NCBI RefSeq assembly: GCF_054482595.1
Contig: NZ_CM137008.1
Reading direction: 5' to 3' (one strand)
DNA length: 64,000 nt
Part shown: piece after piece, positions 1-64,000 of the stretch
Position numbering within the stretch: position 1 is the first letter of the stretch
Layout: every line of letters begins with the position of its first letter
The notes under the pieces: model-generated
Seen by the model: only the letters and a program-made list of their open reading frames with translations
The model's database searches: none
What the model was told of the DNA's origin: nothing
Translations under genes and position numbers: made by a program

Positions 1-91
1 CAAATACTGGCCGACGGTGAAACGTCTGGATGATGTTTACGGCGACCGTAACCTGTTCTGCTCCTGCGTACCGATTAGCGAATACCAGTAA
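1..91 (+). CDS. gcvP: Glycine dehydrogenase (decarboxylating), 3' end only (partial)
   Basis: In-frame reading from position 2 ends ...DDVYGDRNLFCSCVPISEYQ* with stop at 89-91, matching the remembered GcvP C-terminus; a terminator hairpin follows. Confidence 0.75.
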   Translation, partial: KYWPTVKRLDDVYGDRNLFCSCVPISEYQ

Positions 92-113
92 TTCACTGAT
101 TCGACTATCTTCT

Positions 114-135
114 AAAGGCGCTTCGGCGCCTTTTT
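114..135 (+). terminator. Rho-independent terminator after gcvP
   Basis: GC stem ggcgc(117-121)/gcgcc(126-130) with ttcg loop, followed by a run of five T (131-135). Confidence 0.7.
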
Positions 136-220
136 AGCTTGTTAATAAAGTGCGCTTTGTGTGTTTCGGCTGAGGCGTAATATAAAATCTTGCGAGCTCA
201 ATATATTAAAAGAGTGCCAG

Positions 221-245
221 GCCTGATGAGCGTATCGCATCAGGC
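221..245. repeat. REP-like palindromic hairpin between gcvP and the 3' end of bglA
   Basis: gcctgatg-agcgtatcg-catcaggc: perfect 8-bp inverted repeat immediately downstream of the bglA stop. Confidence 0.5.
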
Positions 246-256
246 ACATCGGCTAA

Positions 257-1717
<1,461 letters not shown>

Positions 1718-1734
1718 TTACAGGAAATAGTACC

Positions 1735-2046
1735 ATGCAGCCAAACGACATCACTTTTTTTCAACGTTTCCAGGATGACATTCTGGCTGGGCGTAAAACC
1801 ATCACCATCCGCGACGAGTCTGAATCGCACTTCAAAACGGGTGATGTGCTTCGTGTCGGGCGTTTTGAAGATGACGGTTATTTTTGCACGATTGAAGTCA
1901 CCGCAACCTCAACCGTAACGCTGGATACGCTGACGGAAAAACATGCAGAGCAGGAAAATATGACCCTGACTGAACTGAAAAAGGTCATTGCCGACATCTA
2001 TCCCGGTCAGACACAGTTTTATGTGATTGAATTTAAATGTCTTTAA
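1735..2046 (+). CDS. yqfB: ASCH-domain protein YqfB
   Basis: 103-aa [33 protein letters not shown], conserved position next to bglA. Confidence 0.85.
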
Positions 2047-2206
2047 ATTGAACTCACGCCTGTTAGTTGAAATTTCGCATTTAATTTCATGATTTTTAGG
2101 AGATTAGTCTCAAATCAGAATTTATTTTAGCTAACAGGTGTTCACTGGAACTATTCTCAGTTACGCTGGAGAGGTATACATGTGCGTGTACGTTTCTCCG
2201 GAGTAA

Positions 2207-2869
<663 letters not shown>

Positions 2870-2883
2870 TGGGTATGCCTTTG

Positions 2884-2940
2884 TAGGCCTGATAAGACGC
2901 GCCAGCGTCGCATCAGGCGATAAATGCCTGATGCGACACA
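2884..2940. repeat. REP (repetitive extragenic palindrome) element
   Basis: gcctgataagacgcgccagcgtcgcatcaggc followed by a second gcctgatgcgac unit, typical enterobacterial REP sequence between convergent genes. Confidence 0.7.
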
Positions 2941-2945
2941 GAGAT

Positions 2946-3926
2946 TTACTCTTCGAGCGAATACGGCAGCGGCTCGATATGCAATGTATTCGCATCGTCA
3001 CGTACGCGGAAGATGCTGTCCGGTTCCATATCGTTATTCATCACTACCTGTACCACGACCTGACCATCTTCCAGTTTTACCGCAGCCAGCACTGTACCGG
3101 TACGACGCCAGTTCTCGCCCATTTTCAGCTCTAAGTCTTCACCAGCTTCCGGCAGTCGGCTGGCACTACCTGTCAGCAACCAGAGCGCACGTTTATTGGC
3201 ACCACGGAATTTTGCTCGCGCCACCATCTCTTGTCCGGTATAACAGCCTTTCTTAAAGCTGATACCGCCCAGCGCCTGGAGATTGGTCGCCTGTGGGATA
3301 AACTGCCCGCTGTTCGCGGCATCAATCACCGGGAAACCCGCTTCAATGTTTAATGCCAGCCACTGTTGGCTATTGTTCAGTTCCGCTTCACCGCGCAGTT
3401 TATCGGTCAGCATATTGGCAGTAGCTTCATCGGTTACGATCAGGAAACGTTCTGCCGGGTGTTCAAACCATAGCAAAGTGGTCGCGCCTTCTTTAACTAC
3501 CTGTTTTTCTCTCGAAGGTAGTTCACTAAAGAGATTGGCCAGCGCGGCGCGCGCCTGAAAACCGGCAACACCAAGCAGCACACGCTCGTCGTCTGGCGCG
3601 ATGGTCACTTTAGAGAACACCGCATATTTTTTCAGTTCAGTCAGCTGCGGTTCACGCACGCTGCGCCGTTCAATCCACGCAAAGCCATCGCCGTCGCGGA
3701 ACAGACGTAAATTGCTCCACATTTTACCTTTGGCGTCGCAATGGGCGGCGAGCAGGTGCTGATTTTCTGTCATCTGGCTGACATCTGCTGTCACCTGGCC
3801 CTGCATATATTTTTCGCTGTCCGCGCCAGTAATGGTGGCAAGCGCCCAGTCATCAAGCGTCATCAGCGTCAGCGGTAAACGGGCAGAAGCCGTAGGCTGA
3901 CGTGGAGGAAAAGGTGTAAAAGCCAT
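2946..3926 (-). CDS. ygfZ: Folate-binding tRNA-modifying protein YgfZ
   Basis: 326-aa ORF, matches remembered YgfZ; synteny with sdhE. Confidence 0.9.
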
Positions 3927-4156
3927 AATAGAGTCCTGAGTTGCTTAACGGCGTATTAATAACTAATGGTAAAAGAGCTATGAGGCAATGCAAGTGCTTT
4001 CACTACGCGATCTGTGCCTTCTGCGAGGCGACTTCCAAAAAAATGAAGCCCTTGAATTGTTGTGAATTAATTTCGCGATCGCGATTGTGTTTACTGATAT
4101 TCCCGTAAAAGAAGTCGAAAAACACGTTACAATAGCGGGGTACTGGATTTTCGTGA

Positions 4157-4823
<667 letters not shown>

Positions 4824-4862
4824 AGATGACGGCAAAGCATATGCGCTAAGCCGTCAGTGACA

Positions 4863-5384
4863 TCAGGCGTAATGCTCTGCCATTTCGTTGAGGATTTGCT
4901 CGCACCAGCTCTGAATACGCTCGTCGCTAAGGTCATACTGGTTAGTTTCATCCAGCGCCAGACCCACGAACAGTTGCCCGTCAGCAATCACCGGTTTCGG
5001 GCTGGTAAATTCATATCCTTCCGTTGGCCAGTAGCCGACGAACTTCACGCCTTTGGTAGAAAGTTTGTCATGCAGCATCCCTAGCGCATCGAGGAACCAT
5101 TCACCGTACCCGAGTTGATCGCCAAGCCCATACAGCGCAACAATTTTACCTTCGAGGTTCAGGTCGTCGAGCTGATCCCAGACGGCTTCCCAGTCTTCCT
5201 GGATTTCGCCAAAATCCCAGGTCGGGATACCCAGAATGAGCACATCGTACTGCTCCATTAATTTCGGGGAGTCGTCCTTGAGGTTATGTAAGGTCACCAG
5301 TTCTGGGCCGATAATATCGCGGATTTTTTCTGCCGCCATTTCGGTGTAACAGGTGCTGGAACCGTAAAAAAGACCCATATTCAT
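4863..5384 (-). CDS. fldB: Flavodoxin 2
   Basis: 173-aa [26 protein letters not shown], flavodoxin signature; K-12 synteny. Confidence 0.92.
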
Positions 5385-5495
5385 AACGTAAGCTTCTCGA
5401 TTCTGCTGTGGCTTTTGCGGCTAGTGTATCAGAATCGCTTTAGTCACGGCACAATAAGGCATAATGGATCAAATGAGTGACCATAAGGGGCGCAA

Positions 5496-6392
5496 GTGAA
5501 ACAGGATCTGGCACGCATCGAGCAGTTTCTTGATGCTCTGTGGCTGGAAAAAAATCTGGCTGAAAATACGTTGAACGCTTACCGTCGCGATCTGTCAATG
5601 ATGGTGGAGTGGTTGCATCACCGCGGGTTGACGTTGGCGACGGCGCAAAGTGACGATTTGCAGGCATTACTGGCAGAACGGCTGGAGGGCGGGTATAAAG
5701 CCACCAGCTCAGCGCGTTTGCTGAGTGCAGTGCGCCGATTGTTCCAGTATCTTTATCGCGAAAAGTTTCGTGAAGACGATCCCAGTGCGCATCTCGCTTC
5801 ACCGAAATTGCCCCAGCGTTTGCCAAAAGATTTAAGCGAAGCGCAGGTCGAACGTTTATTACAGGCACCATTAATTGATCAGCCACTGGAGCTACGCGAT
5901 AAAGCCATGCTTGAAGTGTTGTATGCTACCGGGCTGCGTGTCTCTGAACTGGTCGGACTGACAATGAGTGATATCAGCCTGCGTCAGGGCGTAGTGCGGG
6001 TCATTGGTAAAGGCAACAAAGAGCGCCTGGTGCCGTTAGGTGAAGAGGCGGTTTACTGGCTGGAAACCTATCTGGAACATGGGCGTCCGTGGCTGCTGAA
6101 TGGTGTGTCAATTGACGTGTTATTTCCCAGTCAGCGTGCGCAGCAGATGACGCGACAGACCTTCTGGCACCGCATTAAACATTATGCCGTGCTGGCGGGT
6201 ATCGACAGCGAAAAGCTGTCACCGCATGTGTTGCGTCACGCTTTTGCCACTCATTTATTAAATCATGGTGCGGATTTACGCGTGGTGCAGATGCTACTGG
6301 GCCACAGCGATCTTTCCACCACGCAAATTTATACGCATGTCGCTACCGAGCGTCTGCGGCAACTTCATCAACAGCATCACCCGCGGGCGTGA
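5496..6392 (+). CDS. xerD: Site-specific tyrosine recombinase XerD
   Basis: 298-aa ORF with C-terminal LRHAFATHLL...GHSDLSTTQIYTHV catalytic motifs; K-12 synteny with dsbC and recJ. Confidence 0.95.
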   Translation: MKQDLARIEQFLDALWLEKNLAENTLNAYRRDLSMMVEWLHHRGLTLATAQSDDLQALLAERLEGGYKATSSARLLSAVRRLFQYLYREKFREDDPSAHLASPKLPQRLPKDLSEAQVERLLQAPLIDQPLELRDKAMLEVLYATGLRVSELVGLTMSDISLRQGVVRVIGKGNKERLVPLGEEAVYWLETYLEHGRPWLLNGVSIDVLFPSQRAQQMTRQTFWHRIKHYAVLAGIDSEKLSPHVLRHAFATHLLNHGADLRVVQMLLGHSDLSTTQIYTHVATERLRQLHQQHHPRA

Positions 6393-6416
6393 TGTCTGAA
6401 AAGAACGGGAAGATTT

Positions 6417-7127
6417 ATGAAGAAAGGTTTTATGTTGTTTACTTTGTTAGCGGCGTTTTCAGGCTTTGCTCAGGCTGATGACGCGGCAATTCAACAAACG
6501 TTAGCCAAAATGGGCATCAAAAGCAGCGATATTCAGCCCGCGCCCGTAGCTGGCATGAAGACAGTTCTGACTAACAGCGGTGTGTTGTACATCACCGATG
6601 ATGGTAAACATATCATTCAGGGGCCAATGTATGACGTTAGCGGCACGGCTCCGGTCAATGTCACCAATAAGATGCTGTTAAAGCAGTTGAATGCGCTTGA
6701 AAAAGAGATGATCGTTTATAAAGCGCCGCAGGAAAAACACGTCATCACCGTGTTTACTGATATTACCTGTGGTTACTGCCACAAACTGCATGAGCAAATG
6801 GCAGACTACAACGCGCTGGGGATCACCGTGCGTTATCTTGCTTTCCCGCGCCAGGGGCTGGATAGCGATGCTGAGAAAGAAATGAAAGCTATCTGGTGTG
6901 CGAAAGACAAAAACAAAGCGTTTGATGATGTGATGGCAGGTAAAAGCGTCGCACCAGCCAGCTGCGACGTGGATATTGCCGACCATTACGCACTTGGCGT
7001 CCAGCTTGGCGTTAGCGGTACTCCGGCAGTTGTGCTGAGCAATGGCACACTTGTTCCGGGTTACCAGCCGCCGAAAGACATGAAAGAATTCCTCGACGAA
7101 CACCAAAAAATGACCAGCGGTAAATAA
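6417..7127 (+). CDS. dsbC: Thiol:disulfide interchange protein DsbC
   Basis: 236-aa ORF with signal peptide and CGYC active site (TDITCGYCHKL). Confidence 0.95.
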   Translation: MKKGFMLFTLLAAFSGFAQADDAAIQQTLAKMGIKSSDIQPAPVAGMKTVLTNSGVLYITDDGKHIIQGPMYDVSGTAPVNVTNKMLLKQLNALEKEMIVYKAPQEKHVITVFTDITCGYCHKLHEQMADYNALGITVRYLAFPRQGLDSDAEKEMKAIWCAKDKNKAFDDVMAGKSVAPASCDVDIADHYALGVQLGVSGTPAVVLSNGTLVPGYQPPKDMKEFLDEHQKMTSGK

Positions 7128-7132
7128 TTCGC

Positions 7133-8866
7133 GTGAAACAACAGATACAACTTCGTCGCCGTGAAGTCGATGAAACGGCAGACTTGCCCGCTGAATTGCC
7201 TCCCTTGCTGCGCCGTTTATACGCCAGCCGAGGAGTACGCAGTGCGCAAGAACTGGAACGCAGTGTTAAAGGTATGCTGCCCTGGCAGCAACTGAGCGGT
7301 GTCGAAAAGGCCGTTGAGATCCTTTACAACGCCTTTCGCGAAGGAACGCGGATTATTGTGGTCGGTGATTTCGACGCCGACGGTGCCACCAGCACGGCTC
7401 TAAGCGTGCTGGCGATGCGCTCGCTTGGTTGCAGCAATATCGACTACCTGGTACCAAACCGTTTCGAAGACGGTTACGGCTTAAGCCCGGAAGTGGTCGA
7501 TCAGGCCCATGCCCGTGGCGCGCAGTTAATTGTCACGGTGGATAACGGTATTTCCTCCCATGCGGGGGTTGAGCACGCTCGCTCGTTGGGCATCCCGGTT
7601 ATTGTTACCGATCACCATTTGCCAGGCGACACATTACCCGCAGCGGAAGCGATCATTAACCCTAACTTGCGCGACTGTAATTTCCCGTCGAAATCACTGG
7701 CAGGCGTGGGTGTGGCGTTTTATCTGATGCTGGCGCTGCGTACCTTTTTGCGCGATCAGGGCTGGTTTGATGAGCGTAACATCGCAATTCCTAACCTGGC
7801 AGAACTGCTGGATCTGGTCGCGCTGGGGACAGTGGCGGACGTCGTGCCGCTGGACGCTAATAATCGCATTCTGACCTGGCAGGGGATGAGTCGCATCCGA
7901 GCCGGAAAGTGCCGTCCGGGGATTAAAGCGCTGCTTGAAGTGGCAAACCGTGATGCACAAAAACTCGCCGCCAGCGATTTAGGTTTTGCGCTGGGGCCAC
8001 GTCTCAATGCTGCCGGACGACTGGACGATATGTCCGTCGGTGTGGCGCTGTTGTTGTGCGACAACATCGGCGAAGCGCGCGTGCTGGCAAATGAACTCGA
8101 TGCGCTAAACCAGACGCGAAAAGAGATCGAACAAGGAATGCAAATTGAAGCCCTGACCCTGTGCGAGAAACTGGAGCGCAGCCGTGACACGCTACCCGGC
8201 GGGCTGGCAATGTATCACCCCGAATGGCATCAGGGCGTTGTCGGTATTCTGGCTTCGCGCATCAAAGAGCGTTTTCACCGTCCGGTTATCGCGTTTGCGC
8301 CAGCAGGTGACGGTACGCTGAAAGGTTCCGGTCGCTCCATTCAGGGGCTGCATATGCGTGATGCGCTGGAGCGATTAGACACACTCTACCCTGGCATGAT
8401 GCTGAAGTTTGGCGGTCATGCGATGGCGGCGGGTTTGTCGCTGGAAGAGGATAAATTCAAACTCTTTCAACAACGGTTTGGCGAACTGGTTACTGAGTGG
8501 CTGGACCCTTCGCTATTGCAAGGCGAAGTGGTATCAGACGGTCCGTTAAGCCCGGCCGAAATGACCATGGAAGTGGCGCAGCTGCTGCGCGATGCTGGCC
8601 CGTGGGGGCAGATGTTCCCGGAGCCGCTGTTTGACGGTCATTTCCGTCTGCTGCAACAGCGGCTGGTGGGCGAACGTCATTTGAAGGTGATGGTCGAACC
8701 GGTCGGCGGCGGTCCACTGCTGGATGGTATTGCTTTTAATGTCGATACCGCCCTCTGGCCGGATAACGGCGTGCGTGAAGTGCAACTGGCTTATAAGCTC
8801 GATATCAACGAGTTTCGCGGCAACCGCAGCCTGCAAATTATCATCGACAATATCTGGCCAATTTAG
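7133..8866 (+). CDS. recJ: Single-stranded-DNA-specific exonuclease RecJ
   Basis: 577-aa ORF starting at a GTG codon (7133); DHH motif region VIVTDHHLP present. Confidence 0.95.
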   Translation: MKQQIQLRRREVDETADLPAELPPLLRRLYASRGVRSAQELERSVKGMLPWQQLSGVEKAVEILYNAFREGTRIIVVGDFDADGATSTALSVLAMRSLGCSNIDYLVPNRFEDGYGLSPEVVDQAHARGAQLIVTVDNGISSHAGVEHARSLGIPVIVTDHHLPGDTLPAAEAIINPNLRDCNFPSKSLAGVGVAFYLMLALRTFLRDQGWFDERNIAIPNLAELLDLVALGTVADVVPLDANNRILTWQGMSRIRAGKCRPGIKALLEVANRDAQKLAASDLGFALGPRLNAAGRLDDMSVGVALLLCDNIGEARVLANELDALNQTRKEIEQGMQIEALTLCEKLERSRDTLPGGLAMYHPEWHQGVVGILASRIKERFHRPVIAFAPAGDGTLKGSGRSIQGLHMRDALERLDTLYPGMMLKFGGHAMAAGLSLEEDKFKLFQQRFGELVTEWLDPSLLQGEVVSDGPLSPAEMTMEVAQLLRDAGPWGQMFPEPLFDGHFRLLQQRLVGERHLKVMVEPVGGGPLLDGIAFNVDTALWPDNGVREVQLAYKLDINEFRGNRSLQIIIDNIWPI

Positions 8867-8956
8867 CGTCATCTTCTCTATAAAAAAGAGCGTGGATTGG
8901 GTACAATCCCGCTCTTATCACCGCATTTTGACTAGCTCAATAAAAGAAATCAGACC

Positions 8957-10055
8957 ATGTTTGAAATTAATCCGGTAAATAATCGCATTCAGGACCTCAC
9001 GGAACGCTCCGACGTTCTTAGGGGGTATCTTTGACTACGACGCCAAGAAAGAGCGTCTGGAAGAAGTAAACGCCGAGCTGGAACAGCCGGATGTCTGGAA
9101 CGAACCCGAACGCGCACAGGCGCTGGGTAAAGAGCGTTCCTCCCTCGAAGCCGTTGTCGACACCCTCGACCAAATGAAACAGGGGCTGGAAGATGTTTCT
9201 GGTCTGCTGGAACTGGCTGTAGAAGCTGACGACGAAGAAACCTTTAACGAAGCCGTTGCTGAACTCGACGCCCTGGAAGAAAAACTGGCGCAGCTTGAGT
9301 TCCGCCGTATGTTCTCTGGCGAATATGACAGCGCCGACTGCTACCTCGATATTCAGGCGGGGTCTGGCGGTACGGAAGCACAGGACTGGGCGAGCATGCT
9401 TGAGCGTATGTATCTGCGCTGGGCAGAATCGCGTGGTTTCAAAACTGAAATCATCGAAGAGTCGGAAGGTGAAGTGGCGGGTATTAAATCCGTGACTATC
9501 AAAATCTCCGGCGATTACGCTTACGGCTGGCTGCGTACAGAAACCGGCGTTCACCGCCTGGTGCGTAAAAGCCCGTTTGACTCCGGCGGTCGTCGCCATA
9601 CGTCGTTCAGCTCCGCGTTTGTTTACCCGGAAGTCGATGACGATATTGATATCGAAATCAACCCGGCGGATCTGCGCATTGACGTTTATCGCGCGTCCGG
9701 CGCGGGCGGTCAGCACGTTAACCGTACCGAATCTGCGGTGCGTATTACTCACATCCCAACCGGGATCGTGACCCAGTGCCAGAACGACCGTTCCCAGCAC
9801 AAGAACAAAGACCAGGCCATGAAGCAGATGAAAGCGAAGCTTTATGAACTGGAGATGCAGAAGAAAAATGCCGAGAAACAGGCGATGGAAGATAACAAAT
9901 CCGACATCGGCTGGGGCAGCCAGATTCGTTCTTATGTCCTTGATGACTCCCGCATTAAAGATCTGCGCACCGGGGTAGAAACCCGCAACACGCAGGCCGT
10001 GCTGGACGGCAGCCTGGATCAATTTATCGAAGCAAGTTTGAAAGCAGGGTTATGA
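8957..10055 (+). CDS. prfB: Peptide chain release factor 2, requires programmed +1 ribosomal frameshift
   Basis: Frame 0 from ATG 8957 reads [25 protein letters not shown] then TGA at 9032-9034; the +1 frame from 9033 continues [13 protein letters not shown]... into supplied ORF 9174-10055 (SPF and GGQ motifs). Shift site CTT TGA C preceded by internal SD-like AGGGGG. Confidence 0.95.
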
Positions 10056-10064
10056 GGAACCAAC

Positions 10065-11582
10065 ATGTCTGAACAACACGCACAGGGCGCTGACGCGGTA
10101 GTCGATCTTAACAATGAACTGAAAACGCGTCGTGAGAAGCTGGCGAACCTGCGCGAGCAGGGGATTGCCTTCCCGAATGATTTCCGTCGCGATCATACCT
10201 CTGACCAATTGCACGCAGAATTCGACGGTAAAGAGAACGAAGAACTGGAAGCGCTGAACATCGAAGTCGCTGTTGCTGGCCGCATGATGACCCGCCGTAT
10301 TATGGGTAAAGCGTCTTTCGTTACCCTGCAGGATGTGGGTGGCCGCATTCAGCTGTACGTTGCCCGTGACGATCTGCCGGAAGGCGTTTACAACGAGCAG
10401 TTCAAAAAATGGGACCTCGGCGACATCCTCGGCGCGAAAGGTAAACTGTTCAAAACCAAAACCGGCGAACTGTCTATCCACTGTACCGAGTTGCGTCTGC
10501 TGACCAAAGCACTGCGTCCGCTGCCGGATAAATTCCACGGCTTGCAGGATCAGGAAGCGCGCTATCGTCAGCGTTATCTCGATCTCATCTCCAACGATGA
10601 ATCCCGCAACACCTTTAAAGTGCGCTCGCAGATCCTCTCTGGTATTCGCCAGTTCATGGTGAACCGCGGCTTTATGGAAGTTGAAACGCCGATGATGCAG
10701 GTGATCCCTGGCGGTGCCGCTGCGCGTCCGTTTATCACCCACCATAACGCGCTGGATCTCGACATGTACCTGCGTATCGCGCCGGAACTGTACCTCAAGC
10801 GTCTGGTGGTTGGTGGCTTCGAGCGTGTATTCGAAATCAACCGTAACTTCCGTAACGAAGGTATTTCCGTACGTCATAACCCAGAGTTCACCATGATGGA
10901 ACTCTATATGGCTTACGCAGATTACAAAGATCTGATCGAGCTGACCGAATCGCTGTTCCGTACTCTGGCACAGGATATTCTCGGTAAGACGGAAGTGACC
11001 TACGGCGACGTGACGCTGGATTTCGGTAAACCGTTCGAAAAACTAACCATGCGTGAAGCGATTAAGAAATATCGCCCGGAAACCGACATGGCGGATCTGG
11101 ACAACTTCGACTCTGCAAAAGCGATTGCTGAATCTATCGGTATCCACGTTGAGAAGAGCTGGGGTCTGGGCCGTATCGTTACCGAGATCTTCGAAGAAGT
11201 GGCAGAAGCACATCTGATTCAGCCAACCTTCATTACTGAATATCCGGCAGAAGTTTCTCCGCTGGCGCGTCGTAACGACGTTAACCCGGAAATCACAGAC
11301 CGCTTTGAGTTCTTCATCGGTGGTCGTGAAATCGGTAACGGCTTTAGCGAGCTGAATGACGCGGAAGATCAGGCGCAGCGCTTCCTGGATCAGGTTGCCG
11401 CGAAAGATGCAGGTGACGACGAAGCGATGTTCTACGATGAAGATTACGTCACCGCACTGGAACATGGCTTACCGCCGACAGCAGGTCTGGGGATTGGTAT
11501 CGACCGTATGGTAATGCTGTTCACCAACAGCCATACCATCCGCGACGTTATTCTGTTCCCGGCGATGCGTCCGGTGAAATAA
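10065..11582 (+). CDS. lysS: Lysine--tRNA ligase (constitutive)
   Basis: 505-aa ORF immediately downstream of prfB; class II aaRS motifs; matches remembered LysS. Confidence 0.95.
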
Positions 11583-11602
11583 GCATTACGTTATGCTCAT
11601 AA

Positions 11603-11626
11603 CCCCGGCAAATGTCGGGGTTTTTT
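11603..11626 (+). terminator. Rho-independent terminator after lysS
   Basis: ccccg-gcaaatgt-cgggg stem-loop followed by a run of six T. Confidence 0.75.
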
Positions 11627-12173
11627 ATTTAAGCTGGGTAAATGCAGATAATCGTATTCTGGCTTCGCGATTTGTCGCCTGCATCACCATCCACGGACTG
11701 AATGCCCACGGCGTGGCATCAATACCGCGTAATACATCTGCTAAATCACACCATTGATAATCCATCACTTCATCATCGTTGATCTGTAACGCACTGGTGG
11801 TGCGTGCGGCAAATACCGGACACACTTCATTTTCCACAATGCCATTCGGATCGGTGGCGCGATAGCGAAAGTCAGGATAGATAGATTCAGGAGGCGTAAT
11901 TTCCACGCCAAGCTCATAACGGCAACGGCGGATCACCGCGTCTTCGTTGCTTTCTCCCAGTTGTGGGTGCCCACAAACCGAGTTAGTCCACACGCCAGGC
12001 CATGCTTTTTTGCTCAGAGCGCGACGGGTAACTAATAATTGTCCTTTGGCATTAAACAGCCAACTGGAGAACGCGAGATGTAAGCGGGTGTCTGCCGTGT
12101 GTGCGGCATACTTTTCCAGCGTACCCGTGGGAACTCCCTGTGCATTCAATAAAATGACGTGTTCCGTTTGCAT
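11625..12173 (-). CDS. idi: Isopentenyl-diphosphate delta-isomerase
   Basis: 182-aa [28 protein letters not shown], Nudix-type IDI; K-12 synteny. Confidence 0.93.
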
Positions 12174-12422
12174 AATTTCTCACATGTAATTCTGATCACT
12201 CATCATTATAGATAATTGAAGAGTGAAATGATTAACCAAGTGAGCGTTTATCGACAACCGCCCGTTTTGAGCGGATGTCGACAGGTAAAAACCATTTAAA
12301 AAAGTAGCATCATATATTTGAAGCGACTTTCAATGGCCATTGCAACACAGTCAGAAATGACAGGAATAGAGAGAGTAAAAAGCAACAACAGACTGAATAT
12401 AGCGCGCATTAAAAAATTCATA

Positions 12423-13871
12423 TTATTCTCCATGCTCATTTTTCTTCAGCTTGCGCATCAGAAGCCACATACGTACTGTCCTGACTTTTAAATCTTTATC
12501 AGAGACGGATTCCTTCACCAGGTCAGCATGATGCTGGTAGCCATTAAAGAAGACATTCAGCACAACGGCGCTAAGGGTTGCGAGCATAATGCCGCTATGC
12601 AGCAACGGTTGCAGTACGGCCGGTAACTTAGAAAAGAAATCGTGAGAGAGCGTTGGAGTCATGCCAACGCCGAGACTGATCGCCACAATATAGAGGTTGT
12701 AACGGTTGGTGGTGTAGTTACAGCGCGACAGAATTCGAATCCCTGTCGCCAGTACCATGCCGAACATCACCAGACCAGCGCCGCCCAGCACAAATTGCGG
12801 AATGGAGGCTACCAGCACCGCCATTTTTGGCACCATGCCAAACAGGATTAATATAATTCCCGAAGAAATACACACCCAGCGGCTATGAACGCGCGTCACG
12901 CTAACCAGGCCAACGTTTTGAGAAAATGACGTGTGGGGGAAGCTGTTAAACGTGCCACCAATCATTGTCCCTACGCCATCGACACGCAGCCCGCGAATAA
13001 TATCGTGCGAAGAGAGTTTACGACCGACTATTTCACCCAGTGCCAGGAACATCCCCATCGACTCGATAAACACGATGATTAACACGGCAGTCATGGTCAG
13101 AATGGAAACGGGATCGAAAATCGGCATACCAAACGACATCGGGGTGACAATCGCAAACCACGAGGCATCATGTAGCCCGGATAAATTGACTTCATTCATC
13201 ATCCACGAAAGTAAAAAGCCAAATACAATCCCCAGTAATACGGCGACGTTGGACATAAATCCTTTCGCATAGCGAGTAATGAGCAAGATAAAAATTAAGA
13301 CGGCAAAGGAGATACCTAAATAAACGGGATTACCATATTGCGGATTCCCTTTACCTCCGGCGGCCCAGTCAATACCCACCTGAATGATGCTAAGCCCGAT
13401 AGAAGTAATAACCACACCGGTAACCAGTGGCGGGAATAAAGGCATCAAGCGACCGATAAGTGGCGCTAATAATGTGGTGATAAAACCCGCGGCGATAGTG
13501 GCACCAAATATCCCCAGCAGGCCGATATCCGGGTTCATCCCAATGGCTATCATTGGTGTTACAGCAGCAAACGTCACCGACATAATCACCGGCAGGCGGA
13601 TCCCCATAAAGCGGCCGATACCGATACATTGCAATAATGTGACGATCCCGCAGCAAAAGAGATCCGAGCTAATGAGCATCGCAATAGCTTCTTTTGAGAG
13701 GCCCAGTCGGTCACCAATCATAAGAGGAACAGCGACTGCACCTGCGTACATGACAAGGACGTGTTGCAGACCGAGTATGATCAGCTTTCCTGGTGATAAT
13801 ATGCGGTCAACCTCATCAGTTGGGCGGTCTTGCCCAGAAGATGAGGGAAGTTGGGAATCTATGGCGCTCAT
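12423..13871 (-). CDS. uacT: Urate/xanthine permease (NCS2 family)
   Basis: Supplied ORF 12423-14000; start trimmed to MSAIDSQLPSS at 13871 with upstream AGGAG; polytopic membrane protein; K-12 synteny (ygfU). Confidence 0.88.
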   Translation of the reverse strand: MSAIDSQLPSSSGQDRPTDEVDRILSPGKLIILGLQHVLVMYAGAVAVPLMIGDRLGLSKEAIAMLISSDLFCCGIVTLLQCIGIGRFMGIRLPVIMSVTFAAVTPMIAIGMNPDIGLLGIFGATIAAGFITTLLAPLIGRLMPLFPPLVTGVVITSIGLSIIQVGIDWAAGGKGNPQYGNPVYLGISFAVLIFILLITRYAKGFMSNVAVLLGIVFGFLLSWMMNEVNLSGLHDASWFAIVTPMSFGMPIFDPVSILTMTAVLIIVFIESMGMFLALGEIVGRKLSSHDIIRGLRVDGVGTMIGGTFNSFPHTSFSQNVGLVSVTRVHSRWVCISSGIILILFGMVPKMAVLVASIPQFVLGGAGLVMFGMVLATGIRILSRCNYTTNRYNLYIVAISLGVGMTPTLSHDFFSKLPAVLQPLLHSGIMLATLSAVVLNVFFNGYQHHADLVKESVSDKDLKVRTVRMWLLMRKLKKNEHGE

Positions 13872-14306
13872 CAGTGTTTCTCCTTTCGCCCGCCAGAGTA
13901 AAAAGCAACCGTTTACGTTAATGAAACTGTCTAAACACATGCTCGTGGAGTGCCAGTTTTTGCGAGGAAGGGGAGTTAGAGACAGGAATTGCGGAGGCAA
14001 TCACATAATTGTGGTTAAACCACGAAAATGAGAAGAGAACCTGACAATGGAATTATCTGTAATTTTCTCATATTGATATTTCATTAATCATTCTGGCATG
14101 TCGCACTCTCGCATTTAATCGTTTTTATCTGGATAGCGCTCTTTTGATCGGCAATGTTGAAATAATGAAAGCGGCATAGTTTGAGGGGCAATAATTTGAA
14201 CTCAGTCGCAAAATTATAATTAAAACGGTCATGCTACCTAATATATGCCCGTTTATTGCATCGCGAAATTTGAGAAGACATAACTCATTAAATGAAAGGG
14301 ATGCAA

Positions 14307-16226
14307 ATGAATAAGTTTATCGCTGCTGAAGCTGCGGAATGTATAGGCTGTCATGCTTGTGAAATTGCCTGTGCGGTGGCACACAATCAAGAAAACTGGC
14401 CGCTGAGTCACAGTGACTTTCGACCGCGTATCCACGTTGTAGGGAAAGGCCTGGCTGCGAATCCGGTGGCCTGCCATCACTGCAACAATGCCCCTTGCGT
14501 TACGGCTTGTCCGGTTAATGCTCTGACTTTCCAGTCCGATAGCGTACAACTGGACGAGCAAAAATGTATTGGTTGTAAAAGATGCGCAATCGCTTGCCCC
14601 TTTGGCGTCGTTGAGATGGTCGATACGATTGCGCTGAAATGCGACCTTTGTAACCAGCGCAGTTCCGGCACGCAAGCCTGTATTGAAGTCTGCCCAACAC
14701 AGGCGTTACGGCTGATGGACGATAAAGGGTTACAGCAGATAAAGGTGGCCCGCCAGCGCAAAACGGCAGCAGGAAAAGCGTCATCAGACGCTCAGCCATC
14801 TCGCAGTGCAGCGTTGCTCCCCGTTAACTCGCGTAAAGGCGCAGATAAAATTTCAGCGAGTGAACGGAAAACCCACTTTGGCGAAATCTATTGCGGGCTG
14901 GATCCACAACAAGCGACTTATGAGAGTGACCGCTGTGTTTATTGTGCCGAAAAAGCTAACTGCAACTGGCATTGCCCGCTGCATAACGCTATTCCGGATT
15001 ACATCCGTCTGGTACAGGAAGGAAAGATTATTGAAGCGGCAGAACTTTGCCACCAGACCAGTTCCTTACCAGAAATCTGCGGCAGGGTATGCCCACAGGA
15101 CCGTCTTTGTGAAGGCGCATGTACTTTGAAAGATCACTCTGGCGCAGTCTCTATCGGTAATCTGGAACGCTACATCACCGATACCGCGCTGGCGATGGGC
15201 TGGCGTCCCGATGTCAGCAAAGTTGTTCCCCGTATCGAGAAAGTGGCGGTGATTGGCGCTGGGCCTGCAGGGTTAGGGTGTGCTGATATTCTGGCGCGCG
15301 CAGGAGTTCAGGTCGATGTCTTTGATCGCCATCCAGAAATTGGCGGTATGCTGACTTTTGGCATTCCTCCTTTCAAACTCGATAAAACGGTATTAAGCCA
15401 GCGGCGAGAGATATTCACCGCAATGGGAATCGACTTTCATCTTAACTGTGAAATTGGCCGCGATATTACCTTTAGCGATTTAACTTCTGAATATGATGCA
15501 GTTTTCATCGGCGTGGGGACTTACGGGATGATGCGAGCTGATCTGCCGCATGAAGATGCGCCCGGTGTCATTCAGGCTCTACCGTTCTTGACTGCCCATA
15601 CCCGCCAGCTCATGGGGTTGCCGGAGTCTGAAGAGTATCCGCTGACGGACGTGGAAGGTAAGCGAGTCGTGGTATTGGGCGGTGGCGATACGACAATGGA
15701 TTGTTTGCGGACTTCCATCCGCCTCAATGCCGCCAGCGTGACCTGCGCGTATCGTCGTGATGAAGTCAGTATGCCGGGCTCGCGCAAAGAGGTGGTCAAT
15801 GCGCGCGAGGAAGGTGTCGAGTTTCAATTCAATGTTCAGCCGCAATATATCGCTTGTGACGAAGATGGGCGTTTAACTGCGGTGGGCCTGATTCGTACCG
15901 CCATGGGTGAGCCGGGGCCGGATGGTCGCCGTCGTCCTCGTCCGGTTGCGGGTTCAGAGTTTGAATTGCCCGCCGATGTTCTCATTATGGCCTTTGGTTT
16001 CCAGGCGCATGCCATGCCGTGGTTGCAGGGCAGCGGAATTAAACTCGATAAATGGGGCCTGATTCAAACCGGCGACGTTGGGTATTTACCTACCCAGACG
16101 CATCTGAAAAAAGTATTTGCTGGTGGGGATGCAGTTCATGGCGCGGATCTGGTTGTCACTGCCATGGCCGCAGGAAGGCAGGCGGCGCGCGATATGTTAA
16201 CTCTGTTTGATACGAAGGCATCGTGA
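14307..16226 (+). CDS. ygfT: Fused 4Fe-4S ferredoxin / FAD-NAD(P)-binding oxidoreductase
   Basis: Supplied ORF 14292-16226; multiple CxxCxxCxxxCP ferredoxin motifs plus [11 protein letters not shown] dinucleotide-binding motif; start taken as MNKFIAAEA (14307). Confidence 0.88.
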
Positions 16227-16714
16227 TGAAATCGTTAATTATCGTTAATCCGGCTGACTGTATTGGCTGCCGTACTTGTGAAGTGGCCTGTGTGGTCGCT
16301 CACCCTTCAGAACAAGAGTTGAATGCCGATGTCTTTTTACCCCGGCTGAAGGTACAGCGACTGGACTGCATCAGTGCGCCGGTGATGTGCCATCAGTGTG
16401 AAAACGCCCCTTGTGTTGGCGCTTGCCCCGTGGGGGCGCTGACGATGGGCGAGCAGGTGGTGCAGACCAATTCTGCCCGTTGTATTGGCTGTCAGAGTTG
16501 CGTCAGTGCGTGCCCGTTTGGAATGATCACCATTCAGTCGTTGCCGGGGGATACCCGGCAACAAATCGTGAAATGCGATCTCTGTGAACAGCGGGAAGAG
16601 GGGCCTGCCTGCGTTGAATCTTGCCCAACACAGGCGCTGCAGTTGCTTACTGAAAGAGAACTCAGGCGAGTCCGCCAGCAGCGTATTGTTGCCAGCGGTG
16701 AGAATCCTCTGTGA
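16223..16714 (+). CDS. ygfS: 4Fe-4S dicluster ferredoxin-type protein
   Basis: 163-aa ORF with four Cys clusters; overlaps the ygfT stop by 4 nt. Confidence 0.88.
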
Positions 16715-16722
16715 AAGAAATC

Positions 16723-16744
16723 TCCGCGCTGAAAGGCGCGGAGA
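16723..16744. terminator. Bidirectional terminator hairpin between ygfS and ghxQ
   Basis: ctccgcgc-tgaaag-gcgcggag perfect 8-bp inverted repeat between convergent genes. Confidence 0.6.
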
Positions 16745-16749
16745 ATCTA

Positions 16750-18117
16750 TTAGATTGCCCAACCACCCGCGTAAAATGCGACCAGTGCGGCAGTAATGAT
16801 CACCGTACCAATATTCAGCTTTTGCCATTCGCGTGCAAAGACGCGGCCTACGACCAGTGTCACAAAGCCCAGCATAATACCGGTAACGATATTACAAGTC
16901 AGAACGATGAACACGGCACACACCAGGCCAGCCATAGCGTCAATAAAATCATTGAAATCCAGCTTCGAGACGTTACTTAACATCAGCAAACCTACGTACA
17001 TCAGAGCGGGTGCAGTGGCGTAACCAGGGATCAAAAATGACAGCGGTGATAAGAACAGAATCAGCAGGAATAACGCCCCCACTACGGTTGCGGTTAACCC
17101 TGTTTTACCCCCGGCGGCGGTTCCTGCCGCTGATTCGATATAAACCGCTGCGGGCGCTGCGCCCACCAGGCCGGAGAATATTGAACTTACTGAGTCACTG
17201 GTCAGGGCTTTGCCGCCGTTGATGATCTGGTTGTCTTTATCCAACAAATTCGCCTGACCGGCGACGGCACGGATGGTGCCAGTAGCGTCGAACACTGCGG
17301 TCATCACCAATGCCAGTACACTCGGAAGTACAGTTGGCTGGAGTGCGCCCATAATATCGAGGCTGAAAATCAGAGACTTACCATCTTCGCCAGTCAGGCT
17401 TGGCATCGCCACCAGACCGTGGTATTTCACCGCTGGGTCAAAGATTAAGCCGATGATCGAAATTGCAATAATCACCAACAAGATCCCGCCGGGTACGCGA
17501 CACTTCTCCAGACCGAAGATGACCGCCAGCCCCAGCAAGCTCATCATCACCGGGAAGGAGGTAAACGCACCGAGCGCCACTGGCAAGCCTTCAATCGGGT
17601 TTTTGATAACCATTCCCACACCGTTAGCAGCAATCAGCAGCAGAAACAGCCCGATACCGATACCTGTACCGTGAGCGATCCCCATCGGTAAATTACGTAA
17701 GATCCAGGTACGCACACCGGTTACGGAAATGGCGGTGAAGATGACGCCCATCAGAAATACCGCGCCCAGTGCGACAGGAACGCTAATTTGTTGCCCGAGT
17801 ACCAGACTGAATGCGGTAAACGCCGTCAAGGAAATCGCGCAACCAATCGCCATTGGCAAATTGGCCCATAATCCCATCAGCAACGAGCCGAAGCCCGCGA
17901 CCAGACAGGTGGCAACAAACACAGCTGCGGGAGGAAAACCTGCTTTGCCCAGCATTCCCGGAACGACGATAACGGAATAAACCATGGCCAGAAAGGTCGT
18001 TAAGCCAGCCAGTACTTCCTGACGAACGGTACTGCCACGAGCGGTAATTTTAAAATAATTATCCAGCGCGCCCTGTGGCTTTGGTGCGTCCGGTGTTTGT
18101 AGGATGTCTCCAGACAT
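16750..18117 (-). CDS. ghxQ: Guanine/hypoxanthine permease (NCS2/AzgA-like)
   Basis: 455-aa polytopic membrane ORF; K-12 synteny (ygfQ). Confidence 0.88.
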
Positions 18118-18152
18118 AATGATGTCCTCACGAGGATGTAAAAGTTTTATTA

Positions 18153-19472
18153 TTAGTTGCGTTCGTACACCAGACGACCATCAACGTAGGTGCGGTAGAT
18201 CGAACGGTCATCGCCCAACGTCATCATCACGAACAATTTGTCGACTAAAGAAACAGAGTTGTCATAGCGCAGCTGCTGTAGCGGAGTGGCGGTGGGTTCC
18301 ATCACCACGAAATCAGCCTCTTTGCCAGGTAAAAAGTTGCCAATCAAATCGTCAAGGCCCAGAGATTTCGCTCCGCCGAGCGTTGCCAGGTAAAACGCTT
18401 CATATGCCGAGAGGCGATAGCCTTGTAATTGCAACACTTTGTAGGCTTCGTTCAGCGTTTGCAGCATGTTGAAAGTGGTTCCGGCACCGATATCCGTTCC
18501 CATGCCCACTTTGACTTTCTTCTGCCATGCTTTTTTCAAGTTGAATAAGCCGCTGCCGAGGTAAAGGTTGGAGGTCGGACAGAAAGCAATGCTGGATTTG
18601 GTTTCGCTGAGACGATCCCACTCTTTTTCTTCGAGATGGACGCAGTGAGCAAAGACACAGTTTTTACCGGTCAGGCCGTACTGATGGTAAACATCCAGAT
18701 AACCATCATGGTCAGGATAAAGCGATTTCACCCAGGCAATTTCATCTTTGTTTTCACAGAGATGGGTATGTACCCACGTATCCGGATATTCCTCTTTCAG
18801 GCGTTGCGCCATCGCCATCTGTTCAGGAGAAGAAGTAGGGGCGAAGCGTGGCGTAATCGCATATAGCAGACGACCATTTTTGTGCCAGCGTTCAATCAGT
18901 TCTTTGCTTTGGTGATAGCTGCTTTCGGCAGTGTCGAGCAGATAATCCGGTGCGTTACGGTCCATCATCACCTTACCGGCAATCATACGCATATTGATAT
19001 GACTGGCGGCTTCAAACAGCGCATCAACGGATTGCGGATGAACAGTGCCAAACACCAGCGCCGTGGTGGTTCCGTTACGTAAAAGCTGCTTGATGAAGAA
19101 CGCCGACATTTCGCGGGCGTACTCTAAATCCTCATAACGACGTTCAGTAGGGAAGGTGTGTTTATTCAACCACTCCAGCAATTGCTCACCATAGGCCCCC
19201 ACCATTTCACTTTGCGGATAATGGATATGTGTATCGACAAAGCCCGGTACTATCAGTTTGCCGCGATAGTCGCGCACGCGAATGGTGTCAGGAATTTGAT
19301 GCTTTCCGTTTTCCCATTCGCCAAACCATTCCACTTTTCCCTGTTTAATGAGTAATAAACCATCCTCAATAAACCGCAGCGCAGAGGCAATCTCTTCCGG
19401 GTTATCGACCGTACGGGTGACATCAATAAAACTGCCTCGTACCGCTTTTAACGTGTGTTCTCCTGACATCAT
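18153..19472 (-). CDS. guaD: Guanine deaminase
   Basis: Supplied ORF 18153-19592; start trimmed to [15 protein letters not shown] (19472); amidohydrolase HxH motif (VDTHIHYPQ). Confidence 0.92.
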
Positions 19473-19486
19473 TGACTCCTTTACTG

Positions 19487-20887
19487 TTAATCCATATCTT
19501 CCGCTGAGGTAATACCAGGCAGAACGTTTTCCTGTCGGTAGCCACCAGGGAGGATAATATTTAATAAAATCGCAGTTAACCCGCCAGCACAAATAGGGTT
19601 TTCAACTAATACATAAATAGAGGCTGGCAATATTTTAAAAATTTCGGGATCGTAGGAGACGCCAAGCCCTAAACCTAAAGAAGTGGCGACAATAAGTGTT
19701 TCACGCCGCTTTAATCCGTTGGTGATGATGATGCGAATCCCAGCGATGGCAATCATGGAAAACATCAACGTCATTGCGCCTCCCAGAACTGCCGAGGGAA
19801 TGGTCGTGAAGAAGCCGCCAATCATCGGAAATAAGCCGAGGATAACCAGCATTACCGCGATGGTTCGCCCGACATAACGTGAAGCGACGCCAGTCATCTG
19901 AATAACCCCATTATTTTGCGCAAACGTGGTTAATGGTAATGAACCAACAGCGGAGGCGATAACAGAAACCAGACCATCTGCCAGCACGCCGCCTTTCAGT
20001 CGGGACTGATACTCTTCCCCCTGAATGGGGCGGCGGGAAACCATTGCCGTGGCGGTGATATCGCCGACTGCTTCCAGCACGCTAAGCAGATAAATCGTGC
20101 CAACCACCAGGAACTGATGGAAGCTAAAACTAAAGCCGTATTTGAACGGATGTGGGATGGTGATTAACGGCAAATTGCGCATACTGCTGAAATCCACCAT
20201 GCCCAGGCATAACGATGCGATATAGCCGACACATAGCCCAATGGCGATCCCTCCCATGCGTAGCAACGGACTGCGACAGCAGTTAAAGCCGATCACCACA
20301 ATCAAAACCAATAAACCAACGCCGAGATGTTCGTAATTGCCGAACGTACCGCTGCTTTTGGCTGCAAATCCTCCACCAAAATCGATAATGCCGACTTTAA
20401 TCAGGCTTAAGCCGATCATCAGTACCACAATACCGCTGACAGTAGGCGTAATAACCCGACGTAAATAGGGCAGGATAAAAGAAGAGCCGACAACCAGAAA
20501 TGCGCCAACGAAGGAGACGCCGAGAAGCGACGACATGATTAACTCTTCGTGAAAACCGTCGCTTTTCATGCTGCTGCCCAGCGCAATCATGACCGTAACA
20601 AATGAAAAATTGACTGACTGAATTGAGAGTAGGCCAGAACCGACGATGCCGTAGCGGTTTACTTGTAACCAGGTACCAATACCAGAGGCGATCATCGCCA
20701 TAGAAACAAGATAGGCGGTTGTTTCAGCGGAAAGCTGTAAGGCCGCACCCACGATTAACGCGGGGGTTACCATCGGAACGAAAATTGCCAACAGATGGGT
20801 AATGGCACCAACGAGAGCCTGATGAAAGGGAGGGCGATCCTCCAGTTCAAATATAAGGTCAGAACCTGCATGGTTTATATCAGACAT
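19487..20887 (-). CDS. xanQ: Xanthine permease (NCS2 family)
   Basis: Supplied ORF 19487-20944; start trimmed to MSDINHAGSDLIFELEDRPP (20887). Confidence 0.9.
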   Translation of the reverse strand: MSDINHAGSDLIFELEDRPPFHQALVGAITHLLAIFVPMVTPALIVGAALQLSAETTAYLVSMAMIASGIGTWLQVNRYGIVGSGLLSIQSVNFSFVTVMIALGSSMKSDGFHEELIMSSLLGVSFVGAFLVVGSSFILPYLRRVITPTVSGIVVLMIGLSLIKVGIIDFGGGFAAKSSGTFGNYEHLGVGLLVLIVVIGFNCCRSPLLRMGGIAIGLCVGYIASLCLGMVDFSSMRNLPLITIPHPFKYGFSFSFHQFLVVGTIYLLSVLEAVGDITATAMVSRRPIQGEEYQSRLKGGVLADGLVSVIASAVGSLPLTTFAQNNGVIQMTGVASRYVGRTIAVMLVILGLFPMIGGFFTTIPSAVLGGAMTLMFSMIAIAGIRIIITNGLKRRETLIVATSLGLGLGVSYDPEIFKILPASIYVLVENPICAGGLTAILLNIILPGGYRQENVLPGITSAEDMD

Positions 20888-21051
20888 CCCTTCACTCCTT
20901 TTAAAGTAAATTTGATCATCTGAATTAGTAAAATAAATTCCCACGAATTTGGGGCGCAGGACGCCTTGAGAACGGCTTATCTCATTTTCGCAGTCACTAT
21001 TTAGTCATCGTTCAAACAGAGAAACAGGCCGCCGAAGCGGCCATTTATTAC

Positions 21052-23922
21052 TTATATTTTTTCCAGCGCGGTGAGTATTTTCTCCGGTGTGAAATGCCAT
21101 TCGCGTAACCAGATGCCGCAGGCATCGTGAATTGCGGTAGCAATCGCCGGAGCTGCGCCATTTACACCAATTTCCGAGATCGATTTCGCCCCGAACGGGC
21201 CGACTTTATCGTCGCTCGGCACCAACACAGCGCGGAAATCACGCGGAATGTCACCAATTTTCGGTGCGCCGTAACTGCGTAAATCACGCGTTAACGGGTG
21301 ACCTTCGGCGTCATAAATGATCTCTTCGCTCATACTGTGGCCGATAGCACGCAGGGTGGCACCGTAGATTTGTCCCAACGCTAACTCTGGATTGACCGGT
21401 GTACCGCAGTCCAGCAGGGCGTAGAATTTATCCAGGCGGATTTCACCCGTACGCGTGTTGACGGCAACTTCAGCGAAGTTTGCGCCATACGGGAAAGCGA
21501 AATCAGGCGTGATATAACTGCCAGTTCCCACCAGTGAACCAAAGCCGGTGCCGGTTTCGCCTTTATGGGCAATATCCCCGAAACTAACTTCGCCTTTCTT
21601 GCCGCGCACGACGCCCGGCGTTGCTAGTTGAACATCTGCCACTGGCTCACCCAACATTTGCGCGCCGTGGAACAGAATTTTCTCCCGCAGATTTTCCGCT
21701 GCCAAACGCGCCGCGTTACCCGAGAAGCAAGTACCGGACGAGGCATATGCGCCTTTATCAAACAACGCATGATCGGTATCACCGGAGATAACATGCACGT
21801 CCTGCGGTGGGCAGTGCAGCACTTCTGCTGCCAGTTTCGTCACTACAGTATCCAGACCAGTACCAATATCCGCACCGCCAGAATGAACGATAAAGGTGCC
21901 GTCCGATTCCAGTTTGATCATGCAGTTAGCCTGATCGATATCCGGGATACCCGATTTCTGCATGATAATGGCGACGCCGCGACCGATGTGCCAGTCACCA
22001 TTTTGCGGTTTCGGTGAAGACCATTGGATCATCTCGCGACCCTGACGCAGGATCTCTTCCAGTGCGCAGCTGGCGGCGGAAGGAACGGAGGTTGGCGCTT
22101 TACCTTCACCAATTGCACCGAGAATTTTCAGCTCTTGCCCTTCGTGTACCCGGTTACGTTCGATAATTTCCAGTTGGTCGATCTGTAACTGTTCAGCAAG
22201 TTCCGCTAATGCCATGGTGATAGCGAAGTTACCTTTCGGTGCGCCATAACCCTGATAAGCACCATTTGGGCAAATGTTGCTGTAGTAGGTGGTGACCTGG
22301 AAATCGACGTTATCGCACGGATATAAGGGCAGCGACAGCGCCGGTCCGTTACACGGTACGGTGAGTGAGTGGTTGCCGTAAGGGCCAGTGTTGGCGCGGA
22401 AATCCATCTTCACTGCCGTCAGGCGACCATCTTTTTTCGCTCCCAGTTTGACGGTGACTTTCGCGACGTGACGAGAGGTGTTAGCAATAAACTCTTCTTC
22501 ACGGGTGTAGCGGAACAGTACCGGACGCCCGGTCACGCAGGTTGCCCATGCGCACACTTCTTCCAGCAGGATGTCCTGTTTGGAACCAAAACCGCCGCCA
22601 ACTCGCTCTTTAATGACATGAACTTTATGCTGTTTCATGCCCACGAGGCGCGCGACCTGGCGGCGTAAGTGCCATGGTACCTGGGTGGAGGCGTGGATAA
22701 CCAGACGATCGCCATCCATGCGGGTAAAGCAGATATGTGTTTCAGTCGGGCACTGCTGCGCCTGCGTTGAGTTATAGGTTCGCTCAATGATCACATCGGC
22801 ATCGGCAAAGCCTTTGTCCATATCGCCAATATGACCATGAATACTGGCGGCGATATTTTTGCGGGGGCGAGAACCGATCGGGAAGTTAATGATCATATGC
22901 TCGCCGCGCTGGGCTGCATGGCTGTTATCGTCTTCCAGAGTATCTGGCGCACCAGCAACATACACCACCGGTTCATCGTGCACGACAGGCGCATCTTCCG
23001 CCATTGCTTCGTCGATCGACATTACCGGCTTAAGCACTTCATATTCAACGTCGATGAGCTTCAGTGCTTCGAGCGCAATTTCTTCACTTTCAGCGACGAC
23101 TGCAGCAACACGATCGCCGACGTGACGCATTTTCTTGCCGAACATACGGCGGTCAAGCGGTGACGGTTCCGGTGCGCTCTGACCACCCGGGGTATAGTAG
23201 ATATCCGGGCAATTCAGGTGAGTAATAACGTGAACGACGCCCGGTAAGGCTTCAGCTTTGCTGACATCCAGATGAGTAATCAGTGCGTGAGCGTGTGGGC
23301 TACGTAACATTTTAATGACGCAGGCGTCAGCCGTTACGCGGTCTTCAACATAGCAGGGCTTCGCCTGCACCATTTTTGCGGCATCAGTTTTAGGATAATG
23401 CTTACCAATGACTTCAAGGTCGTCACGGAAAGTCGGAGCGATATCAATGGTGGCCTGCGGATTATTTTTACGTGCAACCGCCAGTTCAATGACCTGATAG
23501 TATTGCTGCCAGCCAGCATCGCGGCTAAACAGACCTGAGAGCGAGTCGTCGATCTCTTCGCGGGTAGGTGCGGCGATGCGATCGAGAAGATCGGTGATAA
23601 TCAGAGCCGCAGCTGGATCGTTATAACCAGACTGCACCACGCCAACATCAACCATTGCCTGTTGAACCAGACTTAACTCGTTCCATTTGCCCAGAGATTC
23701 TGCGGTACGAATATCTGCCTTCTCTAACTGTGCGGCAATAAGCAAGGACGCGTTAACGATATTACCGTTAAAGATAATTGCGTCAGAACCGGCAAACCCG
23801 AAGCCATCATCACTGTTGCGTACAGAGTGCATTCCCATGTTAAACAACAGCTTTTGCACGTTTTCGCCTGGATTAACGGTTAGCTCCTGAGGCGCGCCAT
23901 TTAAAGTAAAGTGGATGATCAT
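21052..23922 (-). CDS. xdhD: Molybdopterin-dependent hydroxylase, xanthine-dehydrogenase family (fused Fe-S and Mo-binding domains)
   Basis: 956-aa ORF; matches remembered XdhD/YgfN length and position. Confidence 0.9.
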   Translation of the reverse strand: MIIHFTLNGAPQELTVNPGENVQKLLFNMGMHSVRNSDDGFGFAGSDAIIFNGNIVNASLLIAAQLEKADIRTAESLGKWNELSLVQQAMVDVGVVQSGYNDPAAALIITDLLDRIAAPTREEIDDSLSGLFSRDAGWQQYYQVIELAVARKNNPQATIDIAPTFRDDLEVIGKHYPKTDAAKMVQAKPCYVEDRVTADACVIKMLRSPHAHALITHLDVSKAEALPGVVHVITHLNCPDIYYTPGGQSAPEPSPLDRRMFGKKMRHVGDRVAAVVAESEEIALEALKLIDVEYEVLKPVMSIDEAMAEDAPVVHDEPVVYVAGAPDTLEDDNSHAAQRGEHMIINFPIGSRPRKNIAASIHGHIGDMDKGFADADVIIERTYNSTQAQQCPTETHICFTRMDGDRLVIHASTQVPWHLRRQVARLVGMKQHKVHVIKERVGGGFGSKQDILLEEVCAWATCVTGRPVLFRYTREEEFIANTSRHVAKVTVKLGAKKDGRLTAVKMDFRANTGPYGNHSLTVPCNGPALSLPLYPCDNVDFQVTTYYSNICPNGAYQGYGAPKGNFAITMALAELAEQLQIDQLEIIERNRVHEGQELKILGAIGEGKAPTSVPSAASCALEEILRQGREMIQWSSPKPQNGDWHIGRGVAIIMQKSGIPDIDQANCMIKLESDGTFIVHSGGADIGTGLDTVVTKLAAEVLHCPPQDVHVISGDTDHALFDKGAYASSGTCFSGNAARLAAENLREKILFHGAQMLGEPVADVQLATPGVVRGKKGEVSFGDIAHKGETGTGFGSLVGTGSYITPDFAFPYGANFAEVAVNTRTGEIRLDKFYALLDCGTPVNPELALGQIYGATLRAIGHSMSEEIIYDAEGHPLTRDLRSYGAPKIGDIPRDFRAVLVPSDDKVGPFGAKSISEIGVNGAAPAIATAIHDACGIWLREWHFTPEKILTALEKI

Positions 23923-24698
23923 ACGGCTTCCTCCCCAGCCTGTTGGCAGTCGGCATACAGGTCGGCTACCAGAACTCCCGTGATATAGCGTTTATAGGCC
24001 ACGCTGCCCCGCAAATCTTCCTGCGGGAAAATGGCGTTGGCGACAGCCTGTTCAAGTGCATTGCCTTCCAGATTTTGTTTTTCGACATCGTGCAGACGCA
24101 GTGCTTTACTGGCGACGCCATCCAGCGCAATTCGCATACCGTCGTGGTCTGTCATTGCAACGGCTGCCGTCACGACGGTTAAACCTGCCTGAGAACGGCT
24201 AATTTTCCGGGTCGCACAGGTGCGATACGGATCTTTAATGATAATTTCGGTTAGCAGGCGATCGCATGGGCAGGCCAGGTAGTCCTCGATTGACAGCGTT
24301 TCGCCGTTGCCAAAAACCAGTTCAGCATCCAGTGCCAGCAGGACGGGAAGCAGCACCGACTCTTCCTGGCGGGCGGCGATTTCACCACCAATGGTCGACT
24401 GATTACGAACATGGCGTGAGTAAACAAAACCGAGGGCTTCACGCAGCGCTGCAGGAATAAATCGCGCATCACGCAGTGGCTGCAAGCGAGACATTGCGCC
24501 AATCCGCAGTGCACCGTTATCCCAGTCAACCCAGTCTAGCTCCAGATCCTGTAAGGAAATGGCAATCTTTTTATCGGTACGGGTTGGTGTAGCATTGAGT
24601 TTGCTGCCCCCGGCGAACCAGACGGCTTCATCCTGGTAGCGGCGCTTCAGTTCCAGCGCCTGTTCGACAGAGTCGGGCCTGAAAAATTGTTCAATCAT
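23919..24698 (-). CDS. ygfM: FAD-binding subunit of molybdo-hydroxylase (CO dehydrogenase flavoprotein-like)
   Basis: 259-aa ORF; 4-nt overlap with the xdhD start; K-12 synteny. Confidence 0.88.
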   Translation of the reverse strand: MIEQFFRPDSVEQALELKRRYQDEAVWFAGGSKLNATPTRTDKKIAISLQDLELDWVDWDNGALRIGAMSRLQPLRDARFIPAALREALGFVYSRHVRNQSTIGGEIAARQEESVLLPVLLALDAELVFGNGETLSIEDYLACPCDRLLTEIIIKDPYRTCATRKISRSQAGLTVVTAAVAMTDHDGMRIALDGVASKALRLHDVEKQNLEGNALEQAVANAIFPQEDLRGSVAYKRYITGVLVADLYADCQQAGEEAV

Positions 24699-24748
24699 CT
24701 TCTTTCCTTATTTAACCCTCTTCCCTGCGGGAAGAGGGCATCTGTCAT

Positions 24749-26077
24749 TTATGCCAGCGCATCCATCCGACGCCACATACTGGCAGCGGCTTTTCTGGCT
24801 TGTGCATAAATGGAATCGCAATCGAAGTTAAACTGACGGTCTTCATAGACCATCACACCATTGACCATCACGCTGTGAACGCTGCCTGAGCCCATACCGA
24901 AAGCGATATGCCCGGCGATATTGTCTGCCAGCAGCGGCGTCGGCGAGTTGTAATCGCAAATGGTTAAATCAGCTTTGTAACCGGCTTCCAGAAGCCCAAA
25001 TTTCGCGCCAAAGTTGCGGCTCATCAGTTCGTTACCGTTAGTCAGGGCTTTGGCAAAACTGTCAGGCCACAGCGGACCACCCGCATCGCGATGTTTAAAG
25101 AAGGCAAATTTCATCTCTTCAAACATGTCCGAACCAATGCCGTCCGTTCCCAACGCCAGATTGCGGATGTCGCTAAGGTGATGGTTGTAGCCGACATGGT
25201 TGTTCATGTTTGAACGGGCGTTATGCACCAGGAACGCATCGCGCTGATTGAGTAGGGTGATGTCATCTTTCGACAAGTACAGCCCATGAGCGACCAGTGT
25301 TTTGCTGTCGATGAGATCGAATTGCGCCAGTCGTGCCAGCAGGTCTTTGCCGTACCAGTGGTGACTGTAGGAAACGTCGTAAAGGTCTTCCGCAGCGTGA
25401 ATATGCAAACCACGGCCTGTGGCTTTCACGGCTTCACGCAGCATCTCCAGACCGGCATCTGGCACGGTAAACGGCGCGTGAGCACCGATATGTGCTTCCA
25501 CCAGATACGGCTCGGTTGCTGCTTTCTTCGCCTCATCAATCTGACGGGCGAAGCGGATGTTTTCTTCTACACCTTCCTGCAACTCTTTGATGCCGTTGTT
25601 ACGGTCAGTAGTTTCAAAACAGGTCATCGCGCGCAGGCCAACTTTTAAAAATGCGTCGCGCAATGTGGAGAGCGACCCGCCGATATACGCCGGAGAGGCA
25701 TGGTGATCGATAACCGATGTACATCCGCTCTTAATCGCTTCCAGGGAACAAATCAGTCCGCTGTAATAGAGCGACTCTTCATCAAGGGCGCGATCGAGCC
25801 GCCACCAGAGATTTTTCAGCGTTGAGATGAAATCCGGGCAAGGGGCGATGTTTGCCATAATTCCGCGGGAAAGCCCCGAGTAAAAATGGTTGTGCGAGCA
25901 GACAATCCCTGGCATCACAATCCGGCCATGCATCTCTTTGAAGCTGGCGTCGGGGTAGCGTTGCGTCAGGGCATCGCCGATAGCGACAATCACATCGTTT
26001 TCGATGGCGATATCAACGCCTTCCTGCACTTTTGCCGGGTGTAGCTGTACCGCAGTGACATTCTTCAGAATCAACAT
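24749..26077 (-). CDS. ssnA: Amidohydrolase-family protein SsnA (chlorohydrolase / aminohydrolase-like)
   Basis: Supplied ORF 24749-26143; start trimmed to MLILKNVTAVQL (26077), giving an ATGA overlap with the ygfK stop; HxH metal-binding motif (CSHNHFYS). Confidence 0.88.
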   Translation of the reverse strand: MLILKNVTAVQLHPAKVQEGVDIAIENDVIVAIGDALTQRYPDASFKEMHGRIVMPGIVCSHNHFYSGLSRGIMANIAPCPDFISTLKNLWWRLDRALDEESLYYSGLICSLEAIKSGCTSVIDHHASPAYIGGSLSTLRDAFLKVGLRAMTCFETTDRNNGIKELQEGVEENIRFARQIDEAKKAATEPYLVEAHIGAHAPFTVPDAGLEMLREAVKATGRGLHIHAAEDLYDVSYSHHWYGKDLLARLAQFDLIDSKTLVAHGLYLSKDDITLLNQRDAFLVHNARSNMNNHVGYNHHLSDIRNLALGTDGIGSDMFEEMKFAFFKHRDAGGPLWPDSFAKALTNGNELMSRNFGAKFGLLEAGYKADLTICDYNSPTPLLADNIAGHIAFGMGSGSVHSVMVNGVMVYEDRQFNFDCDSIYAQARKAAASMWRRMDALA

Positions 26078-26079
26078 GA

Positions 26080-29000
26080 TTACACCTCCACGCGGCCCAG
26101 CAGATAATGATGATGCTGGTGGACATGGCTGATGATGCGGCACATATCGTTCAGCTCCGGTGGTACGTTGTTAAACTGACCTTTGCTGTCGATGTTTAAC
26201 ACCCAGCTTTGGTTATTCAGACGTACTCGTACCCGGCAATCTTCCACAAGGAAGCCTGGGTTGCTGCTGTTATCAAAGTCTTGCGCCAGGCTGAAGACGG
26301 TGATTTTGTCTTTGTACGGTTTACCGTTCCACGGACAGAACTGAGCGCAGTTGCCGCATTCGTTACAGTAAGCGTCGAGGTGCAGCGTCTGGAAACGGTT
26401 CTGGAAGCCTGGGACCGCAATGGAGACGTTGGCGCGGTTCGGGCAGACATCCACACACTTGCTGCAAACGTAGTTACATTCGAGGCAGCGAGCGGCTTCC
26501 TGGGCGACAAACGCGTCACGATCGTCACTGTTCACCAGCGTGATAGAGATATCGCCTTTACGTTGATAGATTTCCGCTGGATTGACGTTGTTCCAGTATT
26601 TATCGTTCTGGTGGGAACGGATATTTTCCCGACTAAGGATGGCATCGGTCGCCCGACGCGCGGTTCCGACAGCAGCGACAATGGAGGATGGTCCGCGCTG
26701 TACGTCGCCGATCATAAAGACGTCAGTCAGACGAGTTTCGCCATTATGGTCGACGTCTGGCCAGCCGTTTTTGTCCAGCGGCACGCCCATCGCATTCAGG
26801 GCTTCAGTATCCTGCTGTTCACCAATGGCGGTGATCAGGCTGTCTACAAGCAGTGTTACTGTTTCGTTGGTTTCAACCGGACGACGACGACCTTTCTCAT
26901 CCGGTTCGCCAAGCGACATAACGCGCAAGGTTAAGGTGCCATCAGCATCGAAACGTTCCGGATTGTTCAGGAAACGGAACTCCACGCCGTCGTGCAACGC
27001 TTCTTCATACTCTTCGCGCCATGCGGGCATCTCTTGCAGTGAACGACGGTAAACGATCGTTGCTTTTTCTACGCCTGGAACGCGTAACGCCGCACGAGCG
27101 CAGTCCATTGCGGTGTTACCCGCCCCGACAACGACCACATGTTTGCCCAGCTTGAGCGCTGTACCCTTGTTGTATTCACGCAGGAAGGGGAGTGATTTCC
27201 AGACATTTTGGTTGTCGCCCGCCAGTTTCACACCGCTATTTTTATCAGTGCCGGTGGCAATCAGAACATAGTGGAAGCCCTGATTTTTTAACTGTTCAAC
27301 GGTTAAATCGGGTGAGCAGCCATACTCAAATTTCACGCCGTGATCGGCAACAAAATCGATATCGTGCTGAATTAACTCTGCAGGAATACGGAACTGAGGA
27401 ATGATATTTTTCACTACGCCGCCCGCATTGGCTTCGCGTTCAAACAGCGTAACCGGATGGCCCGCTCTGGCAAGGAAGTAACCTGCAGCCAGACCCGCCG
27501 GACCTGCACCAATCACGGCAACCGGATGGCGTGAACCAGAACCGGCTGGTTTGTGCCAGCGTTGCTTATATTCATCCCAACCTTTTTCCAGCGCGACTTT
27601 TTTCAGTTCGCGGATATTCAGCGCACTGTCGTAATCCAGGCGGGTACAGTTGTATTGGCACTGGTGATCGCAAATATGACCGGTAATGGCAGGTAGGGCG
27701 TTGCGTTGGTAGATGAGTTCCAGCGCGTCGGCATAGCGGTGTTCGCCAAGCAGACGGATGTATTCCGGAATATCTTGCTTGATAGCGCAGGCAGTAACAC
27801 AGGGGGCAACGTAGCAGTCGGTCAGCGGCAGGTCTTCTGCCACTTCAATACGCTCTTCTGGCTTCCAGTGTTTCTGGGTGTATTCCATGGTTAACGCGTC
27901 TGCTGCCAGTCTGTTCAGTCGTTCGACGTCAACATGGTCAAGTCCCCAGGCGTCGGAGCCTTCCAGCTCGCGCATGCAGGCACTTAAGCGCAGATAGCCG
28001 CCAGGTTTCAGCAGATCGGTTGCCATCGTGATAGGGCGAATACCAGTATCAAAAATATCGCGGATAGTCAGCTGACTGGCACCACCGGAATAAGAAATGG
28101 GCAGTTTGCCGTCAAAGGCGCGAGAGAGAACTGCTGCAACATTGATGGAGAGCGGGAACAGTGCACGGCCTGACATATACATCTCTTCACCGGGCAGTGC
28201 GCCTTTATTGTTGATGGTGCCGAGAGTGTTAGTCAGTTTTACGCCAAAGCCGAGTGATTTTTCTTTTGCCAGTGCCATCAGGCGTTCCAGCATTTCCAGC
28301 GCTTGCGTCAGCTTGAGGTCGTGATCAAATGACTCTTCTTTTAAGCCTATGTAACCGAAACCGCAGACATCGAGGATCTCACGAACACGCGCGTACCCGA
28401 GTAAGGTCGGGTTAAGTTTGACAAAGGTGTTGAGCCCTTTTTCTTCCAGCATGTAGCGGCAAATGGCTTCGATTTCATGCGGAGGACAGCCGTGCATGGT
28501 GGAGAGGGTGACGCCCTGCACCATACTGGTGGGGATGCGAGCGGGTAAAGCTTGCAAGCTTTCGCGTTTTTCCTGCAATCCGTGGCGGGCTAAAAATGCG
28601 TCATCCTGGAGTAATTTATTCAGCGTATCGCGATATTGCGCGAATTTCGGATGGTCAGATGCGTCCATCATATTGTCGATGAACTGTTGCATCGGCGGTT
28701 GCTTAATACCTTCAAGGTTGTAACCGACGCTCATATTAAAGATGAACGATTTACCGGAATCAGAAGGCTGGAACATCGCTTCGAGAAGGTGCAGGGCAAA
28801 CCAGGCTTTGAGGTATTCATCCCAGGCTTTAAGCAGGGTAAATTCGGTAGACCATTCGGTGTTAAAACACTCGTCTTCGGCATCGATACAAGGCTTTTCC
28901 AGCTCCAGGCGGTCAAGAATTTGGACGGTTTTTAGTTCGATGAAGCGTCCGCCAGTCAGCCAGGAAGTGACAATATTTTGCGCGAGCTGCGTGTGCGGGC

Positions 29001-29178
29001 CAGCGGCAGGGCCGACGGGAGTGGCACAGGTTTCACCGAAGACGCTAACAGTTTTACCTTTTACGGGTGAGTAAAACTGTTGCTCGGGAATACCAAAGAT
29101 TGAGCGTTGTTGTTGGTATTCATCAAATATGCGCGTCAAAAGTTCCTCAAACGGAATGGGACGCATAATATCCCCCAT
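26080..29178 (-). CDS. ygfK: Large Fe-S / FAD oxidoreductase YgfK (putative selenate reductase subunit)
   Basis: 1032-aa ORF with [11 protein letters not shown] nucleotide-binding motif and C-terminal Cys clusters; K-12 synteny. Confidence 0.9.
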   Translation of the reverse strand: MGDIMRPIPFEELLTRIFDEYQQQRSIFGIPEQQFYSPVKGKTVSVFGETCATPVGPAAGPHTQLAQNIVTSWLTGGRFIELKTVQILDRLELEKPCIDAEDECFNTEWSTEFTLLKAWDEYLKAWFALHLLEAMFQPSDSGKSFIFNMSVGYNLEGIKQPPMQQFIDNMMDASDHPKFAQYRDTLNKLLQDDAFLARHGLQEKRESLQALPARIPTSMVQGVTLSTMHGCPPHEIEAICRYMLEEKGLNTFVKLNPTLLGYARVREILDVCGFGYIGLKEESFDHDLKLTQALEMLERLMALAKEKSLGFGVKLTNTLGTINNKGALPGEEMYMSGRALFPLSINVAAVLSRAFDGKLPISYSGGASQLTIRDIFDTGIRPITMATDLLKPGGYLRLSACMRELEGSDAWGLDHVDVERLNRLAADALTMEYTQKHWKPEERIEVAEDLPLTDCYVAPCVTACAIKQDIPEYIRLLGEHRYADALELIYQRNALPAITGHICDHQCQYNCTRLDYDSALNIRELKKVALEKGWDEYKQRWHKPAGSGSRHPVAVIGAGPAGLAAGYFLARAGHPVTLFEREANAGGVVKNIIPQFRIPAELIQHDIDFVADHGVKFEYGCSPDLTVEQLKNQGFHYVLIATGTDKNSGVKLAGDNQNVWKSLPFLREYNKGTALKLGKHVVVVGAGNTAMDCARAALRVPGVEKATIVYRRSLQEMPAWREEYEEALHDGVEFRFLNNPERFDADGTLTLRVMSLGEPDEKGRRRPVETNETVTLLVDSLITAIGEQQDTEALNAMGVPLDKNGWPDVDHNGETRLTDVFMIGDVQRGPSSIVAAVGTARRATDAILSRENIRSHQNDKYWNNVNPAEIYQRKGDISITLVNSDDRDAFVAQEAARCLECNYVCSKCVDVCPNRANVSIAVPGFQNRFQTLHLDAYCNECGNCAQFCPWNGKPYKDKITVFSLAQDFDNSSNPGFLVEDCRVRVRLNNQSWVLNIDSKGQFNNVPPELNDMCRIISHVHQHHHYLLGRVEV

Positions 29179-29499
29179 AACCCTCTCCTTAGCTTATACA
29201 GATATCATTGAGTGACCGGTGTTGAGAAATCCGGTGGTTTAGGGGGATAGAGCAACAATCGCACCACTCTTGCCAGGTTTGGCGGGAAATATAAAAAAAT
29301 GTGAGGCGGCTCGAAACTTAAGGGCTTTTTGTGAATGAACTCACAGGTGCCAAATGAGAATTAAAATCACTCCTGAAAATTATTATTGCCAGCCCATTTA
29401 TCACTTTTTCTCTTTTCTCAAAATCAGTGATTCCTTATCATTATGATAAAGAGTGCTGGAGGGGTTAAATATTTGAACGCAATCGTTTAACTACGTTTT

Positions 29500-30078
29500 C
29501 TAAATTTCAGTATACCTTTTCTTCGCTGTAATAAAGTCGTCCGGAGTATCAATATCTAAAATTATTTCTGCATTTTCTATTTCGACGGAATAATGATCTC
29601 CCATAAGGAGTGCCTGACGCATATTGGTGACATTGGGTCGCTGGAATGCCTGCATCAAGCATGGTTTTGACACTAAAATCGGATGGCCGGGGATGCCATT
29701 ATGGAGTGGCAGTATTGCGCCATCATTTCGTAACGACCAGATTTTTCTAAAAATATCAATGGTGAGGGTTGGCATGTCACCGTGGGTGAGAAAACAATGT
29801 TCTGTTTGCACTGCGGGTACTGCGGCCTTGACTGATGTTAGTAAACCCTGGGCATAATCTGGGTTGTGAATAATAGTGATATTACTCTGGTTCGCATAAC
29901 GTTCGTGCAGTTCATTACCACGATAGCCGGTGACTAAAATAATTCGGCTACAAAACTGCAACGCATTTTTGATACTTGTATCAAGAATTGTTCCCTGTTG
30001 CCAGGGTAACATCATTTTCCATTGCCCCATTCTTGATGATAATCCGGCAGCGGTAATTATACAGTCGATGGCTGACAT
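29500..30078 (-). CDS. mocA: Molybdenum cofactor cytidylyltransferase
   Basis: 192-aa ORF MSAIDCIITAAGLSSRMGQWKMMLPW, MobA-like nucleotidyltransferase N-terminus. Confidence 0.9.
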   Translation of the reverse strand: MSAIDCIITAAGLSSRMGQWKMMLPWQQGTILDTSIKNALQFCSRIILVTGYRGNELHERYANQSNITIIHNPDYAQGLLTSVKAAVPAVQTEHCFLTHGDMPTLTIDIFRKIWSLRNDGAILPLHNGIPGHPILVSKPCLMQAFQRPNVTNMRQALLMGDHYSVEIENAEIILDIDTPDDFITAKKRYTEI

Positions 30079-30180
30079 AGTGGCTCCATTATTTATAGGG
30101 GCTAATGACGCCTGATAATTGCGTTACTTCCTGATGGATTAAGTTGGGGGTAATTTATCCCAGAGAGGTCATAAAGACTC

Positions 30181-30951
30181 GTGAAAAGTATAGTTGACCC
30201 ATCGGCATTATTCATTGATTTAGGTGCGCAGAAACGTCCCACTGTGATTTCTGTTGTTGGTGCTGGGGGGAAAACCAGCTTGCTTTTTTGGCTGGCAGAA
30301 CTGCTCCAGACTCGCGGCAGGCGTGTGTTAATCACTACGACGACACATATGTTTATGCCAAAGTCACACTGGCCCGTGGTTTTCTGTCGTGATCCCGCCA
30401 TGCTTCCTCATGCGTCTCTTACATCCCCCATTTCATTTTGTTTTCACAGCTGGAAAGCGAACCAGGGAAAAGTGCAGGGATTTACGCCAGAAGCGATTGA
30501 TGCACTGGTGCAACGACCAGAGTGTGACGTAATTCTCATTGAAGCAGATGGCTCGCGTGGAATGCCGTTAAAAGCGCCTGATGAGCACGAACCTTGCATA
30601 CCCAAAAGCAGTTGCTGCGTGATTGCTGTGATGGGAGGACATACTTTGGGCGCGAAAGTGAGCACAGAAAATGTCCATCGCTGGTCGCAGTTTGCTGATA
30701 TTACCGGGTTAACACCTGATGCAACCTTGCAACTGAGCGATCTCGTTGCGCTGGTTCGCCACCCTCAGGGGGCGTTTAAAAACGTACCGCAAGGTTGTCG
30801 GCGAGTCTGGTTCATTAACCGTTTTTCTCAATGTGAGAATGCGATTGCACAAAGCGAGCTCCTTCAACCGCTGCAACAACATGACGTAGAGGCAATCTGG
30901 CTGGGCGATATACAAGAACATCCTGCAATCGCGCGCAGATTTGTGAATTAG
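30181..30951 (+). CDS. yqeC: Selenium-dependent molybdenum hydroxylase system protein, YqeC family
   Basis: 256-aa ORF with P-loop-like VVGAGGKTSL; K-12 synteny. Confidence 0.85.
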   Translation: MKSIVDPSALFIDLGAQKRPTVISVVGAGGKTSLLFWLAELLQTRGRRVLITTTTHMFMPKSHWPVVFCRDPAMLPHASLTSPISFCFHSWKANQGKVQGFTPEAIDALVQRPECDVILIEADGSRGMPLKAPDEHEPCIPKSSCCVIAVMGGHTLGAKVSTENVHRWSQFADITGLTPDATLQLSDLVALVRHPQGAFKNVPQGCRRVWFINRFSQCENAIAQSELLQPLQQHDVEAIWLGDIQEHPAIARRFVN

Positions 30952-30998
30952 CGGCCCGGGTATTCCGGGTTACTGAAAGGATATCCATTGAGGTTGGT

Positions 30999-32624
30999 AT
31001 GAATATTTTCACAGAGGCTGCAAAACTCGAAGAGCAAAATTGTCCGTTTGCGATGGCGCAAATTGTTGATAGCCGAGGCTCGACTCCCCGCCATTCTGCA
31101 CAAATGTTAGTGCGCGCCGATGGTTCTATCGTCGGTACAATTGGTGGCGGAATGGTTGAGCGGAAGGTGATTGAAGAGTCGCTTCAGGCATTGCAGGAAC
31201 GTAAGCCGCGATTATTCCATGGACGTATGGCTCGTAACGGTGCGGATGCTGTCGGGTCAGATTGTGGAGGTGCAATGTCAGTATTTATCAGCGTCCATGG
31301 TATGCGTCCACGTCTGGTGTTGATTGGCGCGGGGCATGTCAACCGGGCGATAGCCCAGAGTGCGGCGCTATTAGGATTTGATATTGCCGTTGCCGATATT
31401 TATCGCGAAAGCCTCAATCCTGAACTATTCCCACCATCAACCACGCTTCTCCATGCTGAGTCGTTTGGTGCGGCAGTGGAAGCACTGGATATTCGCCCTG
31501 ATAATTTTGTCCTGATTGCCACGAATAATCAGGATCGTGAAGCCCTCGACAAACTCATTGAACAGCCCATTGCATGGTTGGGGTTGCTGGCAAGTCGTCG
31601 CAAGGTTCAGCTTTTCCTGCGTCAATTGCGTGAGAAAGGCGTGGCTGAAGAACATATTGCCCGTTTACATGCGCCCGTTGGTTACAACATAGGTGCGGAA
31701 ACGCCGCAGGAGATCGCCATCAGCGTGCTGGCAGAAATATTACAGGTGAAAAATAACGCGCCGGGTGGGCTGATGATGAAACCTTCTCATCCTTCCGGAC
31801 ACCAGCTGGTGGTGATTCGCGGGGCGGGAGATATCGCCAGTGGTGTGGCGCTACGTCTGTATCATGCGGGTTTTAAAGTGATCATGCTGGAAGTGGAAAA
31901 ACCGACAGTGATTCGTTGTACCGTGGCGTTTGCCCAGGCCGTGTTCGATGGCGAAATGACGGTCGAAGGCGTCACTGCTCGCCTGGCAACCAGCTCTGCG
32001 GAAGCGATGAAACTTACCGAACGCGGATTCATCCCTGTGATGGTAGATCCCGCCTGTTCATTGCTTGATGAACTGAAACCGCTTTGCGTGGTGGACGCTA
32101 TTCTGGCGAAACAGAATTTGGGAACGCGGGCAGATATGGCACCAGTAACAATCGCGCTTGGGCCGGGCTTTACTGCTGGGAAGGATTGTCATGCGGTAAT
32201 TGAAACAAATCGCGGGCACTGGCTCGGTCAGGTGATTTACTCTGGTTGTGCGCAGGAGAATACCGGTGTTCCTGGCAATATTATGGGGCATACCACCCGA
32301 CGGGTGATCCGTGCTCCTGCTGCAGGCATTATGCGATCCAACGTGAAATTAGGCGATCTGGTGAAAGAGGGCGATGTGATTGCCTGGATTGGTGAGCATG
32401 AAATTAAAGCACCGTTGACGGGGATGGTGCGTGGCTTGTTGAACGACGGACTGGCAGTGGTCGGTGGTTTTAAAATTGGTGATATCGATCCTCGTGGTGA
32501 AACGGCTGATTTCACCAGCGTTTCTGATAAAGCCCGGGCGATTGGCGGCGGCGTACTTGAAGCGTTAATGATGTTGATGCATCAGGGCGTGAAAGCGACA
32601 AAAGAAGTGCTGGAAGTGGCTTAA
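30999..32624 (+). CDS. yqeB: XdhC/CoxI-family molybdo-enzyme maturation protein, YqeB
   Basis: 541-aa ORF; K-12 synteny. Confidence 0.85.
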   Translation: MNIFTEAAKLEEQNCPFAMAQIVDSRGSTPRHSAQMLVRADGSIVGTIGGGMVERKVIEESLQALQERKPRLFHGRMARNGADAVGSDCGGAMSVFISVHGMRPRLVLIGAGHVNRAIAQSAALLGFDIAVADIYRESLNPELFPPSTTLLHAESFGAAVEALDIRPDNFVLIATNNQDREALDKLIEQPIAWLGLLASRRKVQLFLRQLREKGVAEEHIARLHAPVGYNIGAETPQEIAISVLAEILQVKNNAPGGLMMKPSHPSGHQLVVIRGAGDIASGVALRLYHAGFKVIMLEVEKPTVIRCTVAFAQAVFDGEMTVEGVTARLATSSAEAMKLTERGFIPVMVDPACSLLDELKPLCVVDAILAKQNLGTRADMAPVTIALGPGFTAGKDCHAVIETNRGHWLGQVIYSGCAQENTGVPGNIMGHTTRRVIRAPAAGIMRSNVKLGDLVKEGDVIAWIGEHEIKAPLTGMVRGLLNDGLAVVGGFKIGDIDPRGETADFTSVSDKARAIGGGVLEALMMLMHQGVKATKEVLEVA

Positions 32625-32632
32625 ATGAAAAT

Positions 32633-32839
32633 GGCCGGATGGTATTACCCACCCGGCCTGAGACTGATGACAAACGCCAAATTGCCTGATGCGCTACGCT
32701 TATCAGGCCTACAAGTGCATTGCAATCTATTGAATTTGCGATGTTTTGTAGGGCGGATAAGGCGCTCGCGCCGCATCCGGCATCAACAAAGCGCACTTAC
32801 TTGACAATCTTTGGCCGGATGGTATTACCCACCCGGCCT
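32633..32839. repeat. BIME / REP cluster with two copies of a 27-bp palindromic unit
   Basis: ggccggatggtattacccacccggcct at 32633-32659 and 32813-32839 (direct repeat), flanking canonical REP units gcctgatgcgctacgcttatcaggcctaca and tgtagggcggataaggcgctcgcgccgcatccggca. Confidence 0.8.
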
Positions 32840-32844
32840 TTAAA

Positions 32845-33777
32845 TTACTGACAAATCACCGTTCCTGTTTTGCCTTCAATCCCTTCTTTCGCTTTGCTCA
32901 ATACGGTAATTAGTGCTTCACGACCTGCACGAGAGCGAGCAAACGAGGCGGCAGCTTCCACTTTAGGCAGCATAGAACCTTTCGCAAAATGACCTTCTTC
33001 GATAAAGCGTTCAGCATCACTTAATGACAGGCGATCGAGCCACTGTTCATTCTCTTTACCGAAGTTAATGGCCACTTTTTCTACCGCAGTCAGAATGATC
33101 AGCATATCGGCATCAATCATTTCTGCTAAACGGGCGCTGGCCCAGTCTTTATCGATAACCGCACTGGCACCACGCAGGTGGTTACCTTCACGAATAACAG
33201 GGATACCACCACCGCCAACGGTAATCACTACCTGGCCTGCTTCTACCAACGCTTTGACCGTTTCTTTTTCAATGATATCAACCGGTTTTGGCGAGGCAAC
33301 AACACGGCGATAGCCGCGACCAGCATCTTCTTTCAGAGTGTAACCCTGTTTTGTCAGTTGCTCTGCTTCTTGCTCGGTAAAGAACGAACCGATCGGCTTG
33401 GTCGGGTTGAGGAATGCCGGGTCGTTAGCATCGACTTCGACCTGGGTAACCAGCGTTGCTACAGGTTTATTAATGCCACGAGAAAGCAGTTCTTCTCTTA
33501 ATGCGTTTTGTAGATCGTAACCAATATAACCCTGGCTTAAGGCAACACAGACAGACATCGGCAGCATTGGCGAGTGTGCTTCAGTTTTTGCGGCAGCTTC
33601 AAAGGCCTGGTTAATCATGCCCACCTGTGGCCCGTTACCGTGAGTGACGATGACCTCATGTCCCTGGGCAATTAAATCAACAATTGCCTGAGAAGTAATT
33701 TTTACCGCTTTCATTTGCCCGGCCAGATCATCGCCCAGCGCATTCCCGCCCAGGGCGAGAACAATTTTCTTACTCAT
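32845..33777 (-). CDS. yqeA: Carbamate kinase-like protein
   Basis: 310-aa ORF MSKKIVLALGGNAL...; amino-acid kinase family N-terminus. Confidence 0.9.
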   Translation of the reverse strand: MSKKIVLALGGNALGDDLAGQMKAVKITSQAIVDLIAQGHEVIVTHGNGPQVGMINQAFEAAAKTEAHSPMLPMSVCVALSQGYIGYDLQNALREELLSRGINKPVATLVTQVEVDANDPAFLNPTKPIGSFFTEQEAEQLTKQGYTLKEDAGRGYRRVVASPKPVDIIEKETVKALVEAGQVVITVGGGGIPVIREGNHLRGASAVIDKDWASARLAEMIDADMLIILTAVEKVAINFGKENEQWLDRLSLSDAERFIEEGHFAKGSMLPKVEAAASFARSRAGREALITVLSKAKEGIEGKTGTVICQ

Positions 33778-33824
33778 TTTTCCTCACTCATCATTCTTGA
33801 TTGTGTATAGATCCCTGGCAGTGG

Positions 33825-35210
33825 TTAGAGCACGGGAGGGACAAACGGTTTGCGTCGCAGGAAACGACCTCGCCCGGCTTTGCCTGTAAAGGTGCCGTCA
33901 CAGAAAATCGTTTCACCACGGGATAAGGTTCTGACAATCGCGCCCTGACAGGTAAAACCCTCCCATGGCGAGTAGTCGGCGTTGTCGTGGAGATGGCGAT
34001 GCTGAATTTGTTGGCTCTGACGTGGGTCGATAATCACCACGTCGCCGTCGGAACCGTGCGCTAATAATCCTTTTTGCGGCCACAGGCCAAACAGCCTGGC
34101 GGGCATTGCGCTGGTTAATTCAACAAAGCGTTCCGGTGTTATACGTCCCGTCATCACGCCACTGGAAAACAGTAACTGCATGCGGTTTTCCACACCGGGT
34201 AAGCCATTTGGGCAGCGACTGAAATCGCCTTTAGAAATTTGCAGGCGTTGAGCCATCGAGAAGGTGCAGTGATCGGTTGCCACCACGTCAATCGCACCAT
34301 CGCTGATGCCACACCACAGTTTGTCCTGCTCGCGTACGTTACGCAGCGGTGGGCTAAGAATGAACTTTATGCCATCTTCTGTATCGTAACTGCGTTCGTC
34401 CAACAGGAGATATTGTGGGCAGGTTTCAACCCAGACTGGCTGGTGATTCGCACGGGCAAGCCGCAGATAATCCAGACCTAAGCCGTTAGACAGGTGCACG
34501 ATATAGAGCGGGGCGTTACCGGCAATTTGTGCCAGGTTAATCATGCGGGCGATGGCTTCCGCTTCGCATTCCAGAGGGCGACTCAAGGCGTGATAGCGCG
34601 GCGCGGTTAACCCTGCGGCGATAAACTCCGCCCGCTTGCTGGCGATAGCCGCATCATTTTCCGGGTGCACGGTGGTCAGCGCGCCGGATTCATGCAGACG
34701 GCGTAATGCCTGCAAAACCTCGTCATCGTTGAGTTTGTATTGATAGGTTAAATAGAGTTTAAAACTGCTCAACCCTTCCTCGACCATCATAGGGATTTCG
34801 TCGAGGATGGCGTGATTAATGTGCTGGATCACACCATGAAAGCTGTAGTCGATGACCGCCTTATGGGCGGCATAGCCACGATAAACCTCCAGTTGATGGC
34901 GTAACCGACAGCCGTTTGGGCCAAATCCCATATGGTCAATAATGGTTGTTGTACCGCCACACGCAGCTGCGCGGGTACCGGTAAAAAAATCATCACAACT
35001 GCGCGCGATGCCGACATCAATATTGAAATGCGTATGGACATCCACGCCGCCAGGGAAAACGTAACAGCCAGTGGCATCAATTTCTTCATACGGGAGCTGC
35101 GGCGAAATATTGTTGCCCAACTGGCGAACAATCCCGCTTTCAATCAGCAAATCCTGTTTGGCTTGTCCATCTGCGTTAACGACAGTGCCGTTTTTGATCA
35201 ATACGCGCAT
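33825..35210 (-). CDS. hyuA: D-phenylhydantoinase / dihydropyrimidinase-type cyclic amidohydrolase
   Basis: Supplied ORF 33825-35222; start trimmed to MRVLIKNGTVV; GGVDVHTHF metal-binding motif. Confidence 0.9.
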   Translation of the reverse strand: MRVLIKNGTVVNADGQAKQDLLIESGIVRQLGNNISPQLPYEEIDATGCYVFPGGVDVHTHFNIDVGIARSCDDFFTGTRAAACGGTTTIIDHMGFGPNGCRLRHQLEVYRGYAAHKAVIDYSFHGVIQHINHAILDEIPMMVEEGLSSFKLYLTYQYKLNDDEVLQALRRLHESGALTTVHPENDAAIASKRAEFIAAGLTAPRYHALSRPLECEAEAIARMINLAQIAGNAPLYIVHLSNGLGLDYLRLARANHQPVWVETCPQYLLLDERSYDTEDGIKFILSPPLRNVREQDKLWCGISDGAIDVVATDHCTFSMAQRLQISKGDFSRCPNGLPGVENRMQLLFSSGVMTGRITPERFVELTSAMPARLFGLWPQKGLLAHGSDGDVVIIDPRQSQQIQHRHLHDNADYSPWEGFTCQGAIVRTLSRGETIFCDGTFTGKAGRGRFLRRKPFVPPVL

Positions 35211-35262
35211 AGCAAACTCCAAAAACCCTCCGGCGAACCGGAGGGGAATAAGTGAAGAGTAA

Positions 35263-36474
35263 TTATTCGGTTGCCAGCCAGCTTAACGGGATTGCAGCGT
35301 ACATCGCGGCACAGGTCACCAGGTGAGATTTCCAGGTTTTTTCGTTAGGTGCATGCGCTTCAGGTTCTTTACCCGGGCCAAAGCCGATCACCGGAATGCC
35401 GTGACGGCCCATGATAGATACGCCGTTAGTTGAGAAGGTCCACTTATCAACAACCGGCGCTTTGCCAAACAGCCCTTCGTAGGCATTCACCAGTGCTTTA
35501 ACGGTGAAGTGATCTTCTTCCACTTTCCAGGTCGGGAAGTAGCATTCGGTTGGGTAAACCAGGCCAGTCCAGGACGGACGGTCGTAGTTGTACATAGAAA
35601 CAACCGCGTTAGCTTTCTGTACTGCAGGCAGGGCGCGGATTTCGTCCAGCGCGCCTTCCCAGGTTTCGCCCCAGGTCAGACGGCGGTCAATAGAGACGGC
35701 GCAGCTATCTGCTACAGCGCAACGGCTTGGGGATGTGAAGAAGATTTCAGAAACGGTGAGGGTGCCTTTGCCGAGGAATTCGTCATAACCCAGACGTTGG
35801 GAGAGTTCTTGTAATTCGCCAAGAATCGGACCCATTTTGAAAATGGCGTTGTCACCGCGTTCTGGCGCAGAACCGTGGCAGCTAACACCCTGAACATCAA
35901 TACGAATTTCCATACGACCGCGCTGACCACGGTATACCTGGCAGTCGGTTGGTTCGGTACTGACCACAAATTCCGGGCGAATGCCGGATTGTTCAATAAT
36001 GTACTGCCAGCACAGACCGTCGCAGTCTTCTTCCTGCACAGTACCGGTAACCAGCAGGGTATATTCATCTTCCAGACCGAGGTCTTTAATGATTTTACCG
36101 GCATAAACCATAGATGCCATGCCGCCTTCCTGGTCGGAAGTACCGCGACCACCGATCAGCTCATCAGTTTCCATGCCTTCGTACGGATCGAAGTCCCAGT
36201 TTTTGATGTTGCCAATGCCGACGGTATCGATATGAGCGTCCATTGCCACCAGACGCGGGCCGTGGCCGATATAACCGAGAACGTTGCCCATCGGGTCGAT
36301 TTCAACTTTATCGAAGCCGACTTTTTCCATCTCTTCTTTAATACGATGTACTACGCGTTTCTCGTCGCAGCTTTCACTGGGAATAGCAACCATGTCGCGC
36401 AGGAAGCGAGTCATATCCGCCTGGTAATCTTTTGCTTTTTCAAGAATCAGTTTGAATGGAATATTCTTAGCCAT
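35263..36474 (-). CDS. ygeY: M20-family peptidase / deacylase YgeY
   Basis: 403-aa ORF; K-12 synteny. Confidence 0.88.
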
Positions 36475-36531
36475 TATTTTTCTCCAGATTTTTTACTCCC
36501 CGTTTTGCAGGGAGCAGTTCCAATAGGGTGA

Positions 36532-37728
36532 TTAAGGTGCTACAGCGTGTTTGCCTTCCCAGACAACTTCGCGGTAGTGCTTCACGTCGGTGTCGCCTTC
36601 GGTGCTGATAACCAGCACCACGGCATCTTTGTTCAGCGCCAGTTTTTCCATCAGGCTTTGACGTTGCGGGTGATAATGAACCGCCGCGAGAACGCCCAAA
36701 CCGACAGCGCCGGATTCACCGGAGATAATGCGCGGGTCGTTGCCGTACGGATTACCCAGCACGCGCATACCTAATGCGGCAACGCTGTCCTGGCAGGAGA
36801 TGAATTGGGTGGCGCAGTTACGTAGGATTTCCCAGCCCAGCGGGTTAGGTTCGCCACAGGCCAGGCCCGCCATGATGGTGGCCATATCACCGCCAACGTT
36901 GACGATGTCGCCTTTGACGCCGGAGCGATAAATACAGTCAGCTTTGTCAGGTTCAACAATAATGCTGTGCAGATTTTGCGGGCTATAGACGTCGACCAGA
37001 TAACCCAGCACACCACCGGCCATTGCTCCGACACCGGCTTGCAGCAGAACGTGCGTCGGGGTTACGCCCATTTCACGCATTTGCTCGACGGCTTCATCTG
37101 CCAGGGTTGCGTAGCCTTGCATGATCCAGGTTGGGATTTTGGTGTAACCTTCCCATGCCGTGTCCTGTACCACTTCCCAGCCGTGCTGCTGCGCGTGTTG
37201 CATGGTCAGGCGAACGGTATCGTCATAGTTCATATCCGTGACGATGCACTCGGCACCGAGGTTCAGAATGGCGTCAACGCGTTCCTGAGCAGAACCTTTC
37301 GGCATGTAAATCACCGCATTCTGTCCGAGTTGCTGCGCTGCCCACGCCACACCGCGCCCGTGGTTGCCGTCGGTGGTGGTCGCGAAAGTCATTTTTTCGC
37401 CGATGGCATTTTTCAGGTGCTCAAATGACAGCGTTTCGATATCAAGATGATATTTTTCACACAATAATTGAGCGATAGCGTACGCACCGCCGAGCATTTT
37501 GAAGGCGTTCAGACCGAATCGTTTTGATTCGTCTTTGACAAGAATTTTCTTCACACCAAAAAGGTTTGCGAGATCGTCCAGCGCACAAAGCGGTGTTGGG
37601 CGATAACCAGCTATTTTCTGGTGGAACTGGCGCGCCAGTTTGGCCTGGCTTTGCGAAAAGAGCGGTGATGTTTCGCCGTTGAAAAATTTGTTATCGGCGA
37701 TATCAATCTTCAATGAGAAAACGGACAT
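36532..37728 (-). CDS. ygeX: 2,3-diaminopropionate ammonia-lyase (PLP-dependent)
   Basis: 398-aa ORF; K-12 synteny (ygeX/dpaL). Confidence 0.9.
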   Translation of the reverse strand: MSVFSLKIDIADNKFFNGETSPLFSQSQAKLARQFHQKIAGYRPTPLCALDDLANLFGVKKILVKDESKRFGLNAFKMLGGAYAIAQLLCEKYHLDIETLSFEHLKNAIGEKMTFATTTDGNHGRGVAWAAQQLGQNAVIYMPKGSAQERVDAILNLGAECIVTDMNYDDTVRLTMQHAQQHGWEVVQDTAWEGYTKIPTWIMQGYATLADEAVEQMREMGVTPTHVLLQAGVGAMAGGVLGYLVDVYSPQNLHSIIVEPDKADCIYRSGVKGDIVNVGGDMATIMAGLACGEPNPLGWEILRNCATQFISCQDSVAALGMRVLGNPYGNDPRIISGESGAVGLGVLAAVHYHPQRQSLMEKLALNKDAVVLVISTEGDTDVKHYREVVWEGKHAVAP

Positions 37729-37785
37729 ATCCTATCCTTTTGGCCTCTGGAAATAGAGGGCCGACCAGCTGATCGGCCCGAGGGG

Positions 37786-38976
37786 TTATTTCACGCGTTC
37801 TTGCGCTTCTTTCAGCAGTTGCTCGAGCAGTGCACCTGGTTTGGCGTATTTACGGGACAGGATCATCGCGGCGATGATATAAGGCTTCCAGCTGGCTTCT
37901 TTGTAGGTAGCGATACGGTATTTTTCGAATACGCCTTCAGTCACTTCACCTTCTTTACAGGATACGCCGCTGATATCAGCTGGCAGGCAGTGCATGTACA
38001 GGGCTTCGCCATCACGGGTCAGTTCCATCATCTCTTCAGTACAATGCCAGTCTTTGTGTTGCGCGTTCTGTGCCAGACACTGTTTTTCCAGTGCTTTTAA
38101 GCCTTCGTGATCGTTCGCACGCAGCAATTCAGTACGCTCTTCCATCACTTTGTAAGGTGCCCATGACTTCGGATAAACGATGTCTGCGTCTTTGAAGGCT
38201 TCTTCCATGCTGGTGACCTGACGGAAGCTACCGCCGGAGGCTTTAGCATTGTTTTTAGCGACTTCAACGACATCCGGGATCAGGTCGTAGCCTTCCGGAT
38301 GGGCCAGGGTGACATCCATACCGAAGCGAGTCATCAGACCGATGATGCCTTGTGGTACAGAGAGCGGTTTGCCATAGCTTGGGGAGTAGGCCCAGGTCAT
38401 GGCGATTTTTTTACCTTTCAGGTTTTCCAGTGAACCAAAGTGTTCACGTAACCATGCCAGGTCAGCCATTGACTGAGTCGGGTGGTCAATATCGCATTGC
38501 AGGTTCACTAAAGCCGGACGTTGCGGCAGCACACCCTGCTTGTAACCGTCATCAAGTGCAGCGCCAACTTCACGCATATAGGCGTTGCCTGCGCCCAGAT
38601 ACATATCGTCGCGAATACCAATAGCGTCGGCGCAGAAGGAGATCATATTGGCGGTTTCACGCACGGTTTCGCCGTGAGCGATTTGTGATTTGCCTTCGTC
38701 GAGATCTTGCTGTGCAAGGCCGAGCAGGTTAAGCGCGGAAGCATAAGAGAAGCGGGTACGGGTGGAGTTGTCGCGGAATACGGAAATACCTAATCCACTA
38801 TTAAAGACTTTGGTTGAGATGTTTTCAGCACGCAGTGCTTTTAATGCTGCGGCAACGTCCAGTACTTGTTTCAGTTCATCTGGCGTCTGTTCCCACGTTA
38901 ACAAAAAATCTTTCTCGTGAAGGTGAGAAGTCAGCGAATTGATATCCTTAATCAGCTCATTAACAGTTTTCATCAT
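37786..38976 (-). CDS. ygeW: Carbamoyltransferase (ATCase/OTCase-family) YgeW
   Basis: 396-aa ORF with STRTR carbamoyl-phosphate-binding motif (DNSTRTRFS). Confidence 0.9.
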   Translation of the reverse strand: MMKTVNELIKDINSLTSHLHEKDFLLTWEQTPDELKQVLDVAAALKALRAENISTKVFNSGLGISVFRDNSTRTRFSYASALNLLGLAQQDLDEGKSQIAHGETVRETANMISFCADAIGIRDDMYLGAGNAYMREVGAALDDGYKQGVLPQRPALVNLQCDIDHPTQSMADLAWLREHFGSLENLKGKKIAMTWAYSPSYGKPLSVPQGIIGLMTRFGMDVTLAHPEGYDLIPDVVEVAKNNAKASGGSFRQVTSMEEAFKDADIVYPKSWAPYKVMEERTELLRANDHEGLKALEKQCLAQNAQHKDWHCTEEMMELTRDGEALYMHCLPADISGVSCKEGEVTEGVFEKYRIATYKEASWKPYIIAAMILSRKYAKPGALLEQLLKEAQERVK

Positions 38977-39451
38977 AAAGTCCCGGTAGTGGAATGACAG
39001 GCAAAGTGGTTTATTTCACTGTGACTTGCCAAAGTGATTGGTGTTTTCACAGCTATACCTGGGACTAACAATAAGTGTGCCAGAATTATCCACGGGGCTG
39101 CAAAAGACTAATTTGACGGATAATGTGTGGGGTTGATCACAAATTGATGCCAGCTTCCGGTTGTTTGTAAAATACGAAAACGTTTGGCTTTTTTTATCGC
39201 GTTATTTATTTGCTGCTAAGTATCAGAAATAAGATAAAGGGACAGGCGATCTCTCTTCAGTTTGATAAACTCACCGCCGTAATTCTCATATTGATATAGA
39301 AATGTGATATCTCTTCCATAATTTTATTAGAAAGTGATAAAAATCTTATGTTTTTATCAAAGCCAATTTCGCCTGAGTTAATATCATCATGATCTGTGAA
39401 CCATCAACGTCTTCAATGATCGACTTTTAAGTAAGTCTGGAAGGTAAAGCT

Positions 39452-41230
39452 ATGGAGCTTGCTACTACGCAGTCAGTATTGATGCAAATTCAACCGACAA
39501 TTCAGCGTTTTGCCAGAATGCTTGCCAGCGTTTTGCAGCTTGAGGTTGAGATCGTTGATGAAAACTTGTGTCGCGTCGCCGGAACTGGCGCGTATGGGAA
39601 GTTTCTTGGTCGCCAGTTGAGCGGCAACTCACGCCTGCTCCGCCACGTCCTGGAAACGAAAACTGAAAAAGTTGTGACACAGTCTCGCTTCGATCCCCTT
39701 TGCGAAGGTTGCGATAGTAAAGAAAATTGCCGCGAAAAAGCATTTCTGGGTACGCCTGTCATTTTACAGGATCGTTGTGTTGGGGTGATAAGTTTGATTG
39801 CCGTTACCCACGAGCAACAAGAGCATATCAGTGATAATTTACGCGAATTTTCTGATTATGTTCGTCATATATCCACCATTTTTGTTTCGAAACTTCTGGA
39901 GGATCAGGGGCCAGGAGATAACATCAGTAAAATATTCGCGACCATGATCGATAATATGGATCAGGGCGTATTAGTTGTAGATGACGAAAATCGGGTTCAG
40001 TTTGTTAATCAGACTGCCTTAAAAACACTTGGTGTTGTGCAAAATAATATTATTGGGAAACCTATCCGTTTCAGACCATTAACATTTGAGAGTAATTTTA
40101 CCCATGGACATATGCAGCATATTGTTTCGTGGGACGATAAAAGTGAATTAATCATTGGTCAATTGCATAACATTCAGGGCCGACAATTATTTTTAATGGC
40201 GTTTCACCAATCGCATACCAGTTTTTCTGTAGCAAATGCACCTGATGAACCGCATATTGAACAATTGGTTGGCGAGTGCCGTGTTATGCGGCAATTAAAA
40301 CGACTCATTAGCCGTATTGCACCCAGCCCATCCAGCGTTATGGTGGTTGGTGAAAGCGGCACGGGTAAAGAAGTTGTCGCCCGTGCAATCCATAAGTTGA
40401 GCGGAAGACGGAATAAACCCTTTATTGCTATCAACTGTGCCGCGATTCCGGAGCAGCTTCTGGAGAGCGAACTGTTCGGTTATGTTAAAGGCGCATTTAC
40501 TGGCGCTTCTGCCAACGGTAAAACAGGGTTGATTCAGGCGGCGAATACGGGCACGCTGTTTCTCGATGAAATAGGTGATATGCCATTAATGTTGCAGGCT
40601 AAATTACTGCGCGCTATTGAGGCACGTGAAATTCTGCCGATTGGTGCCAGTAGCCCAATACAAGTCGACATTCGCATCATTTCTGCAACTAACCAGAATT
40701 TGGCCCAGTTCATTGCCGAAGGTAAATTCCGCGAAGATCTCTTCTACCGACTTAATGTTATCCCGATAACTCTGCCACCGCTGCGTGAACGTCAGGAAGA
40801 TATTGAACTACTGGTGCATTACTTTTTACATCTGCATACCCGTCGTCTGGGATCGGTTTATCCTGGCATTGCTCCCGATGTCGTCGAAATATTGCGTAAG
40901 CATCGTTGGCCCGGAAACCTGCGCGAGTTAAGCAATTTGATGGAATATCTGGTTAACGTTGTTCCTTCAGGTGAAGTTATCGACAGCACGCTCTTGCCGC
41001 CAAATCTGCTGAATAATGGCACAACGGAGCAAAGTGATGTAACAGAGGTCACTGAGGCACACCTGTCACTCGATGATGCGGGCGGCACGGCGCTGGAGGA
41101 GATGGAAAAGCAAATGATCCGCGAGGCGCTTTCACGTCATAACAGCAAGAAGCAAGTTGCTGATGAACTGGGCATCGGCATTGCTACGCTCTATCGCAAG
41201 ATTAAGAAATATGAGTTGTTAAACACATAA
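39452..41230 (+). CDS. ygeV: Sigma-54-dependent transcriptional activator
   Basis: 592-aa ORF with AAA+ sigma-54 interaction domain (GESGTGKE Walker A, GAFTGA motif) and C-terminal HTH; divergent from ygeW. Confidence 0.93.
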   Translation: MELATTQSVLMQIQPTIQRFARMLASVLQLEVEIVDENLCRVAGTGAYGKFLGRQLSGNSRLLRHVLETKTEKVVTQSRFDPLCEGCDSKENCREKAFLGTPVILQDRCVGVISLIAVTHEQQEHISDNLREFSDYVRHISTIFVSKLLEDQGPGDNISKIFATMIDNMDQGVLVVDDENRVQFVNQTALKTLGVVQNNIIGKPIRFRPLTFESNFTHGHMQHIVSWDDKSELIIGQLHNIQGRQLFLMAFHQSHTSFSVANAPDEPHIEQLVGECRVMRQLKRLISRIAPSPSSVMVVGESGTGKEVVARAIHKLSGRRNKPFIAINCAAIPEQLLESELFGYVKGAFTGASANGKTGLIQAANTGTLFLDEIGDMPLMLQAKLLRAIEAREILPIGASSPIQVDIRIISATNQNLAQFIAEGKFREDLFYRLNVIPITLPPLRERQEDIELLVHYFLHLHTRRLGSVYPGIAPDVVEILRKHRWPGNLRELSNLMEYLVNVVPSGEVIDSTLLPPNLLNNGTTEQSDVTEVTEAHLSLDDAGGTALEEMEKQMIREALSRHNSKKQVADELGIGIATLYRKIKKYELLNT

Positions 41231-41240
41231 CCTCAGTGAA

Positions 41241-41262
41241 TCCGGCCTGAATTCAGGCCGGA
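41241..41262. terminator. Bidirectional terminator hairpin between ygeV and xdhC
   Basis: tccggcctgaa/ttcaggccgga perfect 11-bp palindrome between convergent genes, followed by a T-rich tract. Confidence 0.65.
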
Positions 41263-41269
41263 TATCCTT

Positions 41270-41749
41270 TTACTTCGTTTTCTCGCAATCCAGAACTGTA
41301 TTTACAATCATCTGATACCCCGTGCAGCGACAAAGATTTCCCGCCAGTCCGCGACGAATTTCCGTAATGGTTAATGGCTTCTCGCGTGGTTTCGCCAGCA
41401 TTGCCGTGGTAGCCATAATCAGGCCAGGCGTACAAAACCCGCACTGCACTGCGCCGGATTTCGCATAAGCCTGCTGAACATGAGAAAGTTTTCCGCCTTT
41501 CGCTTCACCTTCCAGCGTGCGGATCTCTTTTCCTTCAGCCCAGGCGGCAAGGTATAAGCAACTGTCTATTGCTGTGCCGTCGACCAGCACCGTACAGGCA
41601 CCACATTCACCCACGCAGCACCCTTGTTTGACACTTAGCAGTCCTTGTTCGCGGAGTAATTCCGAGAGCGGCGTGCCTGGTGCGGCATGAAGCTGAAAAG
41701 GCATCCCGTTAATGGTGCATTCGATGGTAATTGTTTCGCTGTGATTCAT
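41270..41749 (-). CDS. xdhC: Xanthine dehydrogenase Fe-S (2Fe-2S) subunit
   Basis: 159-aa ORF with CxxGxCGxC and CGFC cysteine motifs. Confidence 0.93.
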
Positions 41750-42624
41750 TGCAATTTTCCCCCCGCCGCGGCGACGGCTTCGCTAATCACTTTTTTGGTC
41801 ATCGTCTGGATGAGATGCAGACGAAACTCTTTACTGGCCCGCCATGAAGAACGCGGGGCGACATCTTGCAGGACAGATTCGCTGATAGCTTCCAGCGTTT
41901 GCAGGTTTAATGGCGCATTTTGTGCAGTATGTTCGGCATGTTGGCAGCGAATCGGCGTTGGCGCGGCAACACCAAATGCCAGGCGTAATTCGCTGAAATT
42001 GCCGTTATCCAGTCGGCAATGTGCGGCACAGCCAATCGTTGAAATATCCATTGCGTCGCGCATGGCATATTTAAAATGCGCGCTGCCCACGTGTTCTTTC
42101 GGCTGGGGCGGAAAATGAAAGGCGACAAGGATTTCGTCATGCTCAAGAGACACTTTGCCCGGCCCGGTGTGAAAGCCATTAATCGGGACGAAACGAACAC
42201 TGCGTGGGGAGTGGATCTCCAGTTTCGCGTCATAAATGAGCGTTGGCGTGGCAGAATCTGCGCTGGTGGCACCGTTGCAAATATTTCCACCGTAGGTAGC
42301 GACGTTACGGATCTGCGGTCCAGCAATGGACGAGGCCGCAGCACATAACGCCGGGAGATGACGTTGAGTTATAGGATCTTCTATTAGCTGGGTAAATGTC
42401 GTTGCAGAGCCGATACGTAGCGAGCCATCTTCCGCCAGCGTAATTCCCCGCAGCTCCGCCAGATTATGAATATCAACAATATGGCGATAACGGTCATTGT
42501 GATGGTGGAGCTGAATCAGTACGTCAGTGCCACCGGCGAGCAGTTTGGCCTGCGGGTTGTCAGCCAGCAGGTTGATGGCATCGGCAAGGGTTGCTGCGCG
42601 ATGGTAAGAAGCAAAATCAAACAT
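41746..42624 (-). CDS. xdhB: Xanthine dehydrogenase FAD-binding subunit
   Basis: 292-aa ORF; 4-nt overlap with xdhC; K-12 synteny. Confidence 0.93.
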
Positions 42625-42634
42625 GATGTTATCC

Positions 42635-44893
42635 TCAAATCAATCCTGCCAGATGAAACTCTTCATATAACCGTTTTGGCGTCAGCGGCAGTGTATTGAT
42701 TGCAACACCGGTAGCCATCTTCACCGCGTTACGAATAGCTGCGGCAACAGGAATTATTGGTGGCTCACCCAGTGACTTATGTCCGTATGCGGATTGCGGC
42801 TCATTGATTTCGACGAACGCGCTTTCCAGTTGTGGCAGATCCGGCATGGTCGGCATTTTGTAATCCAGCAGATTGGGGTTACGGACCACGCCGCTTTTCG
42901 CATCGATGATCATCTCTTCAAATAGCGCCCAGCCAATGCCCATTCCCATTCCGCCGTGTACCTGACCTTCTGCCAGCAGCGGATTTAGAATATGCCCCGA
43001 ATCATGAACGTTGAGGATGCGGTTGATGGTGACTTTGCACAGCGCAATATCGACCGTCAGATCAACAAAGGTACAGCCGAACGCCGGTGGGTTAGTGGTG
43101 GTTTTGATGGAGCTTTCAGCAGAGAGCTGCCCGCCGCGTTCAGGGTGGTAGAAAGCGTCCATCGCCAAATCTTTTAACGACATTAACGGCTCTTCCGGTC
43201 GTTCAACCAGCACGATATGGCCTTTTATCAGGGTCAGATTCATCTCTGACTGATGTAGCATGACTGCGGCGTGAGCGATGATTTTCTCTTTTAATAACAG
43301 TGCCGCACTGCGCAGCGCAGGCGCAGCAACATAGCTCTGACGTGAGGCAAATGCGCCGGGATCGAATGGCGTAACGTCGGTATCTTGTGTTGAAATAACG
43401 CGAACGTCGCTGACCGGAACCCCCACGGTTTCTGCCACCATTTGCGAGAAGACGGTGTCGGCACCCTGACCGATTTCCGTCGCGCCGCTTTGCACGTTGA
43501 TGGTTCCATCCTGATTCATCAGAAGGCGCGCGCCTGCTATTTCTACGCCGACAGGCCAGGTATTAGAGGTGTAGCTAAAACAGGCGACGCCAACGCCGCG
43601 GCGTAAATTGCCTTGCTGGTTCTGGCATTCTGCACGGCGTTTTTCCCATTCAAAGATTTTCCGGCCTTTTTCAAGACACTCCGGCAACCCTGCGCTGTAA
43701 ATACGTTTGCCCGTGAGCGGATTAGCATCTCCTTCGCGGGCGGCGTTGCGTAAACGAATTTCAACAGGATCAATACCTAACGCTGTCGCGGCGTCATCAA
43801 GCATAGACTCAACGGCAAATACGACTTGTGGCGCGCCATAACCACGCATCGCACCAGCCGAGGGGAGGTTGGTATAGCAGGTCTTTGAACTGTAAGCGTA
43901 GGCACAACGAGGATAAAGGTAAGCGACTTTATTCCCCCCCGCAGAAGCGATGGAGTGCCCGTGAGATGCATAAGCGCCGGTGTTAGACAGAACATCCAGA
44001 CTATAACCTTTCAATGTTCCGTCGCGGTTCACGCCCATTTGCCCGTCAATAGTAAAAGCGTGGCGGGTACGGGTTGCGAGGAAACACTCTTCACGGCTAA
44101 GGGAAACTTTCACCGGAATGCCGCCAAGCTTGCTGGTCAGGAATGCCGCCATTGGCTCTTCCAGTACATCCTGTTTATTACCAAAACCGCCACCGACAAA
44201 TGGTTTGATGACTCGTACGCATGACCAGGGAATATCCAGCGCCTGACCAACCACGCGGCGAACAATGTGCGGGATCTGGGTGCTGGAAACGATGGTAATT
44301 CGCGAGTCATCCTCCATCCACGCCAGCGATGTTACGCTTTCCATGTGACAATGTTGAATAACGGGAGTCTGATAGTGCCCCTGTACCTGGTAGTCGGCGG
44401 CATCGATTGTTTGTTGGACATTGCCCGTCGACATCGTGCTTTGTTTCAGTAAATTGCCGCCGTTATGGATTGGTGCAGCGTCCTCTGCCAGCGCCGCTTC
44501 TGGCGTGGTGATAACGGGTAATTCTTGCCACTCAATGCTGACCAATTGCGCCGCTTTTTCTGCCGTGAGTTCATCGCGGGCCACGACGATGGCAACGGCG
44601 TCACCATGATGACGAACATGGCGAGTTAGCAGTGCGCGATCGGCGGTATCGCGCTTGTTTTCGTCAAGTGTCCATGCATGCCCAGCTGTAGCGAATGGGA
44701 TATCAGGCACATCTTCCCAGGTAAAAATCGCCAGTACGCCTGGTAAACTTCTGGCTTGTTCATCATTAATACTTACGGCATAACCATGTGCGATAGGGCT
44801 ACGTACATATTTCGCATAACACATGCCCGCCATAACATAATCGTCAGTATATCGTGCCCGCCCGGTGACCTTAGCAATGGCATCAACGCGCAT
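42635..44893 (-). CDS. xdhA: Xanthine dehydrogenase molybdenum-binding subunit
   Basis: Supplied ORF 42635-44932; start trimmed to MRVDAIAKVTGRARYTDDY (752 aa). Confidence 0.93.
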   Translation of the reverse strand: MRVDAIAKVTGRARYTDDYVMAGMCYAKYVRSPIAHGYAVSINDEQARSLPGVLAIFTWEDVPDIPFATAGHAWTLDENKRDTADRALLTRHVRHHGDAVAIVVARDELTAEKAAQLVSIEWQELPVITTPEAALAEDAAPIHNGGNLLKQSTMSTGNVQQTIDAADYQVQGHYQTPVIQHCHMESVTSLAWMEDDSRITIVSSTQIPHIVRRVVGQALDIPWSCVRVIKPFVGGGFGNKQDVLEEPMAAFLTSKLGGIPVKVSLSREECFLATRTRHAFTIDGQMGVNRDGTLKGYSLDVLSNTGAYASHGHSIASAGGNKVAYLYPRCAYAYSSKTCYTNLPSAGAMRGYGAPQVVFAVESMLDDAATALGIDPVEIRLRNAAREGDANPLTGKRIYSAGLPECLEKGRKIFEWEKRRAECQNQQGNLRRGVGVACFSYTSNTWPVGVEIAGARLLMNQDGTINVQSGATEIGQGADTVFSQMVAETVGVPVSDVRVISTQDTDVTPFDPGAFASRQSYVAAPALRSAALLLKEKIIAHAAVMLHQSEMNLTLIKGHIVLVERPEEPLMSLKDLAMDAFYHPERGGQLSAESSIKTTTNPPAFGCTFVDLTVDIALCKVTINRILNVHDSGHILNPLLAEGQVHGGMGMGIGWALFEEMIIDAKSGVVRNPNLLDYKMPTMPDLPQLESAFVEINEPQSAYGHKSLGEPPIIPVAAAIRNAVKMATGVAINTLPLTPKRLYEEFHLAGLI

Positions 44894-45347
44894 GCATGAT
44901 TCACCCGTAGCGGTTGCTTCCCGCGCTTCCATAGAAATCCCCTCGATTTGAACATTTGGTTCTTATGGCAAAGATTTAGTCTAAGCAGGCAAGATTTACG
45001 CCAGAAACGACGATAAGCGTTAGGGGAGGAAGGAAGTGTGATGACGTTAAAAAAACACAGATATGATACGAAACAGGACTCTGAATAGGGGCAGTGATAC
45101 GTATCAATATGAGTGGCGATAAAATCAATGTGATAAATTGGGATTATTACGCATCAGGATGGGAAATAGGGTAAAAAAGTCAGGAAATTCGATACCTCTA
45201 CAGTGAATATTTTGCTGATGATACTTCCCTTTGCCAAATGAAATTAACCTCTTTCTCTATTACCGCGTTTTTCCAGAAGCAAGAGATTGGGTATCAAGAG
45301 GCTGGCTGCTATGATATGGCGTCTTGTTTTTTAAGCGAGGAAAGATT

Positions 45348-46103
45348 TTGAGTGCGGGACGCCTGAATAAAAAATCTCTGGGTATCGTGATGTTGTTATC
45401 GGTTGGACTGCTTTTGGTGGGCTGTTCGGGTAGCAAATCATCCGATACAGGAACGTATTCCGGCTCCGTTTACACCGTGAAACGGGGGGATACGCTATAT
45501 CGTATTTCGCGCACCACGGGAACCAGCGTAAAAGAGCTGGCGCGACTGAACGGCATTTCCCCCCCTTACACCATTGAAGTTGGTCAGAAACTAAAACTGG
45601 GTGGGGCGAAAAGTAGCAGTAGTACACGTAAATCAACCGCCAAATCAACGACCAAAACCGCATCGGTTACACCGTCATCAGCGGTACCGAAATCTTCCTG
45701 GCCGCCAGTAGGGCAACGTTGTTGGTTATGGCCAACGACAGGGAAAGTTATCATGCCGTATTCGACAGCAGATGGCGGCAATAAAGGGATTGATATCTCA
45801 GCTCCACGGGGTACACCTATTTACGCCGCGGGTGCAGGAAAGGTGGTGTATGTGGGCAACCAGCTGCGTGGCTACGGTAATCTCATCATGATTAAACACA
45901 GTGAAGATTACATTACGGCTTACGCCCATAATGACACGATGCTGGTAAATAATGGGCAAAGCGTGAAGGCTGGGCAAAAAATCGCCACCATGGGGAGCAC
46001 GGATGCGGCATCTGTTCGCCTGCATTTCCAGATTCGTTACCGTGCAACGGCAATTGATCCGCTACGTTACTTGCCGCCGCAGGGCAGCAAGCCAAAATGC
46101 TGA
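45348..46103 (+). CDS. ygeR: LysM / M23-peptidase-family lipoprotein (amidase activator)
   Basis: Supplied ORF 45324-46103; probable TTG start at 45348 (LSAGRLNKKSLGIVMLLSVGLLLVGCSG lipobox), LysM and C-terminal M23-like domain. Confidence 0.88.
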   Translation: MSAGRLNKKSLGIVMLLSVGLLLVGCSGSKSSDTGTYSGSVYTVKRGDTLYRISRTTGTSVKELARLNGISPPYTIEVGQKLKLGGAKSSSSTRKSTAKSTTKTASVTPSSAVPKSSWPPVGQRCWLWPTTGKVIMPYSTADGGNKGIDISAPRGTPIYAAGAGKVVYVGNQLRGYGNLIMIKHSEDYITAYAHNDTMLVNNGQSVKAGQKIATMGSTDAASVRLHFQIRYRATAIDPLRYLPPQGSKPKC

Positions 46104-46136
46104 TGGCGAATTAATCAGCAGTCAGCAGCGCGGCAC

Positions 46137-46164
46137 TTGCTAAGGAGAGCGTAAGGTTTATAAT
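46137..46164 (+). promoter_or_regulatory. Candidate sigma-70 promoter of glyU
   Basis: TTGCTA (46137-46142), 16-nt spacer, TATAAT (46159-46164), about 18 nt upstream of the mature tRNA 5' end. Confidence 0.55.
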
Positions 46165-46181
46165 GCCTTACGCATCTCGAA

Positions 46182-46255
46182 GCGGGCGTAGTTCAATGGT
46201 AGAACGAGAGCTTCCCAAGCTCTATACGAGGGTTCGATTCCCTTCGCCCGCTCCA
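46182..46255 (+). tRNA. glyU: tRNA-Gly (anticodon CCC)
   Basis: 74 nt: 7-bp acceptor stem GCGGGCG/CGCCCGC, anticodon loop CTTCCCAAG, T-loop GGTTCGATTCC, 3' CCA encoded. Confidence 0.95.
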
Positions 46256-46344
46256 AAACTTCCCTAACGTATTCATTCCACTATCTTTTTCTAAACTATA
46301 CGTGACGGCGCTCGTGATCCTCCTACAAAGGGGTCATACAGCCG

Positions 46345-48288
46345 ATGTCGCAGCGTGATAATCTCTATCGCCGTCCAAGTGGTATCTATGTTCTTCGGAT
46401 CACTGTTCCGGTTCGTTATCGCGCCCTTATAGGGCAGCGTGAAATTCATGCATCTACCCGCACAACCCACCTTGCAAATGCCAGAGCTATTGCCGCGTGT
46501 TTGCTGGAGAAGTGGTATGCGTCTCTGGAAGAGTTCAGGCAAGTGGATAAAGAGAAGATCAGGGGCAATGCCCCATTGTTGACTGGCGCTGGCAAAATCA
46601 GCCTGGCGTTGTTTTGCGATTCATTTGGGGTTGGGGTTGAGACTGTCGTCCAGCATCTTCTGGCAGACAATGTGCCGCTGTATGCCCTTGTGTCGAACCA
46701 GCGTGGCTTTTTGATTGATGATTTCAGCACTCTTGAGCGTGATCCTGATACGCATGGGTTCGTTTTGACTAATATTGCGTATGACGGTGCTGAGGCTGCG
46801 GTGAACGGCTATATGCAGCTTTACCAGCCTCAGTTTGCCCTTGTTGAATTGCTGAACGGGCGAGAGGTTGAGGTTACGGCATTCAGGGCTAACAACGGCA
46901 ACCCTCTTTCCCTCTGGTTGTTGGATTTACCCGGGGTGACGCTGAATGCAAGTTCTTTGTTCATCAACAACGTGCAGGCTGAAAAACTGCGTTACGTCTG
47001 GGATAGCGCGCTTGCAGCATCGGAACCGACATCAACCACCCCACCAAAAGCGCCGACAGCGGCGCTTCCTGCGGCCGCTACTATCAACCCGTATTGTAAT
47101 CCGATGCATGCAAGCATGACGGTTTCAGCAGTTCTGGAAGAGTTTCTGGCCTATAAAAATACGGGTGATATCAAGTTAGCCAGTGAGGGGAAAATTCGTT
47201 CCAGAATCGAGCACTTTACGGAGATTATGGGTGATATGTCCTTAGGTGAGCTGGATCGTGAGGTCGTGAAGGATTACGTCAGTAGAATGCAGAAAATGCC
47301 CGGCAATCTGTATTTGATGCGGCGGAAATACAAGATTTCCGACACGCGAATGTTGATCGAAAGGGCGCTGGCTGATGGTCAGCCGGTAATGAGCCGGGAT
47401 GCGATTGGCAGGCATATTGAGTCACTGGGTTCGATGTTCAAATGGGCCAAGAAGGTGCGTTACCTGCTTGATAATCCAGCCGAGAATGTGCTCGCTCAGC
47501 GCCGCGTGATGGTGCGTGAGCAGGATCGCCGAGATCTCTTCACCGAGGATGAACTATTGCGTATTTTCTCTGCTGACTGGTTCAAAACTGGTGCCGGAAC
47601 ACCTAACCAATACGGACGTTACACGAGCTTTCGCCCGTTTCACTACTGGTTGCCCCTACTGGCATTATATGTGGGCGGGCGCATCAATGAGCTTTGCCAG
47701 CTTTATCTGGCGGACATTCGCGTGGATAAAAACGGTGTTGCCTATATTGATTTTAATCTTGATGCACCGGATAAGATGATGGATGAAGAGGCACTAGCCG
47801 GTGGCGATAAATCCTTGAAAACGGTGAATGCTATCCGTCAGGTTCCCCTACATCCACGACTGATCGAACTAGGGCTACTTGAGTATGTGGATGCGTTGAA
47901 AGCTGCCGGGTATGATCGTCTTTTCCCTGAGTTGAAGCATAATAAAATCAAAGGATATCGTGCCGCCGCCTCAAAATGGTTTAACGAAAACTACTTTGGC
48001 AAAGTCCTCGGTTTTACCCGTGACGGTAAGAAAACGTTCCATTCGCTGCGGCATACTTTCATCAACGCTGTTGACAAGTATGAGACCAACGAACGCACGA
48101 TTGCGCAGCTTGTTGGACATGTCCGGGGCAGCACTACTGCGATGACAACCTATCGTAAGGATGCTGATGTGGGAGAGCAATTGGACGTGATTTCGCAGCT
48201 TTGCTACAACTTGCCTGATATTGCGCAATTCGACTCGCAAGCGGGTATCAAGGCGGTCAGTGACGCACGGCGCAGACATAAATCGTGA
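46345..48288 (+). CDS. Tyrosine site-specific integrase with a long N-terminal extension (647 aa)
   Basis: Starts 90 bp after glyU; C-terminal region carries HSLRHTF and GHVRGSTTAMTTYRKD (catalytic His-x-x-Arg and Tyr motifs). Confidence 0.85.
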   Translation: MSQRDNLYRRPSGIYVLRITVPVRYRALIGQREIHASTRTTHLANARAIAACLLEKWYASLEEFRQVDKEKIRGNAPLLTGAGKISLALFCDSFGVGVETVVQHLLADNVPLYALVSNQRGFLIDDFSTLERDPDTHGFVLTNIAYDGAEAAVNGYMQLYQPQFALVELLNGREVEVTAFRANNGNPLSLWLLDLPGVTLNASSLFINNVQAEKLRYVWDSALAASEPTSTTPPKAPTAALPAAATINPYCNPMHASMTVSAVLEEFLAYKNTGDIKLASEGKIRSRIEHFTEIMGDMSLGELDREVVKDYVSRMQKMPGNLYLMRRKYKISDTRMLIERALADGQPVMSRDAIGRHIESLGSMFKWAKKVRYLLDNPAENVLAQRRVMVREQDRRDLFTEDELLRIFSADWFKTGAGTPNQYGRYTSFRPFHYWLPLLALYVGGRINELCQLYLADIRVDKNGVAYIDFNLDAPDKMMDEEALAGGDKSLKTVNAIRQVPLHPRLIELGLLEYVDALKAAGYDRLFPELKHNKIKGYRAAASKWFNENYFGKVLGFTRDGKKTFHSLRHTFINAVDKYETNERTIAQLVGHVRGSTTAMTTYRKDADVGEQLDVISQLCYNLPDIAQFDSQAGIKAVSDARRRHKS

Positions 48289-48461
48289 GATGTGCCAAAC
48301 GCGCCAGGAAGCTCTATGGCGCGTTTTTTATCAAGGGTAGTGGAAATCATGGTGCGGAATTTGCGGCGCTTTCGTAGCTCGACTGGCGCAGCTAGATGAA
48401 TCAGATGTAACCTTCAACAAGCAGCCTCTTTCGCAATATTTAAACAACTAGCGGAGTATGG

Positions 48462-48677
48462 ATGTTAATGGCGACCTACAGACAAATTGCCGATGATGTT
48501 AAATCCCGAACGGGGAGAACAGTCAAAACATGTTGGATAGCGCATGTTAAGTCATTGCATGGGCTAACCCGCCGCGTATCTCCAAACCGCATTAGCACCG
48601 AAAGCCGTGTTTATCCTTGCCCTGATAAATGGGTTGCGGAGATCGAGCAATCAATGAGAAATCTGGGCGAGCTTTAG
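48462..48677 (+). CDS. Small DNA-binding protein, possibly AlpA/excisionase-like
   Basis: 71-aa ORF downstream of the integrase; C-terminal KWVAEIEQSM resembles the AlpA-family W-x-x-E-I motif; weak assignment. Confidence 0.35.
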   Translation: MLMATYRQIADDVKSRTGRTVKTCWIAHVKSLHGLTRRVSPNRISTESRVYPCPDKWVAEIEQSMRNLGEL

Positions 48678-49035
48678 CTCTTTACTGCGCCGCTTAACTT
48701 TTGAGTCTGTTTGGCTCTATAAGGACTGTCTCGCCGCCACGGAAATTTTCGGACGCAATGCCTGAGAGGGAGCTTCCAAACCTAGGACTTCCACTTTCCC
48801 GCACCCAACTTATCCGGCTGCTTTTAACCGCGAACACGTTGAAGGTTAACAACGTTTAGTTCATGTCTGACTGAAAGGAACGGCCACCGACAAACACCGT
48901 TAGAGAAGGTATGTAAGCTGATAGTTGAGTTGCTATATATACAGTTATTAAGAGAACTGCACCCAGACCAGCAGGAATGCAGCTTCTTTCCTGCTGATTG
49001 TCACTTTTTTCTGGAATAAGGGAACGAGCGGTAGT

Positions 49036-50052
49036 TCAAACGTGGAGACGACGTAAGGCGCCCTTGACGGCGTTTTGCAGATCGCTAACAACCGCCAGAT
49101 GAGAGCTTTCTTTCCGCAGACGCTTGTCACCGTTGACCATCATCCAGCTACGTTTATCCCTACGCCCGATGTTATTGAATGAATGCAAGCCGCGCTCGGC
49201 TGTTGCGTCGTTCACCCTACGAACTGCGTTGATAGCGGTAAACCTGAACATATCACCGTTAGCCATCATTTCAGGCTCGATTGGTTTGCGAAATTTGAAC
49301 AGGTGAGCGAGGGTTTCAAATCGAAAGTGTTGTATGTCGTTAAGGCGGTTAAGAGAGTAGTGAGTGAGCACAGCACCTTTTAACGTGACTTCAACACGAG
49401 CGCGTTGCTTTTCTACAGGTAGTTTCTGACCGTCGTCAGTGCATTTGTGGTAGACATGCCACGAGATCTTGTCCCACTTGTTACCCGTTCTCAGGTTCCA
49501 TTCAGGATTGATACGAACATCCTGAACATCAAGGAAAACATTTTGTCGAGTTACGGGATTGTATTGTCGGGCTTTGGTTCCCGGACTGAACAGGGAACTT
49601 TGAAGCCGATAGGTCATCGCATTTGTAGCGGTAATCGACCGGGCTTTGTGCCAGAAATCGCAGAAGACTTCGACCCCCACAATTTGCGGCTCGTAAGCAA
49701 ATGGGAAACGATTTTGTAATTGGTCGAGGGCGGCTTCCAACTTCCCGTTATGGTTTGCTAGTAGATCGCGAAAGCGAATCCGAAAAACGTTGTTAGTGTT
49801 GCTTATGATGGGCTTTACCCAAGGTTTGACGTAGTTACCGGGACGGTGTTCGCACGATGCCAATTTTGAGATACGTAGACCGCAGGGTTCAACCCAGAGT
49901 TTTAATCCGGTGATTTTAAGTAATTCTTCCTGAACATAGCGATGCTGGGTCAGTCTAGATAAGCTGATCGTTATGTCCAGCCAGTCGATCCCGGCTGAGA
50001 CTTTAAAGAATTTGCGGTCTGCTTCGGCAGCTTTGCATTCTCGACTCTTCAT
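49036..50052 (-). CDS. Hypothetical protein, possibly YagK/YfjJ-like (inovirus Gp2-type replication-associated)
   Basis: 338-aa ORF; N-terminal GIDWLDITIS motif and placement beside integrase/AlpA-like genes as in CP4-57-type elements; assignment from memory only. Confidence 0.4.
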   Translation of the reverse strand: MKSRECKAAEADRKFFKVSAGIDWLDITISLSRLTQHRYVQEELLKITGLKLWVEPCGLRISKLASCEHRPGNYVKPWVKPIISNTNNVFRIRFRDLLANHNGKLEAALDQLQNRFPFAYEPQIVGVEVFCDFWHKARSITATNAMTYRLQSSLFSPGTKARQYNPVTRQNVFLDVQDVRINPEWNLRTGNKWDKISWHVYHKCTDDGQKLPVEKQRARVEVTLKGAVLTHYSLNRLNDIQHFRFETLAHLFKFRKPIEPEMMANGDMFRFTAINAVRRVNDATAERGLHSFNNIGRRDKRSWMMVNGDKRLRKESSHLAVVSDLQNAVKGALRRLHV

Positions 50053-50173
50053 AGTGTGGCCTTATTGAACGGAATCTCAAACTGCCATCAGGGTAATTCG
50101 AACTGAGCAGGTTTGAGAGCATTCGAGCAAGGTAGCATAACAATTTTAAGATAAAAACCTTACTTATCAACTA

Positions 50174-50198
50174 ACTGCGTTCATATTCTGAACGCAGT
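50174..50198. promoter_or_regulatory. Perfect 10-bp inverted repeat (candidate operator) in divergent intergenic region
   Basis: actgcgttca-tattc-tgaacgcagt between the YfjJ-like gene and the serine recombinase gene. Confidence 0.4.
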
Positions 50199-50355
50199 AG
50201 TCGTTGTTAACTTAAAGGCATGAGAACACTGTCGTTTTTCATATACAAAGGGTGCTTCGGCTCACCTGTAGCGATTCAGAGAAAGCACATGGTGCTATCT
50301 GGTAAAGCCGTCAGCCAGCCTAATATGTCTTACCACTTTTGAGCGCCAACAAACG

Positions 50356-50457
50356 ACCGTTTTCTGGCACCTTTCGATCGCACACTTTCACACTGTTGGA
50401 AAATTAGCCTTGGCTTTTCTGGCAGGCCATCCTAAGTTGACACCGTTTTCTGGCAGG
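50356..50457 (+). repeat. Three direct repeats of TTTTCTGGCA upstream of the serine recombinase gene
   Basis: ccgttttctggcac (50358-50370), gcttttctggcagg (50413-50426), ccgttttctggcagg (50444-50457); 20-125 bp upstream of the recombinase start. Confidence 0.45.
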
Positions 50458-50477
50458 GGCCGGAAGAGGAGATGACT

Positions 50478-51041
50478 ATGGCGATTTTTGGCTACGGGCG
50501 CGTTTCGACATCGCAGCAGGATACTGAGAACCAGCGTTTGGAACTTGAGCAAGCTGGATGGACTTTCGACTTTTGGTTTACTGATGTTGTTAGCGGGAAG
50601 GTTCCTGCGCTGCAACGCAAAGCGTTTTCCGAAATGCTCAGCAAAATCCGCGATGGTGAAACGCTGGTTGTTGCCAAACTCGACCGACTGGGACGCGATG
50701 CGATTGATGTTCTCCAGACTGTCAGGGCGATGGCCGAGCGTAATATCAAGGTCATTGTCCACCAGCTTGGCACAACGGATCTCTCCTCTGCTGCCGGTAA
50801 ACTTCTGTTGTCGATGCTGTCAGCAGTTGCGGAGATGGAACGTGACCTACTGATTGAGAGGACCCATGCGGGTTTGTTGCGGGCAAAAGCTGAAGGCAAG
50901 AAGCTGGGAAGACCGTCGAAAATCGCCCCAGAAGTCCATAGGCTGATTATTGAGAAAAAGAATAATGGAGCCAGTGTCAGCGCACTAGCGAGGGAGTATG
51001 GCGTTTCCAGAGCGACTATAGCTGCACTATTAGATTATTAG
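50478..51041 (+). CDS. Serine recombinase (resolvase / DNA-invertase family)
   Basis: Supplied ORF 50472-51041; N-terminal GYGRVSTSQQ catalytic-Ser motif, KLDRLGRD, C-terminal HTH; second ATG at 50478 has better SD spacing. Confidence 0.88.
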   Translation: MAIFGYGRVSTSQQDTENQRLELEQAGWTFDFWFTDVVSGKVPALQRKAFSEMLSKIRDGETLVVAKLDRLGRDAIDVLQTVRAMAERNIKVIVHQLGTTDLSSAAGKLLLSMLSAVAEMERDLLIERTHAGLLRAKAEGKKLGRPSKIAPEVHRLIIEKKNNGASVSALAREYGVSRATIAALLDY

Positions 51042-51127
51042 CAATTTAGATTTTTATTACAACTTCTGAATGGCAAGAGTGCTAATCTTGGAGAGTAAAA
51101 GCCCCCAAATGGGGGCTAAGTTAATAA

Positions 51128-52903
51128 CTAATAATGGACGTTTGCGATGAATTGAGGGAGAAGTTCTTTAAAATCATCTCTATACATATCCATATCACTC
51201 TGGAAACGAGAGATTATTTCTGTAATTTCTTTGCTTTTGGATAATCTTCCTGCTGTAGCTGGTTCTAACAGTGCAGATCTTGTTAATACCCTTTTTATTA
51301 CAGGGATCCATAACTCCTTCGCATTTTCTCTATTGACGCCATCTTTGAAGGATAATGAATATTTATTAGGTATCGCTGAACCTAATATTATTTCCAATAT
51401 GCTTGCTATAGCATGAATCATTAACAGTGATACGCCAGGTTGGGTCAATAGCTTATGTTTAATAGTATCTATTTCAGGAAGCTGGTTATGCCTAAATTGT
51501 TCATTAAAATCCGATTTTATCTGGCTTATAGCTTCATTTAAAGAATAGACAAAGATAATATGACCTAGAGTAATTGTATCATCAAAAGCCTTTTTATAGA
51601 GATCCTCATCATCCCAAATATCTTTTTTTCGATGATATGCACTTGTAGGATGAGCATGAAAAGCGATCAGGATTTGTGCAACTGTATCCGTTGGTAATAA
51701 AATTCTTTTTTGAGCCGGAGTTAACACTTGGCGAAGGCCACCTGTATATAAAGCTTCCTTATTTTTCTCGAAATCCTTTCTTAATCTTTTTTGTATAGAA
51801 TCACTGGAGCGAAAATCTGAGCGCAAGACCTTGTTTTGTGAATTATTCGCTAGAGTGATTTCATTAATTAGTTCGGGATTATTAACTCTTATGAACCTAA
51901 TTGCAACTCTTAGCGTATCATCTGGATCTTTCCCTAAATTTGAAATACTACCAGTAGTTTGAGCACCATTGACAATAGAAATACCAGTAACACTTTTAAT
52001 TTGACCGAGTGTTTTGGATTCGTCAATGAAATCAATTTCAAAATCATGGACTAAGGCAGTGATTCCGTTATTAAATACAAAGAAATTTCCTGGGTGTGTT
52101 TTAGCCGTGTTTTGTATTTCATTATTTATTGAGAGGTCTTTTTTATTACTTCCTAAATAAGACCTTACATTAGCGCTGAATAGTTTATCTTCACCGTAGC
52201 TATTATATAGTTCTTTAATAAATTTCCCTGGCATAAGGGTAGAAAATGAGGCCCAGTTTTCATTAGAGTTTTGATAAAAGCCATGCATACCAGTCAGCGA
52301 TATTTTATCTGATATCAAAATTGGACTGTGTTGAGAGTTATATAATTCATCAAGTGAACTTAAACCCATTTGCTTGGAGCTTATTCTCAGGTTATCAATA
52401 TGATAAATTGAGTTTAATTTGTCCATAATTGAACGCCCAATCGAATGTAAAGGTTTCTCACATTCTGGTGTTTCAGGGCAGTTATGAACAAACCATACAT
52501 TTATTTTCTCAATTTCATTATTTCTTAAAGCATCTCTTGCATCTTTTACCTGATCCCTTATCCTCAGAGGTATATTCTCTATATCAGCGGAAAGCAACGC
52601 GGTTTCTGCATAAGCTGTTTCTTGGGCCTTAGACGGCTTGGCCCCTTGAGGTCGAAATATAGTAGATTGATAAGATTGTATAAGATATATTTGTTTGCTT
52701 TCTCTATCGGTCATTAATATGTCTATATTTTCATCATCTCCCCCTTCAGTTATTATGTCGGGAGCTATCAATTCAATGCTGTCTATATTGTTATGTAACT
52801 CTATTGCATATAATGCACAATTTAAATTACCATATTTTTCTAGATCTTTTCTCTGTTGCAATGCTGACCAGAAAGAACTATCTGAAAGCTGTGTATATGT
52901 CAT
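51128..52903 (-). CDS. Hypothetical 591-aa protein, candidate abortive-infection (AIPR-like) phage-defence protein
   Basis: Long uninterrupted ORF in a visibly AT-rich segment with A/T-rich codon usage unlike flanking core genes; no Walker A motif; family assignment by size/context only. Confidence 0.6.
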   Translation of the reverse strand: MTYTQLSDSSFWSALQQRKDLEKYGNLNCALYAIELHNNIDSIELIAPDIITEGGDDENIDILMTDRESKQIYLIQSYQSTIFRPQGAKPSKAQETAYAETALLSADIENIPLRIRDQVKDARDALRNNEIEKINVWFVHNCPETPECEKPLHSIGRSIMDKLNSIYHIDNLRISSKQMGLSSLDELYNSQHSPILISDKISLTGMHGFYQNSNENWASFSTLMPGKFIKELYNSYGEDKLFSANVRSYLGSNKKDLSINNEIQNTAKTHPGNFFVFNNGITALVHDFEIDFIDESKTLGQIKSVTGISIVNGAQTTGSISNLGKDPDDTLRVAIRFIRVNNPELINEITLANNSQNKVLRSDFRSSDSIQKRLRKDFEKNKEALYTGGLRQVLTPAQKRILLPTDTVAQILIAFHAHPTSAYHRKKDIWDDEDLYKKAFDDTITLGHIIFVYSLNEAISQIKSDFNEQFRHNQLPEIDTIKHKLLTQPGVSLLMIHAIASILEIILGSAIPNKYSLSFKDGVNRENAKELWIPVIKRVLTRSALLEPATAGRLSKSKEITEIISRFQSDMDMYRDDFKELLPQFIANVHY

Positions 52904-53053
52904 GATAAAACCCTTTTTATTAATATGTAAATTTTATCTCATTCTATCTAAAATCATTTTTTTATATCTAATGATATAACATTAAATGTATGTGAAATAT
53001 TTAATGGTATCTGCTATGCCTTTGTTTATTAAAGCACAGTCTTCAAATCAGGG

Positions 53054-53161
53054 TCAACCAAACCACAGTATATTATATCCAACTATTGGATGTCGGTAAG
53101 CGACTAAGGCTAGTTGAGGTAACACATAAATAATACAATACCTTAGGGTATTGAGTTTCAT
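53054..53161 (-). CDS. Possible small ORF (35 aa, hydrophobic) with strong Shine-Dalgarno
   Basis: Minus-strand GAAGGAGGGACAGG-ATG...TGA encoding [35 protein letters not shown]; lies between IS2 and the 591-aa gene; several rare codons, so may be non-coding. Confidence 0.2.
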
Positions 53162-53289
53162 CCTGTCCCTCCTTCTACGAACGTATCCACGCAGCGACTA
53201 GACTGGCCCCCTGAATCTCCAGACAACCAATATCACTTATTTAAGTGATAGTCTTAATACTAGTTTTTAGACTAGTCATTGGAGAGCAG

Positions 53290-53655
53290 ATGATTGATGT
53301 CTTAGGACCGGAGAAACGCAGACGGCGTACTACACAGGAAAAGATCGCTATTGTTCAGCAGAGTTTTGAACCGGGAATGACAGTCTCCCTTGTTGCCCGG
53401 CAACACGGTGTGGCAGCCAGCCAGTTATTTCTCTGGCGCAAGCAATACCAGGAGGGAAGTCTTACTGCTGTGGCCGCAGGAGAACAGGTCGTTCCTGCCT
53501 CTGAACTTGCTGCCGCCATGAAGCAGATTAAAGAACTCCAGCGCCTGCTCGGCAAAAAAACGATGGAAAATGAACTCCTTAAAGAAGCCGTTGAATACGG
53601 GCGTGCAAAAAAGTGGATAGCGCACGCGCCCTTATTGCCCGGGGATGGGGAGTAA
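53290..53655 (+). CDS. insC: IS2 transposase OrfA
   Basis: [41 protein letters not shown], matches remembered IS2 InsC. Confidence 0.95.
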
Positions 53656-54518
53656 GCTTAGTCAGCCGTTGTCTCCGGGTGTCGCGTGCGCAGTTGCACG
53701 TCATTCTCAGACGAACCGATGACTGGAAAGATGGTCGCCGCAGCCGTCACTCAGATGATACGGATGTGCTTCTCCGTATACACCATGTTATCGGAGAGCT
53801 GCCCACATATGGTTATCGTCGGGTATGGGCGCTGCTTCGCAGACAGGCCGAACTTGATGGTATGCCTGCGATCAATGCCAAACGTATTTACCGGATCATG
53901 CGCCAGAATGCGCTGTTGCTTGAGCGAAAACCCGCTGTACCGCCATCGAAACGGGCACATACCGGCAGAGTGGCTGTGAAAGAAAGTAATCAGCGATGGT
54001 GCTCTGACGGGTTCGAGTTCCGCTGTGATAACGGAGAAAAACTGCGAGTCACGTTCGCGCTGGACTGCTGTGACCGTGAGGCACTGCACTGGGCGGTCAC
54101 TACGGGCGGCTTCAACAGTGAAACAGTACAGGACGTCATGCTGGGAGCGGTGGAACGCCGTTTCGGCAACGAGCTTCCGGCGTCTCCAGTAGAGTGGCTG
54201 ACGGATAATGGTTCATGCTACCGGGCTAATGAAACACGGCAGTTTGCCCGGATGTTGGGGCTTGAACCGAAGAACACGGCGGTGCGGAGTCCGGAGAGTA
54301 ACGGCATAGCAGAGAGCTTCGTGAAAACGATAAAGCGTGACTACATCAGTGTCATGCCCAAACCAGACGGGTTAACGGCAGCAAAGAACCTTGCAGAGGC
54401 ATTCGAGCATTATAACGAATGGCATCCGCATAGTGCACTGGGTTATCGCTCGCCACGGGAATATCTACGGCAGCAAGCCAGTAATGGGTTAAGTGATAAC
54501 AGGTGTCTGGAAATATAG
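53613..54518 (+). CDS. insD: IS2 transposase OrfB (DDE integrase domain)
   Basis: 301-aa ORF overlapping insC in the -1 frame, matches remembered IS2 InsD. Confidence 0.95.
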
Positions 54519-54640
54519 GGGCAAATCCAGCGACTTCTTGAGCTTCGCCTGAAAAATTTGAAACCATGCGCTTGATGAGAATTGCATCTAGGTTACATTT
54601 GTGGGAACAGATCGTTGCTAGGGTAGCTATAAAATAAAAA

Positions 54641-55393
54641 TTATAATTTATTCATGCAGTTAGTGTAAATGAATGCCGCTGAAACCTGAGCATCTTGCTT
54701 GGGGTGTTCATATACATAGTCAACGAAGGTTTTATAGAGCGCAATCATCTGGGGTGTGACTTCGGACTTGCCATTCATATTATCGAGACGCTGATAATAG
54801 TCTGCTTTGGTCATTCCTCCGTTTCGGCCTTTGGTTACGTTTGCGGTGAATTGTGCTATACCCATACACATTTGATCTTTATGGTTATTCGTTTTATCCG
54901 GGTGAAGAGCACCTTCCAACACTTTATCACCGCTGATGGCATGTTGCGCCCACGCTGAATTGTTGGCGATAAACTTTTTGGAGCCGGTGGCAATACCGTA
55001 TTCGATGCGAATGCCATTATCGTGATAGCTACCGTCAGCATCTTTAGTCGCTAACTTTAGAGATATGCGGCAACCGGGGAGCGTTTTGTGTTCTTGCACC
55101 GAAGCAATAACGGTGTCTGTATCGCAATCAGCAAAGCTGTATGTGGGATTAACATAGGTATTCGTTTTGAGTAGTAACCCGGTTAAGCCGTTTTTATAGC
55201 CTTTTGCCGGTAGGGTTTTAAAGGCGTTACGGTCGCCATCCTTAATCGCTTCCCGAAACTGATCCATCCCAATGCGGATTGCCAGTTGATCGATGCTCTC
55301 GGCTGCATATGATGCAGATGATGTAGCGATTAATATGATGCTCAGCAAAAACTTGGCTGGAAAAACGGGTTTAATAATTCGTGTTTGTGACAT
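54641..55393 (-). CDS. Secreted protein of unknown function (signal peptide)
   Basis: Supplied ORF 54641-55492; probable start MSQTRIIKPVFPAKFLLSIILIATSSASYAAE (55393) with AAGGA SD; predicted signal peptide cleavage near SYA-AE; several Cys. Confidence 0.6.
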   Translation of the reverse strand: MSQTRIIKPVFPAKFLLSIILIATSSASYAAESIDQLAIRIGMDQFREAIKDGDRNAFKTLPAKGYKNGLTGLLLKTNTYVNPTYSFADCDTDTVIASVQEHKTLPGCRISLKLATKDADGSYHDNGIRIEYGIATGSKKFIANNSAWAQHAISGDKVLEGALHPDKTNNHKDQMCMGIAQFTANVTKGRNGGMTKADYYQRLDNMNGKSEVTPQMIALYKTFVDYVYEHPKQDAQVSAAFIYTNCMNKL

Positions 55394-55510
55394 GTTGTTA
55401 TCCTTCAGAATCCACCCCTGCGGTGATTTTAATCGCATGATAACGCTTTGATTCAAAATGTCACTATTGGAGCGTGGCTCTTTAGTGGACATCTAATCAA
55501 ATTCAGGAGG

Positions 55511-55975
55511 ATGAAAAAGACCCTTCGATTTTTATTTGGACAACGTGTTAAGGCTCTACGTATAGCCGCCGGAATGAGCCAGGAAGCGTTTGCTGATCGG
55601 TGTGGATTTGCGCGTAGCTATATGAGCCGCATTGAACGTGGTTGCTCTAACGCGTCTCTTGATGCGATTGAGGTATTGGCTGAAGCTTTAAGTGTTGAGC
55701 CTTGGCAATTGTTAGCGTCCGATTCTTCCGAAGATAGCGCCCCGGAATTGTTGGTTCCATACGCGGCCGATGGCTCGTGCTTTCATCCCGGACTAGCGAG
55801 CACGCGCGATGGTTCGTTTGGTGTAGGTGATAAAGCCGCTCAGAAGCGTTTTGGCTCGTTTTTAGAAGCATTAGAGTATCTACGTAACATGAAGACAGCA
55901 AAATGGCGCAGACCCAATTCTAGCGGCAACTGGGGTATCGTATCAGCGGTTCGTTGGGACAAGCTGAGAAAGTAG
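55511..55975 (+). CDS. HTH (XRE-family) transcriptional regulator with C-terminal domain of unknown function
   Basis: Supplied ORF 55448-55975; start at 55511 (AGGAGG + ATG); N-terminal LRIAAGMSQEAFADRCGFARSYMSRIERG helix-turn-helix; about 80-aa uncharacterised C-terminal extension. Confidence 0.75.
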   Translation: MKKTLRFLFGQRVKALRIAAGMSQEAFADRCGFARSYMSRIERGCSNASLDAIEVLAEALSVEPWQLLASDSSEDSAPELLVPYAADGSCFHPGLASTRDGSFGVGDKAAQKRFGSFLEALEYLRNMKTAKWRRPNSSGNWGIVSAVRWDKLRK

Positions 55976-56150
55976 CTCAGGTGTAAGTTTCAGATTTTAA
56001 ATTACTGAATAAATAAACAGCTACCACATGAGGTGAATGGCCGCACGTTTTATCTGGCACTGATAACTATCAGCATTCCTAAAACACCAAAATACGGGTG
56101 CGTTACGTAGGCGTTACAGTGGCGTTTCACTTCAGCAATGGAGAGTGCTT

Positions 56151-57023
56151 TTGAAAAATAATCATTTGATATCATATGGTTTCCTAACCTCGCTGAGTGA
56201 TATTGAATTACTGTCGCTTCACTCCGAAATTTTAACGCAGTTGCGTTTTAGAGGTGTCATTCGCACCAAGAATAATCCTGTTGGTGACTATGCTGAATGG
56301 CTGGTTTCTAATGCACTGGGTATGACTCTTCTCAGTAATTCGTCGGCGGGTGCTGATGCCATTGATGCTGATGGCCTGAAAGTGCAGATCAAAGCTAGGA
56401 GAGTTACGCCGGATAATCCTTCCCGGCAGCTTAGTGCCTTGCGTAACTATGAGGCAGCCGAATTTGATTATTTAATCGCGGTTATTTTCGATGAGACTTA
56501 CAACATTCTTGATGCTTACAAAATCCCACATGAAGTAATACGAGATTATGCACGGCATAGTGACCACGTTAACGCACATATCGTTAACCTCAAGGGCGCG
56601 ATTCTTACTGATCCCCGAGTTAGTTCCATCAAAGAAGACTTGATTGTCAGGAGTTCGGCTTCAGTCAATGAAGCGGCTATGCAAACCCTTCCACCCGAAC
56701 CTATGGAAGAGGTTTTGAATCAACCAGAGAAGATAACGAGTAGTGTTACCTTGGTCAGCCTCCTTAAGGCTATCGGGATGGAGTGCTTTGTAAACTACTA
56801 CCATCATTTTGCCGATTCAAATTTATCAAGCGCTGATATCATTGAGCAAATGCACTCACGTGAGGGTTACACAGAGAAAAGTTGCCGGGGCCGTCTCAGT
56901 AAAGCGCGAAAAGTGATCAGGGATGGTTTAAGTATTGAGGCTTTGACGTTGATCGCTGACTCTGGGCGAATACAAGATTCTGTCAGAAGTGACGCGCTAA
57001 AACTTATCAGCGTTCTGGAGTGA
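56151..57023 (+). CDS. Hypothetical protein with Mrr-like (PD-(D/E)xK) nuclease motif
   Basis: Supplied ORF 56145-57023 (GTG); TTG at 56151 has GGAGAG SD; residues about 47-87 GDYAEWLVSNALGMTLLSNSSAGADAIDADGLKVQIKARRV fit the Mrr-cat pattern (Asp cluster then Q-x-K); C-terminal about 150 aa unassigned. Confidence 0.6.
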   Translation: MKNNHLISYGFLTSLSDIELLSLHSEILTQLRFRGVIRTKNNPVGDYAEWLVSNALGMTLLSNSSAGADAIDADGLKVQIKARRVTPDNPSRQLSALRNYEAAEFDYLIAVIFDETYNILDAYKIPHEVIRDYARHSDHVNAHIVNLKGAILTDPRVSSIKEDLIVRSSASVNEAAMQTLPPEPMEEVLNQPEKITSSVTLVSLLKAIGMECFVNYYHHFADSNLSSADIIEQMHSREGYTEKSCRGRLSKARKVIRDGLSIEALTLIADSGRIQDSVRSDALKLISVLE

Positions 57024-57076
57024 AGCGGTTTGCAAAACGTTGTAGTTCCTCCTACAAAACCCTCCTACAATGCACC

Positions 57077-57539
57077 GGTAATGACTCCAACTTATTGATA
57101 GTGTTTTATGTTCAGATAATGCCCGATGACTTTGTCATGCAGCTCCACCGATTTTGAGAACGACAGCGACTTCCGTCCCAGCCGTGCCAGGTGCTGCCTC
57201 AGATTCAGGTTATGCCGCTCAATTCGCTGCGTATATCGCTTGCTGATTACGTGCAGCTTTCCCTTCAGGCGGGATTCATACAGCGGCCAGCCATCCGTCA
57301 TCCATATCACCACGTCAAAGGGTGACAGCAGGCTCATAAGACGCCCCAGCGTCGCCATAGTGCGTTCACCGAATACGTGCGCAACAACCGTCTTCCGGAG
57401 CCTGTCATACGCGTAAAACAGCCAGCGCTGGCGCGATTTAGCCCCGACGTATCCCCACTGTTCGTCCATTTCCGCGCAGACGATGACGTCACTGCCCGGC
57501 TGTATGCGCGAGGTTACCGACTGCGGCCTGAGTTTTTTA
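57077..57539 (-). mobile_element. IS1 remnant (about 463 bp, truncated by IS26)
   Basis: Begins with IS1 terminal repeat GGTAATGACTCCAACTTATTGATAGTG; encodes the C-terminal part of InsB (supplied ORF 57092-57586); IS1 sequence stops at the IS26 end. Confidence 0.9.
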
Positions 57540-58359
57540 GGCACTGTTGCAAAGTTAGCGATGAGGCAGCCTTTTGTCTTATTCAAAGGCCTTACATTTC
57601 AAAAACTCTGCTTACCAGGCGCATTTCGCCCAGGGGATCACCATAATAAAATGCTGAGGCCTGGCCTTTGCGTAGTGCACGCATCACCTCAATACCTTTG
57701 ATGGTGGCGTAAGCCGTCTTCATGGATTTAAATCCCAGCGTGGCGCCGATTATCCGTTTCAGTTTGCCATGATCGCATTCAATCACGTTGTTCCGGTACT
57801 TAATCTGTCGGTGTTCAACGTCAGACGGGCACCGGCCTTCGCGTTTGAGCAGAGCAAGCGCGCGACCATAGGCGGGCGCTTTATCCGTGTTGATGAATCG
57901 CGGGATCTGCCACTTCTTCACGTTGTTGAGGATTTTACCCAGAAACCGGTATGCAGCTTTGCTGTTACGACGGGAGGAGAGATAAAAATCGACAGTGCGG
58001 CCCCGGCTGTCGACGGCCCGGTACAGATACGCCCAGCGGCCATTGACCTTCACGTAGGTTTCATCCATGTGCCACGGGCAAAGATCGGAAGGGTTACGCC
58101 AGTACCAGCGCAGCCGTTTTTCCATTTCAGGCGCATAACGCTGAACCCAGCGGTAAATCGTGGAGTGATCGACATTCACTCCGCGTTCAGCCAGCATCTC
58201 CTGCAGCTCACGGTAACTGATGCCGTATTTGCAGTACCAGCGTACGGCCCACAGAATGATGTCACGCTGAAAATGCCGGCCTTTGAATGGGTTCATGTGC
58301 AGCTCCATCAGCAAAAGGGGATGATAAGTTTATCACCACCGACTATTTGCAACAGTGCC
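57540..58359 (-). mobile_element. IS26 (IS6 family), copy 1
   Basis: 820 bp bounded by GGCACTGTTGCAAA terminal inverted repeats (57540 and 58346-58359); carries tnp26. Confidence 0.95.
57592..58296 (-). CDS. tnpA: IS26 transposase Tnp26
   Basis: Supplied ORF 57592-58314; start [31 protein letters not shown] (234 aa). Confidence 0.95.
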
Positions 58360-58461
58360 TCCTTTTTGATAATCTCATGACCAAAATCCCTTAACGTGAG
58401 TTTTCGTTCCACTGAGCGTCAGACCCCGTATAGTGTTTTGCAGTTTAGAGGAGATATCGCG

Positions 58462-59322
58462 ATGCATACGCGGAAGGCAATAACGGAGGCGCTTCAAAAA
58501 CTCGGAGTCCAAACCGGTGACCTCTTGATGGTGCATGCCTCACTTAAAGCGATTGGTCCGGTCGAAGGAGGAGCGGAGACGGTCGTTGCCGCGTTACGCT
58601 CCGCGGTTGGGCCGACTGGCACTGTGATGGGATACGCGTCGTGGGACCGATCACCCTACGAGGAGACTCTGAATGGCGCTCGGCTGGATGACGAAGCCCG
58701 CCGTACCTGGCTGCCGTTCGATCCCGCAACAGCCGGGACTTACCGTGGGTTCGGCCTGCTGAATCAATTTCTGGTTCAAGCCCCCGGCGCGCGGCGCAGC
58801 GCGCACCCCGATGCATCGATGGTCGCGGTTGGTCCGCTGGCTGAAACGCTGACGGAGCCTCACGAACTCGGTCACGCCTTGGGGGAAGGATCGCCCGTCG
58901 AGCGGTTCGTTCGCCTTGGCGGGAAGGCCCTGCTGTTGGGTGCGCCGCTAAACTCCGTTACCGCATTGCACTACGCCGAGGCGGTTGCCGATATCCCCAA
59001 CAAACGGTGGGTGACGTATGAGATGCCGATGCTTGGAAGAGACGGTGAAGTCGCCTGGAAAACGGCATCGGATTACGATTCAAACGGCATTCTCGATTGC
59101 TTTGCTATCGAAGGAAAGCCGGATGCGGTTGAAACTATAGCAAATGCTTACGTGAAGCTCGGTCGCCATCGAGAAGGTGTCGTGGGCTTTGCTCAGTGCT
59201 ACCTGTTCGACGCGCAGGACATCGTGACGTTCGGCGTCACCTATCTTGAGAAGCATTTCGGAACCACTCCGATCGTGCCTCCGCACGAGGCCGTCGAGCG
59301 CTCTTGCGAGCCTTCAGGTTAG
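58462..59322 (+). CDS. aac(3)-II: Aminoglycoside N(3)-acetyltransferase, AAC(3)-II type (gentamicin/tobramycin resistance)
   Basis: Supplied ORF 58396-59322; from MHTRKAITEALQKLGVQTGDLLMVHASLKAIGPVEGG matches remembered AAC(3)-IIa/IId (286 aa); sub-variant not resolvable by eye. Confidence 0.9.
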   Translation: MHTRKAITEALQKLGVQTGDLLMVHASLKAIGPVEGGAETVVAALRSAVGPTGTVMGYASWDRSPYEETLNGARLDDEARRTWLPFDPATAGTYRGFGLLNQFLVQAPGARRSAHPDASMVAVGPLAETLTEPHELGHALGEGSPVERFVRLGGKALLLGAPLNSVTALHYAEAVADIPNKRWVTYEMPMLGRDGEVAWKTASDYDSNGILDCFAIEGKPDAVETIANAYVKLGRHREGVVGFAQCYLFDAQDIVTFGVTYLEKHFGTTPIVPPHEAVERSCEPSG

Positions 59323-59334
59323 AGGCCGTCGACA

Positions 59335-59547
59335 ATGATAATCTGGATCAACGGACCTTTCGGCGCCGGAAAGACGACGCTCGCTAAGCGGCTGCGCGAT
59401 CGGCGTTCCAAATCGCTGATCTTTGACCCCGAGGAAATCGGGTTCGTGGTGAAAGAAACGGTCCCCATGCCAGCGAGCGGAGACTATCAGGATCTCCCCT
59501 TGTGGAGGGGACTTACGATCGCGGCGGTCAGGGAGATTCGAAGGAAT
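59335..59547 (+). pseudogene. tmrB: Truncated tunicamycin-resistance gene tmrB (5' part only, cut by IS26)
   Basis: MIIWINGPFGAGKTTLAKRL P-loop N-terminus; reading frame runs into the IS26 terminal repeat at 59548. Confidence 0.8.
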
Positions 59548-60367
59548 GGCACTGTTGCAAATAGTCGGTGGTGATAAACTTATCATCCCCTTTTGCTGAT
59601 GGAGCTGCACATGAACCCATTCAAAGGCCGGCATTTTCAGCGTGACATCATTCTGTGGGCCGTACGCTGGTACTGCAAATACGGCATCAGTTACCGTGAG
59701 CTGCAGGAGATGCTGGCTGAACGCGGAGTGAATGTCGATCACTCCACGATTTACCGCTGGGTTCAGCGTTATGCGCCTGAAATGGAAAAACGGCTGCGCT
59801 GGTACTGGCGTAACCCTTCCGATCTTTGCCCGTGGCACATGGATGAAACCTACGTGAAGGTCAATGGCCGCTGGGCGTATCTGTACCGGGCCGTCGACAG
59901 CCGGGGCCGCACTGTCGATTTTTATCTCTCCTCCCGTCGTAACAGCAAAGCTGCATACCGGTTTCTGGGTAAAATCCTCAACAACGTGAAGAAGTGGCAG
60001 ATCCCGCGATTCATCAACACGGATAAAGCGCCCGCCTATGGTCGCGCGCTTGCTCTGCTCAAACGCGAAGGCCGGTGCCCGTCTGACGTTGAACACCGAC
60101 AGATTAAGTACCGGAACAACGTGATTGAATGCGATCATGGCAAACTGAAACGGATAATCGGCGCCACGCTGGGATTTAAATCCATGAAGACGGCTTACGC
60201 CACCATCAAAGGTATTGAGGTGATGCGTGCACTACGCAAAGGCCAGGCCTCAGCATTTTATTATGGTGATCCCCTGGGCGAAATGCGCCTGGTAAGCAGA
60301 GTTTTTGAAATGTAAGGCCTTTGAATAAGACAAAAGGCTGCCTCATCGCTAACTTTGCAACAGTGCC
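59548..60367 (+). mobile_element. IS26 (IS6 family), copy 2, inverted relative to copy 1
   Basis: 820 bp bounded by GGCACTGTTGCAAA repeats (59548 and 60354-60367); transposase protein identical to copy 1. Confidence 0.95.
59611..60315 (+). CDS. tnpA: IS26 transposase Tnp26
   Basis: Supplied ORF 59593-60315, same protein as 57592-58296 on the opposite strand. Confidence 0.95.
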   Translation: MNPFKGRHFQRDIILWAVRWYCKYGISYRELQEMLAERGVNVDHSTIYRWVQRYAPEMEKRLRWYWRNPSDLCPWHMDETYVKVNGRWAYLYRAVDSRGRTVDFYLSSRRNSKAAYRFLGKILNNVKKWQIPRFINTDKAPAYGRALALLKREGRCPSDVEHRQIKYRNNVIECDHGKLKRIIGATLGFKSMKTAYATIKGIEVMRALRKGQASAFYYGDPLGEMRLVSRVFEM

Positions 60368-60436
60368 GGATTGAATATAACCGACGTGACTGTTACATTT
60401 AGGTGGCTAAACCCGTCAAGCCCTCAGGAGTGAATC

Positions 60437-61342
60437 ATGACCGTAGTCACGACCGCCGATACCTCCCAACTGTACGCACTTGCAGCCCGACATGGGCTCA
60501 AGCTCCATGGCCCGCTGACTGTCAATGAGCTTGGGCTCGACTATAGGATCGTGATCGCCACCGTCGACGATGGACGTCGGTGGGTGCTGCGCATCCCGCG
60601 CCGAGCCGAGGTAAGCGCGAAGGTCGAACCAGAGGCGCGGGTGCTGGCAATGCTCAAGAATCGCCTGCCGTTCGCGGTGCCGGACTGGCGCGTGGCCAAC
60701 GCCGAGCTCGTTGCCTATCCCATGCTCGAAGACTCGACTGCGATGGTCATCCAGCCTGGTTCGTCCACGCCCGACTGGGTCGTGCCGCAGGACTCGGAGG
60801 TCTTCGCGGAGAGCTTCGCGACCGCGCTCGCCGCCCTGCATGCCGTCCCCATTTCCGCCGCCGTGGATGCGGGGATGCTCATCCGTACACCGACGCAGGC
60901 CCGTCAGAAGGTGGCCGACGACGTTGACCGCGTCCGACGCGAGTTCGTGGTGAACGACAAGCGCCTCCACCGGTGGCAGCGCTGGCTCGACGACGATTCG
61001 TCGTGGCCAGATTTCTCCGTGGTGGTGCATGGCGATCTCTACGTGGGCCATGTGCTCATCGACAACACGGAGCGCGTCAGCGGGATGATCGACTGGAGCG
61101 AGGCCCGCGTTGATGACCCTGCCATCGACATGGCCGCGCACCTTATGGTCTTTGGTGAAGAGGGGCTCGCGAAGCTCCTCCTCACGTATGAAGCGGCCGG
61201 TGGCCGGGTGTGGCCGCGGCTCGCCCACCACATCGCGGAGCGCCTTGCGTTCGGGGCGGTCACCTACGCACTCTTCGCCCTCGACTCGGGTAACGAAGAG
61301 TACCTCGCTGCGGCGAAGGCGCAGCTCGCCGCAGCGGAATGA
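60437..61342 (+). CDS. mph(A): Macrolide 2'-phosphotransferase Mph(A)
   Basis: 301-aa ORF MTVVTTADTSQLYALAARHGLKLHGPLTVNELGLDYRIV matches remembered Mph(A); high-GC segment. Confidence 0.93.
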   Translation: MTVVTTADTSQLYALAARHGLKLHGPLTVNELGLDYRIVIATVDDGRRWVLRIPRRAEVSAKVEPEARVLAMLKNRLPFAVPDWRVANAELVAYPMLEDSTAMVIQPGSSTPDWVVPQDSEVFAESFATALAALHAVPISAAVDAGMLIRTPTQARQKVADDVDRVRREFVVNDKRLHRWQRWLDDDSSWPDFSVVVHGDLYVGHVLIDNTERVSGMIDWSEARVDDPAIDMAAHLMVFGEEGLAKLLLTYEAAGGRVWPRLAHHIAERLAFGAVTYALFALDSGNEEYLAAAKAQLAAAE

Positions 61343-62577
61343 GCGAACGTCGATATAGCCCGCTCGCGACGCTGTTCGCGGCGACCTTTCTCTTCCGGAT
61401 CGGCAACGCGGTGGCGGCCCTCGCGCTTCCATGGTTCGTCCTGTCTCATACAAAGAGCGCGGCCTGGGCGGGCGCCACGGCCGCTAGCAGCGTCATCGCG
61501 ACCATCATCGGCGCGTGGGTTGGTGGTGGCCTCGTCGATCGGTTCGGGCGCGCGCCCGTCGCATTGATCTCGGGTGTGGTGGGCGGCGTGGCCATGGCGA
61601 GCATCCCACTGCTCGATGCCGTTGGCGCCCTCTCGAACACTGGGCTGATCGCTTGCGTGGTGCTCGGTGCCGCGTTCGACGCACCCGGTATGGCCGCGCA
61701 GGACAGTGAGCTGCCCAAACTCGGCCACGTCGCCGGGCTCTCCGTTGAGCGCGTCTCGTCACTGAAAGCGGTGATCGGGAACGTCGCGATTCTAGGTGGC
61801 CCGGCCCTTGGGGGGGCCGCAATCGGCCTGCTTGGCGCTGCGCCAACGCTCGGGCTGACGGCGTTCTGCTCCGTCCTTGCAGGTCTGCTCGGCGCGTGGG
61901 TGCTTCCCGCGCGTGCCGCTCGGACGATGACCACGACGGCGACTCTCTCCATGCGCGCCGGCGTCGCTTTTCTCTGGAGCGAACCCCTGCTGCGCCCTCT
62001 CTTTGGTATAGTGATGATCTTCGTGGGCATCGTTGGCGCCAACGGCAGCGTCATCATGCCTGCGCTGTTTGTAGATGCAGGACGCCAAGTAGCAGAGCTC
62101 GGGCTGTTCTCCTCAATGATGGGGGCTGGTGGTCTCCTTGGCATTGCCATTCATGCGTCGGTCGGCGCCCGGATATCAGCGCAGAACTGGCTGGCGGTGG
62201 CATTTTGTGGCTCTGCGGTGGGCTCGCTTCTGCTTTCACAGTTGCCAGGCGTGCCGGTGCTGATGTTGTTGGGCGCGCTCGTGGGACTGCTGACCGGCTC
62301 AGTCTCTCCCATTCTCAACGCTGCCATCTACAACCGCACGCCGCCAGAACTTCTCGGCCGGGTACTCGGCACGGTCTCGGCGGTGATGCTGTCAGCCTCG
62401 CCCATGGTTATGCTTGCGGCCGGCGCGTTTGTCGACCTTGCTGGTCCGCTCCCTGGCCTCGTTGTATCGGCCGTGTTTGCGGGGCTCGTGGCTCTACTCT
62501 CGCTCCGTCTTCAATTTGCTACAATGGCGGCGGCAGCCACAGCCTCCGCCCCAACCCATACAGAAGGTGAACACTGA
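61339..62577 (+). CDS. mrx(A): MFS-type hydrophobic protein Mrx(A)
   Basis: 412-aa polytopic membrane ORF overlapping the mph(A) stop by 4 nt, as in the mph(A) operon. Confidence 0.88.
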   Translation: MSERRYSPLATLFAATFLFRIGNAVAALALPWFVLSHTKSAAWAGATAASSVIATIIGAWVGGGLVDRFGRAPVALISGVVGGVAMASIPLLDAVGALSNTGLIACVVLGAAFDAPGMAAQDSELPKLGHVAGLSVERVSSLKAVIGNVAILGGPALGGAAIGLLGAAPTLGLTAFCSVLAGLLGAWVLPARAARTMTTTATLSMRAGVAFLWSEPLLRPLFGIVMIFVGIVGANGSVIMPALFVDAGRQVAELGLFSSMMGAGGLLGIAIHASVGARISAQNWLAVAFCGSAVGSLLLSQLPGVPVLMLLGALVGLLTGSVSPILNAAIYNRTPPELLGRVLGTVSAVMLSASPMVMLAAGAFVDLAGPLPGLVVSAVFAGLVALLSLRLQFATMAAAATASAPTHTEGEH

Positions 62578-63161
62578 TGCCCCGCCCCAAGCTCAAGTCC
62601 GATGACGAGGTACTCGAGGCCGCCACCGTAGTGCTGAAGCGTTGCGGTCCCATAGAGTTCACGCTCAGCGGAGTAGCAAAGGAGGTGGGGCTCTCCCGCG
62701 CAGCGTTAATCCAGCGCTTCACCAACCGCGATACGCTGCTGGTGAGGATGATGGAGCGCGGCGTCGAGCAGGTGCGGCATTACCTGAATGCGATACCGAT
62801 AGGCGCAGGGCCGCAAGGGCTCTGGGAATTTTTGCAGGTGCTCGTTCGGAGCATGAACACTCGCAACGACTTCTCGGTGAACTATCTCATCTCCTGGTAC
62901 GAGCTCCAGGTGCCGGAGCTACGCACGCTTGCGATCCAGCGGAACCGCGCGGTGGTGGAGGGGATCCGCAAGCGACTGCCCCCAGGTGCTCCTGCGGCAG
63001 CTGAGTTGCTCCTGCACTCGGTCATCGCTGGCGCGACGATGCAGTGGGCCGTCGATCCGGATGGTGAGCTAGCTGATCATGTGCTGGCTCAGATCGCTGC
63101 CATCCTGTGTTTAATGTTTCCCGAACACGACGATTTCCAACTCCTCCAGGCACATGCGTAA
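62577..63161 (+). CDS. mphR(A): TetR-family repressor MphR(A)
   Basis: 194-aa ORF with N-terminal TetR HTH (FTLSGVAKEVGLSRAALIQRFTNRDTLL); start overlaps the mrx stop. Confidence 0.9.
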   Translation: MPRPKLKSDDEVLEAATVVLKRCGPIEFTLSGVAKEVGLSRAALIQRFTNRDTLLVRMMERGVEQVRHYLNAIPIGAGPQGLWEFLQVLVRSMNTRNDFSVNYLISWYELQVPELRTLAIQRNRAVVEGIRKRLPPGAPAAAELLLHSVIAGATMQWAVDPDGELADHVLAQIAAILCLMFPEHDDFQLLQAHA

Positions 63162-63599
63162 ACGGAGGTGTGCAGAGTCCCTGCGGCAGGCGACGAACAC
63201 GACCGTCGTCGATTAGTACCGGTACGGTCGGTGGTATCGAAGTCTTGATCACCACTCAGGTCTACGGCTTACAAATGGTGACCATCCCGATACTTGCGTC
63301 AGAGCACCGGGCCGATTCTTTGACAGTGAATCACTCCCGTAAGGTTGTGCCGGTGTGGGTGTCCCGGGTCGAGACGATACTCCGCCAATGCGCCCAGCAA
63401 ACAACCTGGCCATCGCAGGTGGTGGGGAGCGGTGTGGCGGATGAGTTGGACAAGTTGGTGTAGCAGCACGAGCACGGCGAGATAACATCGCAGGAGTTCG
63501 ACATGCTCAAGAGACAGCTGATTGCGAATCGCGATGCAGATTCATAACCCGATTGCGGGTTGGCTTCACTCCACCATCACCGAGCAGACTAGCACGGCG

Positions 63600-64000
63600 G
63601 GCTCTGTTGCAAAGATTGGCGGCAGTCAGAGGTAGGCTGTCGCTCTGCGCCGATCAGGCGGCTGCTGCGAAATGGTGGTTGAGCATGCCCATGGCCTCCG
63701 TCAGCGCCGAGGGCCCAATGCCAAAAGCTCTCTCCACAAGGCGCACCTCGCCCCTGATGCCGGGCTGCAGGCACCAGGGGCGAGCCTGTCCTTTGCGCAG
63801 GGCTCGCATGACTTCGAATCCCTTGATCGTGGCATAGGCCGTGGGGATCGATTTGAAACCGCGCACCGGCTTGATCAGTATCTTGAGCTTTCCGTGATCG
63901 GCCTCGATCACGTTATTGAGATACTTCACCTGCCGGTGGGCCGTCTCCCGGTCCAGCTTTCCTTCGCGCTTCAATTCGGTGATCGCTGCACCATAGCTCG
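63600..64000 (-). mobile_element. IS6100 (IS6 family), partial; continues beyond window end
   Basis: Terminal repeat GGCTCTGTTGCAAAGATTGGCGGCAGTCAGAGG at 63600; minus-strand transposase ORF with stop at 63654 and still open at 64000 (IS6-family transposase C-terminus). Confidence 0.85.

Follow-up and report, generated by a model that had tools for sequence, protein, structure and literature searches.

An IS26-bounded aac(3)-IId/truncated tmrB unit with inverted IS26 copies in a chromosomal resistance region of Escherichia coli

In the 64,000-nt stretch of Escherichia coli DNA analysed here (the window; contig NZ_CM137008.1 of RefSeq assembly GCF_054482595.1), the gentamicin resistance gene aac(3)-IId and the first part of tmrB lie between two identical, inverted copies of IS26. 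This unit (57540-60367) is a piece of a large, much-rearranged multi-resistance region of the Tn21/Tn2670 type, with IS1, IS26 and IS6100. Two relatives, strains XH990 and Santai, display all the features of a product of IS26 transposition in trans, a pattern identical to that given by insertion followed by flipping. A three-step history, comprising an IS26 event in tmrB, a deletion that joined the unit to mph(A) and an inversion into IS1, very probably accounts for the arrangement as a whole. The unit is an already sequenced, ordinary product of well-understood IS26 rearrangements and involves no new mechanism.

Anatomy of the inverted IS26 pair and its insert

A repeat search returned a single 820-nt inverted repeat, with arms at 57540-58359 and 59548-60367 that are 100% complementary and 1,188 nt apart. 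A base-by-base script comparison likewise found the two copies to be exact reverse complements, and the initial annotation, which had called them identical and inverted, is confirmed. Both 820-bp elements are IS26 by length, by termini (14-bp ends GGCACTGTTGCAAA on both), by their transposase (a 234-amino-acid ORF of the IS6 family in each, scoring 275.6 bits against NCBIfam transpos_IS6, cut-off 125) and by DNA that is 100% identical to the SM107 copies annotated as IS26 (WP_001067855.1). Copy 1 lies on the minus strand, with its right end (IRR) adjoining an IS1 remnant and its left end (IRL) adjoining the aac(3)-IId leader; copy 2 lies on the plus strand, with IRL adjoining the tmrB remnant and IRR adjoining the mph(A) side. 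In both copies the IRL, on the 5' side of the transposase gene, points inward.

The pair is flanked by GTTTTTTA and GGATTGAA on the outside and by TCCTTTTT and GAAGGAAT on the inside. No 8-bp target duplication was found within the window around either IS26, between the outer flanks or between the inner flanks, in direct or reverse-complement comparison. The outer boundaries, where it had been proposed to look for such duplications, gave a negative result in the window; the informative duplication at IS26, that of GAAGGAAT, becomes visible only once relatives are included. Thus, no step in the history of the unit is provable from the window alone.

The 1,188 bp between the IS26 copies contain an intact aac(3)-IId with its leader, followed by nt 1-213 of tmrB. 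The aac(3)-IId gene (58462-59322, plus strand) encodes an aminoglycoside 3-N-acetyltransferase of 286 amino acids that scores 541.5 bits against NCBIfam AAC_3_II (cut-off 480), and its DNA is identical to the annotated aac(3)-IId (WP_000557454.1). It is a full-length aac(3)-IId allele of the AAC(3)-II family, in agreement with the aac(3)-II gene called at first. AAC(3)-IId gives resistance by acetylating gentamicin and tobramycin at the 3-amino group; by analogy with what is established for the family, the gene in the window is predicted to confer resistance to both drugs. The 102-bp leader (58360-58461, plus strand), read from the sequence, includes at 58390-58427 what we take to be a 38-bp remnant of a terminal inverted repeat of the Tn2/Tn3 type. 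A promoter-like site spans the IS26/leader junction, with a -35 TTTGCA (58346-58351) in the IS26 end and a -10 GATAAT (58368-58373). The hybrid promoter predicted from it is only suggestive, as the promoter scan gave one site against 2.1 expected by chance, and the site was dropped as evidence of expression.

The truncated tmrB (59335-59547, plus strand) comprises nt 1-213 of 543, matches the intact tmrB of strain AR_0013 at every one of these positions and stops exactly at the left end of the second IS26, as had been described. Its last 8 bp (59540-59547) are GAAGGAAT, the IS26 target, which occurs in intact tmrB once only, at nt 206-213. The remnant is a dead gene. It reads through into IS26 to form a 79-amino-acid fusion ORF with its stop at 59574, which is on record in 75 public contigs, all of them from E. 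coli.

Chromosomal setting and the wider resistance region

Positions 1-25000 of the window are core E. coli chromosome: this segment is covered to at least 80% in 5,163 of 5,426 complete E. coli genomes. It is also 100% identical to XH990, THO-010, APEC37, SM107 and Santai, which represent one clone, and five annotated complete chromosomes of this clone have the same resistance region at the glyU-island/ETT2 locus. Santai belongs to ST1011, and its resistance genes have been noted as chromosomally integrated (PMC5039186); this brief statement is the only literature that was found on the chromosomal region in ST1011 or XH990.

The tRNA-Gly(CCC) gene glyU (46182-46255, plus strand), located with ARAGORN, is the chromosomal landmark and the attachment site of an island; in the annotation of XH990, SM107 and Santai, this tRNA gene sits between actS and an integrase. 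The module had been placed in the chromosome next to glyU. Its chromosomal location is borne out by the core segment and by the relatives within the clone, whereas the adjacency is not, since 11.3 kb separate glyU from the module and are occupied by the integrase/defence island and the IS1 remnant. The island (46345-57076), delimited from its ORFs and from PADLOC and NCBIfam matches, contains genes for a tyrosine integrase, a serine recombinase, an AbiU-like AIPR protein, a C-protein-like HTH protein and a DUF6998 protein resembling methyl-directed restriction enzymes. It is collinear with relatives of the clone, including XH990 (L006), apart from an IS2 (53199-54529, plus strand; 1,331 bp) inserted with a 5-bp target duplication, GCGAC, at 53194-53198 and 54530-54534. 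This IS2 was not found in the islands of XH990, SM107 and Santai, where it appears as a gap in BLAST collinearity (L006, L003 and L007, respectively).

The left edge of the resistance region is the IS1 remnant (57077-57539, minus strand), which consists of 463 bp from the IS1 right end with the 3' part of insB and matches, at 100% identity, the initial 463 bp of the full-length IS1 in SM107. IS26 cuts it at position 463. The junction between island and IS1 at 57076/57077 is common to the window, SM107 and Santai.

To the right, the picture of a stand-alone module did not hold: IS26 copy 2 belongs equally to the mph(A) unit, being the IS26 that normally precedes mph(A)-mrx-mphR-IS6100, and the whole lies inside the Tn21/IS1/IS26 region. 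Its IRR meets mph(A) at the widespread junction GGATTGAATATA, also present in seven of the compared loci (L001 to L006 and L008). The macrolide resistance operon mph(A)-mrx(A)-mphR(A) (60437-61342, 61339-62577 and 62577-63161, plus strand) is 100% identical to the annotated SM107 operon, and Mph(A) scores 685 bits in NCBIfam (cut-off 550). Beyond it lie the first approximately 400 bp of IS6100 (63600-64000, minus strand), which begins with the end GGCTCTGTTGCAAA at 63600 and continues past the window; it was recognized from repeat family D6, a transposase C-terminal ORF (63654-63974) and identity to the SM107 region annotated as IS6100. By its junction and gene order, this segment is an IS26-mph(A)-mrx(A)-mphR(A)-IS6100 unit, identical to those annotated in L001, L002 and L003.

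Related genomes and the proposed order of IS26 events

Copies of the exact unit were sought with the insert and no more than a 20-bp stretch of IS26 at either end, a query that excludes the variant of plasmid pNH25.2 described below. Among 5,426 complete E. coli genomes, the unit with both junctions was found in eight chromosomes of the clone (XH990, Santai, SM107, APEC37, W619, TUM18780, TUM18530 and DETEC-C31) and on one plasmid, pB25FEP-2; it was found in none of 72,556 PLSDB plasmids. All carriers share with the window the 1,188-bp insert and both IS26 left-end junctions (TCCTTTTT... and ...GAAGGAAT). In SM107 and pB25FEP-2 the unit is fused to mph(A), as in the window, and SM107 shares the 6,461 bp of 57540-64000 at 100% identity. 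The sequence outside the left IS26 differs: the window has the IS1 remnant and the glyU island, whereas XH990 and Santai have the tmrB 3' half, SM107 a truncated chrA, APEC37 araE and pB25FEP-2 a fragment of a sul3 region. Relative to glyU, the block in the window is inverted with respect to XH990 and SM107. At least eight distinct flank combinations surround the unit in the relatives, each explicable by single-IS26 events.

The informative comparison is with XH990 and Santai, where the half of tmrB that the window lacks adjoins the other IS26 copy and the 8-bp target GAAGGAAT is present twice. XH990 reads IS26(-)|ATTCCTTC-tmrB5'(reversed)...aac(3)(reversed)|IS26(+)|GAAGGAAT-tmrB3'. The 3' piece equals nt 206-543 of intact tmrB, and the two halves together rebuild the whole gene. 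It follows from these halves and from the duplicated GAAGGAAT that one IS26 event in tmrB made the inverted pair, and the suggestion in the initial annotation that inversion by IS26, and not a simple translocatable unit, lies behind the pair is supported by the same evidence. An inverted IS26 pair, an inverted segment between the copies and a target duplicated in inverted orientation make up the pattern that He and colleagues (2015, mBio; PMC4471558) published as the mark of IS26 intramolecular transposition in trans. The product described by He and colleagues has two target copies, one per IS26, whereas a single copy adjoins the unit in the window; later IS26 events would have separated the tmrB halves in this lineage.

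The starting point was the usual IS26-aac(3)-IId-tmrB arrangement. In the first step, which is documented by the tmrB halves, a single IS26 event struck nt 206-213 of tmrB, with GAAGGAAT as the target. Most simply, this would be intramolecular copy-in transposition in trans, by which the 1,188-bp segment would be inverted and a second, inverted IS26 left behind. The same structure could also have been reached in two steps, by ordinary IS26 insertion into tmrB (cointegrate formation and resolution) and subsequent flipping of the 1,188-bp segment by homologous recombination. Its end products would be identical to those of the one-step route, and the XH990 and tmrB data fit it equally. Further, blocks around the unit occur in both orientations within the clone (SM107 versus APEC37 relative to chrA, and L019 versus XH990 relative to mph(A)), which indicates that flipping or re-inversion does happen. 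However, this route needs two events where one is enough, He and colleagues favour the one-step reading in analogous cases (PMC4471558), and the un-flipped intermediate, with IS26 in tmrB and collinear halves, was seen in none of the relatives examined. We therefore regard the two-step origin as rather unlikely.

After the single event in tmrB, the relatives suggest a second step in which a segment between direct IS26 copies, a mercury-resistance module, would have been lost. The mph(A)-side IS26 and the tmrB-5'-side IS26 of XH990 are in direct orientation. Such a loss would have fused the unit with the IS26 that precedes mph(A)-mrx-mphR-IS6100, as in SM107, L021 and pB25FEP-2; the order in L021 is tmrB3'-IS26-aac(3)-tmrB remnant-IS26-mph(A).

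In the third step, the IS26 beside the aac(3)-IId leader would have attacked the IS1 at the island edge, with GTTTTTTA as the target, and the whole block would have been inverted, leaving aac(3)-IId and mph(A) pointing away from glyU. This step was reproduced in silico: one simulated IS26 inversion into IS1 on SM107 (L003) equals the window from 57077 to 64000 at 6,924 of 6,924 bases. An inversion is required because, relative to glyU, aac(3)-IId and mph(A) point the other way from the window in XH990, SM107 and, judged from gene order, L021, and a simple IS26 deletion in cis as the source of the IS1|IS26 junction was rejected on this orientation evidence. The third step would also leave a reciprocal junction, ...CGCCATTTAAAAAAC|GGCACTGTTGCAAATAGTCGG, at which the rest of IS1, by catA1, meets the IS26 left end. 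If the inversion was local, this junction, carrying TAAAAAAC, would accompany it at a position beyond the window.

The third step is weakened because the IS1(463)|IS26 junction recurs elsewhere. Plasmid pTE_T100_1 and a plasmid-like contig both have the identical junction, each with a different sequence outside IS1, and on pYLMB51b a junction 2 bp shorter is found. The junction may have been imported by homologous recombination, or the site may be an IS26 hot spot. In a broader form of import, the IS26-aac(3)-IId-tmrB remnant-IS26-mph(A) block, the IS1(463)|IS26 junction or both would have formed on plasmids and reached the chromosome through its resident IS1 and IS26 copies, either by homologous recombination or by targeted conservative cointegration mediated by IS26. 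This would suit the occurrence of the junction on pTE_T100_1, an IncFIA plasmid, and on contig CAXVGT010000004.1, which differ beyond IS1, as well as the identical two-IS26 unit fused to mph(A) on pB25FEP-2; the wider architecture is common on plasmids. Nevertheless, the exact unit is absent from the PLSDB plasmids searched, and the eight chromosomes of one clone that have it, several with the reciprocal tmrB half in cis, point to chromosomal formation. The junction IS26 adjoins genes other than aac(3)-IId on pTE_T100_1 (aph(3')-Ia) and on the contig, and the pYLMB51b junction, 2 bp away, suggests repeated independent hits at a run of T residues. Import is thus an unlikely source of the arrangement. 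An assembly artefact, in which a plasmid-borne IS26-flanked segment was misjoined to the chromosome through repeated IS copies, is highly improbable. In its favour, misjoins are well known to arise at elements such as IS26 (820 bp, present at least twice here), IS1 and IS2, and the island-IS1 remnant-IS26-aac(3)-IId arrangement was matched in 0 of 5,426 complete genomes (no exact match with a 27-bp IS26 arm). Against it, misjoins arise inside repeats and create no new junctions at exact IS termini, and IS1(463)|IS26 has the precision of a transposition-type junction. The resistance region also occupies this locus in several complete chromosomes of the clone, and one standard event turns the SM107 arrangement into that of the window base for base.

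Beyond the three-step history, it is conceivable, as a tentative proposal, that the inverted unit ending at tmrB nt 213 was born in the chromosome of this clone rather than on a plasmid and was later exported to plasmids such as pB25FEP-2. A corollary of such a birth is the suggestion that the T-run at IS1 positions 456-463 is a recurrent IS26 target. If true, the chromosomal resistance region would be a workshop that builds IS26-bounded modules and returns them to the plasmid pool.

Mobility, significance and comparison with known systems

A pseudo-compound transposon or translocatable unit is by definition bounded by IS26 copies in direct orientation, or consists of one IS26 and an adjoining segment that can excise as a circle (Harmer and Hall, 2021; PMC7885326, with the references cited there). 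The unit in the window is neither, as its copies are inverted with both left ends inward. It is not a classical compound transposon of the Tn5/Tn10 type either, since its outer flanks, GTTTTTTA and GGATTGAA, mismatch both directly and as reverse complements. With its IS26 copies inverted, the 2.8-kb unit has no means of excising or moving as a single piece. Recombination between them does no more than turn the 1,188-bp segment around, and for the unit to move further, other IS26 copies in direct orientation or the formation of a cointegrate are needed.

With genes for the predicted gentamicin and macrolide resistance fixed stably in the chromosome, plasmid loss would not remove the resistance, and E. 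coli of the clone with this region has been found in poultry, pigs, ducks and humans. The practical value of the finding is limited. The tmrB-213|IS26 junction or the 79-amino-acid fusion ORF could serve as a handy short-read marker for the resistance region of the clone, and the region offers a worked example of how relatives allow the order of IS26 events to be reconstructed from a window that holds no target duplications at IS26.

Among known systems, pseudo-compound transposons and translocatable units such as Tn4352 and the TnMB1860 of ST131 chromosomes, the latter carrying aac(3)-IIe with tmrB (PMC10591226), resemble the unit as IS26-bounded resistance genes that also occur in chromosomes. 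Structures of this type have direct IS26 copies, unlike the inverted copies of the window. The ancestral IS26-aac(3)-IId-tmrB-...-ISCfr1-blaTEM-1 arrangement, known, for example, from the chromosome of E. coli AR_0013 and from many plasmids, has the same left junction as the window, IS26 IRL|TCCTTTTTGATA, and its aac(3)-IId and tmrB are identical up to nt 213; in contrast, its tmrB is intact (543 nt) and is followed by no second IS26.

A parallel variant with the same genes is found on the Klebsiella pneumoniae plasmid pNH25.2 (CP024876), with the order of IS26-aac(3)-IId-truncated tmrB-IS26-mph(A)-mrx-mphR-IS6100, the IS26 left ends inward and an unchanged IS26-mph(A) junction. Its insert, however, is 1,335 bp, with a Tn2-end leader 67 bp longer and a tmrB remnant of 293 nt, and it is flanked by GTTTACTC... 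and ...AGGCGGAT rather than by the flanks of the window. The fusion ORF of this type is present in 235 contigs from many Gammaproteobacteria, and the variant is common on Klebsiella plasmids. The initial annotation had held that the module is normally plasmid-borne; this holds for the parallel variant with its other cut points only, the exact unit being found in 0 of 72,556 PLSDB plasmids. As the cut points of the pNH25.2-type variant are unlike those of the window, the two are of independent origin.

The IS26 pair and its enclosed genes

A repeat search of the window revealed a single outstanding inverted repeat, with 820-nt arms at 57540-58359 and 59548-60367 that are 100% complementary and separated by 1,188 nt. 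These arms are two copies of IS26, with the transposase of the left copy on the minus strand and that of the right copy on the plus strand, so that the IRL of both faces inward. A script comparison found the two copies to be exact reverse complements of each other. Each is bounded by 14-bp ends (GGCACTGTTGCAAA) and encodes a single transposase of 234 aa, which scored 275.6 bits against the NCBIfam IS6-family model (cut-off 125). At the DNA level, both match copies annotated as IS26 (WP_001067855.1) in complete genomes with 100% identity.

The 1,188-bp insert begins with a 102-bp leader, followed by an intact aac(3)-IId gene (58462-59322; 286 aa) and a tmrB remnant (59335-59547). The aac(3)-IId product scored 541.5 bits on the AAC_3_II profile (cut-off 480), and its DNA is identical to the gene annotated WP_000557454.1. 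From what is known of its family, AAC(3)-IId is expected to acetylate, and so inactivate, gentamicin and tobramycin. The tmrB remnant is identical to nt 1-213 of the 543-nt intact gene and stops precisely at the IS26 end, its reading frame continuing into IS26 as a 79-aa fusion ORF. It keeps the P-loop, but is probably non-functional because 110 of 180 residues are missing. Thus, the proposal in the initial annotation that two identical, opposite IS26 copies bracket a gentamicin-resistance gene, with tmrB cut exactly at the second IS26 end, was borne out to the base.

Within the leader lies what we take to be a 38-bp Tn2/Tn3-type terminal inverted repeat (58390-58427), which would place aac(3)-IId just outside a Tn2 end truncated by IS26. 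Overlapping the boundary between IS26 and the leader is a promoter-like site, with its -35 (TTTGCA) within the IS26 end and its -10 (GATAAT) 16 nt downstream; this one site is no more than expected by chance and is only a lead. IS26 mobilises DNA through cointegrate formation, and the structures that move with it have directly oriented copies at their boundaries (PMC7885326). With its IS26 copies inverted, the 2.8-kb unit does not qualify as a translocatable unit or as a pseudo-compound transposon, and no duplication indicating compound-transposon movement was present at its outer flanks in the window. Recombination across the inverted pair can do no more than reverse the insert.

Chromosomal setting at the glyU island

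To the right, the plus-strand IS26 adjoins GGATTGAATATA, followed by mph(A)-mrx(A)-mphR(A) (60437-63161) and by IS6100, which starts at 63600 and runs to the window end. This IS26-mph(A) junction is widespread, being present in every comparison locus carrying mph(A). Because the right copy forms it, one IS26 is common to both units. To the left, IS26 truncates an IS1 copy, of which 463 bp remain (57077-57539); this IS1 borders an 11-kb island (46345-57076) that is integrated beside glyU (46182-46255). The module had been described as lying next to glyU; the island and the IS1 remnant lie between.

The island encodes a 647-aa tyrosine integrase, a serine recombinase, an AbiU-like AIPR protein (51128-52903; PADLOC AbiU, 1.7e-29), a C-protein-like HTH regulator (55448-55975) and a DUF6998 protein (56145-57023; PADLOC methyl-directed type II restriction enzyme model, E = 5e-70), and looks like a small phage-defence island. 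A 1,331-bp IS2 (53199-54529; 5-bp target duplication GCGAC) interrupts it between the AIPR gene and the next island gene. As this IS2 is missing from the relatives XH990, SM107 and Santai, it serves as a genome-specific marker.

Of 5,426 complete E. coli genomes, 5,163 contain window positions 1-25000 (recJ, lysS, xdhD, ygfT and others) at ≥80% coverage, nearly always on the chromosome. The segment is 100% identical in one piece in XH990, THO-010, APEC37, W619, SM107, Santai and the TUM strains, which also share the glyU island. The glyU-island/ETT2 locus of XH990, SM107, Santai and APEC37 is occupied by an extensive resistance region of IS1/IS26/Tn21 type. Its genes include catA1, those of a class 1 integron (dfrA12-aadA2), sul1, chrA, mph(A), aac(3)-IId and blaTEM-1. 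Resistance genes of Santai (ST1011) have already been noted as chromosomally integrated (PMC5039186). Further, the island/IS1 junction (57076/57077) is identical in SM107 and Santai. Relatives with the same locus and junction make a misjoined plasmid contig very unlikely, and the chromosomal location given in the initial annotation stands. The feature is real and chromosomal. It represents a single piece of a resistance region that is specific to the clone and has been scrambled by IS26, and whose history is readable from relatives.

Origin of the inverted pair and its junctions

The 8-bp IS26 target duplications suggested for the outer boundaries were not found around the IS26 copies inside the window. 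The relatives are more informative. XH990 contains, from the left, truncated Tn3, IS26(-), ATTCCTTC, the reversed 5' part of tmrB, reversed aac(3)-IId, IS26(+), GAAGGAAT and the 3' part of tmrB, and, further on, ISCfr1 and blaTEM-1; Santai shares this arrangement. The 3' piece in XH990 corresponds to nt 206-543 of intact tmrB, in which GAAGGAAT occurs once (nt 206-213). In both strains, the 8-bp target is duplicated in inverted orientation, one copy per IS26, and the segment between is inverted. This combination of an inverted IS pair, inverted segment and inverted target duplication is characteristic of intramolecular copy-in transposition of IS26 in trans (He et al. 2015, PMC4471558). Such transposition at tmrB nt 206-213 would have produced the inverted segment and the second IS26. 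The same product would result if IS26 had inserted in the ordinary way and the inverted copies had then recombined, and the two routes are inseparable. The split tmrB and duplicated target indicate that the original suggestion of IS26-mediated inversion, rather than a simple translocatable unit, was essentially right.

In XH990, a mercury-resistance module lies between two IS26 copies in direct orientation, one beside mph(A) and the other beside the tmrB 5' part. Loss of this module between the direct copies would create the order tmrB3'-IS26-aac(3)-IId-tmrB remnant-IS26-mph(A), which is seen exactly in a 5.2-Mb contig (L021). The unit-mph(A) fusion also occurs in SM107, which is 100% identical to window 57540-64000 (6,461 bp), and in plasmid pB25FEP-2. 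In XH990, in SM107 and, judging by gene order, in L021, the aac(3)-IId and mph(A) genes are directed toward glyU; in the window they are directed away from it. An inversion is therefore needed to form the IS1-IS26 junction, and the opposite orientation rules out a deletion as its source. One IS26 trans event was simulated on the SM107 locus (L003), from the IS26 at 29355-30174 into the target GTTTTTTA (16741-16748) in the boundary IS1; the product matched window 57077-64000 at 6,924 of 6,924 bases. Attack on the boundary IS1 in trans could thus have inverted the block as in the window, and the model predicts a reciprocal junction, of CGCCATTTAAAAAAC with GGCACTGTTGCAAATAGTCGG, beyond the window.

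Import of the left junction, instead of local formation, is a live rival. The junction (GAGTTTTTTA followed by GGCACTG; left side at 57532-57539) was compared across loci L011-L013, and P0016, a 164-aa ORF specific to it, occurs in public data. The exact junction is absent from all 5,426 complete E. coli genomes; the identical one is found in the IncFIA plasmid pTE_T100_1 (MW574940) and a 90-kb plasmid-like contig (CAXVGT010000004.1). In both, the sequence outside IS1 and the genes beyond IS26 are unlike those of the window, and the three junction-bearing IS1 copies occupy three different locations. In pYLMB51b, the junction is 2 bp shorter. The IS1 T-run may be a recurrent IS26 target or hot spot, or the junction may have spread by homologous recombination through IS1 and IS26. 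Overall, local formation appears more likely than import.

Related rearrangements and distribution of the unit

Several other rearrangements are evident in related genomes. SM107 (L003 12306-16998) and Santai (L007 21039-25731) contain an IS1 intramolecular inversion with a 9-bp duplication, in which the AIPR gene is split and the DUF6998-HTH segment flipped between two inverted IS1 copies; the window (52474-52482 region) has the uninverted state. In the APEC37 chromosome, a 49-bp IS26 left-end fragment (L009 10834-10883) separates a complete IS26 from the aac(3)-IId leader, apparently the result of one IS26 inserting into another's end. The IS26-chrA junctions of SM107 (L003 30174, AACATAAGTGCG) and APEC37 (L009 12891, CCAGAACATAAGTG) are 4 bp apart, although the chrA truncations look alike. 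In another relative (L022, GCA_030541955.1; 8258-13353), the two-IS26 aac(3)-IId unit directly adjoins the island integrase and most of the island is missing, a further deletion brought about here by IS26. In Santai, TUM18780, TUM18530, DETEC-C31 and 88COLEC, parts of the resistance region are found 0.35 to >3 Mb away from the glyU island; such distances imply chromosomal rearrangements on a megabase scale, probably between copies of IS26 or IS1.

Distribution was assessed with the 1,188-bp insert plus just 20 bp of IS26 per side, so that full coverage needs both junctions. Among complete E. coli genomes, the exact unit occurs in nine records: plasmid pB25FEP-2 and eight chromosomes (XH990, TUM18780, TUM18530, W619, DETEC-C31, Santai, SM107 and APEC37), all eight with the glyU island. 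It was absent from all 72,556 PLSDB plasmids. The 79-aa fusion ORF is present on 75 contigs, all from E. coli, with at least eight flank combinations among ten contexts read. The variant in K. pneumoniae pNH25.2 differs in its cut points, with a 1,335-bp insert, a 293-nt tmrB remnant and 67 bp more of the Tn2-end leader sequence. This variant is very common, its 114-aa fusion ORF occurring on 235 contigs from many Gammaproteobacteria. The different cut points imply that the inverted IS26-aac(3)-IId-truncated tmrB-IS26-mph(A) architecture arose at least twice. This architecture is a familiar one; genomes already in public databases contain the unit with 100% identity, and its formation follows well-established IS26 behaviour.

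Follow-up and report, generated by a model that had tools for sequence, protein, structure and literature searches.

A canonical IS26-mph(A)-mrx(A)-mphR(A)-IS6100 unit in a resistance region probably inserted at the right end of a tRNA-Gly(CCC) island of the Escherichia coli chromosome

Results

An intact macrolide-resistance operon

We analysed a window of 64,000 nucleotides (contig NZ_CM137008.1, assembly GCF_054482595.1), which encodes a macrolide-resistance operon on the plus strand near its right end. The first gene, mph(A) (60437-61342), is preceded by an AGGAG ribosome-binding site (60426-60430) and encodes an intact macrolide 2'-phosphotransferase of 301 residues. The protein scored 685 bits against the NCBIfam model NF000254 (cutoff 550), covering positions 1-293 of 293 of the model, and matched PDB entry 5IGH, a solved structure of MPH(2')-I, over its full length (E = 1e-198). 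Its DNA occurs unchanged in the SM107 chromosome (NZ_CP130667.1), where the coding sequence is annotated as WP_000219391.1. The second gene (61339-62577, plus strand) encodes a transporter of the MFS type of 412 residues and corresponds exactly to the mrx(A) gene annotated in SM107 (WP_000004159.1). Its matches to MFS families of NCBIfam (Tap, TIGR00900) remained below the families' own cutoffs, as expected because Mrx(A) is a distinct family. The third gene, mphR(A) (62577-63161, plus strand), encodes a TetR-family macrolide-binding repressor of 194 residues, annotated as WP_001137892.1 in the identical SM107 segment; residues 1-194 aligned with residues 2-195 of PDB entries 3FRQ and 3G56 (E = 1.9e-127). 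The stop codon of mph(A) overlaps the start of mrx(A) in an ATGA (61339-61342), and that of mrx(A) overlaps the start of mphR(A) in a TGATG (62575-62579). An initial annotation of this DNA had described a complete three-gene operon with overlapping starts and stops, and this description was correct.

The whole of positions 60368-64000 (3,633 bp) aligned as a single piece, with 100% identity, with many plasmids of Enterobacterales, including NZ_CP022125.1 and NZ_CP022533.1, and the genes are annotated as mph(A), mrx(A) and mphR(A) in these copies. Thousands of plasmids carry such identical copies. No frameshift or substitution was found in this segment in comparison with the plasmid copies, and mph(A), checked for divergence and frameshifts, is identical to them and to the SM107 copy. 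This comparison with known units also confirmed that the arrangement is the usual one. Among 5,426 complete E. coli genomes, 1,374 (about a quarter) contain most of the unit, and approximately 10% of its copies are chromosomal. A GC profile bore out the earlier observation that the operon is markedly more GC-rich than the rest of the window. The GC content of positions 60368-63599 is 63.1%, while that of the whole window is 50.9%, that of the island described below 45.5% and that of positions 51000-53000 33.5%.

A candidate MphR(A) operator upstream of mph(A)

A palindrome search upstream of mph(A) revealed the pseudo-palindrome ATATAACCGAC-GT-GACTGTTACAT at 60375-60398. The candidate operator (about 60374-60399) has half-sites of 11-12 bp separated by 2 bp. 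Its aligned counterpart, at the same position upstream of an environmental relative of the operon, is a perfect palindrome, ATAACCGACGCGTCGGTTAT. Geometry and this comparison point to a putative native promoter on the plus strand (60371-60399), with TTGAAT (60371-60376) as the -35 and TACATT (60394-60399) as the -10 hexamer. These hexamers are weak (8/12 consensus matches), and a consensus promoter scan made no call of an mph(A) promoter. The predicted operator would fill the spacer between the two hexamers, in a promoter that begins 3 bp inside the IS26 boundary. MphR is an erythromycin-responsive repressor of the TetR family (PMC4551912, PMC6895282), and the 2-bp spacer reported for its operator (PMC6895282) agrees with the palindrome upstream of mph(A); no match to the operator sequence string was found in the literature searched.

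Insertion sequences and neighbouring cargo

The operon is directly preceded by a copy of IS26 (copy 2; 59548-60367, plus strand), as the initial annotation had stated. This copy is 820 bp long and has perfect 14-bp terminal repeats, of which the one at 60354-60367 makes position 60368 the first base past the element. IS26 copy 1 (57540-58359, minus strand), with its IS6-family transposase ORF (57592-58314), is a perfect 820-bp copy of it in inverted orientation. The segment between the two (58360-59547, plus strand) contains aac(3)-IId (58462-59322; 541 bits against NCBIfam AAC(3)-II), annotated as such in the identical SM107 segment, and an ORF for a tmrB-like ATPase (59335-59574), which is truncated and runs into IS26 copy 2. 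An IS26 pseudo-compound transposon or translocatable unit was considered and rejected, as it needs two directly oriented IS26 copies and the visible pair is inverted.

The right boundary of the mph(A) segment is IS6100, not IS26. Between mphR(A) and IS6100 lies a 438-bp spacer (63162-63599, plus strand), carried with the unit, in which translation and a Pfam search identified a remnant of a SHOCT-domain gene (i-E 1.9e-4) with an in-frame TAG at 63461-63463. This spacer showed no homology to the DNA downstream of the environmental operons. The left 401 bp of IS6100 (63600-64000, minus strand) comprise its terminal repeat, GGCTCTGTTGCAAA, at 63600-63613 and the C-terminus of its transposase, encoded on the minus strand from 63654. 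The IS6100 that had been placed downstream of the operon is thus supported by its terminal repeat, but only these 401 bp of an element of roughly 880 bp fall within the window, the remainder, like the right boundary of the resistance region, lying beyond position 64000. Both junctions are those of the standard unit: IS26 abuts the leader of mph(A), and IS6100 starts 438 bp past mphR(A). Positions 57540-64000 (6,461 bp) are an exact substring of the SM107 chromosome, where the identical segment runs on into a complete IS6100 transposase gene.

The resistance region lies at the right end of a tRNA-linked island

A tRNA-Gly(CCC) gene, identified with ARAGORN (46182-46255, plus strand), serves as the attachment site of an integrase island (46256-57076). 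The island contains an integrase ORF (46345-48288), annotated as a site-specific integrase in relatives, an AIPR gene (51128-52903) and a DUF6998 gene (56145-57023); the order actS-tRNA-Gly-integrase is also found in THO-010, Santai and SM107. Except for an IS2 inserted at 53199-54529, the island is 100% identical to the THO-010 chromosome, which represents the empty site, without the IS1 insertion, and carries an attR-like repeat of the tRNA-Gly 3' end (15785-15814 of locus L002). A tRNA gene, an adjacent integrase and, in THO-010, an attR-like direct repeat are thus present, as in a tRNA-linked integrase island; the attR of the chromosome studied here lies beyond position 64000, and the repeat was read from THO-010 only.

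Alignment with the empty site and with Santai (NZ_CP007592.1) showed that positions 57077-57539 (minus strand) correspond to 463 bp of the outer end of an IS1, which is cut off by IS26 and forms the left boundary of the resistance region. In THO-010 coordinates, the IS1 insertion point is 44 bp before the attR-like repeat, which places the resistance region inside the island. The idea that a tRNA-linked island had taken up foreign cargo therefore stands, while the island integrase does not appear to have been the route.

The junction between DUF6998 and IS1 is 100% identical in the complete chromosomes of Santai and SM107, which argues against an assembly contamination. When E. coli genomes were searched for the longer DUF6998-IS1-IS26 junction, only the DUF6998-IS1 part was common. 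The whole 46000-64000 arrangement was absent from the complete E. coli genomes in the collection, the best matches covering either the island or the resistance block. A chromosomal match at a similar coordinate in DETEC-E601 was rejected, as the resistance region there is unrelated.

Discussion

These findings indicate, with a probability of about 0.9, that the locus is the canonical IS26-mph(A)-mrx(A)-mphR(A)-IS6100 unit, carried in a plasmid-type multiresistance region that also holds the adjacent IS26-flanked aac(3)-IId and is inserted in the E. coli chromosome at the right end of the tRNA-Gly(CCC) island, with an IS1 fragment bounding its visible side. The mph(A) unit itself, though of clinical relevance, is already known and biologically ordinary.

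We considered the possibility that a whole plasmid, rather than a discrete resistance region, had been integrated by IS-mediated cointegration. The window ends inside IS6100, IS26 is known to form cointegrates, and the IS1(463 bp)-IS26 junction also occurs in an IncF plasmid. Yet, in Santai and SM107, the same site holds only genes of Tn21/Tn2670-type resistance regions, without plasmid backbone, followed by chromosomal ETT2, and we regard the integration of a complete plasmid as unlikely.

Somewhat less probable still is that the operon, though intact, contributes little to the phenotype, for instance by being repressed at a single chromosomal copy. Its dosage would be lower than on a plasmid, its repressor is intact and the hexamers proposed above are weak. 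However, its sequence is identical to that of functional copies, MphR responds to azithromycin as well as to erythromycin (PMC4551912), and DH5alpha with the complete unit cloned in it reached an azithromycin MIC of >128 μg/mL, up from 1 μg/mL (PMC9009942).

Finally, an assembly chimera, in which the chromosome would have only IS1 (or a Santai-like IS1-bounded region) and the assembler would have jumped within IS1 into a plasmid bearing an IS1(463 bp)-IS26-aac(3)-IId-IS26-mph(A) region, is very improbable: the IS1-IS26 junction does exist on one plasmid, pTE_T100_1, plasmids commonly carry the IS26-aac(3)-IId-IS26-mph(A) module (at least 291 records) and no complete E. coli genome of the collection has the whole arrangement, but the pTE_T100_1 junction leads on to different cargo, aph(3')-Ia and not aac(3)-IId, the 6,461-bp segment is chromosomal in SM107, as are about a tenth of the mph(A) units of complete E. 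coli genomes, Santai and SM107 are independent chromosomes with resistance regions at exactly the same IS1 junction, and the unbroken course of the window through IS1 and two 820-bp IS26 copies into IS6100 implies that the assembly is finished or was made from long reads.

With the chromosomal resistance region as the preferred reading, the anatomy of the locus suggests that the unit moved between replicons through IS26 cointegrates and homologous recombination in IS26 and IS1, rather than through the island integrase. An inversion mediated by IS26 would predict, beyond position 64000, the rest of IS6100, then padR-chrA-sul1-qacEdelta1-cassettes-intI1 (minus strand), the Tn21 genes tnpR and tnpA, and catA1. 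After these would come the 305 bp that the IS1 fragment lacks, adjoining a further IS26 with the flank TAAAAAAC, and then the attR-like repeat and ygeQ.

As for the function of the operon, a dimer of the TetR-family protein MphR(A) would bind the pseudo-palindromic operator and block transcription of the three genes, and erythromycin and related macrolides would release it from the operator by binding to it, as has been shown elsewhere. Mph(A) phosphorylates 14- and 15-membered macrolides at the 2'-OH of their desosamine sugar, at the expense of a nucleotide triphosphate, and so abolishes their binding to the ribosome. The MFS membrane protein Mrx(A) is translationally coupled and needed for high-level resistance. 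Its role may be that of an efflux pump for phosphorylated macrolide, as newer RefSeq annotation has it, and no support for such an efflux by Mrx was found in the literature searched. Work on the identical unit (PMC9009942) suggests that the present copy would confer macrolide resistance by 2'-phosphorylation. In the same study, no resistance was seen with constructs that carried mph(A) on its own or a truncated mphR (PMC9009942). This is not predicted by a pure repressor model, so that reports do not fully agree on the roles of mrx and mphR in the level of resistance.

The unit predicts resistance to azithromycin and erythromycin, and the adjacent aac(3)-IId predicts resistance to gentamicin. 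As the unit is chromosomal, it would pass on the resistance vertically and avoid a plasmid's cost or instability, which is relevant to the surveillance of E. coli and Shigella in places that use azithromycin. Nothing new emerged on the unit itself; the locus is a further example of the accretion of plasmid-type resistance DNA, driven by IS1 and IS26, at a tRNA-linked island. In one E. coli lineage, IS1-bounded resistance regions may have the right end of this island as a recurrent chromosomal landing site.

Comparison with known systems

The canonical IS26-mph(A)-mrx-mphR(A)-IS6100 unit of plasmids is identical to the present one over the IS26 junction, the 69-bp leader, the genes, the spacer and the IS6100 end. 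It is found on plasmids (e.g. as cloned in PMC9009942), whereas the present unit is chromosomal, with IS6100 partly visible.

SM107 has the same IS26-aac(3)-IId-IS26-mph(A)-mrx-mphR-IS6100 block in its chromosome and an identical DUF6998-IS1 junction, but there the neighbour of the block is a truncated chrA instead of IS1, and the block is turned the other way round with respect to the tRNA. Santai (O157:H16) has the same DUF6998-IS1 junction, but no mph(A) and only a truncated IS6100. The AIPR gene, intact in the window, is split in both by an IS1-mediated inversion.

The closest relatives of the operon are high-GC environmental operons, some labelled Myxococcota, the closest named ones being labelled Polyangiaceae and Kofleriaceae. 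The environmental APH-MFS-TetR operons (P0033/P0121 cluster; loci L008-L011 and L016-L019) share the gene order, the 4-nt and 1-nt overlaps, the high GC content and a palindromic operator at the same position, with 78% nucleotide identity and 77% (Mph) and 81% (repressor) protein identity. In contrast to the present unit, they lack IS26 and IS6100, adjoin prophage-like and chromosomal genes on contigs of 64-73% GC, and differ in the C-terminus of the repressor and in the downstream DNA. An 86%-identical Mph labelled K. pneumoniae (P0027) was set aside, its contig being full of split genes, most likely through sequencing error. We know of no identified progenitor of mph(A), and no paper linking mph(A) to Myxococcota, or myxobacteria to a macrolide phosphotransferase, was found in the literature searched. 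We tentatively propose, as a possibility with the odds against it, that the mobile operon descends from a high-GC environmental operon of chromosomal or prophage-associated location and, in addition, that the island's right end is a recurrent landing site. IS26 would then have cut 3 bp upstream of the native -35, and the SHOCT remnant would have been carried along on the other side. The MAGs that bear on this origin are GCA_020633465.1, GCA_029560775.1 and GCA_019637265.1.

Lastly, Mph(B), Mph(E)/Mph(G), Mph(F) and MphH have the APH-type kinase fold and the reaction in common with Mph(A). The models of these families gave only 208-282 bits here, versus curated cutoffs of 500-650, and their partner genes are msr(E) or mef(C), whereas those of mph(A) are mrx and mphR.

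The unit is a complete and known macrolide-resistance operon

The mph(A)-mrx(A)-mphR(A) block is a textbook resistance unit, and the interpretation given in the initial annotation is supported. The ORF list places its three genes on the plus strand, mph(A) at 60437-61342 (301 aa), mrx(A) at 61339-62577 (412 aa) and mphR(A) at 62577-63161 (194 aa). The gene junctions are GGAATGAGC and CACTGATGCCC, indicating that mph(A) and mrx(A) share ATGA and that mrx(A) and mphR(A) share the single A of TGATG. The reading frames and the junctions thus agree with the initial annotation, which had described a complete three-gene operon with overlapping starts and stops. AGGAG is found 6 nt 5' of the mph(A) ATG.

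The Mph(A) protein scored 685 bits against NCBIfam model NF000254 (Mph(A) family; cutoff 550 bits), the other Mph families in NCBIfam each staying far under their own cutoffs, and it matched the solved MPH(2')-I structure 5IGH across all 301 residues (E 1e-198). MphR(A) gave a full-length match to the MphR(A) structures 3FRQ/3G56 (E 1.9e-127), and Mrx(A) had NCBIfam matches of MFS type only. The likeness to known IS26-mph(A)-IS6100 units was confirmed by 100% identity over 3,633 bases, in single alignments, to plasmids of Klebsiella, Enterobacter, Citrobacter, Escherichia and others. The genes of these identical copies carry the annotations mph(A), mrx(A) and mphR(A). In the window mph(A) is neither divergent nor frameshifted. 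Furthermore, window positions 57540-64000 are an exact substring of the chromosome of E. coli SM107 (NZ_CP130667.1), where the CDSs of the matching segment are WP_000219391.1, WP_000004159.1 and WP_001137892.1, with an entire IS6100 after them.

The 438-bp stretch that separates mphR(A) from IS6100 contains a reading frame (63107-63547) with a SHOCT domain at its end (Pfam i-E 1.9e-4). An in-frame TAG breaks this frame at 63461-63463, and it probably represents what is left of a gene of the operon's original host.

Flanking insertion sequences and base composition

A repeat search revealed two perfect, mutually inverted 820-bp copies of IS26 (57540-58359 and 59548-60367), each with 14-bp terminal repeats GGCACTGTTGCAAA. 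They bracket aac(3)-IId and a truncated tmrB-like ATPase gene (58360-59547). As the second copy ends at 60367, position 60368, taken as the start of the unit, is the first base past it, and IS26 is indeed directly upstream. On the other side, the IS6100 terminal repeat GGCTCTGTTGCAAA, related to that of IS26, was found at 63600-63613, and a minus-strand ORF from 63654 to the window end encodes the C-terminal part of an IS6-family transposase. The operon is therefore followed by IS6100 as described, but only 401 bp of this element lie within the window, not a complete copy.

The GC contrast between the unit and its surroundings is real: 63.1% for 60368-63599 (65.6% for mph(A) alone, with a GC3 of 80%) versus 50.9% for the window, 45.5% for the tRNA island (46256-57076) and 33.5% around the AIPR gene (51000-53000). 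The unit is thus more GC-rich than the rest, as first noted.

Predicted operator and resistance mechanism

The 69-bp leader holds ATATAACCGAC-GT-GACTGTTACAT at 60375-60398. At the aligned position, a perfect 20-bp palindrome, ATAACCGACGCGTCGGTTAT, is present in a metagenomic operon that shares the gene order, with 78% nucleotide identity and an 81% identical repressor. This comparison supports the prediction of an MphR operator at 60375-60398, and an operator with a 2-bp central spacer (PMC6895282) agrees with the GT found here. The site occupies the 17 nt that separate TTGAAT (60371-60376) from TACATT (60394-60399); in the metagenomic relative, TAGACA and TATATA are spaced the same way. These findings suggest a native promoter, starting 3 bp past the IS26 end, which would be blocked by bound MphR(A); a simple consensus scan called no promoter for mph(A).

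MphR is a TetR-family repressor responding to erythromycin and azithromycin (PMC4551912). Cloning the complete unit in DH5alpha raised the azithromycin MIC from 1 to >128 ug/mL, and no resistance was obtained with mph(A) alone or with a construct carrying a truncated mphR (PMC9009942), a loss that the simple repressor model does not predict. Recent RefSeq annotation designates Mrx as a phosphorylated-macrolide efflux transporter, a putative role for which a literature search retrieved no supporting paper.

Relatives and possible source of mph(A)

Identity to Mph(A) declines in steps among its relatives: 87% on a 4-kb contig without mrx, 77% for a cluster of environmental operons (P0033/P0121), 72-73% for proteins labelled as from Kofleriaceae and Polyangiaceae MAGs (one on a contig of roughly 2 Mb), 62% in Corallococcus and about 52% in planctomycetes. 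The 77% cluster (loci L008-L011 and L016-L019) shows the same APH-MFS-TetR order and overlaps as mph(A)-mrx-mphR(A). It occurs very widely in metagenomes (>1,000 indexed blocks of the assembly collection), often beside prophage-like genes (baseplate, amidase) and integrases, on contigs of 64-73% GC. This series of relatives and their context fit a high-GC environmental source, possibly Myxococcota, with taxon labels as given by the sources; the literature library searched contained no paper linking mph(A) to Myxococcota.

Prevalence and chromosomal location

At least 2,714 plasmid records cover ≥80% of the mph region, and plasmids also frequently have the IS26-aac(3)-IId-IS26-mph(A) block (at least 291 records). 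Of 5,426 complete E. coli genomes, 1,374 contain ≥80% of the unit, at 202 chromosomal and 1,725 plasmid places. The chromosomal location is moderately uncommon and has been seen before.

The first 57 kb of the window belong to the E. coli chromosome, with xdhABC-actS-tRNA-Gly(CCC) (tRNA at 46182-46255) followed by a 10.8-kb integrase island. Except for IS2, this island is 100% identical to that of THO-010, a strain with an empty site at the island's right end, and of other strains. The IS2 is complete (1,331 bp, 53199-54529), with the target duplication GCGAC (5 bp; 53194-53198 and 54530-54534) on either side. It separates the AIPR gene from the gene that follows, and THO-010 and the other strains with this island lack it. 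The AT-rich gene of the AIPR family (abortive-infection type; 51128-52903, 591 aa) is intact here, whereas in the chromosomes of Santai (NZ_CP007592.1) and SM107 an IS1-mediated inversion of the right part of the island has split the gene.

Chromosomal identity ends at 57076, and an IS1 end begins at 57077. In THO-010 the insertion point is followed, 44 bp further on, by a degenerate copy of the tRNA-Gly 3' end, indicating that IS1 landed just within the right boundary of the island. The DUF6998 gene with the adjoining IS1 (56145-57076) also occurs, at 98.2% identity, on several E. coli plasmids, so plasmids share this end of the island. IS1 runs for 463 bp and is then interrupted by IS26 copy 1, right at the A6C frameshift motif of IS1 (57532-57540; GTTTTTTA|GGCACTG). 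The same IS1(463 bp)|IS26 junction is known from the IncFIA plasmid pTE_T100_1 (NZ_MW574940.1), with aph(3')-Ia next to it instead; the junction is therefore older than the present arrangement, or the site has been reused. Though this plasmid occurrence could favor assembly contamination from a plasmid, a possibility raised by the initial annotation, such an origin of the mph region is unlikely, since the complete chromosomes of Santai and SM107 independently show a 100% identical DUF6998|IS1 junction, with Tn21/Tn2670-type resistance regions at it.

Probable origin of the arrangement

The usual configuration is IS6100 followed by mphR-mrx-mph(A)-IS26, and the order in Santai is IS1-catA1-Tn21-intI1-cassettes-sul1-chrA-padR-IS6100. 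In this window, the mph block runs the opposite way relative to the tRNA and adjoins an IS26 located within IS1. An intramolecular, inverse-orientation transposition of IS26 into IS1 would place the reversed block beside the IS1|IS26 junction; recombination with a plasmid region already having this junction would lead to the same outcome. An inversion of this kind is also seen in SM107, where the endpoint is in chrA/padR instead.
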